In this document: piece by piece, positions 1 through 64,000 of the stretch | Layout: the number at the start of each line of letters is the position of its first letter | Numbering within the stretch: the stretch's first letter is position 1 | Origin: Leptogorgia sarmentosa | Lineage: Eukaryota | DNA length: 64,000 nucleotides | NCBI GenBank assembly: GCA_964658305.1 | Contig: OZ210885.1 | Span: forward strand, 2,914,001 to 2,978,000 | Reading direction: 5' to 3' | The notes under the pieces: model-generated | Told to the model about the DNA's origin: nothing | Seen by the model: the letters and a program-made list of their open reading frames with translations, nothing else | Database searches by the model: none | Program-made: the position numbers and the translations under genes

Positions 1-2643
1 GGAAAGATGGCAAAAAAGCAGTCAACGCTTGATTTCTTTATACGAAATGCTAATGAAGCAAACGAACCAGCTCAAGCGTACATGGCGAATGGTAGTTCAA
101 ATTCACAATTGCTACACGAGCAGTCAGATCAATCGAGTGAACTCAACGAAGCGAATAATACCGAAAGTTCTTCAACTTTAAGCTCAACAGTTTCAGGTGA
201 CAGTAATTCTGAGGCTGAACATGACTCTGTTCTCCACGAAACTACATCAAAAGAAATTGAAGTGGTGCCTACTAAATCTGGAGAGAGAAAAAGAATAAGA
301 TGCAAAGTTTGCAATGAAAATTCGGATGTTGTTAAAAGGTTTTGCTACAGAGGTCGAATTCCCCCCATCTGCACACCAACAGGAGCAGAAGCCCGTAGTG
401 GAACAACAGCAACCCATCTCAGAAGTGAAGCTCATAAAGAGTCCGTTAAGTTAAATAGAATCAAGGGGTTATCTTCGTCTGAAAAATTACAAGCAATACC
501 CTTATTCAAGATAGCAAATGCACAAACACATCTTCTCGCCAATCGAATCGGTAAATTGATAATTCAGGTGTACAACGATGCAAAAAATTTGTCAATTTCC
601 GCCTTTTCCTGGCCATCAAGAGTCGTAGCTAGTGAAATTGCTCACACTTTCGATTATAACAGTCCTTTTGAAGAGTATGACGCGTCAGTATTCGACTTAC
701 AATACGTCACACCAGCAAGTCATCAGCAACTTTTGAAAATTATCGTGCAGGCCGACTTACCAAGATTTAAAGAAGAAATCGATGATTGTCTGGCAGCGTC
801 TTTCCGTTGTGATGCTTCAATGGATCGTACTCAAAAAGATAACGAGTTCATGTTGTTAAATGTTATTAACAAACATGGAAACGAATTGCTTCGTTATGTT
901 GGTCTTGGCCATGTTAAAAATAGAGGTGCCAAGGGTCATTTAGAAGCATTGAAGGAAGGCGCAACTGATACAATTGGTTTGAATAAAGTGTTGACCATTT
1001 CCAACCATATGACAACGGATGGGGAAAACAAGAATGTCGGTGAGCATAATGGGCTGTGGAAATTGATTGATGATGAAAGAGCCAAAGAAGAAGCTACCTT
1101 TCCAATGTTGAAGTCAGTCTGTGCAGTTCACTCTTCTGCATTAGCGTACCATGACCTGTGTAAGGACGTTTCAGAAGTAGATACTCTGATACGAAAAGTT
1201 TCTGGCATCTCCTCATTTTTCCATGCGTCAGCAGTTCGTACGGCAGAGCTTGAAAAGTATGCTAAAGAGCAAGACCTTAAAGTTAGGCGCTTACCAAGGT
1301 ATTACGAAGTCAGGTGGACGGAATTTACAGCAGGTTTGATTGACGCTGTTCTCATCTCTTGGAGGGCACTTATGGTGTTTTGTGAAAGATCAGAGGAAGA
1401 GCAAGCGAAAGGTTTCGGGAAACTGTTCTCAAACAAAGACAACTTAATGCTTATGTGCTTACTGGGCGACGTTCTTTTCCTTCTGAAGGTGTTCCAGAAG
1501 AAGTTGCAAGGAGACGACGTAACAATCGTTGATATTGTCCCAGAAACAAAGAAGTTCATTGCCAAAATCGACAAATTACACCAACGCCCAATTCTTGGTG
1601 GATGGGAAGATAAGTTTTTACAAAGCTACGATGAGGAAGATGGAACATTTTTTGGGAGAGTTTTGTGGCAAAAAGAACGACGCACATCTCGTAGAAATCT
1701 CTATGTTTCCGAAAGGAGAGCGTTCTCCGCGATAAAGGTTGAAGTATTACAGTCATTGCGTAATTTTATGGAAACAAGGCTCAAGATAGATGATCACATG
1801 AAAGAAAATTTTTCTTCATTTGTAAAGTTTACTGCAAGTGAAGCAGTTATCCGAGAGATTCATGCTTCAGTGGCACCGGATCTCGACCTGCGATATCTGG
1901 CACAAGAGTATGAAGATGTACAGGAAAGCACCATGCATAAAGGCAACCCCAAAGCTTTATTGCAAAACCTGTGTGCAAATTCTAACAAGACTGAAACGCT
2001 AACAGAGGTGCTGGCCCGGATACTTGTATGCAAACCACACTCAGCAGATTGTGAAAGATTAGTCTCTGCCTACAACACCGTAAAGACGAATTCAAGGAAT
2101 CGTCTTGAACGCGAAACGGTGAGTAATTATCTTTATGTCAACATCAACATGCCAGTCTTGTCAAAATTCGACCCAAGGCCTGCCGTTCGTCATTTTATCG
2201 ATGAAAGAAGACGGCGCGTGAAGGATACACCAAAGGCTGACAGGCAAGCATGGTTTCAGAAAGTTTTTCAACGCGATGATACGGATGAAACTGAGAGTGA
2301 TGTAGAAGATGCAGACAATGCGACAAAACAGAAAAAATTGAATCGTGAATTTTAGTCTTACATACTTTTCAATTACGGTGACAGGTGACATTCACGAGAC
2401 ATTAATATAGTTCAAATTCAGAACATAAAACTGTAGCGAATTTACAGAAGTTTTTGCCTATTTCGCTTTTTGCTAAATAATATGTAAAGGAACCGTTGTT
2501 GTTGTATGCTTAAAGGTTAATCCCAAATTCTAATAAATGATAAATATCGCATTTTATCACTGCACAAAATCTCTTTTATCACTGCACAAATCTCATTTAT
2601 CACTGCACAAATTGGTTATCACTGCACCTTAGAATAATCCCTG
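1..2643 (+). mobile_element. Autonomous hAT DNA transposon, right portion (left end outside the window)
   Basis: The transposase ORF is followed by four subterminal TTATCACTGCAC repeats (~2553-2627) and the terminus CCTTAGAATAATCCCTG ending at 2643. The same TIR bounds 8-bp-TSD MITEs at 35421 and 36266. Confidence 0.88.
7..2355 (+). CDS. hAT-superfamily transposase (ZNF862/KIAA1586-like), intact single-exon ORF, 782 aa
   Basis: N-terminal CxxC...H...H zinc finger (CKVC...THLRSEAH). Catalytic-type motifs SFRCDASMD (D1), TTDGE (D2), CAVH (CxxH), VRW and SADCER (E). C-terminal hAT dimerisation-like ERLVS...KTNSRNRL. Confidence 0.9.
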   Translation: MAKKQSTLDFFIRNANEANEPAQAYMANGSSNSQLLHEQSDQSSELNEANNTESSSTLSSTVSGDSNSEAEHDSVLHETTSKEIEVVPTKSGERKRIRCKVCNENSDVVKRFCYRGRIPPICTPTGAEARSGTTATHLRSEAHKESVKLNRIKGLSSSEKLQAIPLFKIANAQTHLLANRIGKLIIQVYNDAKNLSISAFSWPSRVVASEIAHTFDYNSPFEEYDASVFDLQYVTPASHQQLLKIIVQADLPRFKEEIDDCLAASFRCDASMDRTQKDNEFMLLNVINKHGNELLRYVGLGHVKNRGAKGHLEALKEGATDTIGLNKVLTISNHMTTDGENKNVGEHNGLWKLIDDERAKEEATFPMLKSVCAVHSSALAYHDLCKDVSEVDTLIRKVSGISSFFHASAVRTAELEKYAKEQDLKVRRLPRYYEVRWTEFTAGLIDAVLISWRALMVFCERSEEEQAKGFGKLFSNKDNLMLMCLLGDVLFLLKVFQKKLQGDDVTIVDIVPETKKFIAKIDKLHQRPILGGWEDKFLQSYDEEDGTFFGRVLWQKERRTSRRNLYVSERRAFSAIKVEVLQSLRNFMETRLKIDDHMKENFSSFVKFTASEAVIREIHASVAPDLDLRYLAQEYEDVQESTMHKGNPKALLQNLCANSNKTETLTEVLARILVCKPHSADCERLVSAYNTVKTNSRNRLERETVSNYLYVNINMPVLSKFDPRPAVRHFIDERRRRVKDTPKADRQAWFQKVFQRDDTDETESDVEDADNATKQKKLNREF

Positions 2644-5600
2644 GGAGAGTATCCATTTGCCATTTCCACAAGTAGTAAAGACTGCGTGGCAATCAATGCG
2701 ACAGACGTGATAGAAAATAAATGTAATGGGAAAAAACAGTGTTCTTTTATAGTCAAGCGTCGCGATTTCTTGGAATCGACTTGTGAGCAAAGTGCAATCT
2801 TACTTGTTCGCTTCAAATGTAAAAGTATTCCAGGTATTTTTGTATTAGTTTCCTATTTTTTCTATTAATATCGCGATCACCTTGGGCTACCGTTTCAGGG
2901 TGGTTATATTACTGACCAGGCCTAAATGGATAAACCAGGATAAAAGCTTGTTACACATTTTTCTTCGTTATATATATTACGTTTTTAAAAATATATGCGG
3001 AAAATAAAGTTTATACTGTGTGTTCCGACGACCACAATATCTGGCACTGTTGAATATCCACATATACAATGATGTTTCCAAAATATACTTGCATTCTTTG
3101 CTGCGTTCTAATTTAACTATTTTGCAGCTAAAAATTATATAATTAAGACTTGTTCAAGGTTGCATTATCGAACCTGAATCAGCCTACAATCAGGCGCAAC
3201 AATAATACTGAACAATATTGTTGTTAACTAAAAGCAATGTGGACATAATGTCTATAATGTTTTGACAATTTGGCTACCGAAAAGGCGCTTTAAACAATTT
3301 TCCTTACTCTGGTAAACTTCCAATGTGGCACGCATTTGATTTTCTATTATTAATCATAGTTATAGCAAACAGATCTGCTTCTAATGATCTTTTAGGCCAT
3401 TTCAGGTCTGCAAAAAAAATGGAAACACAAACTTTTTTTTCCTTTTTCTCGTTTAGCTGCTCCAAGGATGCTGAGCATCGTGATCAAAAGCCAAACTGAA
3501 CTGGACATATTTTGGTCAAATGATAACAATAAGGATGTTCCTACAAAGTTTAAAATGTGTTGGAAGAATGCCATTACAGAAACCTGCGTTTCTAAAAAGT
3601 ATTGGTCATCCACACCAAACATGACAATCCCCAACCTGCAGCCAGCGACCAAGTACATCATAGCGATAGCACGATACAAAGAAAATATCATCGGTCATAA
3701 AATACAAGAAATTGCTATTACACGTTCAGGTAAGAATTGCATCACTAAGTTCCGTTTAGCACTGATCAGAAATACCAAAAAGTGACTGTGATTGGGGGGC
3801 AATGTCGTCAGTGTTTCTTTTTCTCTGTGATGTGTAGTTCTCATGTTGACAAAAATAATGTAAATCCTCAGTAGTCCAAGGGTACGCAGCATGGTGCTAA
3901 CATAGCAACTCCACTCCCCCACTCCCTTCCGAAATGCACCGGAATAAGTTCTAAACGAATGAGTTGCTGATAATCAGATAGAGAACGAATCAGCCCTATG
4001 GTAGTTTGCTTAATGATGTGTGAAGAATATGGTCACACTTGCTTGAAAGAATGACCTAACCTCCATTGAGTACAAAAATACCCCATGGCAGAATTGACAT
4101 TATGAATGGGATTGTCTAAAATTGTACTGAAATCGAGTAAAGCATGAAATCGGTTTAAATCATGACCAGGACTTTGAACAAAATAGGGCAATAGCTACTA
4201 CGCTGGGAGTCATGGGACTAATTTGTTCTCGGATTGATTAGCCGCGACTCAGAACTTATTCTGGTGTATTTCGCGGGGAGGGGGGGGGGATTAATTTTCT
4301 TTGTATTTCAGCTCCGCCTCAAGCTACTGGAGTAAAATCTGCAACTTCTTTCCAAATTAAACTTCGAGCACTTCAAATTGATGACATGTGAGTTTTTGTA
4401 AACTGATATGTTTTGTTTGCTACAACTGATATTTCGGCTTCACTCATTTAAAAGATCTTTCTAAGATGTGAAACTGCAAATGAAAATGCACACAGATTCA
4501 TTTTTCCAAGTTTCATCAACTCTCTTCTTGGAGACTACTATCTTACGATTAGATGACCTATCCATTTCAGTTTGTTAGAATTGTTGTGTCTTCCTTCAAA
4601 TTCCAATGTCCTTCTTCAAATTATCGTATCTTTCTTCAAATTGCTGTGCACAATGCGGAATTACATTGTTCTGTTCTAGATATTTTCAAATTGTGTTATC
4701 GAAACAACAAAACGTTGAAAAACCAACTAGCCACCCAGGAACCGATCTTCAACCACATGGCAAAACCTCTGAGGACGACAAGCCGTATATCACTGTTGAG
4801 CTAAGAAGGAACTACCCCAATAAAAACAGACTTTTCACCGTGGGAGATTACATGACATATGCTGGTAGTAAAGATGGAGCAAAGATCGACTTTCAAAACG
4901 TGAAACTGGAACCAGACACGTTTTACTCAGTTTTTCAAAGAACATTCAAAACTAAGGTGGGTGATGCAAATACGCGGCGAGTGACCATCGGTCTGGAAAC
5001 ACTTTTAACGATATTTGCAATTGAAGAACAAATTAAGTAGGATCACCAATCATGTGCTTTTTTGTTCAAGCACGATCTTGTATCCAAACACGCAAGTCTG
5101 CTCCTTTCTCATTTCTAAAAATGTTATAATACATTAGAGAACGCTAAAAATGTCATGGGTAGGCGAAAAAAATGAAATATTTAAGGAGCAAGACAAAGCT
5201 GATTATATAAAGGGAAAGTGTCATTTGCATCCCCCGCCCTTACCTTGAAGTGAAGACGAGAAAAGGAGAGATCAATAATCATTCGCCCTTTCGTACTACA
5301 ATATCATAACACGTAGGTCGTTGCCCCTCCTATCCCTCTACCTCCCTGACATATATTATGGGCAAAAATAAAATATTTGAGAAGCAAGACCAAGTTAACA
5401 ATGAAGTTAAAGAAATCCTTGCCTCCAGTCCTCCCTCCTTGAAGCCGTGCTTCATGGGAAGTGCAAGGTAGATAGAAACAAGCCTTGGATACGTATTTTC
5501 TCAGAAAATTTCTTTTCTACCATCTTTGTCAGGGTTTGTACTACGATTCCGATTGGATGGATGTCATCAAAACAGATAAACTACAACCGAGTACTCCACC

Positions 5601-6231
5601 GATCCCCCTGACAGAGATAACTGTAGGTATGGACATTTCTGGTGAGCGGGATTATTTGATCTGAATACAGACATATTTTTATTTTCGAAAGTTTCTAAAG
5701 CATTGCTGACTAAGAGTAAAGCTATAGGCGTAAAAATCGTGCTTGAATATCAACATGACTTCAGTTTTTTTACTAAAGCACACGTTTTCAGGCATACAAA
5801 GTTTTCAAATTGTTACTTATTTTTACATAGTTGCTGAACATGGTGAAAAATATCTTGCTGGAATTATAGTGTTGATGATTCTCCTGATCATATCATTCCT
5901 GATTATTGCTTGTTTAATCCATCAAATACGTCGACTCAAATCATCTAAGGAAAACTCGGAGAACAACAGGAAGGAGAAAAATTACTCAAAAGGTATTTAT
6001 GAAAATCCTGGCAAAGTCAAAGATGATGGAGATTATGAAGAAATGGAAGATGTGCAGTCAACGTATACAGCTCTCAAAAGACCAGAAGATGAAAATGAAC
6101 ATTTATATACTCATTTACAAATGAATGAACTACAACACGATTCCATGAATCAGGAGAAAAGTGGAATTGAAGGTCCAAATGGTGTGGCCACTAGTCTTGA
6201 AAATATATTTGGGCGTGGCCCCCAATGTTAA
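2644..6231 (+). CDS. Single-pass receptor, 3' part: SUEL-type lectin (C-half), FN3, RPTP-like juxtamembrane domain, TM, tyrosine-motif tail; probably disrupted by the hAT insertion
   Basis: Phase-compatible GT-AG exons 2644-2833, 3457-3729, 4312-4387, 4680-4956, 5533-5641, 5831-6231. Motifs: CVAINATDV...CNGKKQC...C...LVRFKC; FN3 W...NLQPATKY; YITVEL...FTVGD...NVKLEPDTFY; TM LAGIIVLMILLIISFLIIACLI. Confidence 0.8.
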
Positions 6232-6342
6232 AACCAATAAAGGTCTACTATTAACCTCTTCCCATGAAGGGTGCAACGCTATAATCACATTAACAGAAAA
6301 CAAACATGCTCCCCACAAGTTACACTTACACAAAGTAACATG

Positions 6343-6740
6343 ATTCCCATTTTTATGGATACCACTGGTGAACCCGTCCCATAATTCTTGCCACTCATGG
6401 ACCTTTGCCGAGAACGTAGTCACTTCAAGTCGGGCAGCCTTATATTTGCTGTCTGTGGAATAGCGCTACTCGATACAACCGACGTGTTCACTAAGGAAAC
6501 CTCCTTACTAACATTCTTATTAGGTTTATTGTTAATTTTTAAGATAATTCTTTGTACCTCTAATTTGAAGTTTCCTGACTTGCTGGTTGTCCCAATCAGC
6601 TTTTTCACGTAGTATAGCCTCTATGCCCGCCTCGAGTCTAGCGCTTTTTTGCCAAATCCATCATTCTCCTTCGCGATCCGGCTCGATCATTCGGGTTTCG
6701 CAAACTTTACCCGCGGTCGCGATCAGGGAAGCTTGCACAC
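6343..6740 (-). mobile_element. Degenerate BEL/Pao LTR-retrotransposon gag fragment (DUF1759-like)
   Basis: Two minus-strand frames join across a frameshift near 6420 to give NIRLPDLK/TTFSAKVHEWQELWDGFTSGIHKN, matching the BEL/Pao gag motif LP.F.G...W..FWD.F...IH.N. Confidence 0.6.
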
Positions 6741-8718
6741 CCTGGTTCTTTATTTCAGGGACTGTATCTTTCGTTTTAAATACTTTATTATGTATAAATT
6801 GCGTTAAAACTAATCGTTTGCAGTCTATCACAATCACTGTACAACTAATCGTTTGCAGTCTATCACAATCAAACTCAACGTTCTGCGCCTCTCTGACTTT
6901 AGTCTCAATCCCTCAATCTAAATTTTTCTCGTTCTATTTCTACGTTTCTATTTCTAATCATAACATGATCAGTTGATTTACAAAGTTCAACGATCATGCA
7001 ACGTTCTATTTCTATATTTATGATGTATAAAAACGAATGCTCGGCTGCATGCGAAAAACAATGCAACACAAGCCTCGGGCTCGTGTTTCCACACATTTCT
7101 CGTTTTCCCAAACTTGCACTCGTGTTTGCATAACTCGATGTAAACATGGAAAGGGGGGCTGCTATATTTTAGCGAAGTTTGTTCGCGAGAGGTTGACTTC
7201 TTCGACTTGTTTTAAGCGGTAGTGAGTGATATTATTTACTTGCCAACCTTTTCACCAGCCATCATGCAGCGACGTCCAACGACCTTCATTTTTCAACGAA
7301 CTCTTCACTAAATCCAGGGCTATTAGAACATGAATGTCAAGCAGTGCTCTTCTCGGGCAAATGTCTTCTGCAAGACCCAGAAAGCTCTCACGCGCACATG
7401 ACATAGGACAATGACACGTTGCAGAAGCTTTTGCCTGGTCGTCCTAAAAATTAAAAAACTAACTGTTACAAACAATAATAACATAAACACTGCAAAAAAG
7501 AACGTTCTTCCCTAAATATACCAGAATAAGTTCAGAGTCGCTGCATGTTAATCAAATCGAGAACCAACAAGACGCCTATCAGGCGTTCACTCGGGCTACA
7601 TGAAGTTTATAAATGACGAACCCACTGGCAGTGCGCGTGGCATGACCATGAACCCACGCGTGAAACGATTCAACGAAGGTTTTCATTGGTTCAAGGACTT
7701 CGTGTCGCCCACGCGTGTTTTTTGCAAACTCGCGACCGAAAAAAAGAATCGAAGCCCATTTTTAAACTCGGTCTACCTACGGTAGCCCGAGTAATTAGCC
7801 CCACGGTAGCTATTGCCCTATTTGGTGATATTCTGAGCACGGTTGAAACTGCTTTACCTGATTACAGTACAATTTTACCAACGAATGGTGAATGAGACTG
7901 ATGACACTAGAAAATTCCTATTCAAAATGTTAATTCTGAAATCGGCTATTTTTGTCTTCAATCTTTCAAGCATGTGTGACCATACTCATTCACACACCTA
8001 TTAAGCAAAAGAGCGACTCATTTGTTTTGAACTTATATTCTGGTGTATTTCGGGGGTGTATTTCAAATTTTCAATTGTGATTAAATTCATAAAATACATC
8101 TGTATACATCTGTATAACTTTCGTTAAGATTGAACGCTTCAGGGACGAAAAAAATGCATTTAAAAATTGACAAATATATTGTTATTCGAAGTATGCAATT
8201 GCCCACTGAAAGTACGAAGCCGAAAATAACACCATTCGAAAACACCGATTTATACATTATTTCAAATGAGTTGAAGCTTGAGACTGTCTAGAGGTTTCAA
8301 AATATATATTTTTGTTCAAAATATATATTTTCCCGACATATCGAAACATAGTAATTTTTTTAAAATATAAAAGTAAAAATCAGTTGGAACTAAACAGGTA
8401 ACCTGGTGTGAACCCTCGGGAATTCCACAATCCTACCTCGGGTTACCGGACATTCAATCACTAATCTCCCTCAAGCCATGCTATTACTTATAATAAAAAT
8501 GTTTTCTATTCCTTAAAATAAATATCACTCACTATCGATTAAAACAAGTCGAAAAATCAACGTCTCGTGAATAAACTTGGCTAAAAAATAGCAGCCCCTA
8601 CTTCTAGGATATTATTACTAAATATGTACAACGTTTTCCGGTAACAAAACGAGTGAAAAAGTCGAAAAAATACGAAAAGTTTCTTTCAATTTGACGTGTC
8701 TCTGTGGTGGGCTGTTAA

Positions 8719-9748
8719 AGTGCCACTAACACAATTTTTTTTATTCACTGTATTGAAAGATATAATACAATATAATGCTCTAGTGAAAAAATTTTTTAAT
8801 TTCATAAAATATTGCGGATTTTATTGCACGTTGAATATGAAATTTTGTGGCCCAGTGCCGTCGTTTTGGAAGCCTGGGAATAGCGCACTTTTTTGACGTC
8901 ACGCAAGGTAGTCGGTGTTTTGCTTTGATGTTGCGAATCAATGGAATATCACATATAATCTTGTACATTGTACCGCAAATCAACACACGCTGTTTGACTA
9001 GCATTTATAATTATTTGGTTTTGGATAAATTGGAATCGTTTTAAAAGATCTTGAGCAGCAGTGAGACAGATTCAGAAGTGAGTTGTCCGTCTGACGACTC
9101 GAACTACAACTTCATTCCCCAGTATATGATAAAGGATGCAGACATTGACAACGCGCTTCGGGAAAGCGACGACGAAGGTTCTTCGGGCTTAGCTTATGCC
9201 GATGAACCATTAGCTGATGAAGCTTGGCTTGAAAATTATAATAGATTTAAAAGCCACACTCGTCTTGAAACTATTAAATTTGATGTCGTGACCAAGTGGA
9301 TATATCTGGACACTAATGCTAATTGCCTTTCGCCTCGCCTTTACTAGCTAACGTATAAAATAACGTGGAAATTGTTATATGCAGTGTTCTTTTGTGATGC
9401 TACTTTTACATTCGTGAATAAAGATTATTTGTGTACAAAACCTTATTAGTGTTGAGTATTTTATAATATACAACTTCGCACAATACAACTCGAGCGAATC
9501 TCACATACTCAAATACTAAAGGCAGACGCACGGAATGCAAACACACGAGTACCTTGCGTGACGTCATTAAATTTGCTCGTTCCAGTCTTATCATGCTCGC
9601 GGAAGTGATCCACATGAACACGCTAATAAACGATGTTCAAATCGCTGTAAAAATGAGTCTATTTTATAAAAATAATTGTTGTTTGGACAGTTATGCTTGA
9701 AAATATATAAACTTCCAAAATTGCTAAAAAAATTGTGTTATAGGCACT
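8719..9748 (+). mobile_element. Non-autonomous Kolobok-like DNA transposon with an accessory-protein remnant
   Basis: TTAA at 8715-8718 and 9749-9752. Imperfect TIRs AGTGCCACTAACACAATTTTTT / AAAAAATTGTGTTATAGGCACT (AG..CT ends). Internal acidic ORF remnant 9051-9347 with YADEPLADEAWLENY, which recalls P2X7-tail-like (KolX) proteins. Confidence 0.65.
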
Positions 9749-10228
9749 TTAAGCCTGTTATGTCGGTTTTTTATAACCAATAGGATTGCGTCTTCGTGTT
9801 TTCAAACATAGGTAGCCCAACGTAGTACGCAATACGTAGTTAGTATAAAATATATAATTTCATTTATAAAATAACCGGAAGTAAGTGAAAAAAGACGCGC
9901 GTGTGATTGGCTAACAGCCGTGTTGATGTGAGATTATGTAAACACAGCTATTTCCCGCTGCTTCTCGCTATTGCGTTATTCCGCTTTTGTCATCGCCCTT
10001 CGGGCTTGTGTTTCCACACATTTCTCGTTCTCCCAAACTAGCACTCGTGTTTACATAACTCAATGTAAGCATGGAAAATGTTTTCTATTCCTTAAATATA
10101 ATATATATATAAATTATACTAATGAATACTACGACTACATCATGCGTGCGTTAATTGGGCTTATCACTGTTGTAAAAATTAACGTCACGCCGTCATTAGA
10201 CATGGTGTCGAATGAATAATAGCCGAAC

Positions 10229-10469
10229 AATAGACCTTACCAATTATTCACATTTTACCCCAATGGCCTCGTTTTCATGCTGGATATTTACTCGTATTTC
10301 GCGCACAAAGCGGTTAAAATTGAGTAAGCCTATTATTGAGTTTAAGCTCAACAAACAAATTCATTCGGAAAAAGTCGGAAAATAACTTTCATGTGAGCTT
10401 ATCAAACGAAAAGAACTAAACATGAAAACGAGGCCATTGGGTAAACGGCAATAATCGATAAGGTCTATT
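10229..10469. mobile_element. MITE with ~50-bp imperfect TIRs
   Basis: AATAGACCTTA...TTTACCCAATGGCCTCGTTTTCATG at the left end and CATGAAAACGAGGCCATTGGGTAAA...TAAGGTCTATT at the right end. Confidence 0.7.
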
Positions 10470-10559
10470 ATGAGTGTAATTTCATAAAATACCTAATTAG
10501 CCTAAAATTGACAAAAATACGAGAATGAGTTCCGCTCGAGTGTGATACTCAAAATCGTC

Positions 10560-13081
10560 AACGGAAATCACACTACTCACCTAAATGTCATCTACTTACA
10601 CTTTTGAATTGCTAACTATATAAACTGCACGTGAATTTGAACTTACTTTTTGTTCTTTTGCCATTTTTTCTGTGGATTTTCTATCAGGTTGCGACTCGTC
10701 ACTAAAAACGTGATTGCTTATTGAAGTAGTCATTTCAAAATAATATAGTTCAAGTTAAACAACTTTCAACGACTTTTCAACAGTTTCGATTGTTAACTGT
10801 TTCCTAGAACTATCTGCCTATGATGATTGGTTTAAAGTTTGTTGGGTCAAGAAGTTGGTTTAAACTACGTAGAGCGTCAATATAATTGGGGGGGGGGGGG
10901 GGGGGGTGGAGGCTTCTCATATAATTATTAGTGTTCTGCCCGACGAATTTATTTAGAGGTCAGTTATTTTTGTGAGTTAATCATTAATTAAATAATTAAT
11001 TGGGCACAACACAAACTACTGTCGCAGTGACATCAAAAGTCCACATCGAGTGACGTTCATTTCCCAAGGGCTCTATCTGTTCTTATCAACTTGTTAACAT
11101 TGAACCAGGATGTACCTTAAGGTAGAACCATCTAAAGCAGTTCTTGTGCTTGTTAAATTTGCGGAAAATTTCTAAAAAACACAACATATATTAACTACTG
11201 TTTAGTGCAGTATGTTGCATGGAGAGTAGCGTTAATTCTTGTACATACAGCGTTTCAACTAGGAATTCGAAAATTTCACCATCCAAAATTAGAGAACTTT
11301 GCTGAAAGCGATTAGAATCTTAAAATCTTATACCATAAGAATGTTGGAAAGTAGCACGAATAAAAAAAATAGGTACACAAAGTGTACGTGTATCTGCGCC
11401 TATGTAGCTTGATGATCAAGTCTTATTTGTTTTCAGCTTTTCGATACACGCATCTTATCTGTCCCTAATACGCGATCTTGCATGTATAAAATGGTTTACT
11501 GCTAGGCAATAGGCGAATAGCGCAAATACTAATTCCTTTCAAGACGTGAGGTTGTGCGGAGACGTATTCAATACTTGATATAAGCTTTCATGACTATCTC
11601 GCATTCCGGAATTCCCGCGATCATATATCAAATTGCATAAGGAATTGAAACTTGACGACATATGATATCGCATTTTATGTTATTGCGTCTTAGACACAGC
11701 GCTTTGCGATTGTTTGTGAAAAATGTGGCTCTCTAAAAACAAAATTTACCCTTTCCAATACCGTATCATAATAATATATTTATATACAATACATTCCGTC
11801 CATTCATGCGCATTTGCGTAGACGCTAAAGTGTATGTATGATCGGTATTCGCATTGCGCGTAGGTTCAAAACAGAATACTTGAAACTATATATGATTTCG
11901 TTTGTTTTGTCTCGCGCTTAATAAACGCACAAACCCGTTTTATTACAAGCTACGAAATCTATTTTCCTGGGATTGAATGTTTCAACCATTCTGTATGGCG
12001 AAGCGTCAAAATATCTGAGCTCAGTGAGAATTACGTCATCTCAATGTTACGTTGTCGTCTATTGGCTAAATTTAAGTAACGAATTCGCTGATTGGCTGCA
12101 AGCTAACAGTTAACAGCTAACAGCTAACAGCTAACAGCTAACAGCTAACAGCTAACAACTAACAACTAACAGCTAACAACTAACAGCTAACAACTCGATA
12201 GCAATATATCTGCTGCGCAGATACAACAACCCTTCCCTACCCATTTCTTTTTTTGGTCCCCTGCTGCTTCTGTCGCTGGTAGCTAACTTATCATGCATAT
12301 ATACTGTATGTTCAAGGTGGCAGGAAAATGCCCCCCATTTTCTGTGGTATTTGTTATTTCTGTGATATCATTTATGTATATATAATTTATTAAACATTAT
12401 TTTTCAATAAACCGGCGTGTGCGCACGCACACAGCCAAGGCCATTATCTTTTCCATTTGGGTGTCTAGTGTTTAATTCCGTTTACAATCACGGAAAACAG
12501 AGCTCATGCATCAGCCAGGGCTAATTCCTGTTGAGGGTGGTTATATAAAGCACAGTTAATTTTAAGGGAGGCGATAAATTCAGTTAAATTAATATCACAC
12601 GCATTCAGCATTACAAAAAACGGAATTTCAAAAAATTGCGAGATGTCAAATCAATGAATGTAAAACATCGGTTTCTATATTTACTGACATATACACCTAC
12701 ATGAAACTTTTGCTTTGCATTTTGCCAAAGATTAGGTTTCTTTTGTCCTTCTTCTTTTTTAATTCCGAGTCCTTCTTCTTTAATTCCGAGCGCCCTGCGT
12801 TGTTGTAAATGCCCTTTTTCTTCACGGAGTATTGTGACTTCTTTTCTCAACTCCTTATTATTTGCATTCGTCTCTCCTAGATCCTGAAGGGAGAACAAAA
12901 TGATATTTTACAAATCAAAAAATTTCTATTACAAAATTTCGTGCGCACCAACAGGGGTGGTACCAGTTCTTGTTCCACTTGTCAGACAGAACTTCAACAT
13001 GAAGGCATTTCTTTGTGTCGAGAGACGCAAAGTCGGTTGTGCATCTTTGTCTCTAAACAATCGTACAAAAATTTCGGGAAT
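10560..13081 (-). pseudogene. Fragments of a further paralogue (D) of the coiled-coil/Cys-His-DxQ family
   Basis: An exon starting at 13081 (IPEIF..AQPT) is homologous to exon 28304-28198. A coiled-coil exon 12883-12697 reads KEVTILREEK. A remnant at ~10647-10700 (..KEQK|gtaagt) has intron flank matching 27178-27237. No C-terminal domain exon was found. Confidence 0.45.
12101..12194. repeat. Heptanucleotide microsatellite (CTAACAG/CTAACAA)n, about 13 units
   Basis: Directly visible tandem repeat. Confidence 0.95.
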
Positions 13082-13690
13082 CTAAAAAAAACAAAATAAT
13101 TTACTTTTAGTGTCGTATTCTGATGCTCAAGGACGGGACGAACGTCCCGCCTTCATACAAACAGCATGCGAAAAATGTTATAGAAATATATACAAGCCGG
13201 GATCCCAGCCAACGCCCGAACCCGCATGTAAACTAGATTGAAGCATTTTAGATATTTTGTCCGTAAAAAAAACTTCAACCACTAACCGCATGCAATAGTT
13301 ATTCTTGCTGTATTGATGGCACAGCGATTCAGTATTGACGTGTGTAAATAGACTTTACAAAGAAGACACAAATGTTTTATGAAGTTATGTTAGAACTACA
13401 GTAAACTTTGAAGTGATGAAACAATTTGTGGTGATGTAGCGCCGCGCACAAACGTACAAATTAAGTTGTGTGGAAAATTCTTACAAAAGATGTACTTCAT
13501 AGAGGCAGTTTTGAACAAGTTCGACAATTTGCACACGACTTACATTGCAAATTAAAGTACATTATGACAAGAATGATTCTAAATTATTTATATTTTTGGA
13601 AAAAAAGCTCAGTAGTATTCAATCCAAATATGTTCAGGCAATAGCTACTCCTTAATGCAGATGCAAGAAAATAACATACGTTTGATACTT

Positions 13691-16600
13691 TTAATTCACT
13701 GTTATATACTTGCCTTTCAGGTGACTTATTTCCTGGGCACATAAATGTTTTCCAGCAATTCGATGCAGGTGTTCTCGCCCTTCTGGCAATATTCTTATCA
13801 CCTGGATTTTCGATAAACTGCTTACAGGAAAGCGGTCTAAGTTTACAGACTCCTGAATTTGGTTGTCAATTAAGACAATATCTTTTCCTTTAGGATGTTT
13901 GGAAACCTTCATTTCCACACATTGCTTGATAATATTATCGGACGAGAATAGAACGAGAAGACCACTTTCATTTTTCAACTTCTTTTGTCCTTCTTGTAGA
14001 GCTTTTTCAAAGTTTTCCCCGTCCATCTTTAGATCATATACTTCAATGATTTTATTATTTTTTAGCATTCGTAGAAAATCGTTGCTGCATCCTAATTTAC
14101 GGACCTCAGACCTAAGGGCAAGAAATAATTCAGAATATTTCCAGTGCCATTTCCCTTCTTCACGCCAGCGTCTCTCTACTCTACTCATTGCTTCCAGCAG
14201 ATAGAGGTAACTCATAACCCTTCTCGGACAAAGGTCACTTTCCACGGCTAAAAAATTGTCTTGACCACATGATGTGGGACATCTTACAGATTGCTTTGCT
14301 TCATGGGACTTCTGGAAAGTGTAAAAGAAAATATTACGAACCATAATGAAATAGACTTTTCAATCAATCAAATTTAACTATTGATCTTAGGAAAAAAATA
14401 AAAAATATATACAAGGCCAATCAATTTTAATAAAAATACGATATGGCAAATAAGCAAAACGGACCATTTTCTAGAACTAATTTTTATTTTTTTATTAACC
14501 AAGAAATCGCACCAGAATTGTTGGACAAGAGTTTCGGCTGACGAACGTACAATTCACGCATATAGGACAAAAAGCGATTTTTCAAACCCAAAATCAGTGG
14601 TTGGTTCCTAAATAATCGAAATTACTACCTGAATATCATATATTTTGAATTTCCCACTTTATTTTAAGTGCACATTTGATTTTCAACTTACCTTTTGTTC
14701 TTTTGTACTTTGTCCGGTGGAATTTTCGATGTGTTCCACTGGTTGCCTCTGGATTCTTTCCTTTTCGTTTCTGTGAAAAGAGTTCATCGACATATTTATT
14801 ACTTAGCATTTTGATAAAGAAACGTATCTTCAAAAACGTGTTAATTTGATAATATAGTTCCAAGCAACACAGCCTATCAACTGATTTCATTGTTATCTCA
14901 TACCGAGTAACTATTAAAATCGGCTAGTTTGTCAGAGCCGCCGCGCTCTTTCCTTTTAAACTGATGGGAAATTATCATATCACACTAGTTTGAACTCATG
15001 CAGTCATGACGACATCATGACTTATTCTAGCACTAGAAGCAGCTGAAAGGAAAGTAATGAGAAGTAAAACGAAAAGAGCCAGGGGCGGCGGAACATATTC
15101 TATTTTGGGGGGGCTAAATTTAAAAAAGTTTATCGTAGTTTTTGTCTAGGTGGAAACACAAACGGCATAGCGTGTAGTCACTGTAGTGATGTCTCCTACT
15201 TTGAAAAATTGTTCAAAATCTACAAAAATACGGATATCAGGATATGCAATTGTGCATAGTGCATACTGTAGAGTGTAGATTATTTGATCATCTCATGACT
15301 CAGTGTCTCGCATTCTGACATTCTTTATGTATTTTTGGGGGGGCTAAGCCCCCCCCACTTTTACTTCTGGCACAGTATACCTATACAGTAGTCCAACTCA
15401 TTGTTTATTTGTAAGCTGTATTCGTCATGATCGTCACTCAGCAAGTGCCCTAAACAGAGGCAGTCACCCCCCTGGCAATACTCAAAATGAATAATACTCA
15501 GGGGGGGTGAATGCCTCTGTTTAGGGCACTTGCTGAGTGACGAATACAGCTTACAAAAAAACAATGAGTTGGACTACTGTATAGTTATACTGTGCTTCTG
15601 GGGGGGGGGCTTTTAGCCCCCTAACCCCCCCTGTTCCGCCGCCACTGAAAAGAGCATATGTTTTTCATGAACGGTTCTTGTCTCTCCCTGCTTCTTATGT
15701 TTGTAAGTCGACGTTACTGGCGAATTGGTGCAATTGTAAACTTTAAACTAGTACGCTGTTATCGTTCGTGGTTCAAAGAAGAAAAATGCCTTGAGGAGCT
15801 CATGAAATTCAAATTCATTTAGAACATAATATTTGTGGAAAAATTGTCACAATCGAATATGCCGCGTTGCAGGACAACAAAGATCATGCAAATACTGTTT
15901 TGCTGCTTTTTATTTATCACGAAACTGTTTTATGTGCAGCATAAAAGTCGTTCCTGAGTTCGGACAATTCTACCTCAGAAATAGCAATTAGCTATAGCAC
16001 ATTCTTAGAATAATGAATGCTGAGACAGTTTTAAGGTCTTCTACACTGGACCCATTGACAGACAGATCTAAATGTCGGCAAAGGAAGGCATATTAATAAC
16101 ATGCACACTGTAATCCCGAAAAAATACAAATTTCTACCCATCCGGATATGAGGATATCATCAACTACGTGCATGCAGCAACGCTTCGCTAACATCAGAGA
16201 AAAGAATTCCGTTGGTCCATTTAGGCATCCAAGTGCAATCACATAACCATGTGATTATGTTATGTGATGTAATGTGGACATCACATAAGCACGTCAATAT
16301 TCCGTCAAGTGCTTTCAATGCGTTCTGTTTGTTCTTAATTACTTTCTGACATGGAACTAGGAATTATTTAATTTTTATACCTTCCACGGTCGATTACGTT
16401 ATTCTCGCAGTGTATGTTTTTGCCTTCGTGTTGTATGCTCTGTAGTTGTAAGATTAGGTTTTCCTTCCAGAGTGTTGTAATTTCATCTATCAACAATTCA
16501 TACTCCTGCCCTAAAGGTTTGTCATCAGCATCATCAGGAAGTCTGGACTTTAAATCATGGTTTTCTTCAATGAACTGTCTCTTCAGTGTTTCAATATAAT

Positions 16601-17852
16601 ACGCTTGCAGGTTTTCAACCTTTAGAAGAAAAAGATGTTTGTAAATCAGAAAGTTTCGATCCGCCACACAACCTGTTATCAGCAAGTCCCAATAATGAGG
16701 GTGATATGTATATGTACTTTAATTACAGTACTGTAATATTAAAAACGTTTGTGGGGGAATACTCAAGAAGTTTGTAAAACCACTTGGCTATGCACACAAC
16801 CTTAACCTAAATTAACTAATAATAATTTTACAACAATTGAGATTTTACAGTTATCACACCACCATTTGAAAATGATTCATGGTATACATCCTGTGGCTTA
16901 ACTAAGTAGTTTATTTACTTCTTCCATATATAAACACCATTATCGGTACCGGTTATTTAACAACAGAAGAAGTAAACCCAAGGTATTTGTGATAGCCAAA
17001 TGGAAATTGAATGTGCATACAATAGTGAGTTTATTTCTGTTCTTTGTGATAATTTTTGCTAATTTGCAGTAACTTGCTAATTAGAATGCTTAATGCAGTC
17101 AAATTAGTTTAGGGTATGGATGTAATATAGCCATGGATGTAATCTTGAGTGTTGTATTTCACTATGTCTCACCTTAACATTGTCTCATGGTTTAGATTAA
17201 CAGCCAATTAAAAGCTGCAATAATAGCAGAGAAACTCTGCCTCACCAAAATTAAAAATGTTGAATAATGTTGCTACAGTTCATGATCACTATTCTTTCAT
17301 AGCTCCACATTCAACATGGCTGGGAGTAACATTTACACAGTACAAGATTTACACAACTTGTACTTGAACCACCAAAGATCAATAATACGGATGACTCTAC
17401 TGAGATTCTATGCAACTCAGTGTGTATATACAAGGCCATAAAGTCGTCCATGCAACTTTGTCTTGCTTAATGGCTTGAACAGGTCTTATAGGCATGCATG
17501 ATAACAATGAAAATGTTGTGTTTGTTATTTTGCCCTGGTGGGCTTGTCCAGACTGTCTAATTTTCACAAAATGTGCAAATATTGCTGCTAAATACTACAG
17601 TCTACAGTAGGTTAACTGCAAAAGGTTGAATCTGGTTTACCAGAAAGGTGTACGACTGTACGTATTGTACTGCAATACAGCTATAAGCCTATAATTTATA
17701 TTGTAACCCTAACCAAAAAGTGGTTGAAACTTTCTTCTGAATAGGCTAGGAAAATATTCGCCCACTTTCGTTTGCACGAACGATAGTCTCGGTGTATAAT
17801 CATATTATTAACTCACTCTTGCCTCGTCTTCTGACGTATCCTTTGAAGCCAT
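13691..17852 (-). CDS. Uncharacterised coiled-coil + putative papain-fold domain protein, paralogue A (~324 aa)
   Basis: Phase-compatible exons 17852-17817 (MASKDTSEDEAR), 16619-16381, 14770-14692 and 14311-13691, all with GT-AG sites and an open frame. Confidence 0.75.
15080..15647. mobile_element. hAT-type MITE in intron 2 of paralogue A
   Basis: TIR CAGGGGCGGCGGAAC / GTTCCGCCGCCACTG. 8-bp TSD AAAAGAGC (15072-15079, 15648-15655). The empty site is seen in paralogue C near 27765. Confidence 0.9.
15371..15594. mobile_element. Foldback MITE nested in the 15080-15647 MITE
   Basis: About 100-bp inverted arms (CACAGTATA.../...TATACTGTG) and a 7-bp direct repeat CTTCTGG at 15364-15370 and 15595-15601. 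Confidence 0.8.
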
Positions 17853-18342
17853 AGTCGATTCACCTTTACGAGGAGTGTTATCTAAATAAACAGTCATTGA
17901 GAATATATTGAAACAAGTTCTCTGTCATTAATAAAGTAAACGTTTTCTGAATAAGATTTTTATTCAAACAAGAATATTAGACAGAGAACGTTTAAAAGCT
18001 CTAAATCTGGGCTATCTCTATATTTTCAAAATATCAAATTACATACAAATGTAAGCCGATCAAGGCGCCTGTAATGAATCATACCACAATTGAAATGTAC
18101 AAAAATTAAGACAAATAATAGACCGAATTTTCCCAATATAAATCAAACACCACTAATATGAGATGTTTATAGCCTTGTGACAAGATAATGAATGGGCCAT
18201 TAAATATTATGGTGCTTCTAAATTATTTATATTTTTGGAAAAAAAGCTCAGTAGTATTCAATCCAAATATGTTCAGGCAATACTCCTTAATGCAGATGCA
18301 AGAAAATAACAGACATTTGATCACTGTTAAGGGTGATCACTT

Positions 18343-21300
18343 TTAATTCACTGTTATATACTTGCCTTCCTGATGATTTATTTCCTGGGCACAAAAATGT
18401 TCTCCAGCAACTTCATGGAGGTATTCTCGCTCTTTTGGCAATATTCTTACCACCTGGATATTCGATAAACTACTTACAGGAAAGCGGTCTAAATTTACAG
18501 ACTCCTGAATTTGGTTGTCAATTAAGACAATATCTTGATGTTTGGAAACCTTAATTTCTACACAGTGCTTTGTACTAGTATCGCCATTGTTTTCGGTATA
18601 GAGGAGAATACCACTTTCGTTTTCCAACTTTTTTCGTCCTTGTTGTAGAGCTGTTTCAAAGTTTCCCCCGTCCTTCTTTTGATTATATAAAAGTTCAATG
18701 AACTTTTGATTTCCAAGGATTGGTAGAAAATCGCTGCATCCTAATTTACGGGCCTCAGCGATAAGGTCACGAAATATTTCATCATATTCAGGGTCCCATT
18801 TCCCTTCTTCACACCAGCATCCCTTTACACTACGCATTGCCTCCGGCAGATAGAGGTAATCCATAGCCCTTCTCGGACAAATATCATATACCACGGCAAA
18901 AAAGTGGTCTTGAACATATGATGCGGAACATCTTATTCTTGCAGATTGCTTTGCTTCATGGGACTTCTGGAAAGTGTAAAAGAAAATAGTAACCATTTTA
19001 AACACTTTATTTTAAGTGCACATTTGATTTTCAACTTACCTTTTGTTCTTTTGTAGTTTGTCCGGTGGAATTTTCGATGTGTTCCACTGGTTGCCTCTGG
19101 ATTCTTTCCTTTTCGTTTCTGTCAAAAGAGTTCATCGACATATTTATTACTTAGCATTTTGATAAAGAAATGTATCTTCAAAAACGTGTTAATTTGATAA
19201 TATAGTTCCAAGCAACACAACCTTCACATCCTATCAACTGATTTCATTGTTATCTCATACCGAGTAACTATATTGAAATCGGCTAGTTTGTCAGAGCCGC
19301 CGCGCTTTTTTCCTTTTAAACTGATGGAAAACTATCATATCACACTAGTTTGAACTCATGCAGTCATGACGACATGCATCATGACTTATTCCAGCACTAG
19401 AAGCAGCGGAAAGGAAAGTAATGAGAATTAAATGCTTTTCGTGGACGGTTCTTGTCTCTCCCTGCTTCTTATGTTTGTAAGTCGACGTTACTGGCGAATT
19501 GGTGCAATTGTAAACTTTAAACTAGTACGCTGTTATCGTTCGTGGTTCAAAGAAGAAAAATGCCTTGAGGAGCTCATGAAATTCAAATTCATTTAGAACA
19601 TAATATTTGTGGAAAAATTGTCACCATCGAATATGCCGCGTTGCAGGACAACAAAGATCATGCAAATACTGTTTTGCTGCTTTTTATTTATCACGAAACT
19701 GTTTTATGTGCAGCATAAAAGTCGTTCCTGAGTTCGGACAATTCTACCTCAGAAATAGCAATTAGCTATAGCACATTCTTAGAATAATGAATGCTGAGAC
19801 AGTTTTAAGGTCTTCTACACTGGACCCATTGACAGACAGATCTAAATGTCGGCAAAGGAAGGCATATTAATAACATGCACACTGTAATCCCGAAAAAATA
19901 CAAATTTCTACCCATCCGGATATGAGGATATCATCAACTACGTGCATGCAGCAACGCTTCGCTAACATCAGAGAAAAGAATTCCGTTGGTCCATTTAGGC
20001 ATCCAAGTGCAATCACATAACCATGTGATTATGTTATGTGATGTAATGTGGACATCACATAAGCACGTCAATATTCCGTCAAGTGCTTTCAATGCGTTCT
20101 GTTTGTTCTTAATTACTTTCTGACATGGAACTAGGAATTATTTAATTTTTATACCTTCCACGGTCGATTACGTTATTCTCGCAGTGTATGTTTTTGCCTT
20201 CGTGTTGTATGCTCTGTAGTTGTAAGATTAGGTTTTCCTTCCAGAGTGTTGTAATTTTATTTATCAACAATTCATACTCCTGCCCTAAAGGTTTGTCTTC
20301 AGCATCATCAGGAAGTCTGGACTTTAAATCATGGTTTTCTTCAATGAACTGTCTCTTCAGTGTTTCAATATACAACGCTTGCAGTTTTTCAACCTTTAGA
20401 AGAAAAAGATGTTTGTAAATCAGAAAGTTTCGATCCGCCACACAACCTGTTATCAGCAAGTCCCAATAATGAGGGTGATATGTATATGTACTTTAATTAC
20501 AGTACTGTAATATTAAAAACGTTTGTGGGGGAATACTCAAGAAGTTTGTAAAACCACTTGGCTATGCACACAACCTTAACCTAAATTAACTAATAATAAT
20601 TTTACAACAATTGAGATTTTACAGTTATCACACCACCATTTGAAAATGATTCATGGTATACATCCTGTGGCTTAACTAAGTAGTTTATTTACTTCTTCCA
20701 TATATAAACACCATTATCGGTACCGGTTATTTAACAACAGAAGAAGTAAACCCAAGGTATTTGTGATAGCCAAATGGAAATTGAATGTGCATACAATAGT
20801 GAGTTTATTTCTGTTCTTTGTGATAATTTTTGCTAATTTGCAGTAACTTGCTAATTAGAATGTTTAATGCAGTCAAATTTGTTTAGCGTATGGATGTAAT
20901 CTTGAGTGTTGTATTTCACTATGTCTCACCTTAACATTGTCTCATGGTTTAGATTAACAGCCAATTAAAAGCTGCAATAATAGCAGAGAAACTCTGCCTC
21001 ACCAAAATTAAAAATGTTGAATAATGTTGCTACAGTTCATGATCACTATTCTTTCATAGCTCCACATTCAACATGGCTGGGAGTAACATTTACACAGTAC
21101 AAGATTTACACAACTTGTACTTGAACCACCAAAGATCAATAATACGGATGACTCTACTGAGATTCTATGCAACTCAGTGTGTATATACAAGGCCATAAAG
21201 TCGTCCATGCAACTTTGTCTTGCTTAATGGCTTGAACAGGTCTTATAGGCATGCATGATAACAATGAAAATGTTGTGCTTGTTATTTTGCCCTGGTGGGC

Positions 21301-21588
21301 TTGTCCAGTCTATCTAATTTTCACAAAATGTGCAAATATTGCTGCTTAATACTACAGTCTACAGTAGGTTAACTGCAAAATGTGGAATCTGGTTTACCAG
21401 AAAGGTCTATTGTACTGCAATACAATATAATTTATTTTGTAACCCTAACCAAAAAGTGATTGAAATTTTCTTCTGAATAGGCTAGGAAAATATTCGTCCA
21501 CTTTCATTTCCACGAACGATAGCCTCGGTGTATAATCATATTATTAACTCACCCTTGCCTCGTCTTCTGACGTATCCTTTGAAGCCAT
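18343..21588 (-). CDS. Uncharacterised coiled-coil + putative papain-fold domain protein, paralogue B (~325 aa)
   Basis: Exons 21588-21553, 20393-20155, 19118-19040 and 18966-18343, with the same phases as paralogue A and an open frame. Confidence 0.75.
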
Positions 21589-24559
21589 AGTCGATTTACC
21601 GTTACGAGAGTTATCTAAATAAACAGTCATTGAGAATATATTGAAACAAGTTCTCTGTCATTAATAAAGTAAACGTTCTCTGAATAAGATTTTTATTCAA
21701 ACAAGAATATTAGACAGAGAACGTTTAAAAGCTATTAATTATGTCTAAATCTGGGCTGTTACTTTCTGTATATTTTCAGAATATCAAATTACATACAAAT
21801 GTAAGCCGATCCGGCCGCCCGTAATGAATAATACCACAATTGAAATGTACAAAATTGAAGACAAATATAATACTTACGTTGAGTGATAGTTTTCTTTAAT
21901 GATTCTTGCGGGAAAAGACCGAATTTTCACAATATAAAGCAAACACCGCTATAACTAAGATGTTTAGAAATATAAAGTCCCATGGGTATCACATGATGAC
22001 ATGAGCCTTGGAAATTGGAATTCAGTAGAATTCAGTGGCACCAGATGTTGGTCAGCGGAATTTCCTAAAGCTTTGCTCAAATTTTACTAAATAGGACAAA
22101 ATTTTACTAGATTTGCATTTTATGCAAAAAAAAAAGGGGGAGGGGGGGGGGGTAATTTGGTATCGAAAACGTTCCTACTGATAATTATAGGTGAGATAGA
22201 TAAAGCAAATTTTATTTTCAATAAGACTATACACTAAATATAGCAAAGCATCATGAAATATGGCGTTTATTCCTTGCAACTATCCTGGGAAGACAAATTA
22301 CAAATTTACTTTATATTGTTCAAATAGTTCGAACTTCGAAAATGTTAAATCCGTGACCCTGATATATTGCTGTATAAAGCGAATATTTCGCATTTTCCAA
22401 AGTTTTCTGGTCTTAACTGAAATTTTACTAAAAAAATTACCAAATCCTCGAATTTTAGGAAATTTTACCAAAAAATCTGTTTTACCAGATTTCTATCAAA
22501 ATTGCCTAAATTTTACCAAAAGTAAAAAAATAAACTGAATATGGTCACACTGAGTGGCAGTGCCGTCACTGCGTCAGCGTCACATGCATTCTGCGTCATT
22601 CGGGCCACTGAGCTGTAAAATAACTGGAGGATCTTTTGTATAAAGTCAGTCTTGACTGCCTGCCCCACGAAAAATACTCCAACTTTGCCATATAGATATA
22701 AATGGCCATAGAATTAACTGGAAAAAAATGAAATTTAAGTTTTGAAAGTCCAGTGGTGTATCTCTTTTCCAACGGACAAAAAATGCTTGCGCACGAAATT
22801 TAAACTCTTAAAACTAATTTTGAGTAAGTCCGTAGGGCCTCGTAAGTCCGAGGCCAACCTCGCAAGCCAGGGTAATTTCGCTGAGTCAGCGTAGGCTAAG
22901 CCGCCCGCTGCGAAAATACCCGGCGTCGGTTGGTCACGTGATTCCCAGAATCTGGGATTTTTATATAAATTCTTTTAGAGTGAGTGAGAAAGTATGTTTG
23001 TCACATTTTTACGAGACGCCACCATGGTTGGCGTGGAGCGAGAAAATTTTGAGAATTTAGAGCCTCTAGATCGCCGGAAACGGCCATTTCAGAGTGTTAA
23101 CCAAAGCCTTAACACTCAGAATAGAGTATAGAGGTCTTAGATGTAGTACAACCACAGCTTGCGAACTAATCGCACAGTTTACAAACCAAATACAACGGCT
23201 GGTCCAGCTCTTAATGGGGGGGCCGAAAGATAAACAGAAAAATAAACGTGAGACGTATTCAATACTTGATATAAGCTTTCATGACTATCTCGCATTCCGG
23301 AATTCGCGCGATCATCTCCAGGGTTGCCAGATTGGCCTTTTTTTCGTGTTTGGCCTTGAGAAATAAATTTGGCCTCTTTTCATTCCCAAGACCTATTTTA
23401 AATTTTCGCTGGAAAATGAGTTAGTTTTACAGGAAATGGTGGAGAAACGAAACAAAATTTTGACATGACAACCATGAGGGCCGTAGTTGTTTGCTTTTTC
23501 TGGCCAATGACAGTTAACAAAATCCCGCTAATTGTTTGAGATATTCGAAAATAAGCGTGACAGCGTAACACGAGGGTGGCTCTGTCTTCGAAGACGTCCG
23601 TCCCCGGACACGAACAGATAATCAAGTATAAAATTTGCACTTTCTAGTGGGTGGTGGGTAGTGTTATTTAGTCATTTTGGATCGAGAGACAGCGCTTTGC
23701 GATTGTTTGTGAAAAATGTGGCTTTCTAAAAACCAAATTACCCTTTTCAAAACCATATAATAATGACATATTTATATACAGTATCGGTATATTCTGTCCA
23801 TATAATTATGCAGTATTTGCCTAACTATATATACAAAAGCTACAAAATGTATTTTCCTGGGATTGAATGTTTTAATCATTCTCTATGACGAAGCGGCAAA
23901 ATATAGTAGATATTCCGTGATCACGATGACACAGCGGGCAGTCCAAACATGTACAGTGTGTCAGTGCCGACACGCTAAAGTATCGTAGGGAAAATATACG
24001 CGCAATATAAACCTCTTTCATAACCTTAAATATTCGCTGTGTTCAAGGTAATACAATGCATAATTTGCGTTATGATATTTTTGCTTCGATAATTTAAATT
24101 CCATAGCAAACCTCTTTAATCTCTTTGCGTATAAATTTTCTTAGTAAATAGTGTTGTAAAAAGCGTAAATGCTTATAAATTAACCTCAGTCTATTTCTGT
24201 CAAAACACTTGTCGCTGCGGCCATTTTATTTTCTTCTTGTCTGGTTATTCATGCGAAATAAAATCCACGATCAAACGCATCACCACTCTTTAGCTCACCC
24301 CTATACCAGCTGCCATATAATATTTAGCCCGCGTTAGGGTTAGAGTTAGGAAAAGAAACAATTTGGTATGATAACGTTTTAGAACAATCCACACATATAT
24401 AGCAAATGTTGTTTTTTTTCTAGTTTTTTACACACCCGTTTAAGCTTCCTTCTCTTCTATCTTTTAACATGCGCCACCCCGATTCCCTGCTGATCACCCT
24501 TATCAAAAATACACATGTGTCACACATGTGGTTCACATGTGAATTTGGAACAATCACGT

Positions 24560-25230
24560 TATTTGAGAAGCAACACTAAGTTAACAATGAAGTTAGAGAA
24601 ATCCTTGCCTCCAGTCCTCCCTGCTTGAAGCCGTGCTTCATGGGAAGTGCAAGGTAGATAGAAACAAGCCTTGGATACGTTTTTTCTCAGTAAATTTCTT
24701 TTCTACCATCTTTGTCAGGGTTTGTACTACGATTCCGATTGGATGGATGTCATCAAAACAGATAAACTTCAACCGAGTACTCCACCGATTCCCCTGACAG
24801 AGATAACTGTAGGTATGGACATTTTCAGTGAGCGCGATGAATTGATCTTAATACAGGCAATATATAACCTAGATTATTTTTATTTTGGAGGAAAGTGAAA
24901 TTCATTGACGTACATTTATTGAACAACCAAACTAAGATTCGAATTTATTATTTTTAATGTTTAATATGTGGCATAACTAAAAATCATTCAATTTCCAATA
25001 TGCCCAGTGATGATATGCACATAATGGAAGTCGTGGAATGCACATGACAATCAAATTAGTGTGGTCACTAGTCATGAAAGTAAATTGGGCGTGGCCTTCG
25101 ATGGTAAAACAAATGTCTTTGCCTCTGTCTTAACCTCTCCATGAAGGGTATACAAGGCTAATAATCACGATAACAGAAGACATACATTTGAAGGCTATAT
25201 ATACTCGCGATTTACACTTATACAAAGTGA
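24560..25230 (+). pseudogene. Orphan duplicate of the receptor gene's exon 5 and 3' end, lacking the TM-coding segment
   Basis: 24560-24885 matches ~5375-5685 (GLYYDSDWMDVIKTDKLQPSTPP exon from 24719). 25061-25230 is a diverged match to ~6184-6340. Confidence 0.75.
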
Positions 25231-25550
25231 CTTAAGCTGCATAGATTTCTATTGTCGCATGCACGCATGGAAAAGTTCAAATCCATTTACAAGTTTGCTT
25301 ATGAACTACTTAAGGTGGTTATTTCCCTTTAAAGGGATAATGCCATGAAAAATCATATATCTTAATCAAATATCATATCAAAATAATCCAACAAGGTGTT
25401 TTATTTTTCTCGATAACATTTTTCGTCGATATTCACTTTTTAAGCATGCAAATATGTAGTTTTTGATTGTCGTCTACACACGCATACAGATTACTGATTA
25501 AATTCTAGAGAACGAGAAATGTTTTTGAAACAATAAGCTGAAAACATTTA

Positions 25551-25668
25551 GGCCCGTTTCATACGCCGAATTTTAGTCCCATCGAATGCAATTGAAACAA
25601 TGGATAACGAGATGACTACCTTCATTATCCATTGTTTGAACTGCAAAATTCGACATATGAAACGGGCC
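25551..25668. mobile_element. PIF/Harbinger-type MITE
   Basis: TIR GGCCCGTTTCATA / TATGAAACGGGCC with a TTA target duplication. Confidence 0.8.
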
Positions 25669-26498
25669 TTACATTTACACGAATATTATAATTCAGTAGG
25701 ACGTATTCGCACCAGAAGTGCATGAATTCTGCTGCTTTTCTCACGGATATTCTCTGTTTAGGTAAGTCTCATTTTTGGTGCCTGATTTACATGCATGTTT
25801 TAAAGACATGCATGAGTGTTGGTTAGACTATTCTGCCTTAACTTAAGTCATGACAAACGATCGATTTTTCTTCACGTTTAATCTCTCTTTTAAAAGCAAA
25901 ACGAATCTATCTTTTAATACGACGCCCGAAAAAATAGTCCCCGCCCCTTATACCAATGTCAAATATTCACTTCCGGTTATCCGTGATTGTAGTAAATGAA
26001 TGACGTATCATTGACATTTGAGATTACTACCATATTAGGATGCATGCAAGGATGATAGACACTAAGGCACTAGTTACAGTGATAGATGTATTCTGGAGTA
26101 AAGCTTGTCTTTGTGGTTAAATAATAAATATAAATAACGTAAAGGATATAATTATATTACAGTGATTTAAAATATTATATAAAAAATATCAATTTTTACA
26201 TCCTTTACAACGAGTATTATTATAAGAACCAGGCAATGGATGAGCTATTATAAAGCTATATATACATTTTACTTGTTTTTAAATCTACCACTCGCATATC
26301 ACGGGCTGGAAACCGTGGTATTTGAAAAATTAATTACACACCTGTGTAATTTGAATTTGAGGTATATAATAATATTTTTGGAGAAAACGCGGGAGTATTC
26401 AGTCCAAATGTGTTTATAGGGACGTTGGGAAACACTCCTTAATGCAAAATAAATGCAAAATAATAAACATTTGATACGTTTAATTCACTATTATATAG

Positions 26499-29400
26499 CT
26501 AGTTGCCTCCAGGGTGATGTATTTCATGAGCGCATAAATGTTTTCCAAAATATTTACGCAGGTATTTGAGCTGTTTTGGCACTATTCTTACCACCTGAAT
26601 TTTAATCAAACCGCTCACCGGAAAGCTTTCCAAACTCACAGGCTCGTGTTTTTGGTTGTCAATTAAGACAATATCTTTCCGTTCAGGATGTTTGGAAACC
26701 TGCATTTCCAGACAGTGCTTGAAAATAGTACCGCCATCGTTTTGCGTGTAGACATACACCAAAAGACCACCCTCCCCTTTCAACTTCTTTTGTCCTTCTC
26801 GTAGCTCTTTTTCGAAATTTTGACGTTTAGGCTCGCCGATTATTTCCTCATGAAGTACTGTAATGTACTTTTCTCTTTGTAAGAAATTCAAAAATTCAGT
26901 GCATCTCAATTCACGAGACTCAGTACGAAGGTCAAGACATAATTGCTCGTGTTTTTTCCCCCATTCTTTTTTTTTAAGGTAGGCGTGCTCTACTCTTCTT
27001 AGTGTTTCCCGTAGAAATATATAATTTGTAACCCTTCTCGGACAAATATATTTTGCCAAGGCAAAAAAATTGTCCTGAGCACATGATGCGGGACATCGTA
27101 TTGGCGCAGATGGTGTTGCTTGGTAGGGCTCCTGAGAAGTGGAGAAGAAAATGTTATTAAAATTACTTTTCAATCAATCACATTACTCACCAAAATATCA
27201 TATATTTACATTTTTGAATTGCTAAATTTGAACTCACCTTTTGTTCTTCTCCAGTTTGTCCTTTGGACTTTTCCATGTTTTCCACTGGTCGCCTCCGGTT
27301 TTGTTCTTCATATCTGTAAAGAGAGTTCATCGAAATATTTATTACTTGGCATTTTGATAAACACATTTATCTTCAAAACACAACCCTCACAAATAAAGCA
27401 ACCTTCCAAACTATCAACCGATTTATTGTACATATCGCATACCGGGTAATGATTGAAATCTATATTTAATGTACAGACTGCGTGCACGATAGTTAATGAT
27501 TTAAGAAAACAAACTGACTGCTCATTACAATTTAGTGATTTAAAAGCAATTAATGGGATCAAACGATCAAACGATCTTCTCGCCCGTATTTACAGGTCCG
27601 TAACTCCATCATTCCTTAGCACTAGAATGAGTGACAGATGAAAAAGAGGCCACTGAGTAAACAACTACCAAGGTGTAAACATATCACACTAGTCTATCCC
27701 ATGCACTCATGATGACATCATAGCTTATAAAAGACTTCGGAAGGTAATAATGACAAGTAAAACGAAAAGAGCATAAGTTTTCAAGCAGGTGTCTCTCCCT
27801 GCTTCTTCGTCGTTTTCTTCAAAGAAGAAAAATGCCTCAGCTCATGAAATTCAAATTCATTTGGAACATAATATTTGTGGAAAAATTGTCACCAATGCCG
27901 AGACAGTTTTAAAGTCTGTTACCCTGGACCCATTGACAGACAGATCTAAATGTCGGGAAAGGAAATTAAGCATAACATGCACCCTGTAAGCCGGAAAGAC
28001 CTACCCATCAGGGATATGAGGATATCATCAACTACGTGCATGCAGCAACGCTTCGCTAACATCAGTGAAAGAATGGGTCCATTTAGGCATCTATTGCAAT
28101 CTACATCACATAAACATGTCAATACTAGGTAAAGTGCTGTCAGTGCGTTCTATTTGTTCCTAACAACTTGCTATTTGGAATTATTTTGTTTTTACACCTT
28201 TTATGGTCCTCTGCTCCATCCTTTACGTCAGTCCCTCTATCTAATGCAGTCGGTTGTGCACCAATGTCTGTCGTTTCAGACAACCCTATAACACGTTCGG
28301 GAATCTAAAAACACAATTACTTTTGGTATAGTACTGATTCTATAAAAATTCCTAAAAAATGTTGGGGTGATAGCATAAAAAAGAACAATATAACAATAAT
28401 GTGCGTTTTATGATGTTTGGTATATTCTAATTTTTTAAATTCCAATATTTTTTTGTATCCGCATAGATTTTGCGTTATGCTAACGTTTGCTTGTTTTTGC
28501 GTTAATTACATTATGATTCGTTAATATTTAAAAATGATAAAAATACAGTCCTAAATTTACAAAAAAACATGAATTTACTGGTAAAAATATTGAATATTTA
28601 TTTATTTATATGTACCTCCATATCTAAATCCACGTTGTCTTTGCGGTGCACTGGAGTTTTCTCACTCATAATTGCACCATTCTCAGAATCCCTCTCTTCG
28701 TTAGTATTTCTGTTTGTTGAATACTGAAGCTAAACGAAATGACATTTTCAGAACACAGAATTTCATTGACATCATTTCATCGGAACCATTCTGTCGTCCT
28801 ATATTTGTAAATTTTAAGATAGTCTAGAAGTTGTTTTTGAAGAAGGTCAACGAACCGCACAATGTTCAAGACAAAATCCAGTGTTTTTTTATGATTGTCA
28901 ATTACACCAAACAATTAAGAAATTATTTGATGAGGTTTTTGTGATATGCGGAATTATCAAGGTCGAGGTAAGCCTTATAATCAGCCGAGCCGAATGTTTT
29001 ATCATACATTTGAAGAATAATAAACAAAGTATTAACACATGAAAAACTTTATTTATGATATAAGCATAATAAGCATTGCATTTGTCTGTGTTAATTAAAT
29101 AGATACCGCTTGCTAATCATCGCAGGCTCATTTTGCAGACAACTCAATCATCTGCTGGCAGATAACTGGATTTTCTGTAGGTTGCGTGAAGCTCTTAGCC
29201 AATCAAATTGCTATTACCAATTACAATGTATAATAACTTAAGTTACATGCAAAATAATATACAGTTAGCATTGCATTTGTAAATACATCGATACTGTACG
29301 TACCTGCTTTAATCGTTGGTGTTTTTCAACGAGTATTTTATTTTGCTTTCTTAGCGTTGTTACCTCCTTACAGAAGATACAGAAAGATTGTCAGTAACAA

Positions 29401-31416
29401 ATCACAAAATTCCTGCCACCCAATCAGTTATCAATGAGTTCGATTAATTGGTGCCAGTACCTAGTACGTACATTGATAAACTTCGAATTGGCTATCACTA
29501 ATACCTAATGAACTAGCTCTTCCTGTTGAATGTAGTAATTCATGCTACTGTAATTTGTTTAAGTGTGTGTCAGAAAGTCAAGGTTTATATATACTTCTTT
29601 CACCTTTTGCAAATATATAACCAAATCATGCTTTCCGACCATGCTCCTTAACCATGATCCTCAACCATGCCCTTGATCATGTTTCCTAACTAATGCTCTT
29701 TAACTGTGCTTTAACCAAAACTTACCGGGAATAATGTTCAAGACAAAATCCAGTATATGACTGTGCGCATGTTTTTTTATGAAAATAATTAAGAAATTAT
29801 TTGATGAGGTTTTTGTGATATGCGGAATTATCAAGGTCGAGGTAAGCCTTATCATCAGCCGAGCCGAATGTTTTATCATACATTTGAAGAATAATAAACA
29901 AAGTATTAACACATGGAAAACTTTATTTGACGTATAGGTAATAGTATGGTTTCGAGTGCAATTTGGAATTAACATGCACGAGTGAGTTTTCCAAAGTCCT
30001 CAAAATAGCACGAGTCCGAAGAACGAGTGCTATTTGAGAGTTTTGAGGTCTTTGGAAAACTCACGAGTGTATGTTATCCAAATTGCACGAGAAACCATAC
30101 TCTTACTTGTTAATAGTTTGCATAAAAGTATTTGAGACAATTGTAGTTTTAACTGTCTCAAAGCGAAATTTCACCGGCAGAGTTTTCTTGCTTAGTTTAT
30201 TTCACATTTTACAGCGATAACGGTTTCAAAAATTCACCCAAACACGTAACTTTTGTTAGTCTTGTTGGAGATAAACTTTTTTCCGTCATAAGAAAAAGCT
30301 AAAAGCTATATTTTCGACTCTAATTTGATTGGTTGAAAGTGATAACAATTGCACCGTGATAACACAAAATTGCACTGTGATAACATGTGCACGAAATTTT
30401 CACACTGTGATTACACAAAATTGCACTGTGATTACACAAAATTGCACTGTGATTACAGAAAATTGCACTGTGATTACACGAAATTGCACTGTGATTACAG
30501 AAAATTGCACTGTGATTACAGAAAATTGCACTGTGATTACACGAAATTGCACTGTGATTACACAAAATTGCACTGTGATTACAGAAAATTGCACTGTGAT
30601 TACACAAAATTGCACTGTGATTACACAAAATTGCACTGTGATTACACAAAATTGTACTGTGATTACAGAAAATTGCACTGTGATAACACGAAATTGCACT
30701 GTGATTACAGAAAATTGCACTGTGATTACAGAAAATTGCACTGTGATTACAAAAAATTGCACTGTGATTACAGAAAATTGCACTGTGATTTGGGATTAAC
30801 TGCACTGAAATGAACCAATTGGAGTCGAGTAATACTTTTATGTATATTAATAATGATATAATAAGCATTTGTCTGTGTTAATTAAATAGATACCGCTTGC
30901 TAATCATTGCAGGTTCATTTTGCAGACAACTCAGTCATCTGCTAGCAGATAACTGGATTTTCTGCATGTTGTGTGAAGCTCTTAGCCAATCAAATTGCTA
31001 TTACCAATTACAATGTATAATAACTTAAGTTACATGCAAAATAATACAGTTAGCATTGCATAAATTGTAAATACATCAATACTGTACGTACCTGCTTTAA
31101 TCGTTGGTTTCCTTCAACGAGTATTTTATTTTGCTTTCTTAGCGTTGTTACCTCCTTACAGAAGATACAGAAAGATTGTCAGTAACAAATCACAAAATTC
31201 CTACCACCCAATCAGTTATCAATGAGTTCGATTAATTGGTGCCAGGCCTTGTTCGTAAACTTCCAATTGGCTGTGATCACTAATAGCTAATGACCAGTAA
31301 TTCTTGCTACTATAATTTGCAGTAACATTGTAAAATATGTGCTGGCTAAATACACTGATGCATGTCTCCTTTAATTCTTGGTTTTCTACTGTCAGTTGCC
31401 TTTGCAACTGTTCAAC
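26499..31416 (-). CDS. Uncharacterised coiled-coil + putative papain-fold domain protein, paralogue C (start exon not found)
   Basis: Phase-compatible exons 31416-31354, 31154-31092, 29366-29304 (63 nt each), 28729-28616, 28304-28198, 27313-27238 and 27131-26499. The last two are homologous to exons of A and B. Confidence 0.65.
29943..30850 (+). mobile_element. Interspersed element with a one-sided 159-bp hairpin (29943-30101) and a 21-bp minisatellite; copies start at 44105 and 58649
   Basis: Interrupts the second copy of a duplicated intron segment (28861-29457 versus 29734-31243). No TIRs seen. Confidence 0.6.
30347..30789. repeat. 21-bp minisatellite AATTGCACTGTGATTACA(G/C)(A/G)A, about 21 units; 5 units shorter at ~44509-44846 and ~59053-59390
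   Basis: Directly visible. It explains the NCTVIT and CNHSAI ORFs. Confidence 0.95.
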
Positions 31417-31519
31417 CTTCAGAAGAGACAGACAGTCAGATTGTTACAAATCACAAAACCCAATCACTCATCAATGAGTTCGATTAATTGGTGTTCAATG
31501 TAGGTAATTCTTGCTACTG

Positions 31520-31946
31520 TGCCTTAACCAAACCTTAATCATGCTTTCATTGTGCCTTTACCATACCCTTATCCTGCCATTACCGTGCTCCTTAACTATG
31601 CTATTCAACCATGCTCATCAACCATTCTCCTTTAACCATTCTCCTTAACCATGCTTTAACTATGCCTTAATTGTACCTTAATCGTGCTGCTCAACTATGC
31701 TCCTCAACTGTGCTCTTTAACCATGCTTATGAGTTATGAAACAACTCTCTAACAATGTTCCTTAATTTACCATGCCTTAACTGTATCCTAACCATACCTT
31801 GACCATAATTTAACCGTCCCTTAATCATGCAAAAAACGGTGTCTCAACCATACCCATACTATGCCTTATAACCATCCCTTAACCGTACCTTCTTCACCAT
31901 ACCTTAACCATGCCTTAACAGTACCTTAACCATACCTTAACTATGC
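31520..31946. repeat. Degenerate ~11-bp satellite (CCTTAACCATG-like); copies at ~45577-46003 and ~60121-60547
   Basis: Repeated CCTTAACCAT/CTTAACTAT motifs. Confidence 0.8.
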
Positions 31947-34816
31947 ATAAATGAATAGAATGGGAGTGTTTGTGTTCTAGTTGGTGCGTAATGATTCGAT
32001 GATATTCAGCCCTATTAATATGCAATATAGCGATTAAATTGCCAAATATTCTGTACTGTAATGGATTACATATACTGAATCTATGTATTGACTATTGACA
32101 GACTAAGATCGACGATCACAACATTCTTAGTACATAATTATATCATTACTTACATTAACCTTTTCCAAATCCATATGTCGCAAAAGACCTCTGGCAAAAG
32201 ACAATGATATCTAAATAAATACAGACATATTCAAACAATTATCTGACATTATACATCAAAACGGAAATATTAAATTCCAAAATAATAATGAACCTCCTTA
32301 AACAGATAATGTTAATGTAATACTACTCCAATTACGCACTGTACTAACAATTCCAAAACTTCACACACAAAAATGTTTACAAATGACATTACATGGGTTT
32401 TTTTCGTTTTTTTCTTCAATACTATCTTCAATATTATTTCGATTACTCAGCATAAAAATCAGTGATCAGCGCTCTCACAACGAATTTTCAAAATTCCTTA
32501 GCGTGAGCTCCGGAATTCCTCAGATATTCCCAAAATTCCTTAAATGACTTGTTTATCCTTGCAACTACCCCCAAAGTACCCTGCAATCCCGTTCTTTTGC
32601 CTCTTGTTTTAAAAACAAGACTCAAATAGTTTCAAAATCGTTAATAAACACAATTTGTGAGGTACCTGAGCTTACTAAAGTATATACAAGATAAAATGGG
32701 ATAGAATGAGCAGTGGCGTAGCGAAGCCATTCCGATAGGGGTGGTGTAAAGCAAAATATTTTACCGACCTAAATAGGTTTGGGCACGACAGGGCCAGATT
32801 ATTTGGCGGGGAGGGCGAGTCTCACGAGACGCCACCATGGTTGGCGTCGAGCGAGAAAATTTTGTGAATTTAGAGCCTCTAGATCGCCGGAAACGGCCAT
32901 TTCAGAGTGTTAACCAAAGCCTTAACACTCAGAATAGAGTCTAGAGGTCTTAGATGTAGTACAACCACAGCTTGCGAACTAATCGCACACGGACATAGAC
33001 AACAGACATATACTTTTACATATTTTACTTTTCTACTCTCTCTGTGATTTAATGACATAAATTGAAAATTTACCGACCCTTTGGCTTCAAAACCGACCAC
33101 AATTCATTTACCGACCATTTTCAAAAAAATTGGGGGGGTGTCACACCCCCCACACCCCCCACACCCCCCCCCCCCCCCCCCTCGCTACGCCCCTGAATAC
33201 TACGCTGAATGTGTGCTTTACAAAGATATTTTAATTTGTGAATAAGACAGTACTCAATATATGTGCACTTGTCAATCTTTTACATTCTATATTCTCACTC
33301 AGCTTAGTGTTAGGCTATTGAAATTATGAAAATAGATCATTTTCAATACTCGCTGTTCACACAATTTGAACACAACTGATTTCAAAAGATAATTTCTTAT
33401 ATAATGTAGAACACGAATATGTGAATATTCTTAAATATATTGCAAAATTAGCTAAATAAATATCAAAGCACTAACTTGATTGTTGCGTTTAATATTCATA
33501 TTTAATTTCTAGGTTACAGACTCAATGTGACAATTTTGATGACAAAAGTGGTGTCTGACTGGCTTGCCTGTATATTAGAATGTGTCAAAGAGCCTTGCTG
33601 TCGATCAATCAATTATAAAAAGATACTGATAGCTCAGAATGAATCGAATTGTGAAATGTTGCATAATACGGTCCACAACTCTTCTCAGAAATCTTTACAA
33701 GCAAATTTTTCTTATGACCATGTTTATCTCAGTAATCCTCAAAAGGTAAAAATAATTCACTACGCATAAAGGTACTACGATTTGTCGAGCACAATTCGGA
33801 GTCTGGCGTATGTAATCGGGTGAACACGCGCGAGAAAGTCGCATTTCAAATTACGATTCAAACTTTACACCCAGGAATTACATGCAGAGGTCTAACTGTT
33901 GTACCCATTTTTGTGCGCATGCTCGGCAAGTTACTTGATGCGTACATCTGATTGGATGACGACCAAATTTGAACTTGCCGAGTTGATCATTTTTTAGCCA
34001 GGCCGCATTAAAAAAGTGGGCACATGAAAATGCCACTTTTTAATATTTAGTTAGACCTCTGTCTGATATATACTCTGTGCTCTTAACGAAGTAGAATGAT
34101 GGCATACGTCTTTTTTCATACGTCTGAATGCGAATTGTACCGACTAATCGTAGCGTGTAAACGTATCTTGAAAGTGCACATGTCTAAAATCTTGCACTAA
34201 CAAAGTGTAAAGATCAAGATCACATAATTGAAAAACGCACCATGACCAATGTCTCTTTGAATACTAAACGAATGTAAAAAACATTGGTTGGAAATAATTT
34301 GTTTCGTCAGATGTATTTGATAGAGTTCTAGAAAAAATCTTGAAAAATTTCAAATAAATCAACATCGTCTATAATAAGACGATGAACTTCCGTCGACTTG
34401 ACGAATTCTGATTTATCATTGAGGTGATGAGTTCACATGATGCCATACAATCGATGCCAGTCTATAGTATACTCTCGAATTATCTTTCCAGTATACAACA
34501 TCACCGAACATTTTTGTTCTCCTTATTTCGCATTAAACCTGTTTCATGCGAAACAGAATCTATTCGGTTTTTAGAAATTTTATTACCAAAAAGAATAAGA
34601 TTATCCAAGAATACATTATTAGTGTCCATTTATAGGAATACAATGAAAGCTGCTTTTCGAAGGTCCTAAATGGCAATATAAAAGGTAAGTGATATGCGAT
34701 GATCTCTTAGAGTCCATTTTGGGTCAAAGTATTTTTACTTTTAATTAATAGCTATAATAAACAACCTTAACGATCTCAAAATTTCAAAATCATCGAAGTT
34801 TGAAATAGAGGGATAT

Positions 34817-36183
34817 CAGGGCCTGCGCGAACGGAGGGAAAAGGGGGTATTATCCCCCCCCCCCCCCAATGATATGGCATATAGTGCCCTATTAATTCTT
34901 TCCAGTATAACTTGGACATTGAGAGGACAGTAGTAAATAGTGGTATTATCACTTATGAATTGGTGTTACGCACAGATTTCGCCGTTATAGTACCCTGCGA
35001 GCAGAGCCTTACAGTAAATACCAAGATTGGTAACAATAAAAATCAGGGCTGCCTGCAACTTCTTTCTGGGGCATGGGGCACCATCCCTCTTTCGGGGTAA
35101 GGTAATTTTATGCTCGATCGAATAACTCGATTATTGCATTTTGGGGCCCCTCAAAACATAGGTCCGGGGTAAATTGCCCATCCTCCTTAACGATGCGGTC
35201 GTGATAAAAATCAATATTGATCGCAAAACGTGTTTCGTGTGGATCAGAAACGTCAACAAAATGCGAACTGGGAACAGTAGTATATTCCAGTGCCAGGGCA
35301 TTGGGCCCGTGTATGTGGTGGCTTACAAGTTCAATATTCATTTATCTCAGCTTCGTGGAGCAGAATTTAGAAGTTATAGGCGCTCAACGCTGTCTGAAAT
35401 GGACATTTCCGGGTTTGTAGCAGGGATTATTCTAAGGTGCAGTGATAACCAATTTGTGCAGTGATAAATGAGAATTGTGCAGTGATAAAATACATTTTGT
35501 GCAGTGAGTAAAATATGTTATCCCATGGTTATTCATCATTTATTAGAATTTGGGAATAACTTTAAGCATATACAACAGCAATAGTTTCATAACTTTACAT
35601 ATTTTAGCAAAAAGCTAAATAGGAAAATAGGAAACAGTTTGATGTTCTGAATTGGGCAGTCAGACCTTTTCCAATACAACTTTATATTCACATATTTCTA
35701 TATTTTGTTGTGCTTTTGTGCAGTGATAAAATTTCCTTAGAATAATCCCTGGTTTGTAGAGAATTTAAATGTTCAATGGTGGCGCCTCGAACAGAACAAA
35801 ACAATTATACACACTAGAGAAATTTGGCCCCGCTAGTAAAAGTCCCTTTTCGTCTGAAAATCAGCGAAATTCATGCTGAAATTGCAGGAAGTCAAGTTTA
35901 GGGAGCTCAAAGATCAAACAAAATTTTGTTGGACCCCCTTTAACGTAGCTACATTTCTTTATTGTTTCATAATTATTTTCCTTTCCTTTCCATCCTTCCT
36001 ATTTTATAATGATATTTCCACCCTTCATTAAAGTCCCTTTTCGTGTTTGCCCCACTAAACAACCTTAAAAAAGGCCCTGCAAAGAATTTTGCTTTTTATG
36101 GTGCGATACAAAACACGTGACATCAACATGTGCACTTTTTATTGAATTGTACCCCCATTATGAAAATGGACGCGCCGGCCCTG
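34817..36183. mobile_element. hAT-type non-autonomous element in a cargo intron (copy at 48867-50235)
   Basis: TIR CAGGGCCTGCGCG / CGCGCCGGCCCTG with TSD AGGGATAT. Confidence 0.85.
35421..35751 (-). mobile_element. MITE derivative of the hAT at 1-2643 (copy at 49473-49803)
   Basis: TIR CAGGGATTATTCTAAGG at both ends, TSD GTTTGTAG, GTGCAGTGATAA subterminal repeats. Confidence 0.92.
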
Positions 36184-36265
36184 AGGGATATTATAAAATG
36201 ATATTATAACATCTATTCTAAGTAAAATAATAGTAGGCAGTAATAACATGAAGCACAGTTGAACG

Positions 36266-36590
36266 CAGGGATTATTCTAAGGAAATTTTATCACTGCACA
36301 AAAGCACAAAAAAATATAAAAATATGTGAATATAAAGTTGTGTTGGCATGGAAAAGGTCTGACTGCCCAATTCAGAACATCAAACTGTTTCCTATTTTCC
36401 TATTTAGCTTTTTGCTAAAATATGTAAAGTTATGAAACTATTACTGTTGTATATGCTTAAAGTTATTCCCAAATTCTAATGAATGATGAATAACATATTT
36501 TATTCACTGCACAAAATGTATTTTATCACTGCACAATTCTCATTTATCACTGCACAAATTGGTTATCACTGCACCTTAGAATAATCCCTG
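36266..36590 (+). mobile_element. MITE derivative of the hAT at 1-2643 (copy at 50318-50642)
   Basis: Same TIR, TSD GTTGAACG. The right end aligns to ~2415-2643. Confidence 0.92.
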
Positions 36591-38175
36591 GTTGAACGAT
36601 GAGCAGGTGAATTAAACCGTGTTGATTTAAACCGTCCTTTTTATTACAGCAAAAGATTGCGCTGATCTTTATAAGGAAGGTCACACAACAAATGGTGTTT
36701 ATTTCATTGATCCAGACGGCAAAGGCGCATTTAAAGTAAGATGTGATATGACGACATCAGGAGGGGGTTGGACGATCATTCAAAGACGTGTTGATGGTAG
36801 TGTAGATTTCTACCGTAACTGGAAAGATTACAAAAATGGTTTTGGTGATCCAACAGGCGAATATTGGCTTGGTCTGGACAAAATCAACCGACTAACAAAT
36901 GTCAGTACAAAAGTCATTCGATTCGACCTTTGGGACACAACAGGAAACACGAAGTACGCTGAATACAGCTTCTTTGCCATCGCTTCAGAAGATGCCAAAT
37001 ATAAATTGAGATTGGATACATATTCAGGTAACACAGTTTAAAGAACGAGACAATGGTTGACACTCAGTGGCGTAGCGAAGCCATTCCGATAGGGGGGGGT
37101 GTAAAGCAAAATATTTTACCGACCTAAATAGGTTTGGGCACGACAGGGCCAGATTATTTGGCGGGGAGGGCGAGTCTCACGAGACGCCACCATGGTTGGC
37201 GTCGAGCGAGAAAATTTTGTGAATTTAGAGCCTCTAGATCGCCGGAAACGGCCATTTCAGAGTGTTAACCAAAGCCTTAACACTCAGAATAGAGTCTAGA
37301 GGTCTTAGATGTAGTACAACCACAGCTTGCGAACTAATCGCACACGGACATAGACAACAGACATATACTTTTACATATTTTACTTTTCTACTCTCTCTGT
37401 GATTTAATGACATAAATTGAAAATTTACCGACCCTTTGGCTTCAAAACCGACCACAATTCATTTACCGACCATTTTCAAAAAAATAGGGGGGGTGTCACA
37501 CCCCCCACACCCCCCCCCCCTCGCTACGCCCCTGAGAATGAGCGACTTATCATCTCCTGAGCCGGACCGGAAGCGCACATTCGCGCAATTTATCAGAAAC
37601 TATAATTATGTAAATTAACTATAATCACCATTTCTTAAATTTTAGTTTGCTGTGACATGTGTTTCACAGGCATTTTACCACTAAGATAAAGAATTACCTT
37701 ATTATTAATTAGTAATTCTTTAGCTCAGGGCATTTTACCAAAGGCTTTTCTCACTGAGCTAAAGAATTACTGGAGAGAGTGGCTTTTCTCGAAATATTAA
37801 AATTCCTTAGAAAATTCCTTAAAAATTGAACTCCTTAAAAAAATCCTTAAAACTTTGCTAAATTCCTATTTCTGAGGAAAAATCCTTAGAAGTGAGAGCA
37901 CTGTCAGTGATAAAAATATATATTCAAGCAGCTGGGAAAATTGAGGAAAATTGAGGTGGAAAATTGCTGGAAAATTGAGGAAATTGCAACAGCTGGGAAA
38001 TTTGTGGCGCATGCGCTAGATTTGGCTTGCGTGGAATCCCACGAATAATGAACTCGCGCGCGAATTTCGAATGTCGTGGAAGCATAACAATAAGAAATTC
38101 CTATTCAAACTAATTAAATATCCATGATCCCGATGACGTCATTAGCAGTATATAATCCCCAGTGAACTCTTATCA

Positions 38176-38310
38176 GTTATCGACCTGGAACGAGGGGTAT
38201 TCCACAAAAAAATACCCCGAGGAATGAAATATTCCGAGGGCGCAGCCCGAGGAATATTTCATTCCGAGGGGTATTTTTTTGTGGAATACCCCGAGTGAAA
38301 GGTCGATAAC
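38176..38310 (+). repeat. 135-bp hairpin with CGAG/CGAG mismatches and a GCA loop (copies 52227-52361, 61338-61472)
   Basis: Arms are complementary except at the CGAG boxes and one GGAA/TGAA internal mismatch near the base. Confidence 0.9.
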
Positions 38311-39645
38311 AGATATATTATACCGAAAATTTTTCATCTTCGACACATTCTGTGTTTTGTCGGCCATGTTGCCAAGGAAATTGCCCGCAAAACAGGCCAG
38401 GCAGGAGGTCAAAATCCAAGTAGAGGGGAATATAAAGTGGAATTACCCTCCCAAGGTCAAATCGAGGGAAATACCGTAAAAAATCACACTATCACGTGGT
38501 ACAAATGCTGTTTTTTCATTGGACAATTTGAATTTGAGGTATAATATTATATAATAATATATATATCTGGAACGATAACATTCAGTCATTCAATGCGAAA
38601 AACGTGAAGCCTCGGTACTAGTCTTTTACGCGGTTTGGACGTCAGCCTCAGTCCCTCAAACGTCAAGTTTACGCGGTTTGGACGTCAGTTTCATTCCCCC
38701 TCTGCAAACCGTTACGCGGCCAGTATAAATGCGAACGCAATCAAGAAAAAAACATTTAAAAAATATCGCCAACGCAATGCAATACATTGTAGGAACAAAC
38801 TGTTTTGCTCCTAAAATTTATCGCATTGCGTTCGCTGTCAGAAAATGAAAGATAACCGATTCAGACGGTTTTTCTTTGTAAACCATAGCAGTATTTATTA
38901 GTATATAAATATTATAAGGTTGGCAAGTAAACAATAATGTGACTTACTACGGCTTACTAAAACAAGTCGAAAAAATCAACGTCTTGCCAACAAACGTCGC
39001 TAAAAAATAGCAGCCCCTACTTCTAGGATAGTGTTACTAAATACATACAACGTTGAACGTTTTTTGGCAACAAAACGAGTGAAAAAGTCGAAAAAATACG
39101 AAAAATTTCTTTCAATTTGCCGTGTCTCGAAGCTGGATGCCTTCTGACATCGCTGACGCGATCTTTTGTCGGTTTATTTATAACGAAGACAATGACGAAG
39201 ACAATGACGAAGACAATGACGAACACTTCTGTCGTGATACTTTTGTTGGCTTCACTTTTCGCTCTATGTTATCGTTCCAGATATAATATATAGAGTTCAC
39301 TGATAATCCCCTGCTTGATTTGGCCGCCATTTTGGGTCAATGTGCATCGTAGGCACTGAGCTATAAGAAGACTGGAGAGAGTGCACGCACTTTTTTTCAG
39401 ATAAAAGAGTGAAGCCAAAATAATGGCGTGGATTCATGTGATTCGTCATCATTCCATGACAGCACTTGCTCCGTCCTCATGGTATTTACCACTGACCAGG
39501 CTCAAATCTGAGCCCACTGCCGTTTTCACACCCCTGTCTGCGAGACTGCGTGCGCAGATACAAAAATATGGTTTGATTCCTCCACCCTCAAAAAATTGTA
39601 CTGTTCCCCAGAATTAAGACAATCGGAAGAAAGGACAGACACCAG

Positions 39646-39889
39646 GGGCCGGTTGTATCAAAGGCGTCAAGCTTAAGCGCTGGATAAGTCGAAAATATCC
39701 AACGAAATTATGAAGTATTGACTACAAGGAAACTAAACTTTTCTGTGTAAACATAACAACTATGCATAGAGATAGAACTACACATTTAGTTGATAAAATT
39801 TAAATTCAATTATTTACAAAATGAATAGAAGTGTTTTTAAAATTTTGCTTATCCACCGTTTAAGCTAAACGTCTTTGGTACAACCGGGC
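39646..39889. mobile_element. MITE with ~40-bp imperfect TIRs (copies in units 2 and 3)
   Basis: GCCGGTTGTATCAAAG...GGATAAG / CTTATCC...CTTTGGTACAACCGG. Confidence 0.65.
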
Positions 39890-41039
39890 AGAACGCGAGC
39901 ACATGGATTATGGAAATCGATGAGCAAAAACATGCGCGCGCAGCACAAATTATTGTTCGACCGCACCCCTCATTTTCTAAAATGACCTGGAGGTTGCGAA
40001 ATCCCCCCGGAATTATCATCCGGACAGAAACAAATCGAGATTTCGACTATACATAGTACCGCGCAAAAGACTGGGTCGAGTGAACTCTGGGAAATCCTTG
40101 TGACGTCAAGAATAGTGTGCTGACTCGCTGGCGCTCGGCAGCAATGAAACTGAAAACGTATTGTGACTTGTCAAGGACTACAGTTTACGGAGGCAAACAT
40201 TCTCGACAGTTCCACTGGTTGCCTCCGGATTCTTTCGTCTTCCGGTTTCTGTGAAAAGAGTTCATCAACATATTTACTTACTTAGCATTTTGATAAAGAA
40301 ATGTATCTTCAAAAACGTGTTAATTTGATAATATAGTTCCAAGCAACACAACCTTCACAACCTAACCTATATCAACTGATTTCATTGTTATCTCATACCG
40401 GGTAACTATTGAAATCCGCTAGTTTGTCAGAGCCGCCGCGCTCTTTTCCTTTTAAACTGATGGAAAACTATCACATCACACTAGTTTGAACTTTGCCTGA
40501 TTTACATGCATGTTTTAAAGACATGCATGAGTGTTGGTTAGACTATTCTGCCTTAACTTAAGTCATGACAAACGATCGATTTTTCTTCACGTTTAATCTC
40601 TCTTTTAAAAGCAAAACGAATCTATCTTTTAATACGACGCCCGAAAAAATAGTCCCCGCCCCTTATACCAATGTCAAATATTCACTTCCGGTTATCCGTG
40701 ATTGTAGTAAATGAATGACGTATCATTGACATTTGAGAACACTACCATATTAGGATGCATGCAAGGATGATAGACACTAAGGCACTAGTTACAGTGATAG
40801 ATGTATTCTGGAGTAAAGCTTTGTGGTTAAATAATAAATATAAATAACGTAAAGGATATAATTATATTACAGTGATTTAAAATATTATATAAAAAATATC
40901 AATTTTTACATCCTTTACAACGAGTATTATTATAAGAACCAGGCAATGGATGAGCTATTATAAAGCTATATATACATTTTACTTGTTTTTAAATCTACCA
41001 CTCGCATATCACGGGCTGGAAACCGTGGTATTTGAAATT

Positions 41040-44000
41040 CAAAGAAATTCAAAAATTCGGTGCATCTCAATTCACGAGACTCAGTACGAAGGTCAAGACA
41101 TAATTGCTCGTTTTTTTTTACCCCATTCTTTTTTTTAAAGGTAGGCGTGCTCTACTCTTCTTAGTGTTTCCCGTAGAAATATATAATTTGTAACCCTTCT
41201 CGGACAAATATATTTTGCCAAGGCAAAAAAATTGTCCTGAGCACATGATGCGGGACATCGTATTGGCGCAGATGGTGTTGCTTGGTAGGGCTCCTGAGAA
41301 GTGGAGAAGAAAATGTTATTAAAATTACTTTTCAATCAATCACATTACTCACCAAAATATCATATATTCACATTTTTGAATTGCTAAATTTGAACTCACC
41401 TTTTGTTCTTCTCCAGTTTGTCCTTTGGAATTTTCCATGTTTTCCACTGGTCGCCTCCGGTTTTGTTCTTCATATCTGTAAAGAGAGTTCATCGAAATAT
41501 TTATTACTTGGCATTTTGATAAACACATTTATCTTCAAAACACAACCCTCACAAATAAAGCAACCTTCCAAACTATCAACCGATTTATTGTACATATCGC
41601 ATACCGGGTAATGATTGAAATCTATATTTAATGTACAGACTGCGTGCACGATAGTTAATGATTTAAGAAAACAAACTGACTGCTCATTACAATTTAGTGA
41701 TTTAAAAGCAATTAATGGGATCAAACGATCAAACGATCTTCTCGCCCGTATTTACAGGTCCGTAACTCCATCATTCCTTAGCACTAGAATGAGTGACAGA
41801 TGAAAAAGAGGCCACTGAGTAAACAACTACCAAGGTGTAAACATATCACACTAGTCTATCCCATGCACTCATGATGACATCATAGCTTATAAAAGACTTC
41901 GGAAGGTAATAATGACAAGTAAAACGAAAAGAGCATAAGTTTTCAAGCAGGTGTCTCTCCCTGCTTCTTCGTCGTTTTCTTCAAAGAAGAAAAATGCCTC
42001 AGCTCATGAAATTCAAATTCATTTGGAACATAATATTTGTGGAAAAATTGTCACCAATGCCGAGACAGTTTTAAAGTCTGTTACCCTGGACCCATTGACA
42101 GACAGATCTAAATGTCGGGAAAGGAAATTAAGCATAACATGCACCCTGTAAGCCGGAAAGACCTACCCATCAGGGATATGAGGATATCATCAACTACGTG
42201 CATGCAGCAACGCTTCGCTAACATCAGTGAAAGAATGGGTCCATTTAGGCATCTATTGCAATCTACATCACATAAACATGTCAATACTAGGTAAAGTGCT
42301 GTCAGTGCGTTCTATTTGTTCCTAACAACTTGCTATTTGGAATTATTTTGTTTTTACACCTTTTATGGTCCTCTGCTCCATCCTTTACGTCAGTCCCTCT
42401 ATCTAATGCAGTCGGTTGTGCACCAATGTCTGTCGTTTCAGACAACCCTATAACACGTTCGGGAATCTAAAAACACAATTACTTTTGGTATAGTACTGAT
42501 TCTATAAAAATTCCTAAAAAATGTTGGGGTGATAGCATAAAAAAGAACAATATAACAATAATGTGCGTTTTATGATGTTTGGTATATTCTAATTTTTTAA
42601 ATTCCAATATTTTTTTGTATCCGCATAGATTTTGCGTTATGCTAACGTTTGCTTGTTTTTGCGTTAATTACATTATGATTCGTTAATATTTAAAAATGAT
42701 AAAAATACAGTCCTAAATTTACAAAAAAACATGAATTTACTGGTAAAAATATTGAATATTTATTTATTTATATGTACCTCCATATCTAAATCCACGTTGT
42801 CTTTGCGGTGCACTGGAGTTTTCTCACTCATAATTGCACCATTCTCAGAATCCCTCTCTTCGTTAGTATTTCTGTTTGTTGAATACTGAAGCTAAACGAA
42901 ATGACATTTTCAGAACACAGAATTTCATTGACATCATTTCATCGGAACCATTCTGTCGTCCTATATTTGTAAATTTTAAGATAGTCTAGAAGTTGTTTTT
43001 GAAGAAGGTCAACGAACCGCACAATGTTCAAGACAAAATCCAGTGTTTTTTTATGATTGTCAATTACACCAAACAATTAAGAAATTATTTGATGAGGTTT
43101 TTGTGATATGCGGAATTATCAAGGTCGAGGTAAGCCTTATAATCAGCCGAGCCGAATGTTTTATCATACATTTGAAGAATAATAAACAAAGTATTAACAC
43201 ATGAAAAACTTTATTTATGATATAAGCATAATAAGCATTGCATTTGTCTGTGTTAATTAAATAGATACCGCTTGCTAATCATCGCAGGCTCATTTTGCAG
43301 ACAACTCAATCATCTGCTGGCAGATAACTGGATTTTCTGTAGGTTGCGTGAAGCTCTTAGCCAATCAAATTGCTATTACCAATTACAATGTATAATAACT
43401 TAAGTTACATGCAAAATAATATACAGTTAGCATTGCATTTGTAAATACATCGATACTGTACGTACCTGCTTTAATCGTTGGTGTTTTTCAACGAGTATTT
43501 TATTTTGCTTTCTTAGCGTTGTTACCTCCTTACAGAAGATACAGAAAGATTGTCAGTAACAAATCACAAAATTCCTGCCACCCAATCAGTTATCAATGAG
43601 TTCGATTAATTGGTGCCAGTACCTAGTACGTACATTGATAAACTTCGAATTGGCTATCACTAATACCTAATGAACTAGCTCTTCCTGTTGAATGTAGTAA
43701 TTCATGCTACTGTAATTTGTTTAAGTGTGTGTCAGAAAGTCAAGGTTTATATATACTTCTTTCACCTTTTGCAAATATATAACCAAATCATGCTTTCCGA
43801 CCATGCTCCTTAACCATGATCCTCAACCATGCCCTTGATCATGTTTCCTAACTAATGCTCTTTAACTGTGCTTTAACCAAAACTTACCGGGAATAATGTT
43901 CAAGACAAAATCCAGTATATGACTGTGCGCATGTTTTTTTATGAAAATAATTAAGAAATTATTTGATGAGGTTTTTGTGATATGCGGAATTATCAAGGTC

Positions 44001-45473
44001 GAGGTAAGCCTTATCATCAGCCGAGCCGAATGTTTTATCATACATTTGAAGAATAATAAACAAAGTATTAACACATGGAAAACTTTATTTGACGTATAGG
44101 TAATAGTATGGTTTCGAGTGCAATTTGGAATTAACATGCACGAGTGAGTTTTCCAAAGTCCTCAAAATAGCACGAGTCCGAAGAACGAGTGCTATTTGAG
44201 AGTTTTGAGGTCTTTGGAAAACTCACGAGTGTATGTTATCCAAATTGCACGAGAAACCATACTCTTACTTGTTAATAGTTTGCATAAAAGTATTTGAGAC
44301 AATTGTAGTTTTAACTGTCTCAAAGCGAAATTTCACCGGCAGAGTTTTCTTGCTTAGTTTATTTCACATTTTACAGCGATAACGGTTTCAAAAATTCACC
44401 CAAACACGTAACTTTTGTTAGTCTTGTTGGAGATAAACTTTTTTCCGTCATAAGAAAAAGCTAAAAGCTATATTTTCGACTCTAATTTGATTGGTTGAAA
44501 GTGATAACAATTGCACCGTGATAACACAAAATTGCACTGTGATAACATGTGCACGAAATTTTCACACTGTGATTACACAAAATTGCACTGTGATTACAGA
44601 AAATTGCACTGTGATTACACGAAATTGCACTGTGATTACAGAAAATTGCACTGTGATTACAGAAAATTGCACTGTGATTACACGAAATTGCACTGTGATT
44701 ACACAAAATTGTACTGTGATTACAGAAAATTGCACTGTGATAACACGAAATTGCACTGTGATTACAGAAAATTGCACTGTGATTACAGAAAATTGCACTG
44801 TGATTACAAAAAATTGCACTGTGATTACAGAAAATTGCACTGTGATTTGGGATTAACTGCACTGAAATGAACCAATTGGAGTCGAGTAATACTTTTATGT
44901 ATATTAATAATGATATAATAAGCATTTGTCTGTGTTAATTAAATAGATACCGCTTGCTAATCATTGCAGGTTCATTTTGCAGACAACTCAGTCATCTGCT
45001 AGCAGATAACTGGATTTTCTGCATGTTGTGTGAAGCTCTTAGCCAATCAAATTGCTATTACCAATTACAATGTATAATAACTTAAGTTACATGCAAAATA
45101 ATACAGTTAGCATTGCATAAATTGTAAATACATCAATACTGTACGTACCTGCTTTAATCGTTGGTTTCCTTCAACGAGTATTTTATTTTGCTTTCTTAGC
45201 GTTGTTACCTCCTTACAGAAGATACAGAAAGATTGTCAGTAACAAATCACAAAATTCCTACCACCCAATCAGTTATCAATGAGTTCGATTAATTGGTGCC
45301 AGGCCTTGTTCGTAAACTTCCAATTGGCTGTGATCACTAATAGCTAATGACCAGTAATTCTTGCTACTATAATTTGCAGTAACATTGTAAAATATGTGCT
45401 GGCTAAATACACTGATGCATGTCTCCTTTAATTCTTGGTTTTCTACTGTCAGTTGCCTTTGCAACTGTTCAAC
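41040..45473 (-). pseudogene. Truncated copy of paralogue C, unit 2
   Basis: Premature stop at 41135 (HAYL*) and a ~550-bp deletion (unit-1 26328-26880) that removes the His and DNQ motifs. Confidence 0.85.
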
Positions 45474-46523
45474 CTTCAGAAGAGACAGACAGTCAGATTG
45501 TTACAAATCACAAAACCCAATCACTCATCAATGAGTTCGATTAATTGGTGTTCAATGTAGGTAATTCTTGCTACTGTGCCTTAACCAAACCTTAATCATG
45601 CTTTCATTGTGCCTTTACCATACCCTTATCCTGCCATTACCGTGCTCCTTAACTATGCTATTCAACCATGCTCATCAACCATTCTCCTTTAACCATTCTC
45701 CTTAACCATGCTTTAACTATGCCTTAATTGTACCTTAATCGTGCTGCTCAACTATGCTCCTCAACTGTGCTCTTTAACCATGCTTATGAGTTATGAAACA
45801 ACTCTCTAACAATGTTCCTTAATTTACCATGCCTTAACTGTATCCTAACCATACCTTGACCATAATTTAACCGTCCCTTAATCATGCAAAAAACGGTGTC
45901 TCAACCATACCCATACTATGCCTTATAACCATCCCTTAACCGTACCTTCTTCACCATACCTTAACCATGCCTTAACAGTACCTTAACCATACCTTAACTA
46001 TGCATAAATGAATAGAATGGGAGTGTTTGTGTTCTAGTTGGTGCGTAATGATTCGATGATATTCAGCCCTATTAATATGCAATATAGCGATTAAATTGCC
46101 AAATATTCTGTACTGTAATGGATTACATATACTGAATCTATGTATTGACTATTGACAGACTAAGATCGACGATCACAACATTCTTAGTACATAATTATAT
46201 CATTACTTACATTAACCTTTTCCAAATCCATATGTCGCAAAAGACCTCTGGCAAAAGACAATGATATCTAAATAAATACAGACATATTCAAACAATTATC
46301 TGACATTATACATCAAAACGGAAATATTAAATTCCAAAATAATAATGAACCTCCTTAAACAGATAATGTTAATGTAATACTACTCCAATTACGCACTGTA
46401 CTAACAATTCCAAAACTTCACACACAAAAATGTTTACAAATGACATTACATGGGTTTTTTTCGTTTTTTTCTTCAATACTATCTTCAATATTATTTCGAT
46501 TACTCAGCATAAAAATCAGTGAT

Positions 46524-49500
46524 CAGCGCTCTCACAACGAATTTTCAAAATTCCTTAGCGTGAGCTCCGGAATTCCTCAGATATTCCCAAAATTCCTTAA
46601 ATGACTTGTTTATCCTTGCAACTACCCCCAAAGTACCCTGCAATCCCGTTCTTTTGCCTCTTGTTTTAAAAACAAGACTCAAATAGTTTCAAAATCGTTA
46701 ATAAACACAATTTGTGAGGTACCTGAGCTTACTAAAGTATATACAAGATAAAATGGGATAGAATGAGCAGTGGCGTAGCGAAGCCATTCCGATAGGGGGG
46801 GTGTAAAGCAAAATATTTTACCGACCTAAATAGGTTTGGGCACGACAGGGCCAGATTATTTGGCGGGGAGGGCGAGTCTCACGAGACGCCACCATGGTTG
46901 GCGTCGAGCGAGAAAATTTTGTGAATTTAGAGCCTCTAGATCGCCGGAAACGGCCATTTCAGAGTGTTAACCAAAGCCTTAACACTCAGAATAGAGTCTA
47001 GAGGTCTTAGATGTAGTACAACCACAGCTTGCGAACTAATCGCACACGGACATAGACAACAGACATATACTTTTACATATTTTACTTTTCTACTCTCTCT
47101 GTGATTTAATGACATAAATTGAAAATTTACCGACCCTTTGGCTTCAAAACCGACCACAATTCATTTACCGACCATTTTCAAAAAAATTGGGGGGGTGTCA
47201 CACCCCCCACACCCCCCACACCCCCCCCCCCTCGCTACGCCCCTGAATACTACGCTGAATGTGTGCTTTACAAAGATATTTTAATTTGTGAATAAGACAG
47301 TACTCAATATATGTGCACTTGTCAATCTTTTACATTCTATATTCTCACTCAGCTTAGTGTTAGGCTATTGAAATTATGAAAATAGATCATTTTCAATACT
47401 CGCTGTTCACACAATTTGAACACAACTGATTTCAAAAGATAATTTCTTATATAATGTAGAACACGAATATGTGAATATTCTTAAATATATTGCAAAATTA
47501 GCTAAATAAATATCAAAGCACTAACTTGATTGTTGCGTTTAATATTCATATTTAATTTCTAGGTTACAGACTCAATGTGACAATTTTGATGACAAAAGTG
47601 GTGTCTGACTGGCTTGCCTGTATATTAGAATGTGTCAAAGAGCCTTGCTGTCGATCAATCAATTATAAAAAGATACTGATAGCTCAGAATGAATCGAATT
47701 GTGAAATGTTGCATAATACGGTCCACAACTCTTCTCAGAAATCTTTACAAGCAAATTTTTCTTATGACCATGTTTATCTCAGTAATCCTCAAAAGGTAAA
47801 AATAATTCACTACGCATAAAGGTACTACGATTTGTCGAGCACAATTCGGAGTCTGGCGTATGTAATCGGGTGAACACGCGCGAGAAAGTCGCATTTCAAA
47901 TTACGATTCAAACTTTACACCCAGGAATTACATGCAGAGGTCTAACTGTTGTACCCATTTTTGTGCGCATGCTCGGCAAGTTACTTGATGCGTACATCTG
48001 ATTGGATGACGACCAAATTTGAACTTGCCGAGTTGATCATTTTTTAGCCAGGCCGCATTAAAAAAGTGGGCACATGAAAATGCCACTTTTTAATATTTAG
48101 TTAGACCTCTGTCTGATATATACTCTGTGCTCTTAACGAAGTAGAATGATGGCATACGTCTTTTTTCATACGTCTGAATGCGAATTGTACCGACTAATCG
48201 TAGCGTGTAAACGTATCTTGAAAGTGCACATGTCTAAAATCTTGCACTAACAAAGTGTAAAGATCAAGATCACATAATTGAAAAACGCACCATGACCAAT
48301 GTCTCTTTGAATACTAAACGAATGTAAAAAACATTGGTTGGAAATAATTTGTTTCGTCAGATGTATTTGATAGAGTTCTAGAAAAAATCTTGAAAAATTT
48401 CAAATAAATCAACATCGTCTATAATAAGACGATGAACTTCCGTCGACTTGACGAATTCTGATTTATCATTGAGGTGATGAGTTCACATGATGCCATACAA
48501 TCGATGCCAGTCTATAGTATACTCTCGAATTATCTTTCCAGTATACAACATCACCGAACATTTTTGTTCTCCTTATTTCGCATTAAACCTGTTTCATGCG
48601 AAACAGAATCTATTCGGTTTTTAGAAATTTTATTACCAAAAAGAATAAGATTATCCAAGAATACATTATTAGTGTCCATTTATAGGAATACAATGAAAGC
48701 TGCTTTTCGAAGGTCCTAAATGGCAATATAAAAGGTAAGTGATATGCGATGATCTCTTAGAGTCCATTTTGGGTCAAAGTATTTTTACTTTTAATTAATA
48801 GCTATAATAAACAACCTTAACGATCTCAAAATTTCAAAATCATCGAAGTTTGAAATAGAGGGATATCAGGGCCTGCGCGAACGGAGGGAAAAGGGGGTAT
48901 TATCCCCCCCCCCCCCCCCAATGATATGGCATATAGTGCCCTATTAATTCTTTCCAGTATAACTTGGACATTGAGAGGACAGTAGTAAATAGTGGTATTA
49001 TCACTTATGAATTGGTGTTACGCACAGATTTCGCCGTTATAGTACCCTGCGAGCAGAGCCTTACAGTAAATACCAAGATTGGTAACAATAAAAATCAGGG
49101 CTGCCTGCAACTTCTTTCTGGGGCATGGGGCACCATCCCTCTTTCGGGGTAAGGTAATTTTATGCTCGATCGAATAACTCGATTATTGCATTTTGGGGCC
49201 CCTCAAAACATAGGTCCGGGGTAAATTGCCCATCCTCCTTAACGATGCGGTCGTGATAAAAATCAATATTGATCGCAAAACGTGTTTCGTGTGGATCAGA
49301 AACGTCAACAAAATGCGAACTGGGAACAGTAGTATATTCCAGTGCCAGGGCATTGGGCCCGTGTATGTGGTGGCTTACAAGTTCAATATTCATTTATCTC
49401 AGCTTCGTGGAGCAGAATTTAGAAGTTATAGGCGCTCAACGCTGTCTGAAATGGACATTTCCGGGTTTGTAGCAGGGATTATTCTAAGGTGCAGTGATAA

Positions 49501-51954
49501 CCAATTTGTGCAGTGATAAATGAGAATTGTGCAGTGATAAAATACATTTTGTGCAGTGAGTAAAATATGTTATCCCATGGTTATTCATCATTTATTAGAA
49601 TTTGGGAATAACTTTAAGCATATACAACAGCAATAGTTTCATAACTTTACATATTTTAGCAAAAAGCTAAATAGGAAAATAGGAAACAGTTTGATGTTCT
49701 GAATTGGGCAGTCAGACCTTTTCCAATACAACTTTATATTCACATATTTCTATATTTTGTTGTGCTTTTGTGCAGTGATAAAATTTCCTTAGAATAATCC
49801 CTGGTTTGTAGAGAATTTAAATGTTCAATGGTGGCGCCTCGAACAGAACAAAACAATTATACACACTAGAGAAATTTGGCCCCGCTAGTAAAAGTCCCTT
49901 TTCGTCTGAAAATCAGCGAAATTCATGCTGAAATTGCAGGAAGTCAAGTTTAGGGAGCTCAAAGATCAAACAAAATTTTGTTGGACCCCCTTTAACGTAG
50001 CTACATTTCTTTATTGTTTCATAATTATTTTCCTTTCCTTTCCATCCTTCCTATTTTATAATGATATTTCCACCCTTCATTAAAGTCCCTTTTCGTGTTT
50101 GCCCCACTGAACAACCTTAAAAAAGGCCCTGCAAAGAATTTTGCTTTTTATGGTGCGATACAAAACACGTGACATCAACATGTGCACTTTTTATTGAATT
50201 GTACCCCCATTATGAAAATGGACGCGCCGGCCCTGAGGGATATTATAAAATGATATTATAACATCTATTCTAAGTAAAATAATAGTAGGCAGTAATAACA
50301 TGAAGCACAGTTGAACGCAGGGATTATTCTAAGGAAATTTTATCACTGCACAAAAGCACAAAAAAATATAAAAATATGTGAATATAAAGTTGTGTTGGCA
50401 TGGAAAAGGTCTGACTGCCCAATTCAGAACATCAAACTGTTTCCTATTTTCCTATTTAGCTTTTTGCTAAAATATGTAAAGTTATGAAACTATTACTGTT
50501 GTATATGCTTAAAGTTATTCCCAAATTCTAATGAATGATGAATAACATATTTTATTCACTGCACAAAATGTATTTTATCACTGCACAATTCTCATTTATC
50601 ACTGCACAAATTGGTTATCACTGCACCTTAGAATAATCCCTGGTTGAACGATGAGCAGGTGAATTAAACCGTGTTGATTTAAACCGTCCTTTTTATTACA
50701 GCAAAAGATTGCGCTGATCTTTATAAGGAAGGTCACACAACAAATGGTGTTTATTTCATTGATCCAGACGGCAAAGGCGCATTTAAAGTAAGATGTGATA
50801 TGACGACATCAGGAGGGGGTTGGACGATCATTCAAAGACGTGTTGATGGTAGTGTAGATTTCTACCGTAACTGGAAAGATTACAAAAATGGTTTTGGTGA
50901 TCCAACAGGCGAATATTGGCTTGGTCTGGACAAAATCAACCGACTAACAAATGTCAGTACAAAAGTCATTCGATTCGACCTTTGGGACACAACAGGAAAC
51001 ACGAAGTACGCTGAATACAGCTTCTTTGCCATCGCTTCAGAAGATGCCAAATATAAATTGAGATTGGATACATATTCAGGTAACACAGTTTAAAGAACGA
51101 GACAATGGTTGACACTCAGTGGCGTAGCGAAGCCATTCCGATAGGGGGGGGTGTAAAGCAAAATATTTTACCGACCTAAATAGGTTTGGGCACGACAGGG
51201 CCAGATTATTTGGCGGGGAGGGCGAGTCTCACGAGACGCCACCATGGTTGGCGTCGAGCGAGAAAATTTTGTGAATTTAGAGCCTCTAGATCGCCGGAAA
51301 CGGCCATTTCAGAGTGTTAACCAAAGCCTTAACACTCAGAATAGAGTCTAGAGGTCTTAGATGTAGTACAACCACAGCTTGCGAACTAATCGCACACGGA
51401 CATAGACAACAGACATATACTTTTACATATTTTACTTTTCTACTCTCTCTGTGATTTAATGACATAAATTGAAAATTTACCGACCCTTTGGCTTCAAAAC
51501 CGACCACAATTCATTTACCGACCATTTTCAAAAAAATAGGGGGGGTGTCACACCCCCCACACCCCCCCCCCTCGCTACGCCCCTGAGAATGAGCGACTTA
51601 TCATCTCCTGAGCCGGACCGGAAGCGCACATTCGCGCAATTTATCAGAAACTATAATTATGTAAATTAACTATAATCACCATTTCTTAAATTTTAGTTTG
51701 CTGTGACATGTGTTTCACAGGCATTTTACCACTAAGATAAAGAATTACCTTATTATTAATTAGTAATTCTTTAGCTCAGGGCATTTTACCAAAGGCTTTT
51801 CTCACTGAGCTAAAGAATTACTGGAGAGAGTGGCTTTTCTCGAAATATTAAAATTCCTTAGAAAATTCCTTAAAAATTGAACTCCTTAAAAAAATCCTTA
51901 AAACTTTGCTAAATTCCTATTTCTGAGGAAAAATCCTTAGAAGTGAGAGCACTG
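46524..51954. mobile_element. Loaded hAT MITE, unit 2; composite element 46768-51585 (MITEs 46768-47245 and 51117-51585)
   Basis: Same TIRs and TSDs (TCAGTGAT, AGAATGAG) as in unit 1. Confidence 0.93.
47563..51079 (+). pseudogene. Captured PAN + FReD exons, unit 2 (47563-47795, 48686-48734, 50702-51079)
   Basis: Translations identical to unit 1. Confidence 0.88.
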
Positions 51955-52804
51955 TCAGTGATAAAAATATATATTCAAGCAGCTGGGAAAATTGAGGAAA
52001 ATTGAGGTGGAAAATTGCTGGAAAATTGAGGAAATTGCAACAGCTGGGAAATTTGTGGCGCATGCGCTAGATTTGGCTTGCGTGGAATCCCACGAATAAT
52101 GAACTCGCGCGCGAATTTCGAATGTCGTGGAAGCATAACAATAAGAAATTCCTATTCAAACTAATTAAATATCCATGATCCCGATGACGTCATTAGCAGT
52201 ATATAATCCCCAGTGAACTCTTATCAGTTATCGACCTGGAACGAGGGGTATTCCACAAAAAAATACCCCGAGGAATGAAATATTCCGAGGGCGCAGCCCG
52301 AGGAATATTTCATTCCGAGGGGTATTTTTTTGTGGAATACCCCGAGTGAAAGGTCGATAACAGATATATTATACCGAAAATTTTTCATCTTCGACACATT
52401 CTGTGTTTTGTCGGCCATGTTGCCAAGGAAATTGCCCGCAAAACAGGCCAGGCAGGAGGTCAAAATCCAAGTAGAGGGGAATATAAAGTGGAATTACCCT
52501 CCCAAGGTCAAATCGAGGGAAATACCGTAAAAAATCACACTATCACGTGGTACAAATGCTGTTTTTTCATTGGACAATTTGAATTTGAGGTATAATATTA
52601 TATAATAATATATATATCTGGAACGATAACATTCAGTCATTCAATGCGAAAAACGTGAAGCCTCGGTACTAGTCTTTTACGCGGTTTGGACGTCAGCCTC
52701 AGTCCCTCAAACGTCAAGTTTACGCGGTTTGGACGTCAGTTTCATTCCCCCTCTGCAAACCGTTACGCGGCCAGTATAAATGCGAACGCAATCAAGAAAA
52801 AAAC

Positions 52805-53409
52805 CAGTGCTCTCACTTCTAAGGATTTTTCCTCAGAAATAGGAATTTAGCAAAGTTTTAAGGATTTTTTTAAGGAGTTCAATTTTTAAGGAATTTTCTA
52901 AGGAATTTTAATATTTCGAGAAAAGCCACTCTCTCCAGTAATTCTTTAGCTCAGTGAGAAAAGCCTTTGGTAAAATGCCCTGAGCTAAAGAATTACTAAT
53001 TAATAATAAGGTAATTCTTTATCTTAGTGGTAAAATGCCTGTGAAACACATGTCACAGCAAACTAAAATTTAAAAAATGGTGATTATAGTTAATTTACAT
53101 AATTATAGTTTCTGATAAATTGCGCGAATGTGCGCTTCCGGTCCGGCTCAGGAGATGATAAGTCGCTCATTCTATCCCATTTTATCTTGTATATACTTTA
53201 GTAAGCTCAGGTACCTCACAAATTGTGTTTATTAACGATTTTGAAACTATTTGAGTCTTGTTTTTAAAACAAGAGGCAAAAGAACGGGATTGCAGGGTAC
53301 TTTGGGGGTAGTTGCAAGGATAAACAAGTCATTTAAGGAATTTTGGGAATATCTGAGGAATTCCGGAGCTCACGCTAAGGAATTTTGAAAATTCGTTGTG
53401 AGAGCGCTG
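52805..53409 (-). mobile_element. Empty 605-bp copy of the CAGYGCTCTCAC MITE, inserted only in unit 2
   Basis: TSD AAAAAAAC (52797-52804, 53410-53417). Single internal AGAATGAG site. Units 1 and 3 show the empty target (~38750, ~61910). Confidence 0.95.
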
Positions 53410-55589
53410 AAAAAAACATTTAAAAAATATCGCCAACGCAATGCAATACATTGTAGGAACAAACTGTTTTGCTCCTAAAATTTATCGCATTGCGTTCGCT
53501 GTCAGAAAATGAAAGATAACCGATTCAGACGGTTTTTCTTTGTAAACCATAGCAGTATTTATTAGTATATAAATATTATAAGGTTGGCAAGTAAACAATA
53601 ATGTGACTTACTACGGCTTACTAAAACAAGTCGAAAAAATCAACGTCTTGCCAACAAACGTCGCTAAAAAATAGCAGCCCCTACTTCTAGGATAGTGTTA
53701 CTAAATACATACAACGTTGAACGTTTTTTGGCAACAAAACGAGTGAAAAAGTCGAAAAAATACGAAAAATTTCTTTCAATTTGCCGTGTCTCGAAGCTGG
53801 ATGCCTTCTGACATCGCTGACGCGATCTTTTGTCGGTTTATTTATAACGAAGACAATGACGAAGACAATGACGAAGACAATGACGAACACTTCTGTCGTG
53901 ATACTTTTGTTGGCTTCACTTTTCGCTCTATGTTATCGTTCCAGATATAATATATAGAGTTCACTGATAATCCCCCTGTGGATTCATGTGATTCGTCATC
54001 ATTCCATGACAGCACTTGCTCCGTCCTCATGGTATTTACCACTGACCAGGCTCAAATCTGAGCCCACTGCCGTTTTCACACCCCTGTCTGCGAGACTGCG
54101 TGCGCAGATACAAAAATATGGTTTGATTCCTCCACCCTCAAAAAATTGTACTGTTCCCCAGAATTAAGACAATCGGAAGAAAGGACAGACACCAGGGGCC
54201 GGTTGTATCAAAGGCGTCAAGCTTAAGCGCTGGATAAGTCGAAAATATCCAACGAAATTATGAAGTATTGACTACAAGGAAACTAAACTTTTCTGTGTAA
54301 ACATAACAACTATGCATAGAGATAGAACTACACATTTAGTTGATAAAATTTAAATTCAATTATTTACAAAATGAATAGAAGTGTTTTTAAAATTTTGCTT
54401 ATCCACCGTTTAAGCTAAACGTCTTTGGTACAACCGGGCAGAACGCGAGCACATGGATTATGGAAATCGATGAGCAAAAACATGCGCGCGCAGCACAAAT
54501 TATTGTTCGACCGCACCCCTCATTTTCTAAAATGACCTGGAGGTTGCGAAATCCCCCCGGAATTATCATCCGGACAGAAACAAATCGAGATTTCGACTAT
54601 ACATAGTACCGCGCAAAAGACTGGGTCGAGTGAACTCTGGGAAATCCTTGTGACGTCAAGAATAGTGTGCTGACTCGCTGGCGCTCGGCAGCAATGAAAC
54701 TGAAAACGTATTGTGACTTGTCAAGGACTACAGTTTACGGAGGCAAACATTCTCGACAGTTCCACTGGTTGCCTCCGGATTCTTTCGTCTTCCGGTTTCT
54801 GTGAAAAGAGTTCATCAACATATTTACTTACTTAGCATTTTGATAAAGAAATGTATCTTCAAAAACGTGTTAATTTGATAATATAGTTCCAAGCAACACA
54901 ACCTTCACAACCTAACCTATATCAACTGATTTCATTGTTATCTCATACCGGGTAACTATTGAAATCCGCTAGTTTGTCAGAGCCGCCGCGCTCTTTTCCT
55001 TTTAAACTGATGGAAAACTATCACATCACACTAGTTTGAACTTTGCCTGATTTACATGCATGTTTTAAAGACATGCATGAGTGTTGGTTAGACTATTCTG
55101 CCTTAACTTAAGTCATGACAAACGATCGATTTTTCTTCACGTTTAATCTCTCTTTTAAAAGCAAAACGAATCTATCTTTTAATACGACGCCCGAAAAAAT
55201 AGTCCCCGCCCCTTATACCAATGTCAAATATTCACTTCCGGTTATCCGTGATTGTAGTAAATGAATGACGTATCATTGACATTTGAGAACACTACCATAT
55301 TAGGATGCATGCAAGGATGATAGACACTAAGGCACTAGTTACAGTGATAGATGTATTCTGGAGTAAAGCTTTGTGGTTAAATAATAAATATAAATAACGT
55401 AAAGGATATAATTATATTACAGTGATTTAAAATATTATATAAAAAATATCAATTTTTACATCCTTTACAACGAGTATTATTATAAGAACCAGGCAATGGA
55501 TGAGCTATTATAAAGCTATATATACATTTTACTTGTTTTTAAATCTACCACTCGCATATCACGGGCTGGAAACCGTGGTATTTGAAATT

Positions 55590-58500
55590 CAAAGAAATTC
55601 AAAAATTCGGTGCATCTCAATTCACGAGACTCAGTACGAAGGTCAAGACATAATTGCTCGTTTTTTTTTACCCCATTCTTTTTTTTAAAGGTAGGCGTGC
55701 TCTACTCTTCTTAGTGTTTCCCGTAGAAATATATAATTTGTAACCCTTCTCGGACAAATATATTTTGCCAAGGCAAAAAAATTGTCCTGAGCACATGATG
55801 CGGGACATCGTATTGGCGCAGATGGTGTTGCTTGGTAGGGCTCCTGAGAAGTGGAGAAGAAAATGTTATTAAAATTACTTTTCAATCAATCACATTACTC
55901 ACCAAAATATCATATATTCACATTTTTGAATTGCTAAATTTGAACTCACCTTTTGTTCTTCTCCAGTTTGTCCTTTGGAATTTTCCATGTTTTCCACTGG
56001 TCGCCTCCGGTTTTGTTCTTCATATCTGTAAAGAGAGTTCATCGAAATATTTATTACTTGGCATTTTGATAAACACATTTATCTTCAAAACACAACCCTC
56101 ACAAATAAAGCAACCTTCCAAACTATCAACCGATTTATTGTACATATCGCATACCGGGTAATGATTGAAATCTATATTTAATGTACAGACTGCGTGCACG
56201 ATAGTTAATGATTTAAGAAAACAAACTGACTGCTCATTACAATTTAGTGATTTAAAAGCAATTAATGGGATCAAACGATCAAACGATCTTCTCGCCCGTA
56301 TTTACAGGTCCGTAACTCCATCATTCCTTAGAATGAGTGACAGATGAAAAAGAGGCCACTGAGTAAACAACTACCAAGGTGTAAACATATCACACTAGTC
56401 TATCCCATGCACTCATGATGACATCATAGCTTATAAAAGACTTCGGAAGGTAATAATGACAAGTAAAACGAAAAGAGCATAAGTTTTCAAGCAGGTGTCT
56501 CTCCCTGCTTCTTCGTCGTTTTCTTCAAAGAAGAAAAATGCCTCAGCTCATGAAATTCAAATTCATTTGGAACATAATATTTGTGGAAAAATTGTCACCA
56601 ATGCCGAGACAGTTTTAAAGTCTGTTACCCTGGACCCATTGACAGACAGATCTAAATGTCGGGAAAGGAAATTAAGCATAACATGCACCCTGTAAGCCGG
56701 AAAGACCTACCCATCAGGGATATGAGGATATCATCAACTACGTGCATGCAGCAACGCTTCGCTAACATCAGTGAAAGAATGGGTCCATTTAGGCATCTAT
56801 TGCAATCTACATCACATAAACATGTCAATACTAGGTAAAGTGCTGTCAGTGCGTTCTATTTGTTCCTAACAACTTGCTATTTGGAATTATTTTGTTTTTA
56901 CACCTTTTATGGTCCTCTGCTCCATCCTTTACGTCAGTCCCTCTATCTAATGCAGTCGGTTGTGCACCAATGTCTGTCGTTTCAGACAACCCTATAACAC
57001 GTTCGGGAATCTAAAAACACAATTACTTTTGGTATAGTACTGATTCTATAAAAATTCCTAAAAAATGTTGGGGTGATAGCATAAAAAAGAACAATATAAC
57101 AATAATGTGCGTTTTATGATGTTTGGTATATTCTAATTTTTTAAATTCCAATATTTTTTTGTATCCGCATAGATTTTGCGTTATGCTAACGTTTGCTTGT
57201 TTTTGCGTTAATTACATTATGATTCGTTAATATTTAAAAATGATAAAAATACAGTCCTAAATTTACAAAAAAACATGAATTTACTGGTAAAAATATTGAA
57301 TATTTATTTATTTATATGTACCTCCATATCTAAATCCACGTTGTCTTTGCGGTGCACTGGAGTTTTCTCACTCATAATTGCACCATTCTCAGAATCCCTC
57401 TCTTCGTTAGTATTTCTGTTTGTTGAATACTGAAGCTAAACGAAATGACATTTTCAGAACACAGAATTTCATTGACATCATTTCATCGGAACCATTCTGT
57501 CGTCCTATATTTGTAAATTTTAAGATAGTCTAGAAGTTGTTTTTGAAGAAGGTCAACGAACCGCACAATGTTCAAGACAAAATCCAGTGTTTTTTTATGA
57601 TTGTCAATTACACCAAACAATTAAGAAATTATTTGATGAGGTTTTTGTGATATGCGGAATTATCAAGGTCGAGGTAAGCCTTATAATCAGCCGAGCCGAA
57701 TGTTTTATCATACATTTGAAGAATAATAAACAAAGTATTAACACATGAAAAACTTTATTTATGATATAAGCATAATAAGCATTGCATTTGTCTGTGTTAA
57801 TTAAATAGATACCGCTTGCTAATCATCGCAGGCTCATTTTGCAGACAACTCAATCATCTGCTGGCAGATAACTGGATTTTCTGTAGGTTGCGTGAAGCTC
57901 TTAGCCAATCAAATTGCTATTACCAATTACAATGTATAATAACTTAAGTTACATGCAAAATAATATACAGTTAGCATTGCATTTGTAAATACATCGATAC
58001 TGTACGTACCTGCTTTAATCGTTGGTGTTTTTCAACGAGTATTTTATTTTGCTTTCTTAGCGTTGTTACCTCCTTACAGAAGATACAGAAAGATTGTCAG
58101 TAACAAATCACAAAATTCCTGCCACCCAATCAGTTATCAATGAGTTCGATTAATTGGTGCCAGTACCTAGTACGTACATTGATAAACTTCGAATTGGCTA
58201 TCACTAATACCTAATGAACTAGCTCTTCCTGTTGAATGTAGTAATTCATGCTACTGTAATTTGTTTAAGTGTGTGTCAGAAAGTCAAGGTTTATATATAC
58301 TTCTTTCACCTTTTGCAAATATATAACCAAATCATGCTTTCCGACCATGCTCCTTAACCATGATCCTCAACCATGCCCTTGATCATGTTTCCTAACTAAT
58401 GCTCTTTAACTGTGCTTTAACCAAAACTTACCGGGAATAATGTTCAAGACAAAATCCAGTATATGACTGTGCGCATGTTTTTTTATGAAAATAATTAAGA

Positions 58501-60017
58501 AATTATTTGATGAGGTTTTTGTGATATGCGGAATTATCAAGGTCGAGGTAAGCCTTATCATCAGCCGAGCCGAATGTTTTATCATACATTTGAAGAATAA
58601 TAAACAAAGTATTAACACATGGAAAACTTTATTTGACGTATAGGTAATAGTATGGTTTCGAGTGCAATTTGGAATTAACATGCACGAGTGAGTTTTCCAA
58701 AGTCCTCAAAATAGCACGAGTCCGAAGAACGAGTGCTATTTGAGAGTTTTGAGGTCTTTGGAAAACTCACGAGTGTATGTTATCCAAATTGCACGAGAAA
58801 CCATACTCTTACTTGTTAATAGTTTGCATAAAAGTATTTGAGACAATTGTAGTTTTAACTGTCTCAAAGCGAAATTTCACCGGCAGAGTTTTCTTGCTTA
58901 GTTTATTTCACATTTTACAGCGATAACGGTTTCAAAAATTCACCCAAACACGTAACTTTTGTTAGTCTTGTTGGAGATAAACTTTTTTCCGTCATAAGAA
59001 AAAGCTAAAAGCTATATTTTCGACTCTAATTTGATTGGTTGAAAGTGATAACAATTGCACCGTGATAACACAAAATTGCACTGTGATAACATGTGCACGA
59101 AATTTTCACACTGTGATTACACAAAATTGCACTGTGATTACAGAAAATTGCACTGTGATTACACGAAATTGCACTGTGATTACAGAAAATTGCACTGTGA
59201 TTACAGAAAATTGCACTGTGATTACACGAAATTGCACTGTGATTACACAAAATTGTACTGTGATTACAGAAAATTGCACTGTGATAACACGAAATTGCAC
59301 TGTGATTACAGAAAATTGCACTGTGATTACAGAAAATTGCACTGTGATTACAAAAAATTGCACTGTGATTACAGAAAATTGCACTGTGATTTGGGATTAA
59401 CTGCACTGAAATGAACCAATTGGAGTCGAGTAATACTTTTATGTATATTAATAATGATATAATAAGCATTTGTCTGTGTTAATTAAATAGATACCGCTTG
59501 CTAATCATTGCAGGTTCATTTTGCAGACAACTCAGTCATCTGCTAGCAGATAACTGGATTTTCTGCATGTTGTGTGAAGCTCTTAGCCAATCAAATTGCT
59601 ATTACCAATTACAATGTATAATAACTTAAGTTACATGCAAAATAATACAGTTAGCATTGCATAAATTGTAAATACATCAATACTGTACGTACCTGCTTTA
59701 ATCGTTGGTTTCCTTCAACGAGTATTTTATTTTGCTTTCTTAGCGTTGTTACCTCCTTACAGAAGATACAGAAAGATTGTCAGTAACAAATCACAAAATT
59801 CCTACCACCCAATCAGTTATCAATGAGTTCGATTAATTGGTGCCAGGCCTTGTTCGTAAACTTCCAATTGGCTGTGATCACTAATAGCTAATGACCAGTA
59901 ATTCTTGCTACTATAATTTGCAGTAACATTGTAAAATATGTGCTGGCTAAATACACTGATGCATGTCTCCTTTAATTCTTGGTTTTCTACTGTCAGTTGC
60001 CTTTGCAACTGTTCAAC
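55590..60017 (-). pseudogene. Truncated copy of paralogue C, unit 3
   Basis: Same stop (55685) and deletion as unit 2. Confidence 0.85.
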
Positions 60018-61059
60018 CTTCAGAAGAGACAGACAGTCAGATTGTTACAAATCACAAAACCCAATCACTCATCAATGAGTTCGATTAATTGGTGTTCAAT
60101 GTAGGTAATTCTTGCTACTGTGCCTTAACCAAACCTTAATCATGCTTTCATTGTGCCTTTACCATACCCTTATCCTGCCATTACCGTGCTCCTTAACTAT
60201 GCTATTCAACCATGCTCATCAACCATTCTCCTTTAACCATTCTCCTTAACCATGCTTTAACTATGCCTTAATTGTACCTTAATCGTGCTGCTCAACTATG
60301 CTCCTCAACTGTGCTCTTTAACCATGCTTATGAGTTATGAAACAACTCTCTAACAATGTTCCTTAATTTACCATGCCTTAACTGTATCCTAACCATACCT
60401 TGACCATAATTTAACCGTCCCTTAATCATGCAAAAAACGGTGTCTCAACCATACCCATACTATGCCTTATAACCATCCCTTAACCGTACCTTCTTCACCA
60501 TACCTTAACCATGCCTTAACAGTACCTTAACCATACCTTAACTATGCATAAATGAATAGAATGGGAGTGTTTGTGTTCTAGTTGGTGCGTAATGATTCGA
60601 TGATATTCAGCCCTATTAATATGCAATATAGCGATTAAATTGCCAAATATTCTGTACTGTAATGGATTACATATACTGAATCTATGTATTGACTATTGAC
60701 AGACTAAGATCGACGATCACAACATTCTTAGTACATAATTATATCATTACTTACATTAACCTTTTCCAAATCCATATGTCGCAAAAGACCTCTGGCAAAA
60801 GACAATGATATCTAAATAAATACAGACATATTCAAACAATTATCTGACATTATACATCAAAACGGAAATATTAAATTCCAAAATAATAATGAACCTCCTT
60901 AAACAGATAATGTTAATGTAATACTACTCCAATTACGCACTGTACTAACAATTCCAAAACTTCACACACAAAAATGTTTACAAATGACATTACATGGGTT
61001 TTTTTCGTTTTTTTCTTCAATACTATCTTCAATATTATTTCGATTACTCAGCATAAAAA

Positions 61060-61073
61060 TCAGTGACAGTGAT
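61060..61073. other. hAT excision footprint TCAGTGA-CAGTGAT
   Basis: Both TSD copies are present, each missing one inner base. The unit offset changes by 5439 = 5437+8-6. Confidence 0.88.
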
Positions 61074-64000
61074 AAAAATATATATTCAAGCAGCTGGGAA
61101 AATTGAGGAAAATTGAGGTGGAAAATTGCTGGAAAATTGAGGAAATTGCAACAGCTGGGAAATTTGTGGCGCATGCGCTAGATTTGGCTTGCGTGGAATC
61201 CCACGAATAATGAACTCGCGCGCGAATTTCGAATGTCGTGGAAGCATAACAATAAGAAATTCCTATTCAAACTAATTAAATATTCATGATCCCGATGACG
61301 TCATTAGCAGTATATAATCCCCAGTGAACTCTTATCAGTTATCGACCTGGAACGAGGGGTATTCCACAAAAAAATACCCCGAGGAATGAAATATTCCGAG
61401 GGCGCAGCCCGAGGAATATTTCATTCCGAGGGGTATTTTTTTGTGGAATACCCCGAGTGAAAGGTCGATAACAGATATATTATACCGAAAATTTTTCATC
61501 TTCGACACATTCTGTGTTTTGTCGGCCATGTTGCCAAGGAAATTGCCCGCAAAACAGGCCAGGCAGGAGGTCAAAATCCAAGTAGAGGGGAATATAAAGT
61601 GGAATTACCCTCCCAAGGTCAAATCGAGGGAAATACCGTAAAAAATCACACTATCACGTGGTACAAATGCTGTTTTTTCATTGGACAATTTGAATTTGAG
61701 GTATAATATTATATAATAATATATATATCTGGAACGATAACATTCAGTCATTCAATGCGAAAAACGTGAAGCCTCGGTACTAGTCTTTTACGCGGTTTGG
61801 ACGTCAGCCTCAGTCCCTCAAACGTCAAGTTTACGCGGTTTGGACGTCAGTTTCATTCCCCCTCTGCAAACCGTTACGCGGCCAGTATAAATGCGAACGC
61901 AATCAAGAAAAAAACATTTAAAAAATATCGCCAACGCAATGCAATACATTGTAGGAACAAACTGTTTTGCTCCTAAAATTTATCGCATTGCGTTCGCTGT
62001 CAGAAAAAGAAAGATAACCGATTCAGACGGTTTTTCTTTGTAAACCATAGCAGTATTTATTAGTATATAAATATTATAAGGTTGGCAAGTAAACAATAAT
62101 GTGACTTACTACGGCTTACTAAAACAAGTCGAAAAAATCAACGTCTTGCCAACAAACGTCGCTAAAAAATAGCAGCCCCTACTTCTAGGATAGTGTTACT
62201 AAATACATACAACGTTGAACGTTTTTTGGCAACAAAACGAGTGAAAAAGTCGAAAAAATACGAAAAATTTCTTTCAATTTGCCGTGTCTCGAAGCTGGAT
62301 GCCTTCTGACATCGCTGACGCGATCTTTTGTCGGTTTATTTATAACGAAGACAATGACGAAGACAATGACGAAGACAATGACGAACACTTCTGTCGTGAT
62401 ACTTTTGTTGGCTTCACTTTTCGCTCTATGTTATCGTTCCAGATATAATATATAGAGTTCACTGATAATCCCCTGCTTGATTTGGCCGCCATTTTGGGTC
62501 AATGTGCATCGTAGGCACTGACCTATAAGAAGACTGGAGAGAGTGCACGCACTTTTTTTCAGATAAAAGAGTGAAGCCAAAATAATGGCGTGGATTCATG
62601 TGATTCGTCATCATTCCATGACAGCACTTGCTCCGTCCTCATGGTATTTACCACTGACCAGGCTCAAATCTGAGCCCACTGCCGTTTTCACACCCCTGTC
62701 TGCGAGACTGCGTGCGCAGATACAAAAATATGGTTTGATTCCTCCACCCTCAAAAAATTGTACTGTTCCCCAGAATTAAGACAATCGGAAGAAAGGACAG
62801 ACACCAGGGGCCGGTTGTATCAAAGGCGTCAAGCTTAAGCGCTGGATAAGTCGAAAATATCCAACGAAATTATGAAGTATTGACTACAAGGAAACTAAAC
62901 TTTTCTGTGTAAACATAACAACTATGCATAGAGATAGAACTACACATTTAGTTGATAAAATTTAAATTCAATTATTTACAAAATGAATAGAAGTGTTTTT
63001 AAAATTTTGCTTATCCACCGTTTAAGCTAAACGTCTTTGGTACAACCGGGCAGAACGCGAGCACATGGATTATGGAAATCGATGAGCAAAAACATGCGCG
63101 CGCAGCACAAATTATTGTTCGACCGCACCCCTCATTTTCTAAAATGACCTGGAGGTTGCGAAATCCCCCCGGAATTATCATCCGGACAGAAACAAATCGA
63201 GATTTCGACTATACATAGTACCGCGCAAAAGACTGGGTCGAGTGAACTCTGGGAAATCCTTGTGACGTCAAGAATAGTGTGCTGACTCGCTGGCGCTCGG
63301 CAGCAATGAAACTGAAAACGTATTGTGACTTGTCAAGGACTACAGTTTACGGAGGCAAACATTCTCGACAGTTCCACTGGTTGCCTCCGGATTCTTTCGT
63401 CTTCCGGTTTCTGTGAAAAGAGTTCATCAACATATTTACTTACTTAGCATTTTGATAAAGAAATGTATCTTCAAAAACGTGTTAATTTGATAATATAGTT
63501 CCAAGCAACACAACCTTCACAACCTAACCTATATCAACTGATTTCATTGTTATCTCATACCGGGTAACTATTGAAATCCGCTAGTTTGTCAGAGCCGCCG
63601 CGCTCTTTTCCTTTTAAACTGATGGAAAACTATCACATCACACTAGTTTGAACTTTGCCTGATTTACATGCATGTTTTAAAGACATGCATGAGTGTTGGT
63701 TAGACTATTCTGCCTTAACTTAAGTCATGACAAACGATCGATTTTTCTTCACGTTTAATCTCTCTTTTAAAAGCAAAACGAATCTATCTTTTAATACGAC
63801 GCCCGAAAAAATAGTCCCCGCCCCTTATACCAATGTCAAATATTCACTTCCGGTTATCCGTGATTGTAGTAAATGAATGACGTATCATTGACATTTGAGA
63901 ACACTACCATATTAGGATGCATGCAAGGATGATAGACACTAAGGCACTAGTTACAGTGATAGATGTATTCTGGAGTAAAGCTTTGTGGTTAAATAATAAA

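Follow-up and report, generated by a model that had tools for sequence, protein, structure and literature searches.

The 64,000-nucleotide stretch of the Leptogorgia sarmentosa genome analysed here (the window; contig OZ210885.1, positions 2,914,001 to 2,978,000) carries a spliced, tandemly duplicated gene, gene C, whose C-terminal domain, papain-like by prediction, is tentatively read as an intracellular Cys-His-Asp deamidase of the OspI/Tox-PL1 type, acting on a glutamine of a specific protein. We regard this reading as quite possible and prefer it to the alternatives weighed below. The domain exon is open, genes of this type are spliced, the family is conserved, and other copies in the window bear substitutions or truncations. 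An earlier sequence-only reading, which proposed a tandemly expanded animal family with a papain-fold, Tox-PL/OspI-like effector domain, is partly supported.

Gene C, its copies and their splicing

The gene C model comprises 358 aa (Table 1), with GT-AG introns as in paralogues A and B, and its terminal exon, open for 210 aa, is preceded by a ttctcag acceptor. The peptides singled out earlier (SCAQDNF, GGLLVYVY, KHCLEM and IVLIDNQ) all lie in this exon with their codons correctly placed, and IVLIDNQ is indeed identical across A, B and C. The absence of a signal peptide claimed for A and B extends to C, as none of the three models has a hydrophobic N-terminus (best 9-residue hydropathy 0.1-1.0). 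The paired 63-nt exons of gene C, read off the sequence, appear to form a leucine-zipper pattern. Another heptad exon-like stretch at 31416-31369 (reverse strand) has a good acceptor and GA in place of the GT donor, and was excluded from the model.

When 1,618 segments of the window were searched in six frames with a profile, three full domain exons and three partial ones were recovered, in agreement with the proposed tandem expansion. The terminal exons of A (14311-13691) and B (18966-18343) are 52% and 47% identical to that of C, and only C, one of the three full paralogues, retains the whole triad: the His139 position is Gln in A (CAA, 13924-13922) and the Cys17 position is Tyr in B (TAT, 18918-18916). 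Copies C' and C'' each sit in a tandem unit of ~14 kb that shares over 99% identity with that of gene C, and their terminal exons carry a frameshift and a stop after residue 52, with the 553 bases holding His and Asp absent. An assembly error behind these broken copies was ruled out, since the joint of the 553-base deletion occurs in every sequencing run examined. Because the stop falls in the last exon, C' and C'' might encode a protein of 200 aa that consists of zipper and linker and lacks the enzyme core. Paralogue D has related exon-like stretches upstream, near 13081, 12883 and 10740; the last 18 residues of this degenerate copy (7252-13081, reverse strand) are matched at 72% by the relative P0017, which indicates that intact D-type genes exist elsewhere.

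Table 1. Coordinates of gene C features and related copies in the window
Feature	Position	Strand	Codon	Description
Gene C terminal exon	26499..27131	-		210-aa predicted papain-like domain, complete Cys17-His139-Asp158(-x-Gln160)
Cys17	27083-27081	-	TGT	Predicted nucleophile, start of helix 17-25; 7/8 covering rows
His139	26717-26715	-	CAC	Predicted catalytic base near start of strand 136-145; 15/19 rows
Asp158 of Asp158-Asn-Gln160	26660-26658	-	GAC	End of strand 154-158; 19/19 rows
Gln160 of DxQ (26652..26660)	26654-26652	-	CAA	17/17 rows
Cys13, Cys30, Cys77, Cys200	26532..27095	-		Invariant; candidate structural Cys4 zinc site
Gene C first coding exon	32154..32174	-		7 codons, GTAAGT donor; prediction only
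Gene C duplicate of 63-nt heptad exon	31092..31154	-		Predicted exon
Gene C 63-nt exon	29304..29366	-		Predicted exon; three heptads, Leu every 7 residues, leucine-zipper-like
Gene C exon, 114 nt	28616..28729	-		Loose end behind 28306 in X1, X2, X5 fits exon end
Gene C exon, low-complexity linker	28198..28304	-		107 nt
Gene C exon, charged linker	27238..27313	-		76 nt; joints on both sides in X1, X2, X5
Paralogue A, 324 aa	13691..17852	-		Exons 17852-17817, 16619-16381, 14770-14692, 14311-13691; His -> Gln
Paralogue B, 325 aa	18343..21588	-		Exons 21588-21553, 20393-20155, 19118-19040, 18966-18343; Cys -> Tyr
Paralogue D, partial	7252..7443	-		Terminal-exon start (SCARESF..ICPRR); stop after about 63 codons
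Copy C'	41038..46231	-		Upstream exons as in C; terminal exon from 41293
Copy C''	55588..60775	-		Terminal exon from 55843; truncated as C'

The intron-containing structure was borne out by contigs from runs X1, X2 and X5 (two studies), which are taken as RNA-like solely from GT-AG intron skipping, none being recorded as RNA. These contigs skip precisely the predicted gene C introns 27130/27237 and 27313/28198; those of X3, X4 and X6 read through 27130/27237. Paralogue A has its three introns removed in X2 and two of them in X5; a B-specific splice joint was not found among the joints in the runs. The contig spanning the last C-type joint bears variants of the truncated copies. A piece of intact gene C (26322-26928) occurs in X1, X2 and X5 with no differences and no bridge to a joint, and a spliced transcript of the intact gene is likely.

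Other features share the window. Roughly three tandem units of ~14 kb, with identities over 99%, occupy 25779-64000; each contains a C-type gene together with an exon for a fibrinogen domain, and small inversions and rearrangements lie near 51586-53975. The fibrinogen C-terminal domain exon (36631-37041 and 50683-51093, forward strand; Pfam E 1.5e-46) was duplicated along with the unit and lies on the strand opposite to the C genes; proteins with this domain are often immune lectins. At 3396-6231 (forward strand) lie exons of a receptor-like gene, in which fibronectin-III domains are combined with a membrane-spanning segment and an intracellular tail containing the tyrosine motifs YEN, YEE, YTA and YTH; the product resembles a receptor of the immune or phosphatase type. 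Taken with the introns, the fibrinogen and fibronectin-III neighbours point to a probable animal origin. An intronic 21-bp minisatellite at 30403-30790 (18.5 copies), 44565-44847 (13.5) and 59109-59391 (13.5) is open in several frames, and the long ORFs within it are repeat artefacts.

Family conservation and predicted fold

Of the 15 matches at E<=0.001 from a HMMER search of 1.84 billion representatives, one was the same gene (P0002) and 13 were relatives; the last, a repeat protein of 2,069 aa (P0018, E 2e-6), was set aside as spurious (probability 0.16). An additional profile search contributed three more relatives. All relatives are annotated as 'hypothetical protein' at most, and the family has neither a name nor a profile in the libraries searched. 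Pfam returned no family for domain C (P0001, none at E<=10) or for B, and two weak unrelated matches for A; the Tox-PL1 profile PF15644 matched 0 of the 16 members of alignment A2 at E<=1. Peptidase C58 (PF03543) was absent from the Pfam matches and surfaced only through language-model features (0.90, low shared counts). The PDB sequence search yielded only NCF2, a chance match at E 0.17-0.22, profile searches against the PDB gave nothing below E 0.2, and NCBIfam and PHROGs produced only scattered matches in 1-2 of 19 members; nothing in these libraries accounts for the domain.

Prokaryotic relatives, as would be expected of a gene acquired horizontally from a bacterial toxin, did not emerge from searches of limited reach, which confirmed 0 of 75 candidate stretches in prokaryote species genomes and 0 of 427 in viral contigs, and gave no tblastn match in phages. 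A first metagenome scan (0 of 395 stretches) and a degenerate pattern in viral contigs (0 matches) were likewise negative, and the single true hit among 130 word-index candidates was the same gene. No longer relative emerged among 7,992 candidates, which is weak evidence given that an ankyrin-linked form was found later. No description of the family was found in the literature searched, where a family without a name is hard to trace. In the ankyrin-linked form (relative P0006), an incomplete ankyrin repeat at L001:11-100 precedes the domain in the same frame (Pfam Ank E 5e-4; score 20.7 bits, below the cut-off of 21.1), which suggests that N-terminal partners vary within the family. P0007 and P0022 start like a translated splice acceptor, probably at the same place as in C.

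Alignment A3 has 19 rows (three from the window and 16 relatives, with P0009 swapped for its longer cluster-mate P0022 and with P0002, P0018-P0021, P0023, P0024 and P0028 excluded) and a median pairwise identity of 31% over 171 pairs. The DxQ motif stressed in the sequence-only reading is conserved in every row covering each of its two residues (Table 1), and the residue before Cys17 is Ser in 8 of 8. The predicted catalytic Cys, His and Asp are complete in 6 of the 8 rows spanning both ends; within the window C has all three, and A and B do not. Cys13 (7/7), Cys30 (11/11), Cys77 (17/17) and Cys200 (19/19) are invariant even in rows without the His, which points to a structural role. On the branch of P0016, P0026 and P0027, Asp or Tyr replaces His beside the His-bearing sisters P0011 and P0025, a pattern that would represent repeated triad loss in another lineage. 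Taken alone, the motif carries little weight: among 10,000 shuffles, 526 contain a loosely spaced C..H..DxQ pattern, and 39 still do when strand context, a criterion added after the fact, is required. Support rests on family conservation and fold.

A first model from three rows (pLDDT 60, residues 1-39 unresolved) was replaced by one from all 19. Here a helix begins at residue 17 (17-25), as expected from the earlier placement of the Cys ahead of a helix, and strands follow at 122-129, 136-145 and 154-158, giving the core helix and antiparallel sheet of papain topology. The fold is thus predicted to be papain-like, as proposed, with Cys17 at the nucleophile position: the register at the N-terminus of the core helix is exact in 4 of 6 cases and off by one in 2, and papain matches that cover the full span start at residues 9-17 and have their catalytic Cys in register. 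The His and a third polar residue lie on the following strands in C and not in A, which has Gln; B has Tyr at the Cys. Judging from the topology, the triad side chains would share one site in space. Isolated bridge residues at 29 and 196, together with Cys30 and Cys77 flanking the insert, make a Cys4 zinc clamp plausible.

It is very improbable that the fold or site is mistaken, with the cysteines (among them Cys17) engaged in metal sites or disulfides, or with Cys30 or Cys77 as the nucleophile. The four other cysteines are more conserved than Cys17, with which Cys13 might pair to bind metal (C13-x3-C17); matches to the first, shallow model covered residues 76-186 only and included polymerase little-finger domains, and the Atlas result for P0008 points elsewhere. 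Against this stands the 19-row model, with its in-register full-span matches and with Cys17 at the core-helix start, where section 6 of PMC10318531 always places papain-like nucleophiles. Cys77 was rejected as nucleophile: it lies at the start of the helix that precedes the first strand, and the residue used in the full-span alignments is Cys17.

Deamidase, protease or binding module

In its conserved D158-x-Q160, placed where a strand ends, the domain resembles Tox-PL1 and OspI, and an OspI-like deamidase is therefore preferred. For OspI, PMC3636029 describes Asp160 orienting His145 and proposes Gln162 for the oxyanion hole, residues to which Asp158 and Gln160 of gene C may be analogous. In the proposed mechanism, His139 and Asp158 would activate Cys17, Cys17 would attack the amide with Gln160 forming the oxyanion hole in the manner proposed for OspI Gln162, and water would free the acyl-enzyme. 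A zinc site formed by cysteines 13, 30, 77 and 200 might clamp the helical insert 31-72 and help choose the substrate, and the N-terminal zipper may dimerise or target the enzyme. Paralogues A and B and the truncated copies could be non-catalytic binders or decaying genes. A role in defence or self/non-self conflict would be the weakest step.

By prediction the domain works like Tox-PL1, OspI and SpvD. The kinship with Tox-PL1 and OspI put forward earlier finds support in the predicted fold and DxQ, and does not extend to a sequence-level link. The domain shares with Tox-PL1/Gln_amidase (PF15644, papain fold toxin 1) a predicted papain fold, the order C, H, DxQ and a C-terminal position, but it has SC in place of NC of the NC-H-DxQ signature given in section 12 of PMC3482391, no HMM match, a long helical insert and four extra invariant cysteines. 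Gene C also has introns and no secretion or immunity gene context, whereas the Tox-PL1 family table in PMC3482391 lists bacteria only. The domain is not classed as Tox-PL1 because the Pfam profile fails and Ser precedes the Cys. Identity with Shigella OspI, the Ubc13 glutamine deamidase, is 9-10%, the Cys-His spacing differs (122 residues here, 83 in OspI), and OspI is injected whereas gene C is host-encoded. Concern over the long Cys-His spacing proved unfounded, with 117 residues in CtaG (from entry titles) and 89 in SpvD.

The same fold and triad could instead serve a site-specific protease or a ubiquitin or ubiquitin-like isopeptidase (AvrPphB, SpvD, ZUFSP/Mug105, Josephin-like clippases), which we consider somewhat unlikely. 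Structure scores fail to separate deamidases from proteases or deubiquitinases. Against this reading, DxQ is the Tox-PL1/OspI signature, and Tox-PL1 models are the top three matches in the viral library BFVD (E at least 1.4e-3, TM about 0.32). SpvD and AvrPphB, YopT/C58-type cysteine hydrolases from Salmonella and Pseudomonas, share 8% identity and no sequence match with the domain, and the AvrPphB oxyanion hole is assigned in PMC3636029 to Asn93 and not to a DxQ Gln. Yersinia YopQ (8brf), for which no structural paper was found in the literature searched, is 12-14% identical, shorter and without most of the insert. The eukaryotic papain-fold deubiquitinase and UBL protease families ZUFSP/Mug105, UfSP, Josephin and VTD gave no Pfam match. 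The D-x-H motif of VTD, UfSP and Atg4 is also missing, Asp158 being followed by x-Gln with the His before the Asp, and on the definition in PMC9741609 the domain is therefore not a VTD.

A further reading, in which the family chiefly supplies non-catalytic binding or decoy modules on a papain fold, with protein binding as the conserved function and the triad of C a leftover, is unlikely. In its favour, five of the six window copies lack a residue of the triad or the greater part of the domain, and 4 of 19 rows have another residue in place of the His. Paralogue A is spliced with its Gln, whose codon X2 record 9 spans without a mismatch, and the truncated C type is spliced in X1, X2 and X5. Yet the full-span rows with an intact triad lie on separate tree branches, the losses fall on few tips, and the A-like P0005 retains the His.

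Evolution and significance of the locus

Introns of A and B differ by 0.6-3.4%, the 3' flank by 2.8% and the upstream coding part by 8 changes in 118 codons, against 14% in the domain exon (dS 0.137, dN 0.189, ratio 1.38, bootstrap 0.83-2.61); C against A or B gives 0.66-0.70. The raised dS indicates that this exon is older than its flanks and hence that conversion or exon exchange occurred; P0005 has an A-like front and a B-like end. A conflict or immune gene would fit the rapid divergence limited to the enzyme exon, the tandem and dead copies and the varied N-terminal partners; relaxed selection also fits.

OspI/Tox-PL1-type DxQ enzymes have been described from bacteria and phages, attacking host or rival proteins. 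In the fullest form of the preferred reading, an animal-domesticated toxin domain of this type would act as a cytosolic protein-glutamine deamidase that has gained a zinc clamp and exchangeable modules at its N-terminus (leucine zipper, ankyrin), in a fast-evolving defence array of one active enzyme beside dead or truncated decoys; taken as a whole, this scenario is decidedly doubtful. With one copy intact, two substituted and three truncated, the locus provides its own controls, so that activity and substrate can be tested directly. If the domain proves to be merely another protease or binder, it would still define a new papain-like family of narrow spread. A host-encoded OspI/Tox-PL1-type family would constitute a new protein-modifying enzyme class for animals and a candidate effector of invertebrate immunity.

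What the first reader, a model, noticed from the sequence alone, without database searches (positions are those of the whole stretch)
32711..37534. Bacterial-style composite transposon built from two MITEs, carrying fibrinogen-gene exons
Seen: two direct ~480-bp copies of one MITE bracket 3869 bp of gene DNA. The only matching 8-bp TSD (AGAATGAG) lies outside the pair, and the empty host MITE at 52805-53409 has this 8-mer once. The cargo is three stop-free, phase-compatible exons (PAN, linker, FReD N-half) with introns. Known: hAT elements make 8-bp TSDs, and FReD proteins are invertebrate pattern-recognition lectins. Inference: two MITEs in introns of a donor gene moved as one unit using their outer ends, a route for exon shuffling of immune domains. 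An alternative is recombination of a MITE-bearing circle into a resident MITE.
Basis: partly seen in the sequence, partly recalled or inferred. Interest (0 to 1): 0.85.

Follow-up and report, generated by a model that had tools for sequence, protein, structure and literature searches.

The report
MITE-pair macrotransposon carrying lectin-gene exons
Two near-identical copies of a small hAT-type mobile element enclose 3.9 kb holding three exons of a PAN-fibrinogen lectin gene, and the 4.8-kb block sits as one insertion with a single 8-bp target duplication inside another mobile element; it likely moved as one unit, a "macrotransposon" of the kind known from maize.

Summary
MITE-L (32711-33195) and MITE-R (37065-37534) are direct, near-identical and complete. 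Neither has its own target-site duplication (TSD), but the pair is flanked by AGAATGAG on both sides. Removing the 4824-bp block plus one TSD copy rebuilds a 605-bp "host" MITE that differs at 1 nt from an intact copy at 52805-53409. Four other hAT-type MITE insertions nearby each have their own perfect 8-bp TSD.

The cargo holds three spliceable, phase-compatible exons: PAN, linker and FReD N-half. No FReD C-half lies anywhere in the window, so the cargo is a gene fragment.
- The nested structure occurs twice, in units A and B of a ~14.5-kb tandem array.
- Unit C carries a hAT excision footprint at the host-MITE site.
- The cargo introns hold further MITEs.

Best reading (0.55) is transposase-mediated macrotransposition, as documented for maize Ac/Ds and Tam3L. 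Homology-directed copying into a resident solo MITE (0.28) is not excluded. No whole genome was available, so no donor locus was found, and short-read contigs did not confirm the one junction probed closely. This is a new member of a known kind; exon shuffling is untested.

The parts
32459..32466 (.). Left copy of the host MITE's own 8-bp TSD (TCAGTGAT), unit A
   Evidence: The same 8-mer lies at 37904-37911.
32467..32710 (-). Left part of the interrupted 605-bp host MITE (terminus CAGCGCTCTCAC). Its last 8 nt (32703-32710, AGAATGAG) are the left TSD of the composite.
   Evidence: 100% match to 53165-53410 in reverse; rebuilt
32711..33195 (+). MITE-L, 485 bp, complete hAT-type non-coding element with both termini
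33196..37064 (+). Cargo: 3869 bp of a PAN-FReD lectin gene (three exons plus introns), found only here and in unit B within the window
   Evidence: (blastn)
33512..33745 (+). PAN-domain exon; phase 0 at its 3' end; acceptor inferred
   Evidence: Pfam PAN_1 5e-5. 52.8% identity to residues 17-105 of P0083 (Dendronephthya), E 3.5e-28. Splice sites.
34636..34684 (+). Linker exon (EYNESCFSKVLNGNIK plus 1 nt), phase 0 to 1
   Evidence: AG/GTAAGT boundaries. Matches the linker of P0030, E 0.003.
35421..35751 (+). Internal MITE 1 in a cargo intron (terminus CAGGGATTATTCTAAGG), own TSD GTTTGTAG
   Evidence: Shares termini with the hAT element ending at 2643.
36266..36590 (-). Internal MITE 2 of the same family, inverted, own TSD GTTGAACG
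36650..37028 (+). FReD (fibrinogen C-terminal domain) N-half exon, phase 1 to 1, followed by a GT donor
   Evidence: Pfam Fibrinogen_C 1.5e-46, profile positions 2-131 of 221. tblastn; splice sites.
37065..37534 (+). MITE-R, 470 bp, direct orientation, complete
37535..37903 (-). Right part of the interrupted host MITE. Its first 8 nt (37535-37542, AGAATGAG) are the right TSD of the composite.
   Evidence: 99.7% match to 52805-53173 in reverse
46524..51954 (+). Second copy of the whole nested structure in tandem unit B (composite at 46768-51585)
   Evidence: 12 differing columns of 5439: 2 substitutions and 3 C-run indels. Junction strings found twice each.
52805..53409 (+). Intact 605-bp host-family MITE, inserted only in unit B, own TSD AAAAAAAC. 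Serves as the uninterrupted reference.
   Evidence: Units A and C are empty at this site.
61060..61073 (.). Unit C: TCAGTGA+CAGTGAT, two TSD copies each missing one inner base. This is the pattern of a hAT excision footprint at the host-MITE site.
   Evidence: A never-occupied site with a single TCAGTGAT is seen in a contig of run X4 (record 9).

Best explanation
A 4824-bp block made of two complete, direct, near-identical hAT-type MITEs and the 3.9 kb of PAN-FReD gene DNA between them lies as a single insertion with one 8-bp target duplication inside another MITE, and it was likely put there by macrotransposition, in which a hAT transposase would have paired the outer 5' end of MITE-L with the outer 3' end of MITE-R and moved the pair and the DNA between them as one element.

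Shown directly:
- The four termini, the outer-only TSD and the exact rebuilding of the host MITE.
- The intact exon structure of the cargo, and the absence of the FReD C-half from the window.
- Duplication of the whole nested structure in a second tandem unit.

Inferred:
- A donor PAN-FReD gene acquired two sister MITE copies in introns about 3.9 kb apart, perhaps by a local hop.
- A transposase supplied in trans (none with these termini is in the window) used the outer ends.
- The block inserted into a host MITE already sitting in an ancestral ~14.5-kb unit, and that unit then duplicated to give A and B.

The exons now lie inside two nested sets of transposon ends. Whether they are transcribed or spliced into anything is unknown.
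For: - Only the outer 8-mers match (AGAATGAG). The inner flanks AATACTAC and TTGACACT do not.
- Excising the composite plus one TSD copy rebuilds a 605-bp element identical in length to the intact copy, with 1 nt different. That copy holds the 8-mer once.
- Intact copies of that family were joined across the site (32702 to 37535, skipping 4832) in 4 of 4 runs laid.
- Internal controls: 4 of 4 other hAT-type MITE insertions in the neighbourhood have their own perfect 8-bp TSD. TSDs have therefore not decayed here.
- hAT activity at this locus is recent. The host MITE is present in A and B, there is a footprint in C (61060-61073), and a never-occupied allele occurs in a contig of another individual. 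A new host-family insertion is private to unit B. A hAT transposase ORF lies at 1-2352 (Dimer_Tnp_hAT, 8.4e-5).
- L and R share letters at 33035/37390 and 37454 that none of the family contigs laid there show (table 3; L is identical to R at the matching position). This fits two sister copies carried over whole from one donor. It fits less well with hybrids made with an unrelated resident copy.
- The same diagnostic was used to establish the maize Wc Tam3L macrotransposon: an element without its own TSD, and a matching 8-bp duplication at the outer ends (10.1101/082677, passages read). Excision of Ac macrotransposons leaving a modified 8-bp TSD is reported in PMC9910405 (passages read).
Against: - No donor locus, second insertion site or macro-excision footprint was seen. 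The only second copy has identical flanks and comes from tandem duplication.
- The structure alone is equally produced by homology-directed copying from a two-MITE donor into a resident solo MITE.
- No autonomous element with these termini is in the window. The hAT at 1-2643 has different termini, CAGGGATTATTCTAAGG.
- Post-insertion gene conversion between L and R could also explain their shared rare letters, and contigs drop rare variants, so that argument is weak.
- The junctions rest on the assembly alone. No contig crossed the MITE-L|cargo junction.
Confidence: 0.55

Rival explanations
1. Homology-directed origin. A solo MITE first inserted into the host MITE and made the AGAATGAG duplication. 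A break or gap inside it was later repaired from a donor gene carrying two MITEs, by synthesis-dependent strand annealing or gene conversion with template switching. Alternatively, a circle of MITE plus cargo, popped out by recombination between the donor's two MITEs, recombined into the resident MITE. No macrotransposition is needed.
For: The outcome (outer TSD, no inner TSDs, direct MITEs) is identical to what is seen. The MITE family is high-copy, giving many homologous partners: summed contig depth over the MITE is roughly 100-fold that of neighbouring unique contigs in 4 of 4 runs, although the tool warns that depth is not a copy number. The 485-bp arms are long enough for recombination.
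Against: - L and R both carry letters at 33035/37390 and 37454 that differ from all family contigs laid there. A single crossover with a typical resident copy would leave one of the two MITEs with the common letters at these positions.
- Gap repair would need a gap spanning these positions while keeping homology on both sides.
- Established knowledge (recalled): hAT excision removes the whole element, leaving no MITE homology at the break.
- No solo-MITE allele was seen, but the runs could not show one.
Confidence: 0.28
2. Assembly artefact. The genome really holds a solo MITE in the host MITE and, elsewhere, a gene with two MITEs. The assembler walked host-MITE-cargo-MITE-host through the collapsed repeat.
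For: No independent contig crossed the MITE-L|cargo junction. The A and B copies differ almost only at homopolymers. Several window letters in the MITEs are not seen in the short-read contigs of the best-holding run.
Against: The window has no N and resolves ~14.5-kb units that are 99.4-99.9% identical. By inference this points to long reads that easily span 485 bp. The same path would have to be mis-walked twice, in A and in B. L-specific and R-specific differences are consistent between A and B.
Confidence: 0.07
3. The gene fragment is native here, and two MITEs inserted independently into its introns, their TSDs having since decayed.
For: MITEs often land in introns. Two others did so inside this cargo.
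Against: The sequence outside the pair is the two halves of one 605-bp MITE, split at a single AGAATGAG. The neighbouring TSDs are all perfect. No FReD C-half or other exon of the gene lies anywhere in the 64 kb. Unit C lacks the whole block.
Confidence: 0.02

Closest known systems
Tam3L (hAT) macrotransposon that created the maize White Cap locus (10.1101/082677, passages read)
   Same: Two hAT elements bracket gene DNA. The bordering element lacks its own 8-bp duplication. [quoted passage not shown] The transposed segment was afterwards amplified as tandem repeats.
   Different: There the elements are ~4.5-kb transposons, the cargo is whole genes (Ccd1 and neighbours), and the donor locus 1.9 Mb away is known. 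Here the ends are 470-485-bp non-coding MITEs, the cargo is three exons, the target is another MITE, the host is a cnidarian-like animal genome, and the donor is unknown.
Ac/Ds macrotransposons of maize (Huang and Dooner 2008 and Wang et al. 2022, seen only as citations in PMC9910405; PMC9910405 and PMC3260210, passages read)
   Same: Closely linked direct elements use the outer 5' and 3' ends and carry intervening DNA. The reported sizes are 10.3 kb and 28 kb in PMC9910405 and up to 100 kb in PMC3260210. Excision leaves a modified 8-bp TSD, like the footprint in unit C.
   Different: Those events were followed genetically with a known transposase source. Here mobility is inferred from one static structure.
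Bacterial composite transposons (Tn5 or Tn10 type, and MITE-flanked units in bacteria). Recalled, not tested.
   Same: Two copies of one small mobile element bracket cargo and move by their outer ends, with the duplication outside the pair.
   Different: IS elements encode their own transposase and belong to other families. Here the ends are non-coding and would depend on a eukaryotic hAT transposase in trans. The likeness is an analogy, not membership.
Pack-MULE / Pack-MITE transduplication (PMC2817404, passages read)
   Same: Non-autonomous DNA elements carrying host gene fragments that can then be moved and amplified.
   Different: In those elements the fragment lies inside a single element between one pair of termini, usually without introns kept in order. 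Here there are four complete termini and a colinear stretch of exons and introns.

Membership tests
hAT-superfamily non-autonomous element (MITE) | 8-bp target-site duplication | tested here: met
   Met for the pair (AGAATGAG on both sides) and for 4 of 4 other MITE insertions nearby. L and R taken singly have none.
hAT-superfamily non-autonomous element (MITE) | Short terminal inverted repeats, small size, no coding capacity, many copies | tested here: met
   Termini match at 13 of 14. Size is 470-485 bp. Only short stop-to-stop ORFs were listed and they were not family-searched. There are 4 full copies and 1 partial copy in the window. Contig depth is about 100-fold above unique neighbours in 4 of 4 runs (depth is not a copy number).
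hAT-superfamily non-autonomous element (MITE) | A cognate autonomous hAT element with matching termini | tested here: not met
   The only hAT transposase ORF in the window (1-2352) ends in CAGGGATTATTCTAAGG-type termini. These match the internal MITEs at 35421 and 36266, not L and R. The rest of the genome could not be searched.
hAT macrotransposon (Ac/Ds, Tam3L type) | Two complete elements in direct orientation, each lacking its own TSD, with one matching 8-bp TSD at the outer ends | tested here: met
hAT macrotransposon (Ac/Ds, Tam3L type) | An uninterrupted target sequence holding the 8-mer once | tested here: met
   The intact paralogous host MITE at 52805-53409 shows 1 difference in 605 and holds AGAATGAG once. 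The joined form is seen in 4 of 4 runs. It is a paralogous copy, not the orthologous empty site.
hAT macrotransposon (Ac/Ds, Tam3L type) | A donor locus with the two elements at cognate sites, or a macro-excision footprint | not testable with these tools
   No genome is held. Earlier scan notes gave 0 hits. Metagenome scans gave 0 hits and only 88%-identical exon relatives.
hAT macrotransposon (Ac/Ds, Tam3L type) | Mobility of the unit: further copies at other sites with different TSDs | tested here: not met
   Within the window the only other copy (46768-51585) has identical flanks and TSD and comes from tandem duplication. The genome outside the window is untested.
Bacterial composite transposon | Flanking insertion sequences that encode the transposase | tested here: not met
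   L and R are 470-485-bp elements. The ORF listing shows only short stop-to-stop ORFs in them (74 aa on the minus strand), which were not sent to any family search. By inference they encode no transposase.
PAN-FReD lectin gene (complete) | A whole fibrinogen C-terminal domain | tested here: not met
   Only profile positions 2-131 of 221 are present. tblastn with 7 full-length relatives found no C-half anywhere in the window at E up to 1e-3. The cargo is a fragment.

The most novel reading that the evidence does not exclude
A cnidarian-type genome holds a recently active hAT system in which a pair of sister MITEs lifted three intact, phase-compatible exons of an immune-type PAN-fibrinogen lectin gene. 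The pair dropped them into another still-mobile MITE. The exons now ride inside two nested sets of usable transposon ends, and the structure was then copied by tandem duplication. This would be a natural animal case of DNA-transposon macrotransposition as a working route for moving exon sets.
Probability: 0.45. Interest if true: 0.6.

Novelty: new member of a known kind. Interest (0 to 1): 0.45.

Why it matters
Macrotransposition by paired hAT elements is well documented in maize. I found no report of a MITE pair carrying exons in an animal. This rests on library searches for macrotransposon/macrotransposition, for composite transposon with MITE, hAT and target site duplication, for macro-transposon, pair of MITEs and two MITEs, and for hAT, MITE, exon shuffling and cnidaria. 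The library is incomplete, so this is not proof of absence.

If the transposition reading holds, this locus shows that abundant non-coding MITEs sitting in introns can mobilise colinear exon blocks with their splice sites intact. That is exactly what domain shuffling in expanded lectin families would need. The locus also offers filled, footprint and never-occupied states side by side, which makes it a good place to study hAT activity in this lineage.

Tried and rejected
- Whole-genome search for the donor: no genome is held.
- Earlier scan notes, by FReD exon, by the word 'fibrinogen' in this genome, and by MITE DNA: nothing.
- Sequencing runs: 18 listed, 15 holding part of the stretch, 3 holding half or more of its words, from 5 studies. 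No RNA holder was listed, so expression and splicing could not be examined.
- Read laying on 33150-33560 to find a MITE-less donor allele or a junction contig. No contig covered 33150-33191 because of the C-run. The first ~160 nt of the cargo proved to be other short high-copy repeats (33213-33263 and 33299-33352), so the loose ends there were uninformative. A diverged version (about 6-9%) of 33360-33528 exists in run X2 at similar depth. It is a paralogue and too diverged to be the immediate donor.
- Depth-based copy number of cargo against flank in X2 (cargo contigs 72-254, flank 229): too noisy, and the tool warns against this use.
- Protein searches with the FReD exon. The 'longer' search had a best identity of 74% among the 120 listed, of 471 proteins with E up to 1e-20. 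The 'near' search had a best of 89-90% among the 120 listed, of 411. No identical or full-length protein of this organism appeared, so no donor gene model was found.
- Metagenome scan with a 29-nt MITE end: 0 hits.
- Metagenome scan with the FReD exon: 9 loci. The best two (L001, L002) are 88% identical in protein and 90-92% in DNA over the exon only, with unalignable introns.
- Phylogeny of units A, B and C around the site, to tell whether C lost 605 bp or the whole 5.4 kb: flanks are identical in A and B, with 2 substitutions private to C. There was no resolution.
- Identity of the tandem unit's own 224-aa ORF (26502-27173, minus strand): no Pfam family, no reliable Atlas hit and no homologue among longer proteins. 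Whether the composite lies in a gene is therefore unknown.
- Huang and Dooner 2008 and Wang et al. 2022 could not be read because they are not held.
- The coral CMITE paper (PMC2872659, abstract and section 17 read) describes piggyBac-related MITEs and a different phenomenon.

Full report
**Setting.** The window is eukaryotic with about 36% G+C, and no whole genome is held for it. The best protein relatives of its coding parts are anthozoan cnidarians such as Dendronephthya, Exaiptasia and Oculina. None of the 120 listed in either search is identical.

From about 25.8 kb onward the window is a tandem array of ~14.5-kb units:
- Unit A, 25779-40493.
- Unit B, 40494-55043.
- Unit C, 55044-63655, which is a short unit of 8612 bp.
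- The start of unit D.

- MITE-L (32711-33195, 485 bp) and MITE-R (37065-37534, 470 bp) are direct copies, 99.3% identical over 451 bp.
- Aligned with their flanks, they differ by one G-run length, one T/A substitution and the length of a CACACCCCCC/C-run. The same L-specific and R-specific states recur in unit B.
- Each copy has both termini, CAGTGGCGTAGCGA and TCGCTACGCCCCTG (13 of 14 complementary).
- The flanking 8-mers are AGAATGAG|L|AATACTAC and TTGACACT|R|AGAATGAG.
- The sequence outside the pair is the two halves of a second element, a 605-bp "host" MITE with termini CAGCGCTCTCAC and CAGTGCTCTCAC.
- Deleting 32711-37542 rebuilds exactly 605 bp, with one difference from the intact inverted copy at 52805-53409. 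That copy holds AGAATGAG once.
- Contigs of four public runs join 32702 to 37535, skipping 4832 bp. The uninterrupted host family is therefore real and multi-copy.

**Internal controls.** Four other hAT-type insertions in the neighbourhood each have their own perfect 8-bp duplication:
- The host MITE in unit A: TCAGTGAT.
- The intact host-family copy in unit B: AAAAAAAC. Units A and C are empty at that site.
- Two ~330-bp MITEs of a third family inside the cargo, at 35421-35751 (GTTTGTAG) and 36266-36590 (GTTGAACG).

Duplications are thus well preserved here. The lack of individual duplications at L and R, together with a perfect one around the pair, is informative.

**The cargo**.
- The PAN exon, 33512-33745, has Pfam PAN_1 at 5e-5. 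It is 52.8% identical to residues 17-105 of a 386-aa Dendronephthya PAN-FReD protein (E 3.5e-28).
- The 49-nt linker exon, 34636-34684, has AG and GTAAGT boundaries, and its peptide resembles the linker of a Dendronephthya relative.
- The FReD N-half exon, 36650-37028, has Fibrinogen_C at 1.5e-46, covering profile positions 2-131 of 221.
- The intron phases fit (0, 1, 1).
- One caveat: an in-frame TAA sits two codons upstream of the inferred PAN acceptor, and similarity to the relative runs through it.
- tblastn with seven full-length relatives found only this N-half, in units A and B, and no C-half anywhere in the 64 kb. The cargo is therefore a gene fragment.
- At DNA level the cargo has no other copy in the window.

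1. The whole nested structure is present twice. The copy at 46524-51954 in unit B differs from unit A at 12 of 5439 alignment columns: 2 substitutions and 3 C-run length changes.
2. Unit C lacks both the host MITE and the composite. At the site it reads TCAGTGA+CAGTGAT (61060-61073), which is two duplication copies each missing one inner base. This is the classic look of a hAT excision footprint. A 308-nt contig of another individual (run X4, depth 8.9) joins 32458 directly to 37904, giving a never-occupied site with a single TCAGTGAT. Filled, footprint and empty states therefore all exist.
3. A hAT transposase ORF lies at 1-2352 (Dimer_Tnp_hAT, 8.4e-5). Its element ends at 2643 with the termini of the cargo's internal MITEs, not those of L and R.
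4. The cargo introns also hold other high-copy repeats, at 33213-33352 and 33852-34239.

**Mechanism.** The anatomy is the one used to define hAT macrotransposons:
- In the maize Wc locus, a Tam3L element without its own 8-bp duplication pairs with a second element at the far border that shares a matching outer duplication. The transposed block was then amplified in tandem (10.1101/082677, passages read).
- Ac macrotransposons of 10-28 kb excise and reinsert, and they leave a modified 8-bp duplication (PMC9910405, passages read). A size of up to 100 kb is cited in PMC3260210.

I therefore favour transposase-mediated movement of the pair (0.55). The likely steps, all inferred, are:
1. Two sister MITE copies came to lie ~3.9 kb apart in introns of a PAN-FReD gene.
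2. A transposase supplied in trans used their outer ends.
3. The block inserted into a host MITE in an ancestral unit.
4. That unit duplicated to give A and B.

One weak extra point bears on this. At 33035/37390 and 37454, L and R carry letters that no laid family contig shows. That fits two sister copies moved whole. It fits less well with a crossover involving a typical resident copy. However, contigs drop rare variants, and later conversion between L and R would give the same picture.

**Rivals.**
- Homology-directed copying into a resident solo MITE, by gap repair with template switching or by integration of a MITE-plus-cargo circle, gives the same end product. It cannot be excluded without the genome (0.28).
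- An assembly mis-walk through the MITE repeat is unlikely (0.07). The window has no N, it resolves near-identical 14.5-kb units, and the structure appears twice with consistent L/R differences. Even so, no independent read data confirmed the junctions: no contig crossed the MITE-L|cargo junction in the narrow lay, and the cut tables of the wider lay listed none across the other three.
- A native gene with two independent MITE insertions is contradicted by the rebuilt host MITE.

**Limits.**
- The donor locus, any other composite copies, expression and splicing could not be examined.
- The flanks of A, B and C are too alike to tell whether unit C lost the 605-bp host MITE alone or the whole 5.4-kb nested element.
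- The recipient unit's own 224-aa ORF has no recognisable relatives. It is unknown whether the composite lies in a gene, so the exon-shuffling idea remains a possibility rather than a finding.

**Verdict.** This is a real, cleanly delimited composite insertion. It is best read as a natural hAT MITE-pair macrotransposon carrying lectin-gene exons in a cnidarian-type genome. It is a new member of a known kind, of moderate interest.

Noticed in passing
window 61060-61073 (unit C), compared with 32459-32466 and 37904-37911: Unit C carries TCAGTGA+CAGTGAT where units A and B have the host MITE. This is two target-duplication copies each missing one inner base, the look of a hAT excision footprint. 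A contig of another individual (X4) shows the never-occupied site with one TCAGTGAT.
   Followed up: yes
window 52805-53409: An intact 605-bp host-family MITE is inserted only in unit B (TSD AAAAAAAC; units A and C are empty there). It lies 8.2 kb from the footprint in unit C, in inverted orientation. It could be the element excised from unit C after a local hop, but any family copy could be the source.
   Followed up: partly
window 1-2643: A hAT transposase ORF of 784 aa runs off the left end of the window (Dimer_Tnp_hAT, 8.4e-5). The element's 3' terminus at 2643 (…CCTTAGAATAATCCCTG) matches the termini of the two ~330-bp MITEs inside the cargo (35421-35751 and 36266-36590).
   Followed up: partly
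window 25779-64000: Tandem array of ~14.5-kb units A to D, 99.4-99.9% identical. Older, more diverged units lie at 13.5-22 kb. Each unit holds a 222-224-aa minus-strand ORF (for example 26502-27173) with no Pfam family and no homologues found.
   Followed up: partly
window 30298-30933, 44460-44990, 59004-59400: A 21-bp minisatellite, open in several frames, differs in copy number between units. An 11-bp periodic repeat lies at 31513-31955.
   Followed up: no
window 33213-33263, 33299-33352 and 33852-34239: Short stretches of the cargo introns have very high contig depth in all runs laid, and they occur in either relative orientation in other contigs. They are further dispersed repeats. The first lies only about 17 nt from the end of MITE-L.
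   Followed up: partly
window 23011-23176 (wider 22925-23224): A partial internal copy of the L/R MITE, 98% identical over 166 bp, sits within a more diverged related stretch. It may be an older or longer family member.
   Followed up: no
window 33360-33528, in run X2: Contigs of the best-holding run show a second version of the intron and PAN-exon start, with 6 differences plus 4 gaps over 102 nt and 8 differences over 85 nt, at a depth similar to the exact version. It is a paralogous PAN-FReD gene in the same sample, too diverged to be the immediate donor.
   Followed up: partly

Follow-up and report, generated by a model that had tools for sequence, protein, structure and literature searches.

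A gene-less element of about 376 bp, which begins with a long hairpin of tandem G·A pairs capped by a GNA triloop, was found in the window (the whole 64,000-nucleotide stretch of DNA that was analysed). Judged from its sequence, this element is very probably a non-autonomous Crypton-type element, membership being assigned by a shared structural plan, and the group to which it belongs is likely that of the CryptonA-type tyrosine recombinases. Because the marks in the hairpin are intelligible if one strand of the DNA is folded, we infer that a single-stranded DNA step in the movement of the element is rather probable. More tentatively, animal CryptonA elements may do in eukaryotes what integrons and phage CTX do in prokaryotes: a folded single strand would be excised and inserted by the tyrosine recombinase, sheared G·A pairs and the GNA loop would determine which strand is used, and the recombination site would be composed of the two ends and an internal complement.

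The sequence-only reading had described a hairpin at 38176..38310 with CGAG boxes, perfect stems and a GCA loop, and this description was borne out exactly. The CGAG boxes start at 38191, 38218, 38235, 38248, 38265 and 38292, are separated by 23 nt, 13 nt, the loop, 13 nt and 23 nt, and make three facing pairs across the hairpin stem. From the loop to the base, the pairing is 4 bp, GA/GA, 15 bp, GA/GA, 25 bp, GA/GA and 2 bp; nearer the base come a purine loop of 3x3 (GGA/GAA), then 11 bp, one A·A mismatch and a last 4 bp. The purine loop and the A·A mismatch were absent from the earlier description, and the structure extends beyond its coordinates, the hairpin covering 38171-38315 and the element reaching to about 38547 (Table 1). 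The folding z-score was about -17 against 200 shuffles. Hairpins that have a C-GNA-G tip, a stem of 10 pairs or more and one GA tandem occurred three times in the window as compared with none in 100 simulated windows. A search of Rfam gave 10 matches, all under the gathering scores and mostly to generic miRNA hairpins.

Table 1 Positions of the element, its parts and its copies in the window
Feature	Position	Strand	Remark
Whole gene-less element, about 376 bp	38172..38547	+	Ends uncertain by 2-3 nt (AT-rich flanks)
Left-end hairpin, 145 nt	38171..38315	+	
Left terminus and left arm	38172..38185	+	Complement of 38301-38314
Third GA/GA tandem	38191..38295	+	38192-93 facing 38293-94; purine 3x3 loop beyond (38187-89 / 38297-99)
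Second GA/GA tandem	38218..38268	+	38219-20 facing 38266-67; closing C-G to T-A in relatives; 38267 A>C in one relative
Core CGAG-GGC-GCA-GCC-CGAG, 17 nt	38235..38251	+	Innermost GA/GA tandem, 38236-37 facing 38249-50
C-GCA-G triloop	38241..38245	+	GCA 38242-38244, closing pair C38241-G38245; GAA in relatives (38243 C>A; X14, X15)
Internal site (putative recombination or splint site)	38301..38324	+	Arm 38301-09, 7-nt spacer 38310-16, arm 38317-24
Conserved right end	38464..38547	+	Common to very many copies
TA-rich target tract	38548..38566	.	Organism C junction
Identical copy	52223..52598	+	Segmental duplication, non-independent insertion
Near-identical copy	61334..61709	+	Segmental duplication, non-independent insertion

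It had also been claimed that only one strand of the hairpin folds well. This claim could not be maintained: ViennaRNA gave -60.1 versus -59.7 kcal/mol for the two strands, and the perfect stems of 15 and 25 bp fold on either strand. The ViennaRNA model probably contains no special terms for sheared GA pairs or GNA loops. In DNA, C-GNA-G loops are described as having very high stability (PMC3201870) and tandem GA pairs as taking a sheared stacking form (PMC8163305). Since both strands are expected to fold, the role of the marks would be to single out a strand, not to make folding possible; it is more likely that they tell the strands apart than that they decide whether folding occurs.

The placement of the mismatches is not random, as the same reading had predicted. 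We compared stems from 20 of 23 families (1,124 pairs; the three families with short stems were dropped and the pattern-selected inner tandem was left out), and 17 of the 29 outer 2x2 mismatches were GA/GA, six were GA/AA and none was TC/TC. At least one outer GA/GA was present in 10 of the 20 families. Other irregularities in these stems comprised 44 single mismatches and 20 bulges, and the marked strands carried 16 G·T as against 8 A·C. The spacing of the boxes varies between families, yet the boxes stay face to face across the stem.

One GTDB genome (G001) is titled a Nitrospirales MAG; it holds animal-like DNA on megabase contigs, with about 150 hairpin cores, and is probably a mis-binned host genome. 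The GA/GA-GNA core had 46 exact matches in G001, and the reversed control had one. The TC/TC-GNA form had no exact match there, and its six one-mismatch matches were all without a GNA loop. Beside DUF3504 genes, at places found without use of the pattern, the DNA-type C-GNA-G triloop was located on the strand of the GA pairs in 10 of 10 cases, some of which are members of the same family and one of which has a discordant tandem at its far end. Several G001 families (L160, L176-L199, which constitute family 2, and L187) share a recurring CAAG/CGCG or CAAG/CGAG mismatch in the stem, which either has arisen by decay of CpG or is another mark that is tolerated.

The ends of the element were placed with matching contigs from 8 sequencing runs; 415 contigs came from one coral metagenome. 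Runs X13-X17, in which the share of matching words was small, were used only once their contigs had been aligned to the region. On the left side, the shared sequence begins at 38168-38172 and is preceded by differing flanks that end in AT. On the right side, a very abundant end at 38547-38549 is followed by many differing flanks. In X1, the summed contig depth, which is not equivalent to copy number, was up to 350,000 at 38517-38543 versus 162 at the left flank. Terminal inverted repeats (TIRs) are not present; the left and right ends are mutually unrelated and each is complementary to an internal site. Thus, the earlier idea of a mobile element without TIRs was upheld by the contigs: the hairpin is an element end, and the flanks change at both boundaries. 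The scanned frames over 38172..38547 gave no Pfam match. Some contigs contain joints from 38315 or 38332 to 38426-38479, by which 93-146 nt are skipped. Because these joints run from the hairpin to the right end, the two ends belong to one family with internal deletions. Non-autonomous derivatives that retain both ends are seen in the window family as deletion joints and in L160 as a graded series. MITE (DDE) identity was rejected, because the palindrome is confined to the left end and there is no TIR pair. The three window copies (loops at 38242, 52293 and 61404; hairpins identical) were not accepted as independent evidence, because all of them are in a tandem segmental duplication of ~14 kb and thus count as one.

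In organism C, the left flank (38160-38170) passes directly into (TA)n and the sequence resumes at 38557; a loose contig end before 38557 was found in X13. The organism C junction is likely an empty site, although it is one observation with repeats as flanks and unproven orthology. By this single likely empty site, insertion into a microsatellite-type (TA)n tract, which is a CryptonV trait, is present here. For Cryptons in general, the trait looked for was a terminal direct repeat or overlap of 4-6 bp. The element ends lie in AT runs and their exact placement is blurred; in the family L128-L130, a 5-bp direct repeat (ACAAG) was seen at two of the three copies.

The internal site at the base of the hairpin reads as the reverse complement of the junction that arises when the right end is joined to the left, the last 10 nt of the element (38538-38547) being complementary to 38315-38324. 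When a single-stranded DNA circle was modelled, 23 of the 24 bases of the internal site were paired, and the pair probabilities of the right-end arm were 0.98-1.0. The computed fold of this circle therefore contains two arms around a short spacer, which is an attC-type trait. Position 38311 is the one left unpaired; many relatives have a T there, although cross-mapping may inflate their number. In the best fold of the linear + strand, the right-end arm was unpaired, and therefore protein help would be needed in the chromosome. In other families, a matching right end was found 250-1,200 nt downstream of the hairpin in about 10 of 23 clusters with strict thresholds, which missed some cases including the short arm of the window element itself.

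Compensated stem changes were observed in single contigs from relatives, at 38231/38255 (X1 record 5 and X5 record 15), at 38212/38274 (X13 record 9) and at both 38218/38268 and 38223/38263 (X15 record 1; also listed for X14). The only loop change was GCA to GAA, so that the loop stays GNA. No variant was listed at 5% or more at the GA positions in four of four of one set of runs. One contig from organism D carries 38267 A>C, which is a GA position, together with an uncompensated change near 38273-38274. Because cross-mapping from arm to arm may fake compensation and may affect 38311, we relied on contigs that span both arms. Template switching can homogenise palindromes and mimic compensation.

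The sequence-only reading had proposed that long copies might encode a Crypton-like tyrosine recombinase or a HUH nuclease. Among long copies with the same plan in G001, some do carry the gene for a tyrosine recombinase of Crypton type; a HUH gene was seen neither in the scanned window frames nor in the long frames of L160 and L154. DUF3504 gave 34 matches in G001, at 26 loci. A core was present within 1.5 kb at 7 of these 26 loci (the seven include one duplicate pair, and two core patterns were scanned), when the random mean was 0.92 and seven was reached in none of 20,000 draws. The other 19 loci had no scanned core inside 1.5 kb, and most cores had no recombinase nearby. One such element is L160, of about 2.3 kb and beside a TA tract. 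It shares the 17-nt core, the loop being GTA, and contains an internal arm that is the complement of its own right end as well as an open frame of 476 codons matching the DUF3504 and QRICH1 profiles. Both ends are retained in its derivatives, which measure about 1 kb and about 300 bp. In L154 (1.6 kb) and L158, DUF3504 frames are likewise enclosed by a hairpin and a matching right end. The long frames of L160 and L154 match only DUF3504, QRICH1 and integrase profiles, and no reverse transcriptase (RT) or HUH frame was seen. The catalytic residues R, K, HxxR, H and Y were all found in L154, and the R-H-R-Y set is complete also in the L156 frame. The L160 protein has HSGK where the others have HSLR, and judged from this sequence the L160 recombinase may be inactive; the L158 frame is degraded, its second R and its Y being missing. 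For four of the eight recombinase-side hairpins (L156, L161, L162 and L206), we did not find a right end such that the entire frame would be enclosed, and in L186 the recombinase frame is outside the element. The protein P0002 had no clear solved relative, the best being QRICH1 (E 0.06).

The window element matches G001 by the core only, plus weakly by the right end. No autonomous partner of the window family was found among the window frames, in the viral contigs (by the right-end motif) or in the G001 comparison. Pfam searches of 5 + 95 window frames of at least 66 aa, with most of the duplicated part set aside, gave neither a recombinase nor a HUH match, and the viral contigs matched neither the right-end motif nor the recombinase query. 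Therefore, the link of the window element to Cryptons rests on the shared plan and the core.

The core is not a diagnostic feature, since it is common in bacterial REP-like repeats for which no recombinase is shown. A scan of metagenomes for the core gave at least 122 stretches; among the matches listed, 107 (in L001-L127) have short stems and come from high-GC loci, and beyond the core none of those listed resembles the window element. Unrelated long-hairpin families with the core occur in low-GC metagenome contigs and in G001. In the high-GC loci L008-L127, GTCAT-tagged REP-like palindromes with the GA/GA-GNA core are abundant, and their core hints that they, too, act as single-stranded DNA rather than RNA. 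The CGTC/TGTC-tagged bacterial REPs treated in PMC3733652 are among the closest known likenesses of the window element, the same 19-nt GA/GA-GNA core standing behind GTCAT tags on high-GC metagenome contigs. Unlike the window element, bacterial REPs have stems of 23-25 nt only and no split ends. The seven viral core matches (L001-L007) have short stems only. Four of these seven viral contigs have the core close to a contig end (about 330 nt away at most), where the DNA seems to be non-coding and contains more palindromes with GNA tips; these cores are possible origin or terminus signals. A low-GC bacterial contig (L061:4950-5250) contains an intergenic core with several more CGAG boxes, possibly a bacterial single-stranded DNA motif. 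Eulor repeats are, by description, hairpins.

Among known transposons, CryptonA elements (Kojima and Jurka 2011, PMC3212892; Glomhopper, PMC13465315) are described as being without TIRs and as having gene-less derivatives that keep both ends, and in both respects the window element is alike. They occur in cnidarians and carry a DUF3504-type recombinase as the sole gene, as do the elements of the same plan in G001 with regard to DUF3504. In the main texts of these two papers, animal Crypton ends are reported without terminal repeats and fungal repeats as poorly conserved, whereas the window element has a marked terminal hairpin and an internal complement; the words "hairpin" and "palindrom" have 0 occurrences there. 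Full-text searches turned up no paper in which Cryptons are described with a GA/GNA hairpin at the terminus or with a complement of the junction. Additional file 1 of PMC3212892 lists Crypton termini and may be relevant, and palindromic derivatives of Cryptons may have been described in Repbase Reports, in Dfam notes or in subscription papers. CryptonV elements (Kapitonov and Jurka 2012), compared here through a citing description (PMC8869645), are cnidarian tyrosine-recombinase transposons, some of which are in microsatellites as the window element is. The cassettes of integrons with attC and the attP of phage CTX combine a tyrosine recombinase, an imperfect palindrome of one strand and replicative resolution, according to PMC9345347, and are thus like our proposal for the window element. 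Those systems are prokaryotic, whereas the window element has symmetric GA/GA pairs and a site that is completed only by its own two ends. For attC, the strand is chosen via extrahelical bases. DIRS elements, as described in PMC7192593, possess an internal complementary region (ICR) matching both extremities, a single-stranded DNA intermediate and a tyrosine recombinase; the first of these is seen in the window element and the other two are proposed for it; in contrast to its internal complement of about 24 nt at the hairpin base, with no RT seen, they have an RT, long inverted repeats and an ICR of 88 nt. DIRS identity was rejected, because the element has no reverse transcriptase or inverted LTRs and the L160 and L154 frames are recombinase-related only.

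How might such an element move? It is quite possible, if short of probable, that the recombinase acts on the folded top strand with replicative resolution, a proposal made by analogy. The strand with the GA pairs and the GNA loop would become single-stranded, probably during replication. The left end would fold onto 38301-38314 and the right end would pair with 38315-38324, the host junctions meeting opposite the 7-nt spacer. A recombinase supplied in trans would then perform one strand exchange and release a single-stranded DNA circle, in which the internal site and the joined ends would form a complete arm-spacer-arm site. This folded site would recombine with a double-stranded AT-rich target, and replication would resolve the junction, as for attC and CTX. 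The sheared GA pairs and the GNA loop would both stabilise one strand and label it, and in duplex DNA they would interrupt the palindrome. Tyrosine recombinases are described as working on folded single strands in integron cassettes and CTX (PMC9345347).

The same internal site might instead serve as a splint in a Crypton-type element with a single-stranded DNA intermediate: it would align the ends of the linear strand for ligation, the hairpin would prime or protect, and the recombinase would act only on a later double-stranded circle. The model for this course is the ICR of DIRS, which is reported in PMC7192593 to be exactly complementary to both extremities and essential, with single-stranded DNA intermediates. 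The segment 38301-38324 follows the same logic, and the strand marks would be explained equally well. However, neither L160 nor L154 shows an RT or HUH frame from which a linear single strand could arise, and the arm-spacer-arm layout suits a recombinase site, for which PMC3212892 gives a spacer of 6-8 bp. We consider the splint fairly unlikely.

Movement as an ordinary double-stranded Crypton, with a spare or regulatory binding site inside and CGAG boxes that serve as protein-binding repeats of the duplex, as interruptions against cruciforms or as RNA structure, seems to us clearly unlikely. A double-stranded circle is the published model (PMC13565253), short terminal direct repeats are present in some families (for example, ACAAG in L128 and L129), and the excess of G·T over A·C on the marked strand (16 versus 8) would suit RNA as well. 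The facing of the boxes across the stem despite family-specific spacing, the constant position of the DNA-type C-GNA-G triloop on the GA strand (10/10 places beside DUF3504 genes) and the lack of any Rfam match at gathering level speak against this reading. It is very unlikely that a different enzyme, namely a HUH nuclease (Helitron, Replitron or REP/RAYT-like) or the recombinase of another Crypton group such as CryptonV, is responsible. The enrichment in G001 and the enclosed frames are of the DUF3504 type, and the scanned window frames contain no HUH frame. The same core does occur in TGTC-tagged bacterial palindromes resembling CGTC REPs, and RAYT HUH enzymes are reported to cut single-stranded GTAG REPs (PMC3733652); however, no transposase is known for CGTC REPs. 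Some CryptonV families are in microsatellites (PMC8869645), as the window element is. The reading that we prefer is that of a CryptonA-type recombinase working on the folded top strand.

In the account given in PMC13565253, the transposition mechanism of Cryptons is without experimental proof and a double-stranded DNA circle is assumed. The anatomy of the element offers a rule for locating Crypton ends, a minimal donor of 376 bp and candidate enzymes; with these three, the mechanism becomes directly testable. If folded single-stranded DNA is read, the enzyme would be a eukaryotic integron-like recombinase. If this is true, it might bear on the past targets of the Crypton-derived human proteins ZMYM2/3/4, QRICH1 and KCTD1.

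The surroundings of the element in the window are those of animal DNA with few long frames, the animal-type exons being fibrinogen-C, PAN, fn3 and SUEL lectin. Together with the coral metagenome contigs that match the region, they point to a host that is probably an anthozoan cnidarian. An open 782-aa frame at 7-2355 (+) is of the hAT transposase type (PF05699, E 8e-5). The region 26881-64000 is the tandem segmental duplication of about 14 kb, in three units that are at least 99% identical, with exons for fibrinogen-C (36631-37038) and PAN (33506-33766); an inverted duplication of 369 bp is present at 51586-53173. Between 38150 and 39310, several elements follow one another in TA tracts: the end of one is at 38170, the hairpin element is next, an element with inverted ends covers about 38560-39285, and the 38160-38170 end recurs in inverse form at 39290, where a further element begins. 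A second element with the same plan and unrelated sequence was seen at 29938-30348 (+), its hairpin appearing again at 44100 and 58644. It has a left-end hairpin with three CGAG/CGAG pairs and a decayed tip containing GAA, and its internal arm is complementary to the likely right end near 30340. A third, decayed candidate at about 9860-10110 (-) has a TA tract, CGAG boxes, a CCCGAAGGG tip and a much changed right arm.

Follow-up and report, generated by a model that had tools for sequence, protein, structure and literature searches.

The excision of hAT transposons has been described to proceed via hairpin formation in the flanks and subsequent end joining (PMC5499845, PMC3499496, PMC5873905). 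In the most common Ds footprints the base adjacent to the element is lost on each side, and common Ds footprints carry one added palindromic base (both according to Table 1 of PMC1978519). In the window, i.e. the whole stretch of 64,000 nucleotides from Leptogorgia sarmentosa that was analysed, a scar was found in the third unit of a tandem array. It resembles the footprints reported for Ac/Ds in plants and yeasts and for TcBuster in human cells in that both TSD copies were kept and the element-adjacent base was lost. In contrast to the common Ds footprints it shows no added palindromic base; no P nucleotides are visible, and the A at the junction may be taken for a hairpin-apex base common to both flanks. 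Unlike the induced Ac/Ds and TcBuster events, the scar is natural, of germline or clonal origin, and it is situated within a tandem array. No title on octocoral hAT footprints was present among the literature matches listed, which is weak evidence of absence. The excision mechanism itself is textbook knowledge and not new, and the locus is of value because it preserves very recent hAT activity in a clean, natural state. The coordinates of all features are compiled in Table 1.

Table 1. Features of the array, of the scar and of the mobile elements in the 64,000-nucleotide window.
Feature	Position	Strand	Remarks
hAT transposase element	7..2643	+	782-aa ORF 7-2355, no stop; right end 2643; left end outside window
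Tandem array	25779..64000	.	Units start at 25779, 40494, 55044, 63656 (runs off window)
Loaded MITE-A, unit 1	32467..37903	+	5437 bp; TSD TCAGTGAT at 32459-32466, 37904-37911
Composite inside MITE-A, unit 1	32711..37534	+	Two direct MITE-B copies, 32711-33195 and 37065-37534
Cargo exon 1, PAN domain	33513..33745	+	Predicted, AG/GT ends; identical copy from 47563
Cargo exon 2, 49-bp linker	34636..34684	+	Predicted, in phase with exons 1 and 3; identical copy from 48686
MITE-D in cargo	34817..36183	.	8-bp TSD; contains MITE-C1, 35421-35751 (8-bp TSD)
MITE-C2 in cargo	36266..36590	.	8-bp TSD, 17-bp perfect TIR
Cargo exon 3, first half of fibrinogen-related domain	36650..37027	+	Predicted; identical copy from 50702
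Loaded MITE-A, unit 2	46524..51954	+	5431 bp; TSD at 46516-46523, 51955-51962
Composite inside MITE-A, unit 2 counterpart	46768..51585		
Unloaded MITE-A, unit 2 only	52805..53409	-	605 bp, inverted; TSD AAAAAAAC at 52797-52804, 53410-53417
Scar in unit 3, read as excision footprint	61060..61073	.	TSD bases 1-7 followed by TSD bases 2-8

The scar (TCAGTGACAGTGAT, with a run of five A on either side) has the letters TCAGTGA+CAGTGAT, and thus contains both 8-bp target copies, each lacking the element-adjacent base. In a comparison of unit 3 with the loaded allele the left match extends to TSD base 7 and the right match starts from TSD base 2, and 0 bases of the element were left behind. The complete target TCAGTGAT is present four times in the window, and all four copies flank the two loaded elements as TSDs. 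At least four copies were also found in 25 of 100 shuffled windows, showing that the number is not above chance and that it is the positions that count. The scar junction exists in sequence data, as a contig of run X1 covers 60560-61231 with 0 differences; this run may be the source sample of the window and is not independent. As far as this contig allows, an assembly error was rejected as the source of the scar. It was therefore confirmed, in the window and in the X1 contig, that the letters of unit 3 represent a TSD pair without the element, as had been stated in the preliminary description.

Contigs of 6 of the 19 public runs were compared, and the site was spanned in two of the six, in X1 with the scar and in X3 with an empty allele. 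The X3 contig (308 bases, 60925-61238) stems from a different sample and study; it has 0 substitutions and lacks 6 letters at 61061, which yields a single copy of TCAGTGAT between identical flanks. In comparison to this allele, which is known from one contig of one sample, the scar is longer by 6 bp. A search for a single-copy ancestral allele had been recommended in the preliminary description, and such an allele, and not the 14-mer, is what was found in this one sample. None of the contigs of X8, X9, X10 and X13 reaches across the site, and in X9 and X10 a contig departs from the reference at 61053 and 61028, respectively. No junction into MITE-A was found in X1 among the matches listed, and contigs show presence, not absence. 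The flank to the left of the site (60600-61060) was structurally very polymorphic in X3, X8, X9 and X10, with several indels and with differing continuations among the samples at 61028 and 61053.

Because the sister units 1 and 2 hold a TSD-flanked element at this site, an empty allele is known, and exactly one base pair was trimmed symmetrically on both sides, the scar in unit 3 is very probably a hAT-type excision footprint. This had been the central proposal of the preliminary description, and it is in good agreement with the trimmed TSD pair without an element, with the 8-bp TSD of the family, with the single-TSD allele in X3 and with the hairpin model. The 14-mer of unit 3 was rejected as the ancestral state, because an insertion there cannot yield the observed TSD, and a deletion via TSD homology was rejected, because its outcome would be a single site and not the scar. 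The same letters would also result if the inner 6 bp had been duplicated in the empty site, and by sequence the scar is formally indistinguishable from slippage. It is nevertheless highly improbable that unit 3 descends from the empty allele by a 6-bp slippage duplication in the middle of the target site, without any excision. The flanks of the empty allele are indeed identical to those of unit 3, but slippage must have struck exactly bases 2-7 of an 8-bp site that is occupied by a transposon in the sister units, non-periodic 6-bp tandem repeats start at only 50 of the 63,988 window positions, and the array would need units of two insertion states.

Three copies of MITE-A, the element at this site in units 1 and 2, are present in the 64-kb window. 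The two loaded copies have both ends intact and differ from one another by 2 substitutions and 3 short indels. The unloaded copy is identical at 604 of 605 positions to the outer parts of both loaded copies, with the substitution at element position 336. It is located 850 bp from the loaded element of unit 2 and 7,650 bp from the scar, and its insertion has a single clean inner target at a site that is empty in units 1 and 3. MITE-A has an imperfect TIR of 12 bp (CAGYGCTCTCAC, 11 of 12 bases match), a 7-bp subterminal motif that occurs three times near each end, and 8-bp TSDs at two independent sites (TCAGTGAT and AAAAAAAC), and its 605 bp contain no ORF of at least 100 aa. It thus resembles Ds1-type hAT MITEs, which are described as likewise short and non-coding, with a TIR of about 12 bp, subterminal repeats and an 8-bp TSD (PMC3260210), whereas the TIR sequence differs from that of Ac/Ds. 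By its TSD and TIR MITE-A is a putative hAT-family MITE, with the limitation that hairpinned flanks have been described for MULE elements, too. Exact 8-bp TSDs were found for 8 of the 10 element rows checked, representing 6 distinct insertion events, and the two rows without TSD are single MITE-B halves of a composite. The MITE-A end pattern yielded one match in a metagenome collection, which is not the host genome; the match was the end of a relative, and no loaded copy was found there. The respective contig (L001, positions 1-78) carries the right end of the relative at another site, with 91% identity over 70 bp. In prokaryote genomes there were three matches over at most 24 bases, which were taken as chance, and in viral contigs there were 0 matches.

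At the left border of the window a hAT element with a transposase gene was found. Its 782-aa ORF scored 22.7 bits against PF05699, the hAT dimerisation domain (cut-off 21.4), and had 52 relatives among 8000 candidates scored, while no solved structure was matched by sequence. The right end of the element agrees with the MITE-C TIR at 17 of 17 bases and with the MITE-A TIR at 6 of 12 bases. Judged by these ends, it is likely to be the autonomous partner of the MITE-C copies in the cargo, and not evidently that of MITE-A. It shows that hAT partners exist in the genome for elements that have MITE-C-type ends and 8-bp TSDs; a transposase matching the MITE-A ends was not found in the 64-kb window. 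The intact-looking transposase with matching MITE-C ends offers a basis for developing a native transposon tool.

The array comprises at least four units, and unit 3 is not the last one. The junctions at 40494, 55044 and 63656 are identical and contain neither a MITE end nor a footprint, and the array is therefore not a direct product of MITE-A transposition. Duplications generated by reversed Ac ends likewise yield tandem arrays with hAT elements and a footprint inside, but in the model as presented in PMC3744419 an element end or a footprint is found at the duplication junction. An origin of the array by reversed-ends (alternative) transposition was rejected, because its junctions carry neither. 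Left of the site, unit 1 stands apart from units 2 and 3 at all variants but one, including substitutions, a 549-bp deletion and a VNTR. The exception is a 6-bp indel at 56328, left of the VNTR, in which unit 1 agrees with unit 2. On the right, beginning with the site itself, it is unit 3 that stands apart from the other two, namely at the site and at positions 61284 and 62008. At the latter position the contigs of X1, X3 and X10 carry the base of unit 3, and the base common to units 1 and 2 looks derived, although the segment is multi-copy and the polarity is soft.

This distribution of variants suggests that unit 2 is probably a hybrid formed by unequal crossing-over, with the loaded element copied from unit 1. 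A single clean crossover is contradicted by the indel at 56328, unless a later deletion occurred in unit 3. If unit 2 is a hybrid, two loaded units out of three are no proof of a loaded ancestor, and the units come down to just two lineages, a loaded and a scarred one. The shift of the flank relationships at or near the site would also arise if MITE-A ends from two units had paired and at least one whole array unit had left as a macrotransposon, in which case the scar would join the left flank of one unit to the right flank of another. Paired-end excision is known for Ac, as reported in PMC9910405, but ordinary unequal crossing-over gives the same pattern and no displaced unit is known, and the loss of a whole unit was given hardly any weight.

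The VNTR has a period of 21 bp and comprises 18.5 copies in unit 1 (30403-30790) and 13.5 copies each in units 2 and 3 (44565-44847 and 59109-59391); its region holds 430-bp direct repeats. A deletion of about 114 bp, in which a short filler is present, is private to unit 2 (53976-53977); it lies 567 bp from the new MITE-A copy, and the joint is present in X1. Older tandem paralogs with frames of 222-224 aa, which are 46-65% identical, are located on the minus strand at 13574-21867 and 26372-28208, and in units 2 and 3 the 549-bp deletion cuts the paralog frame. For the host gene of the array no Pfam family was found with any of four frames, and there was no homolog among the longer proteins. 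The paralog frames gave only weak Atlas leads (0.87-0.90), all of which point to clusters from bacteria; several of these clusters are cysteine-peptidase or deamidase families.

The loaded copies of MITE-A contain a pair of MITE-B elements with 3.9 kb of cargo in between. As one 8-bp TSD (AGAATGAG) encloses the pair, while neither copy has a TSD of its own, the composite is, by its sequence, a unit that moved as a whole, the mark of a macrotransposon. It resembles the Ac macrotransposons of maize, for which one outer TSD and carried host DNA are reported (PMC9910405), but it differs from them in that it is formed by two MITEs of 0.47 kb, resides in an animal, and is nested in a MITE of another family. 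Exon 1 of the cargo scored 23.3 bits against PF00024 (cut-off 21.4), and exon 3 covers profile positions 3-129 of 221. The cargo is predicted to be a gene fragment, with the start and the last exon absent. It had been described as FReD cargo before, which is correct insofar as half of this domain is present; it is, however, not a FReD gene, but a set of three internal exons encoding PAN, a linker and half of the FReD. Relatives of the FReD frame were found in the octocorals Dendronephthya (66%) and Xenia (64-65%) as well as in sea anemones and a stony coral, and the closest matches had 82-89%. Three further MITEs, MITE-D, MITE-C1 and MITE-C2, are nested in the cargo. Of all features of the locus, the MITE-B composite with its three in-phase host exons is perhaps the most interesting one. 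An 11-mer consisting of the target site and right flank (37905, 51956, 61067) occurs elsewhere in the window only in subterminal repeats of the C family, with 10 of 13 matches, which may be due to chance or to target bias.

Which form of MITE-A has left unit 3 was judged from the copies in the neighbouring units. A hop of an unloaded 605-bp MITE-A from unit 3 into unit 2 is favoured, because a single event would account for both the scar and the new copy in unit 2, and the whole chain of events was given about an even chance. MITE-A would have inserted, unloaded, at TCAGTGAT, and the region would then have been duplicated. The MITE-B composite with the PAN/FReD exons would have landed in the copy of unit 1 only, and unequal crossing-over would have turned unit 2 into a hybrid that is of the unit-3 type to the left and of the unit-1 type from the element rightwards. 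From what is known of hAT chemistry, a transposase supplied in trans would have cut one base into each flank and the flanks would have been hairpinned; end joining could then have produced TSD(1-7)+TSD(2-8), either with no added bases or via one shared A. Finally, the freed MITE would have been inserted in inverted orientation at 52805, generating a new 8-bp TSD. Two parts of the chain are seen directly, i.e. the single-TCAGTGAT allele in another sample and MITE-A between 8-bp duplications in units 1 and 2.

Local hopping of Ac and Tol2 likewise leaves a scar and a closely linked new copy with its own TSD, and hAT elements are reported to favour linked reinsertion (PMC2753552). Here, in contrast, we infer the link between the scar as donor site and the MITE-A copy in unit 2, and 7.65 kb is at the very short end of the distances. 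If the hop was local, it is plausible that cut-and-paste transposition occurred after or during array expansion, as had been proposed in the preliminary description. Against the local hop stands that the reinsertion of Tol2 on the donor chromosome is reported to amount to only about 15%. In addition, the unloaded copy contains one substitution, which has a probability of 0.09-0.14 at the divergence of the units, and the source of this copy may be another locus or an array unit beyond 64000.

The one-base difference would fit another source, and in that case the unloaded copy of unit 2 could be an unrelated insertion, while the loaded 5.4-kb element left unit 3. In favour of this, unit 2 is loaded and is free of substitutions relative to unit 3 across 7.1 kb of the left flank; moreover, the loaded element has two intact ends, and an Ac macrotransposon of 28 kb is described to be able to excise, leaving a modified TSD (PMC9910405). 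However, an exit of the loaded element would require a second, independent event for the near-identical MITE-A inside the array, and the loaded state of unit 2, as an apparent hybrid, is no second witness. A loaded copy with a TSD other than TCAGTGAT was not seen in the window or in the metagenome, prokaryote and viral scans, which are collections distinct from the host genome. Taken together, the departure of the loaded form is rather unlikely. It would include a relay, in which the MITE-B pair carried the PAN/FReD exons into MITE-A and the ends of MITE-A then excised the whole 5.4-kb nest of four families, and this relay remains a tentative idea. A second mobilisation of the FReD cargo had been suggested earlier for the case that the loaded form had left; both the new unloaded, near-identical copy in the adjacent unit and the probable origin of the loaded element of unit 2 as a recombination copy of that of unit 1 count against it. 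If the relay were true, immune-type exons of the host would be passed between hAT families in a living, coral-like population, and a new site with a new TSD would be expected.

As a further explanation, the scar could predate the present array or stem from another haplotype. The unloaded MITE-A would then have left once, recombination would later have placed the scarred allele next to loaded ones, and the copy in unit 2 would have come from another unit or locus. Both substitutions that mark unit 3 are situated within 950 bp to the right of the scar, and no other substitution separates unit 3 from unit 2 in 8.4 kb, as would be expected of a tract of separate origin; furthermore, the locus is structurally very polymorphic among the samples, and there are units beyond the window. 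On the other hand, two substitutions are thin evidence, the nearby new copy of MITE-A is left unexplained, and X3, the one further sample in which the site is spanned, carries the empty allele and not the scar. An older scar was thus regarded as improbable. The chances given to the local hop, to the loaded exit, to the older scar, to slippage and to the loss of whole units were set by judgement.

For a single site the empty, the inserted, the scarred and probably also the reinserted state are visible, with nearly identical flanks, indicating that hAT transposition is very recent or ongoing in this animal. The different states of the site are PCR-ready markers of hAT activity. If it was the loaded form that moved, nests of MITEs would be a route by which exons of expanding lectin-type gene families are shuffled. 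Between the hAT element and the array, frames resembling fibronectin type III and a likely membrane segment were found at 3396-6231; they scored below the Pfam cut-offs and are probably exons of a receptor-type gene.
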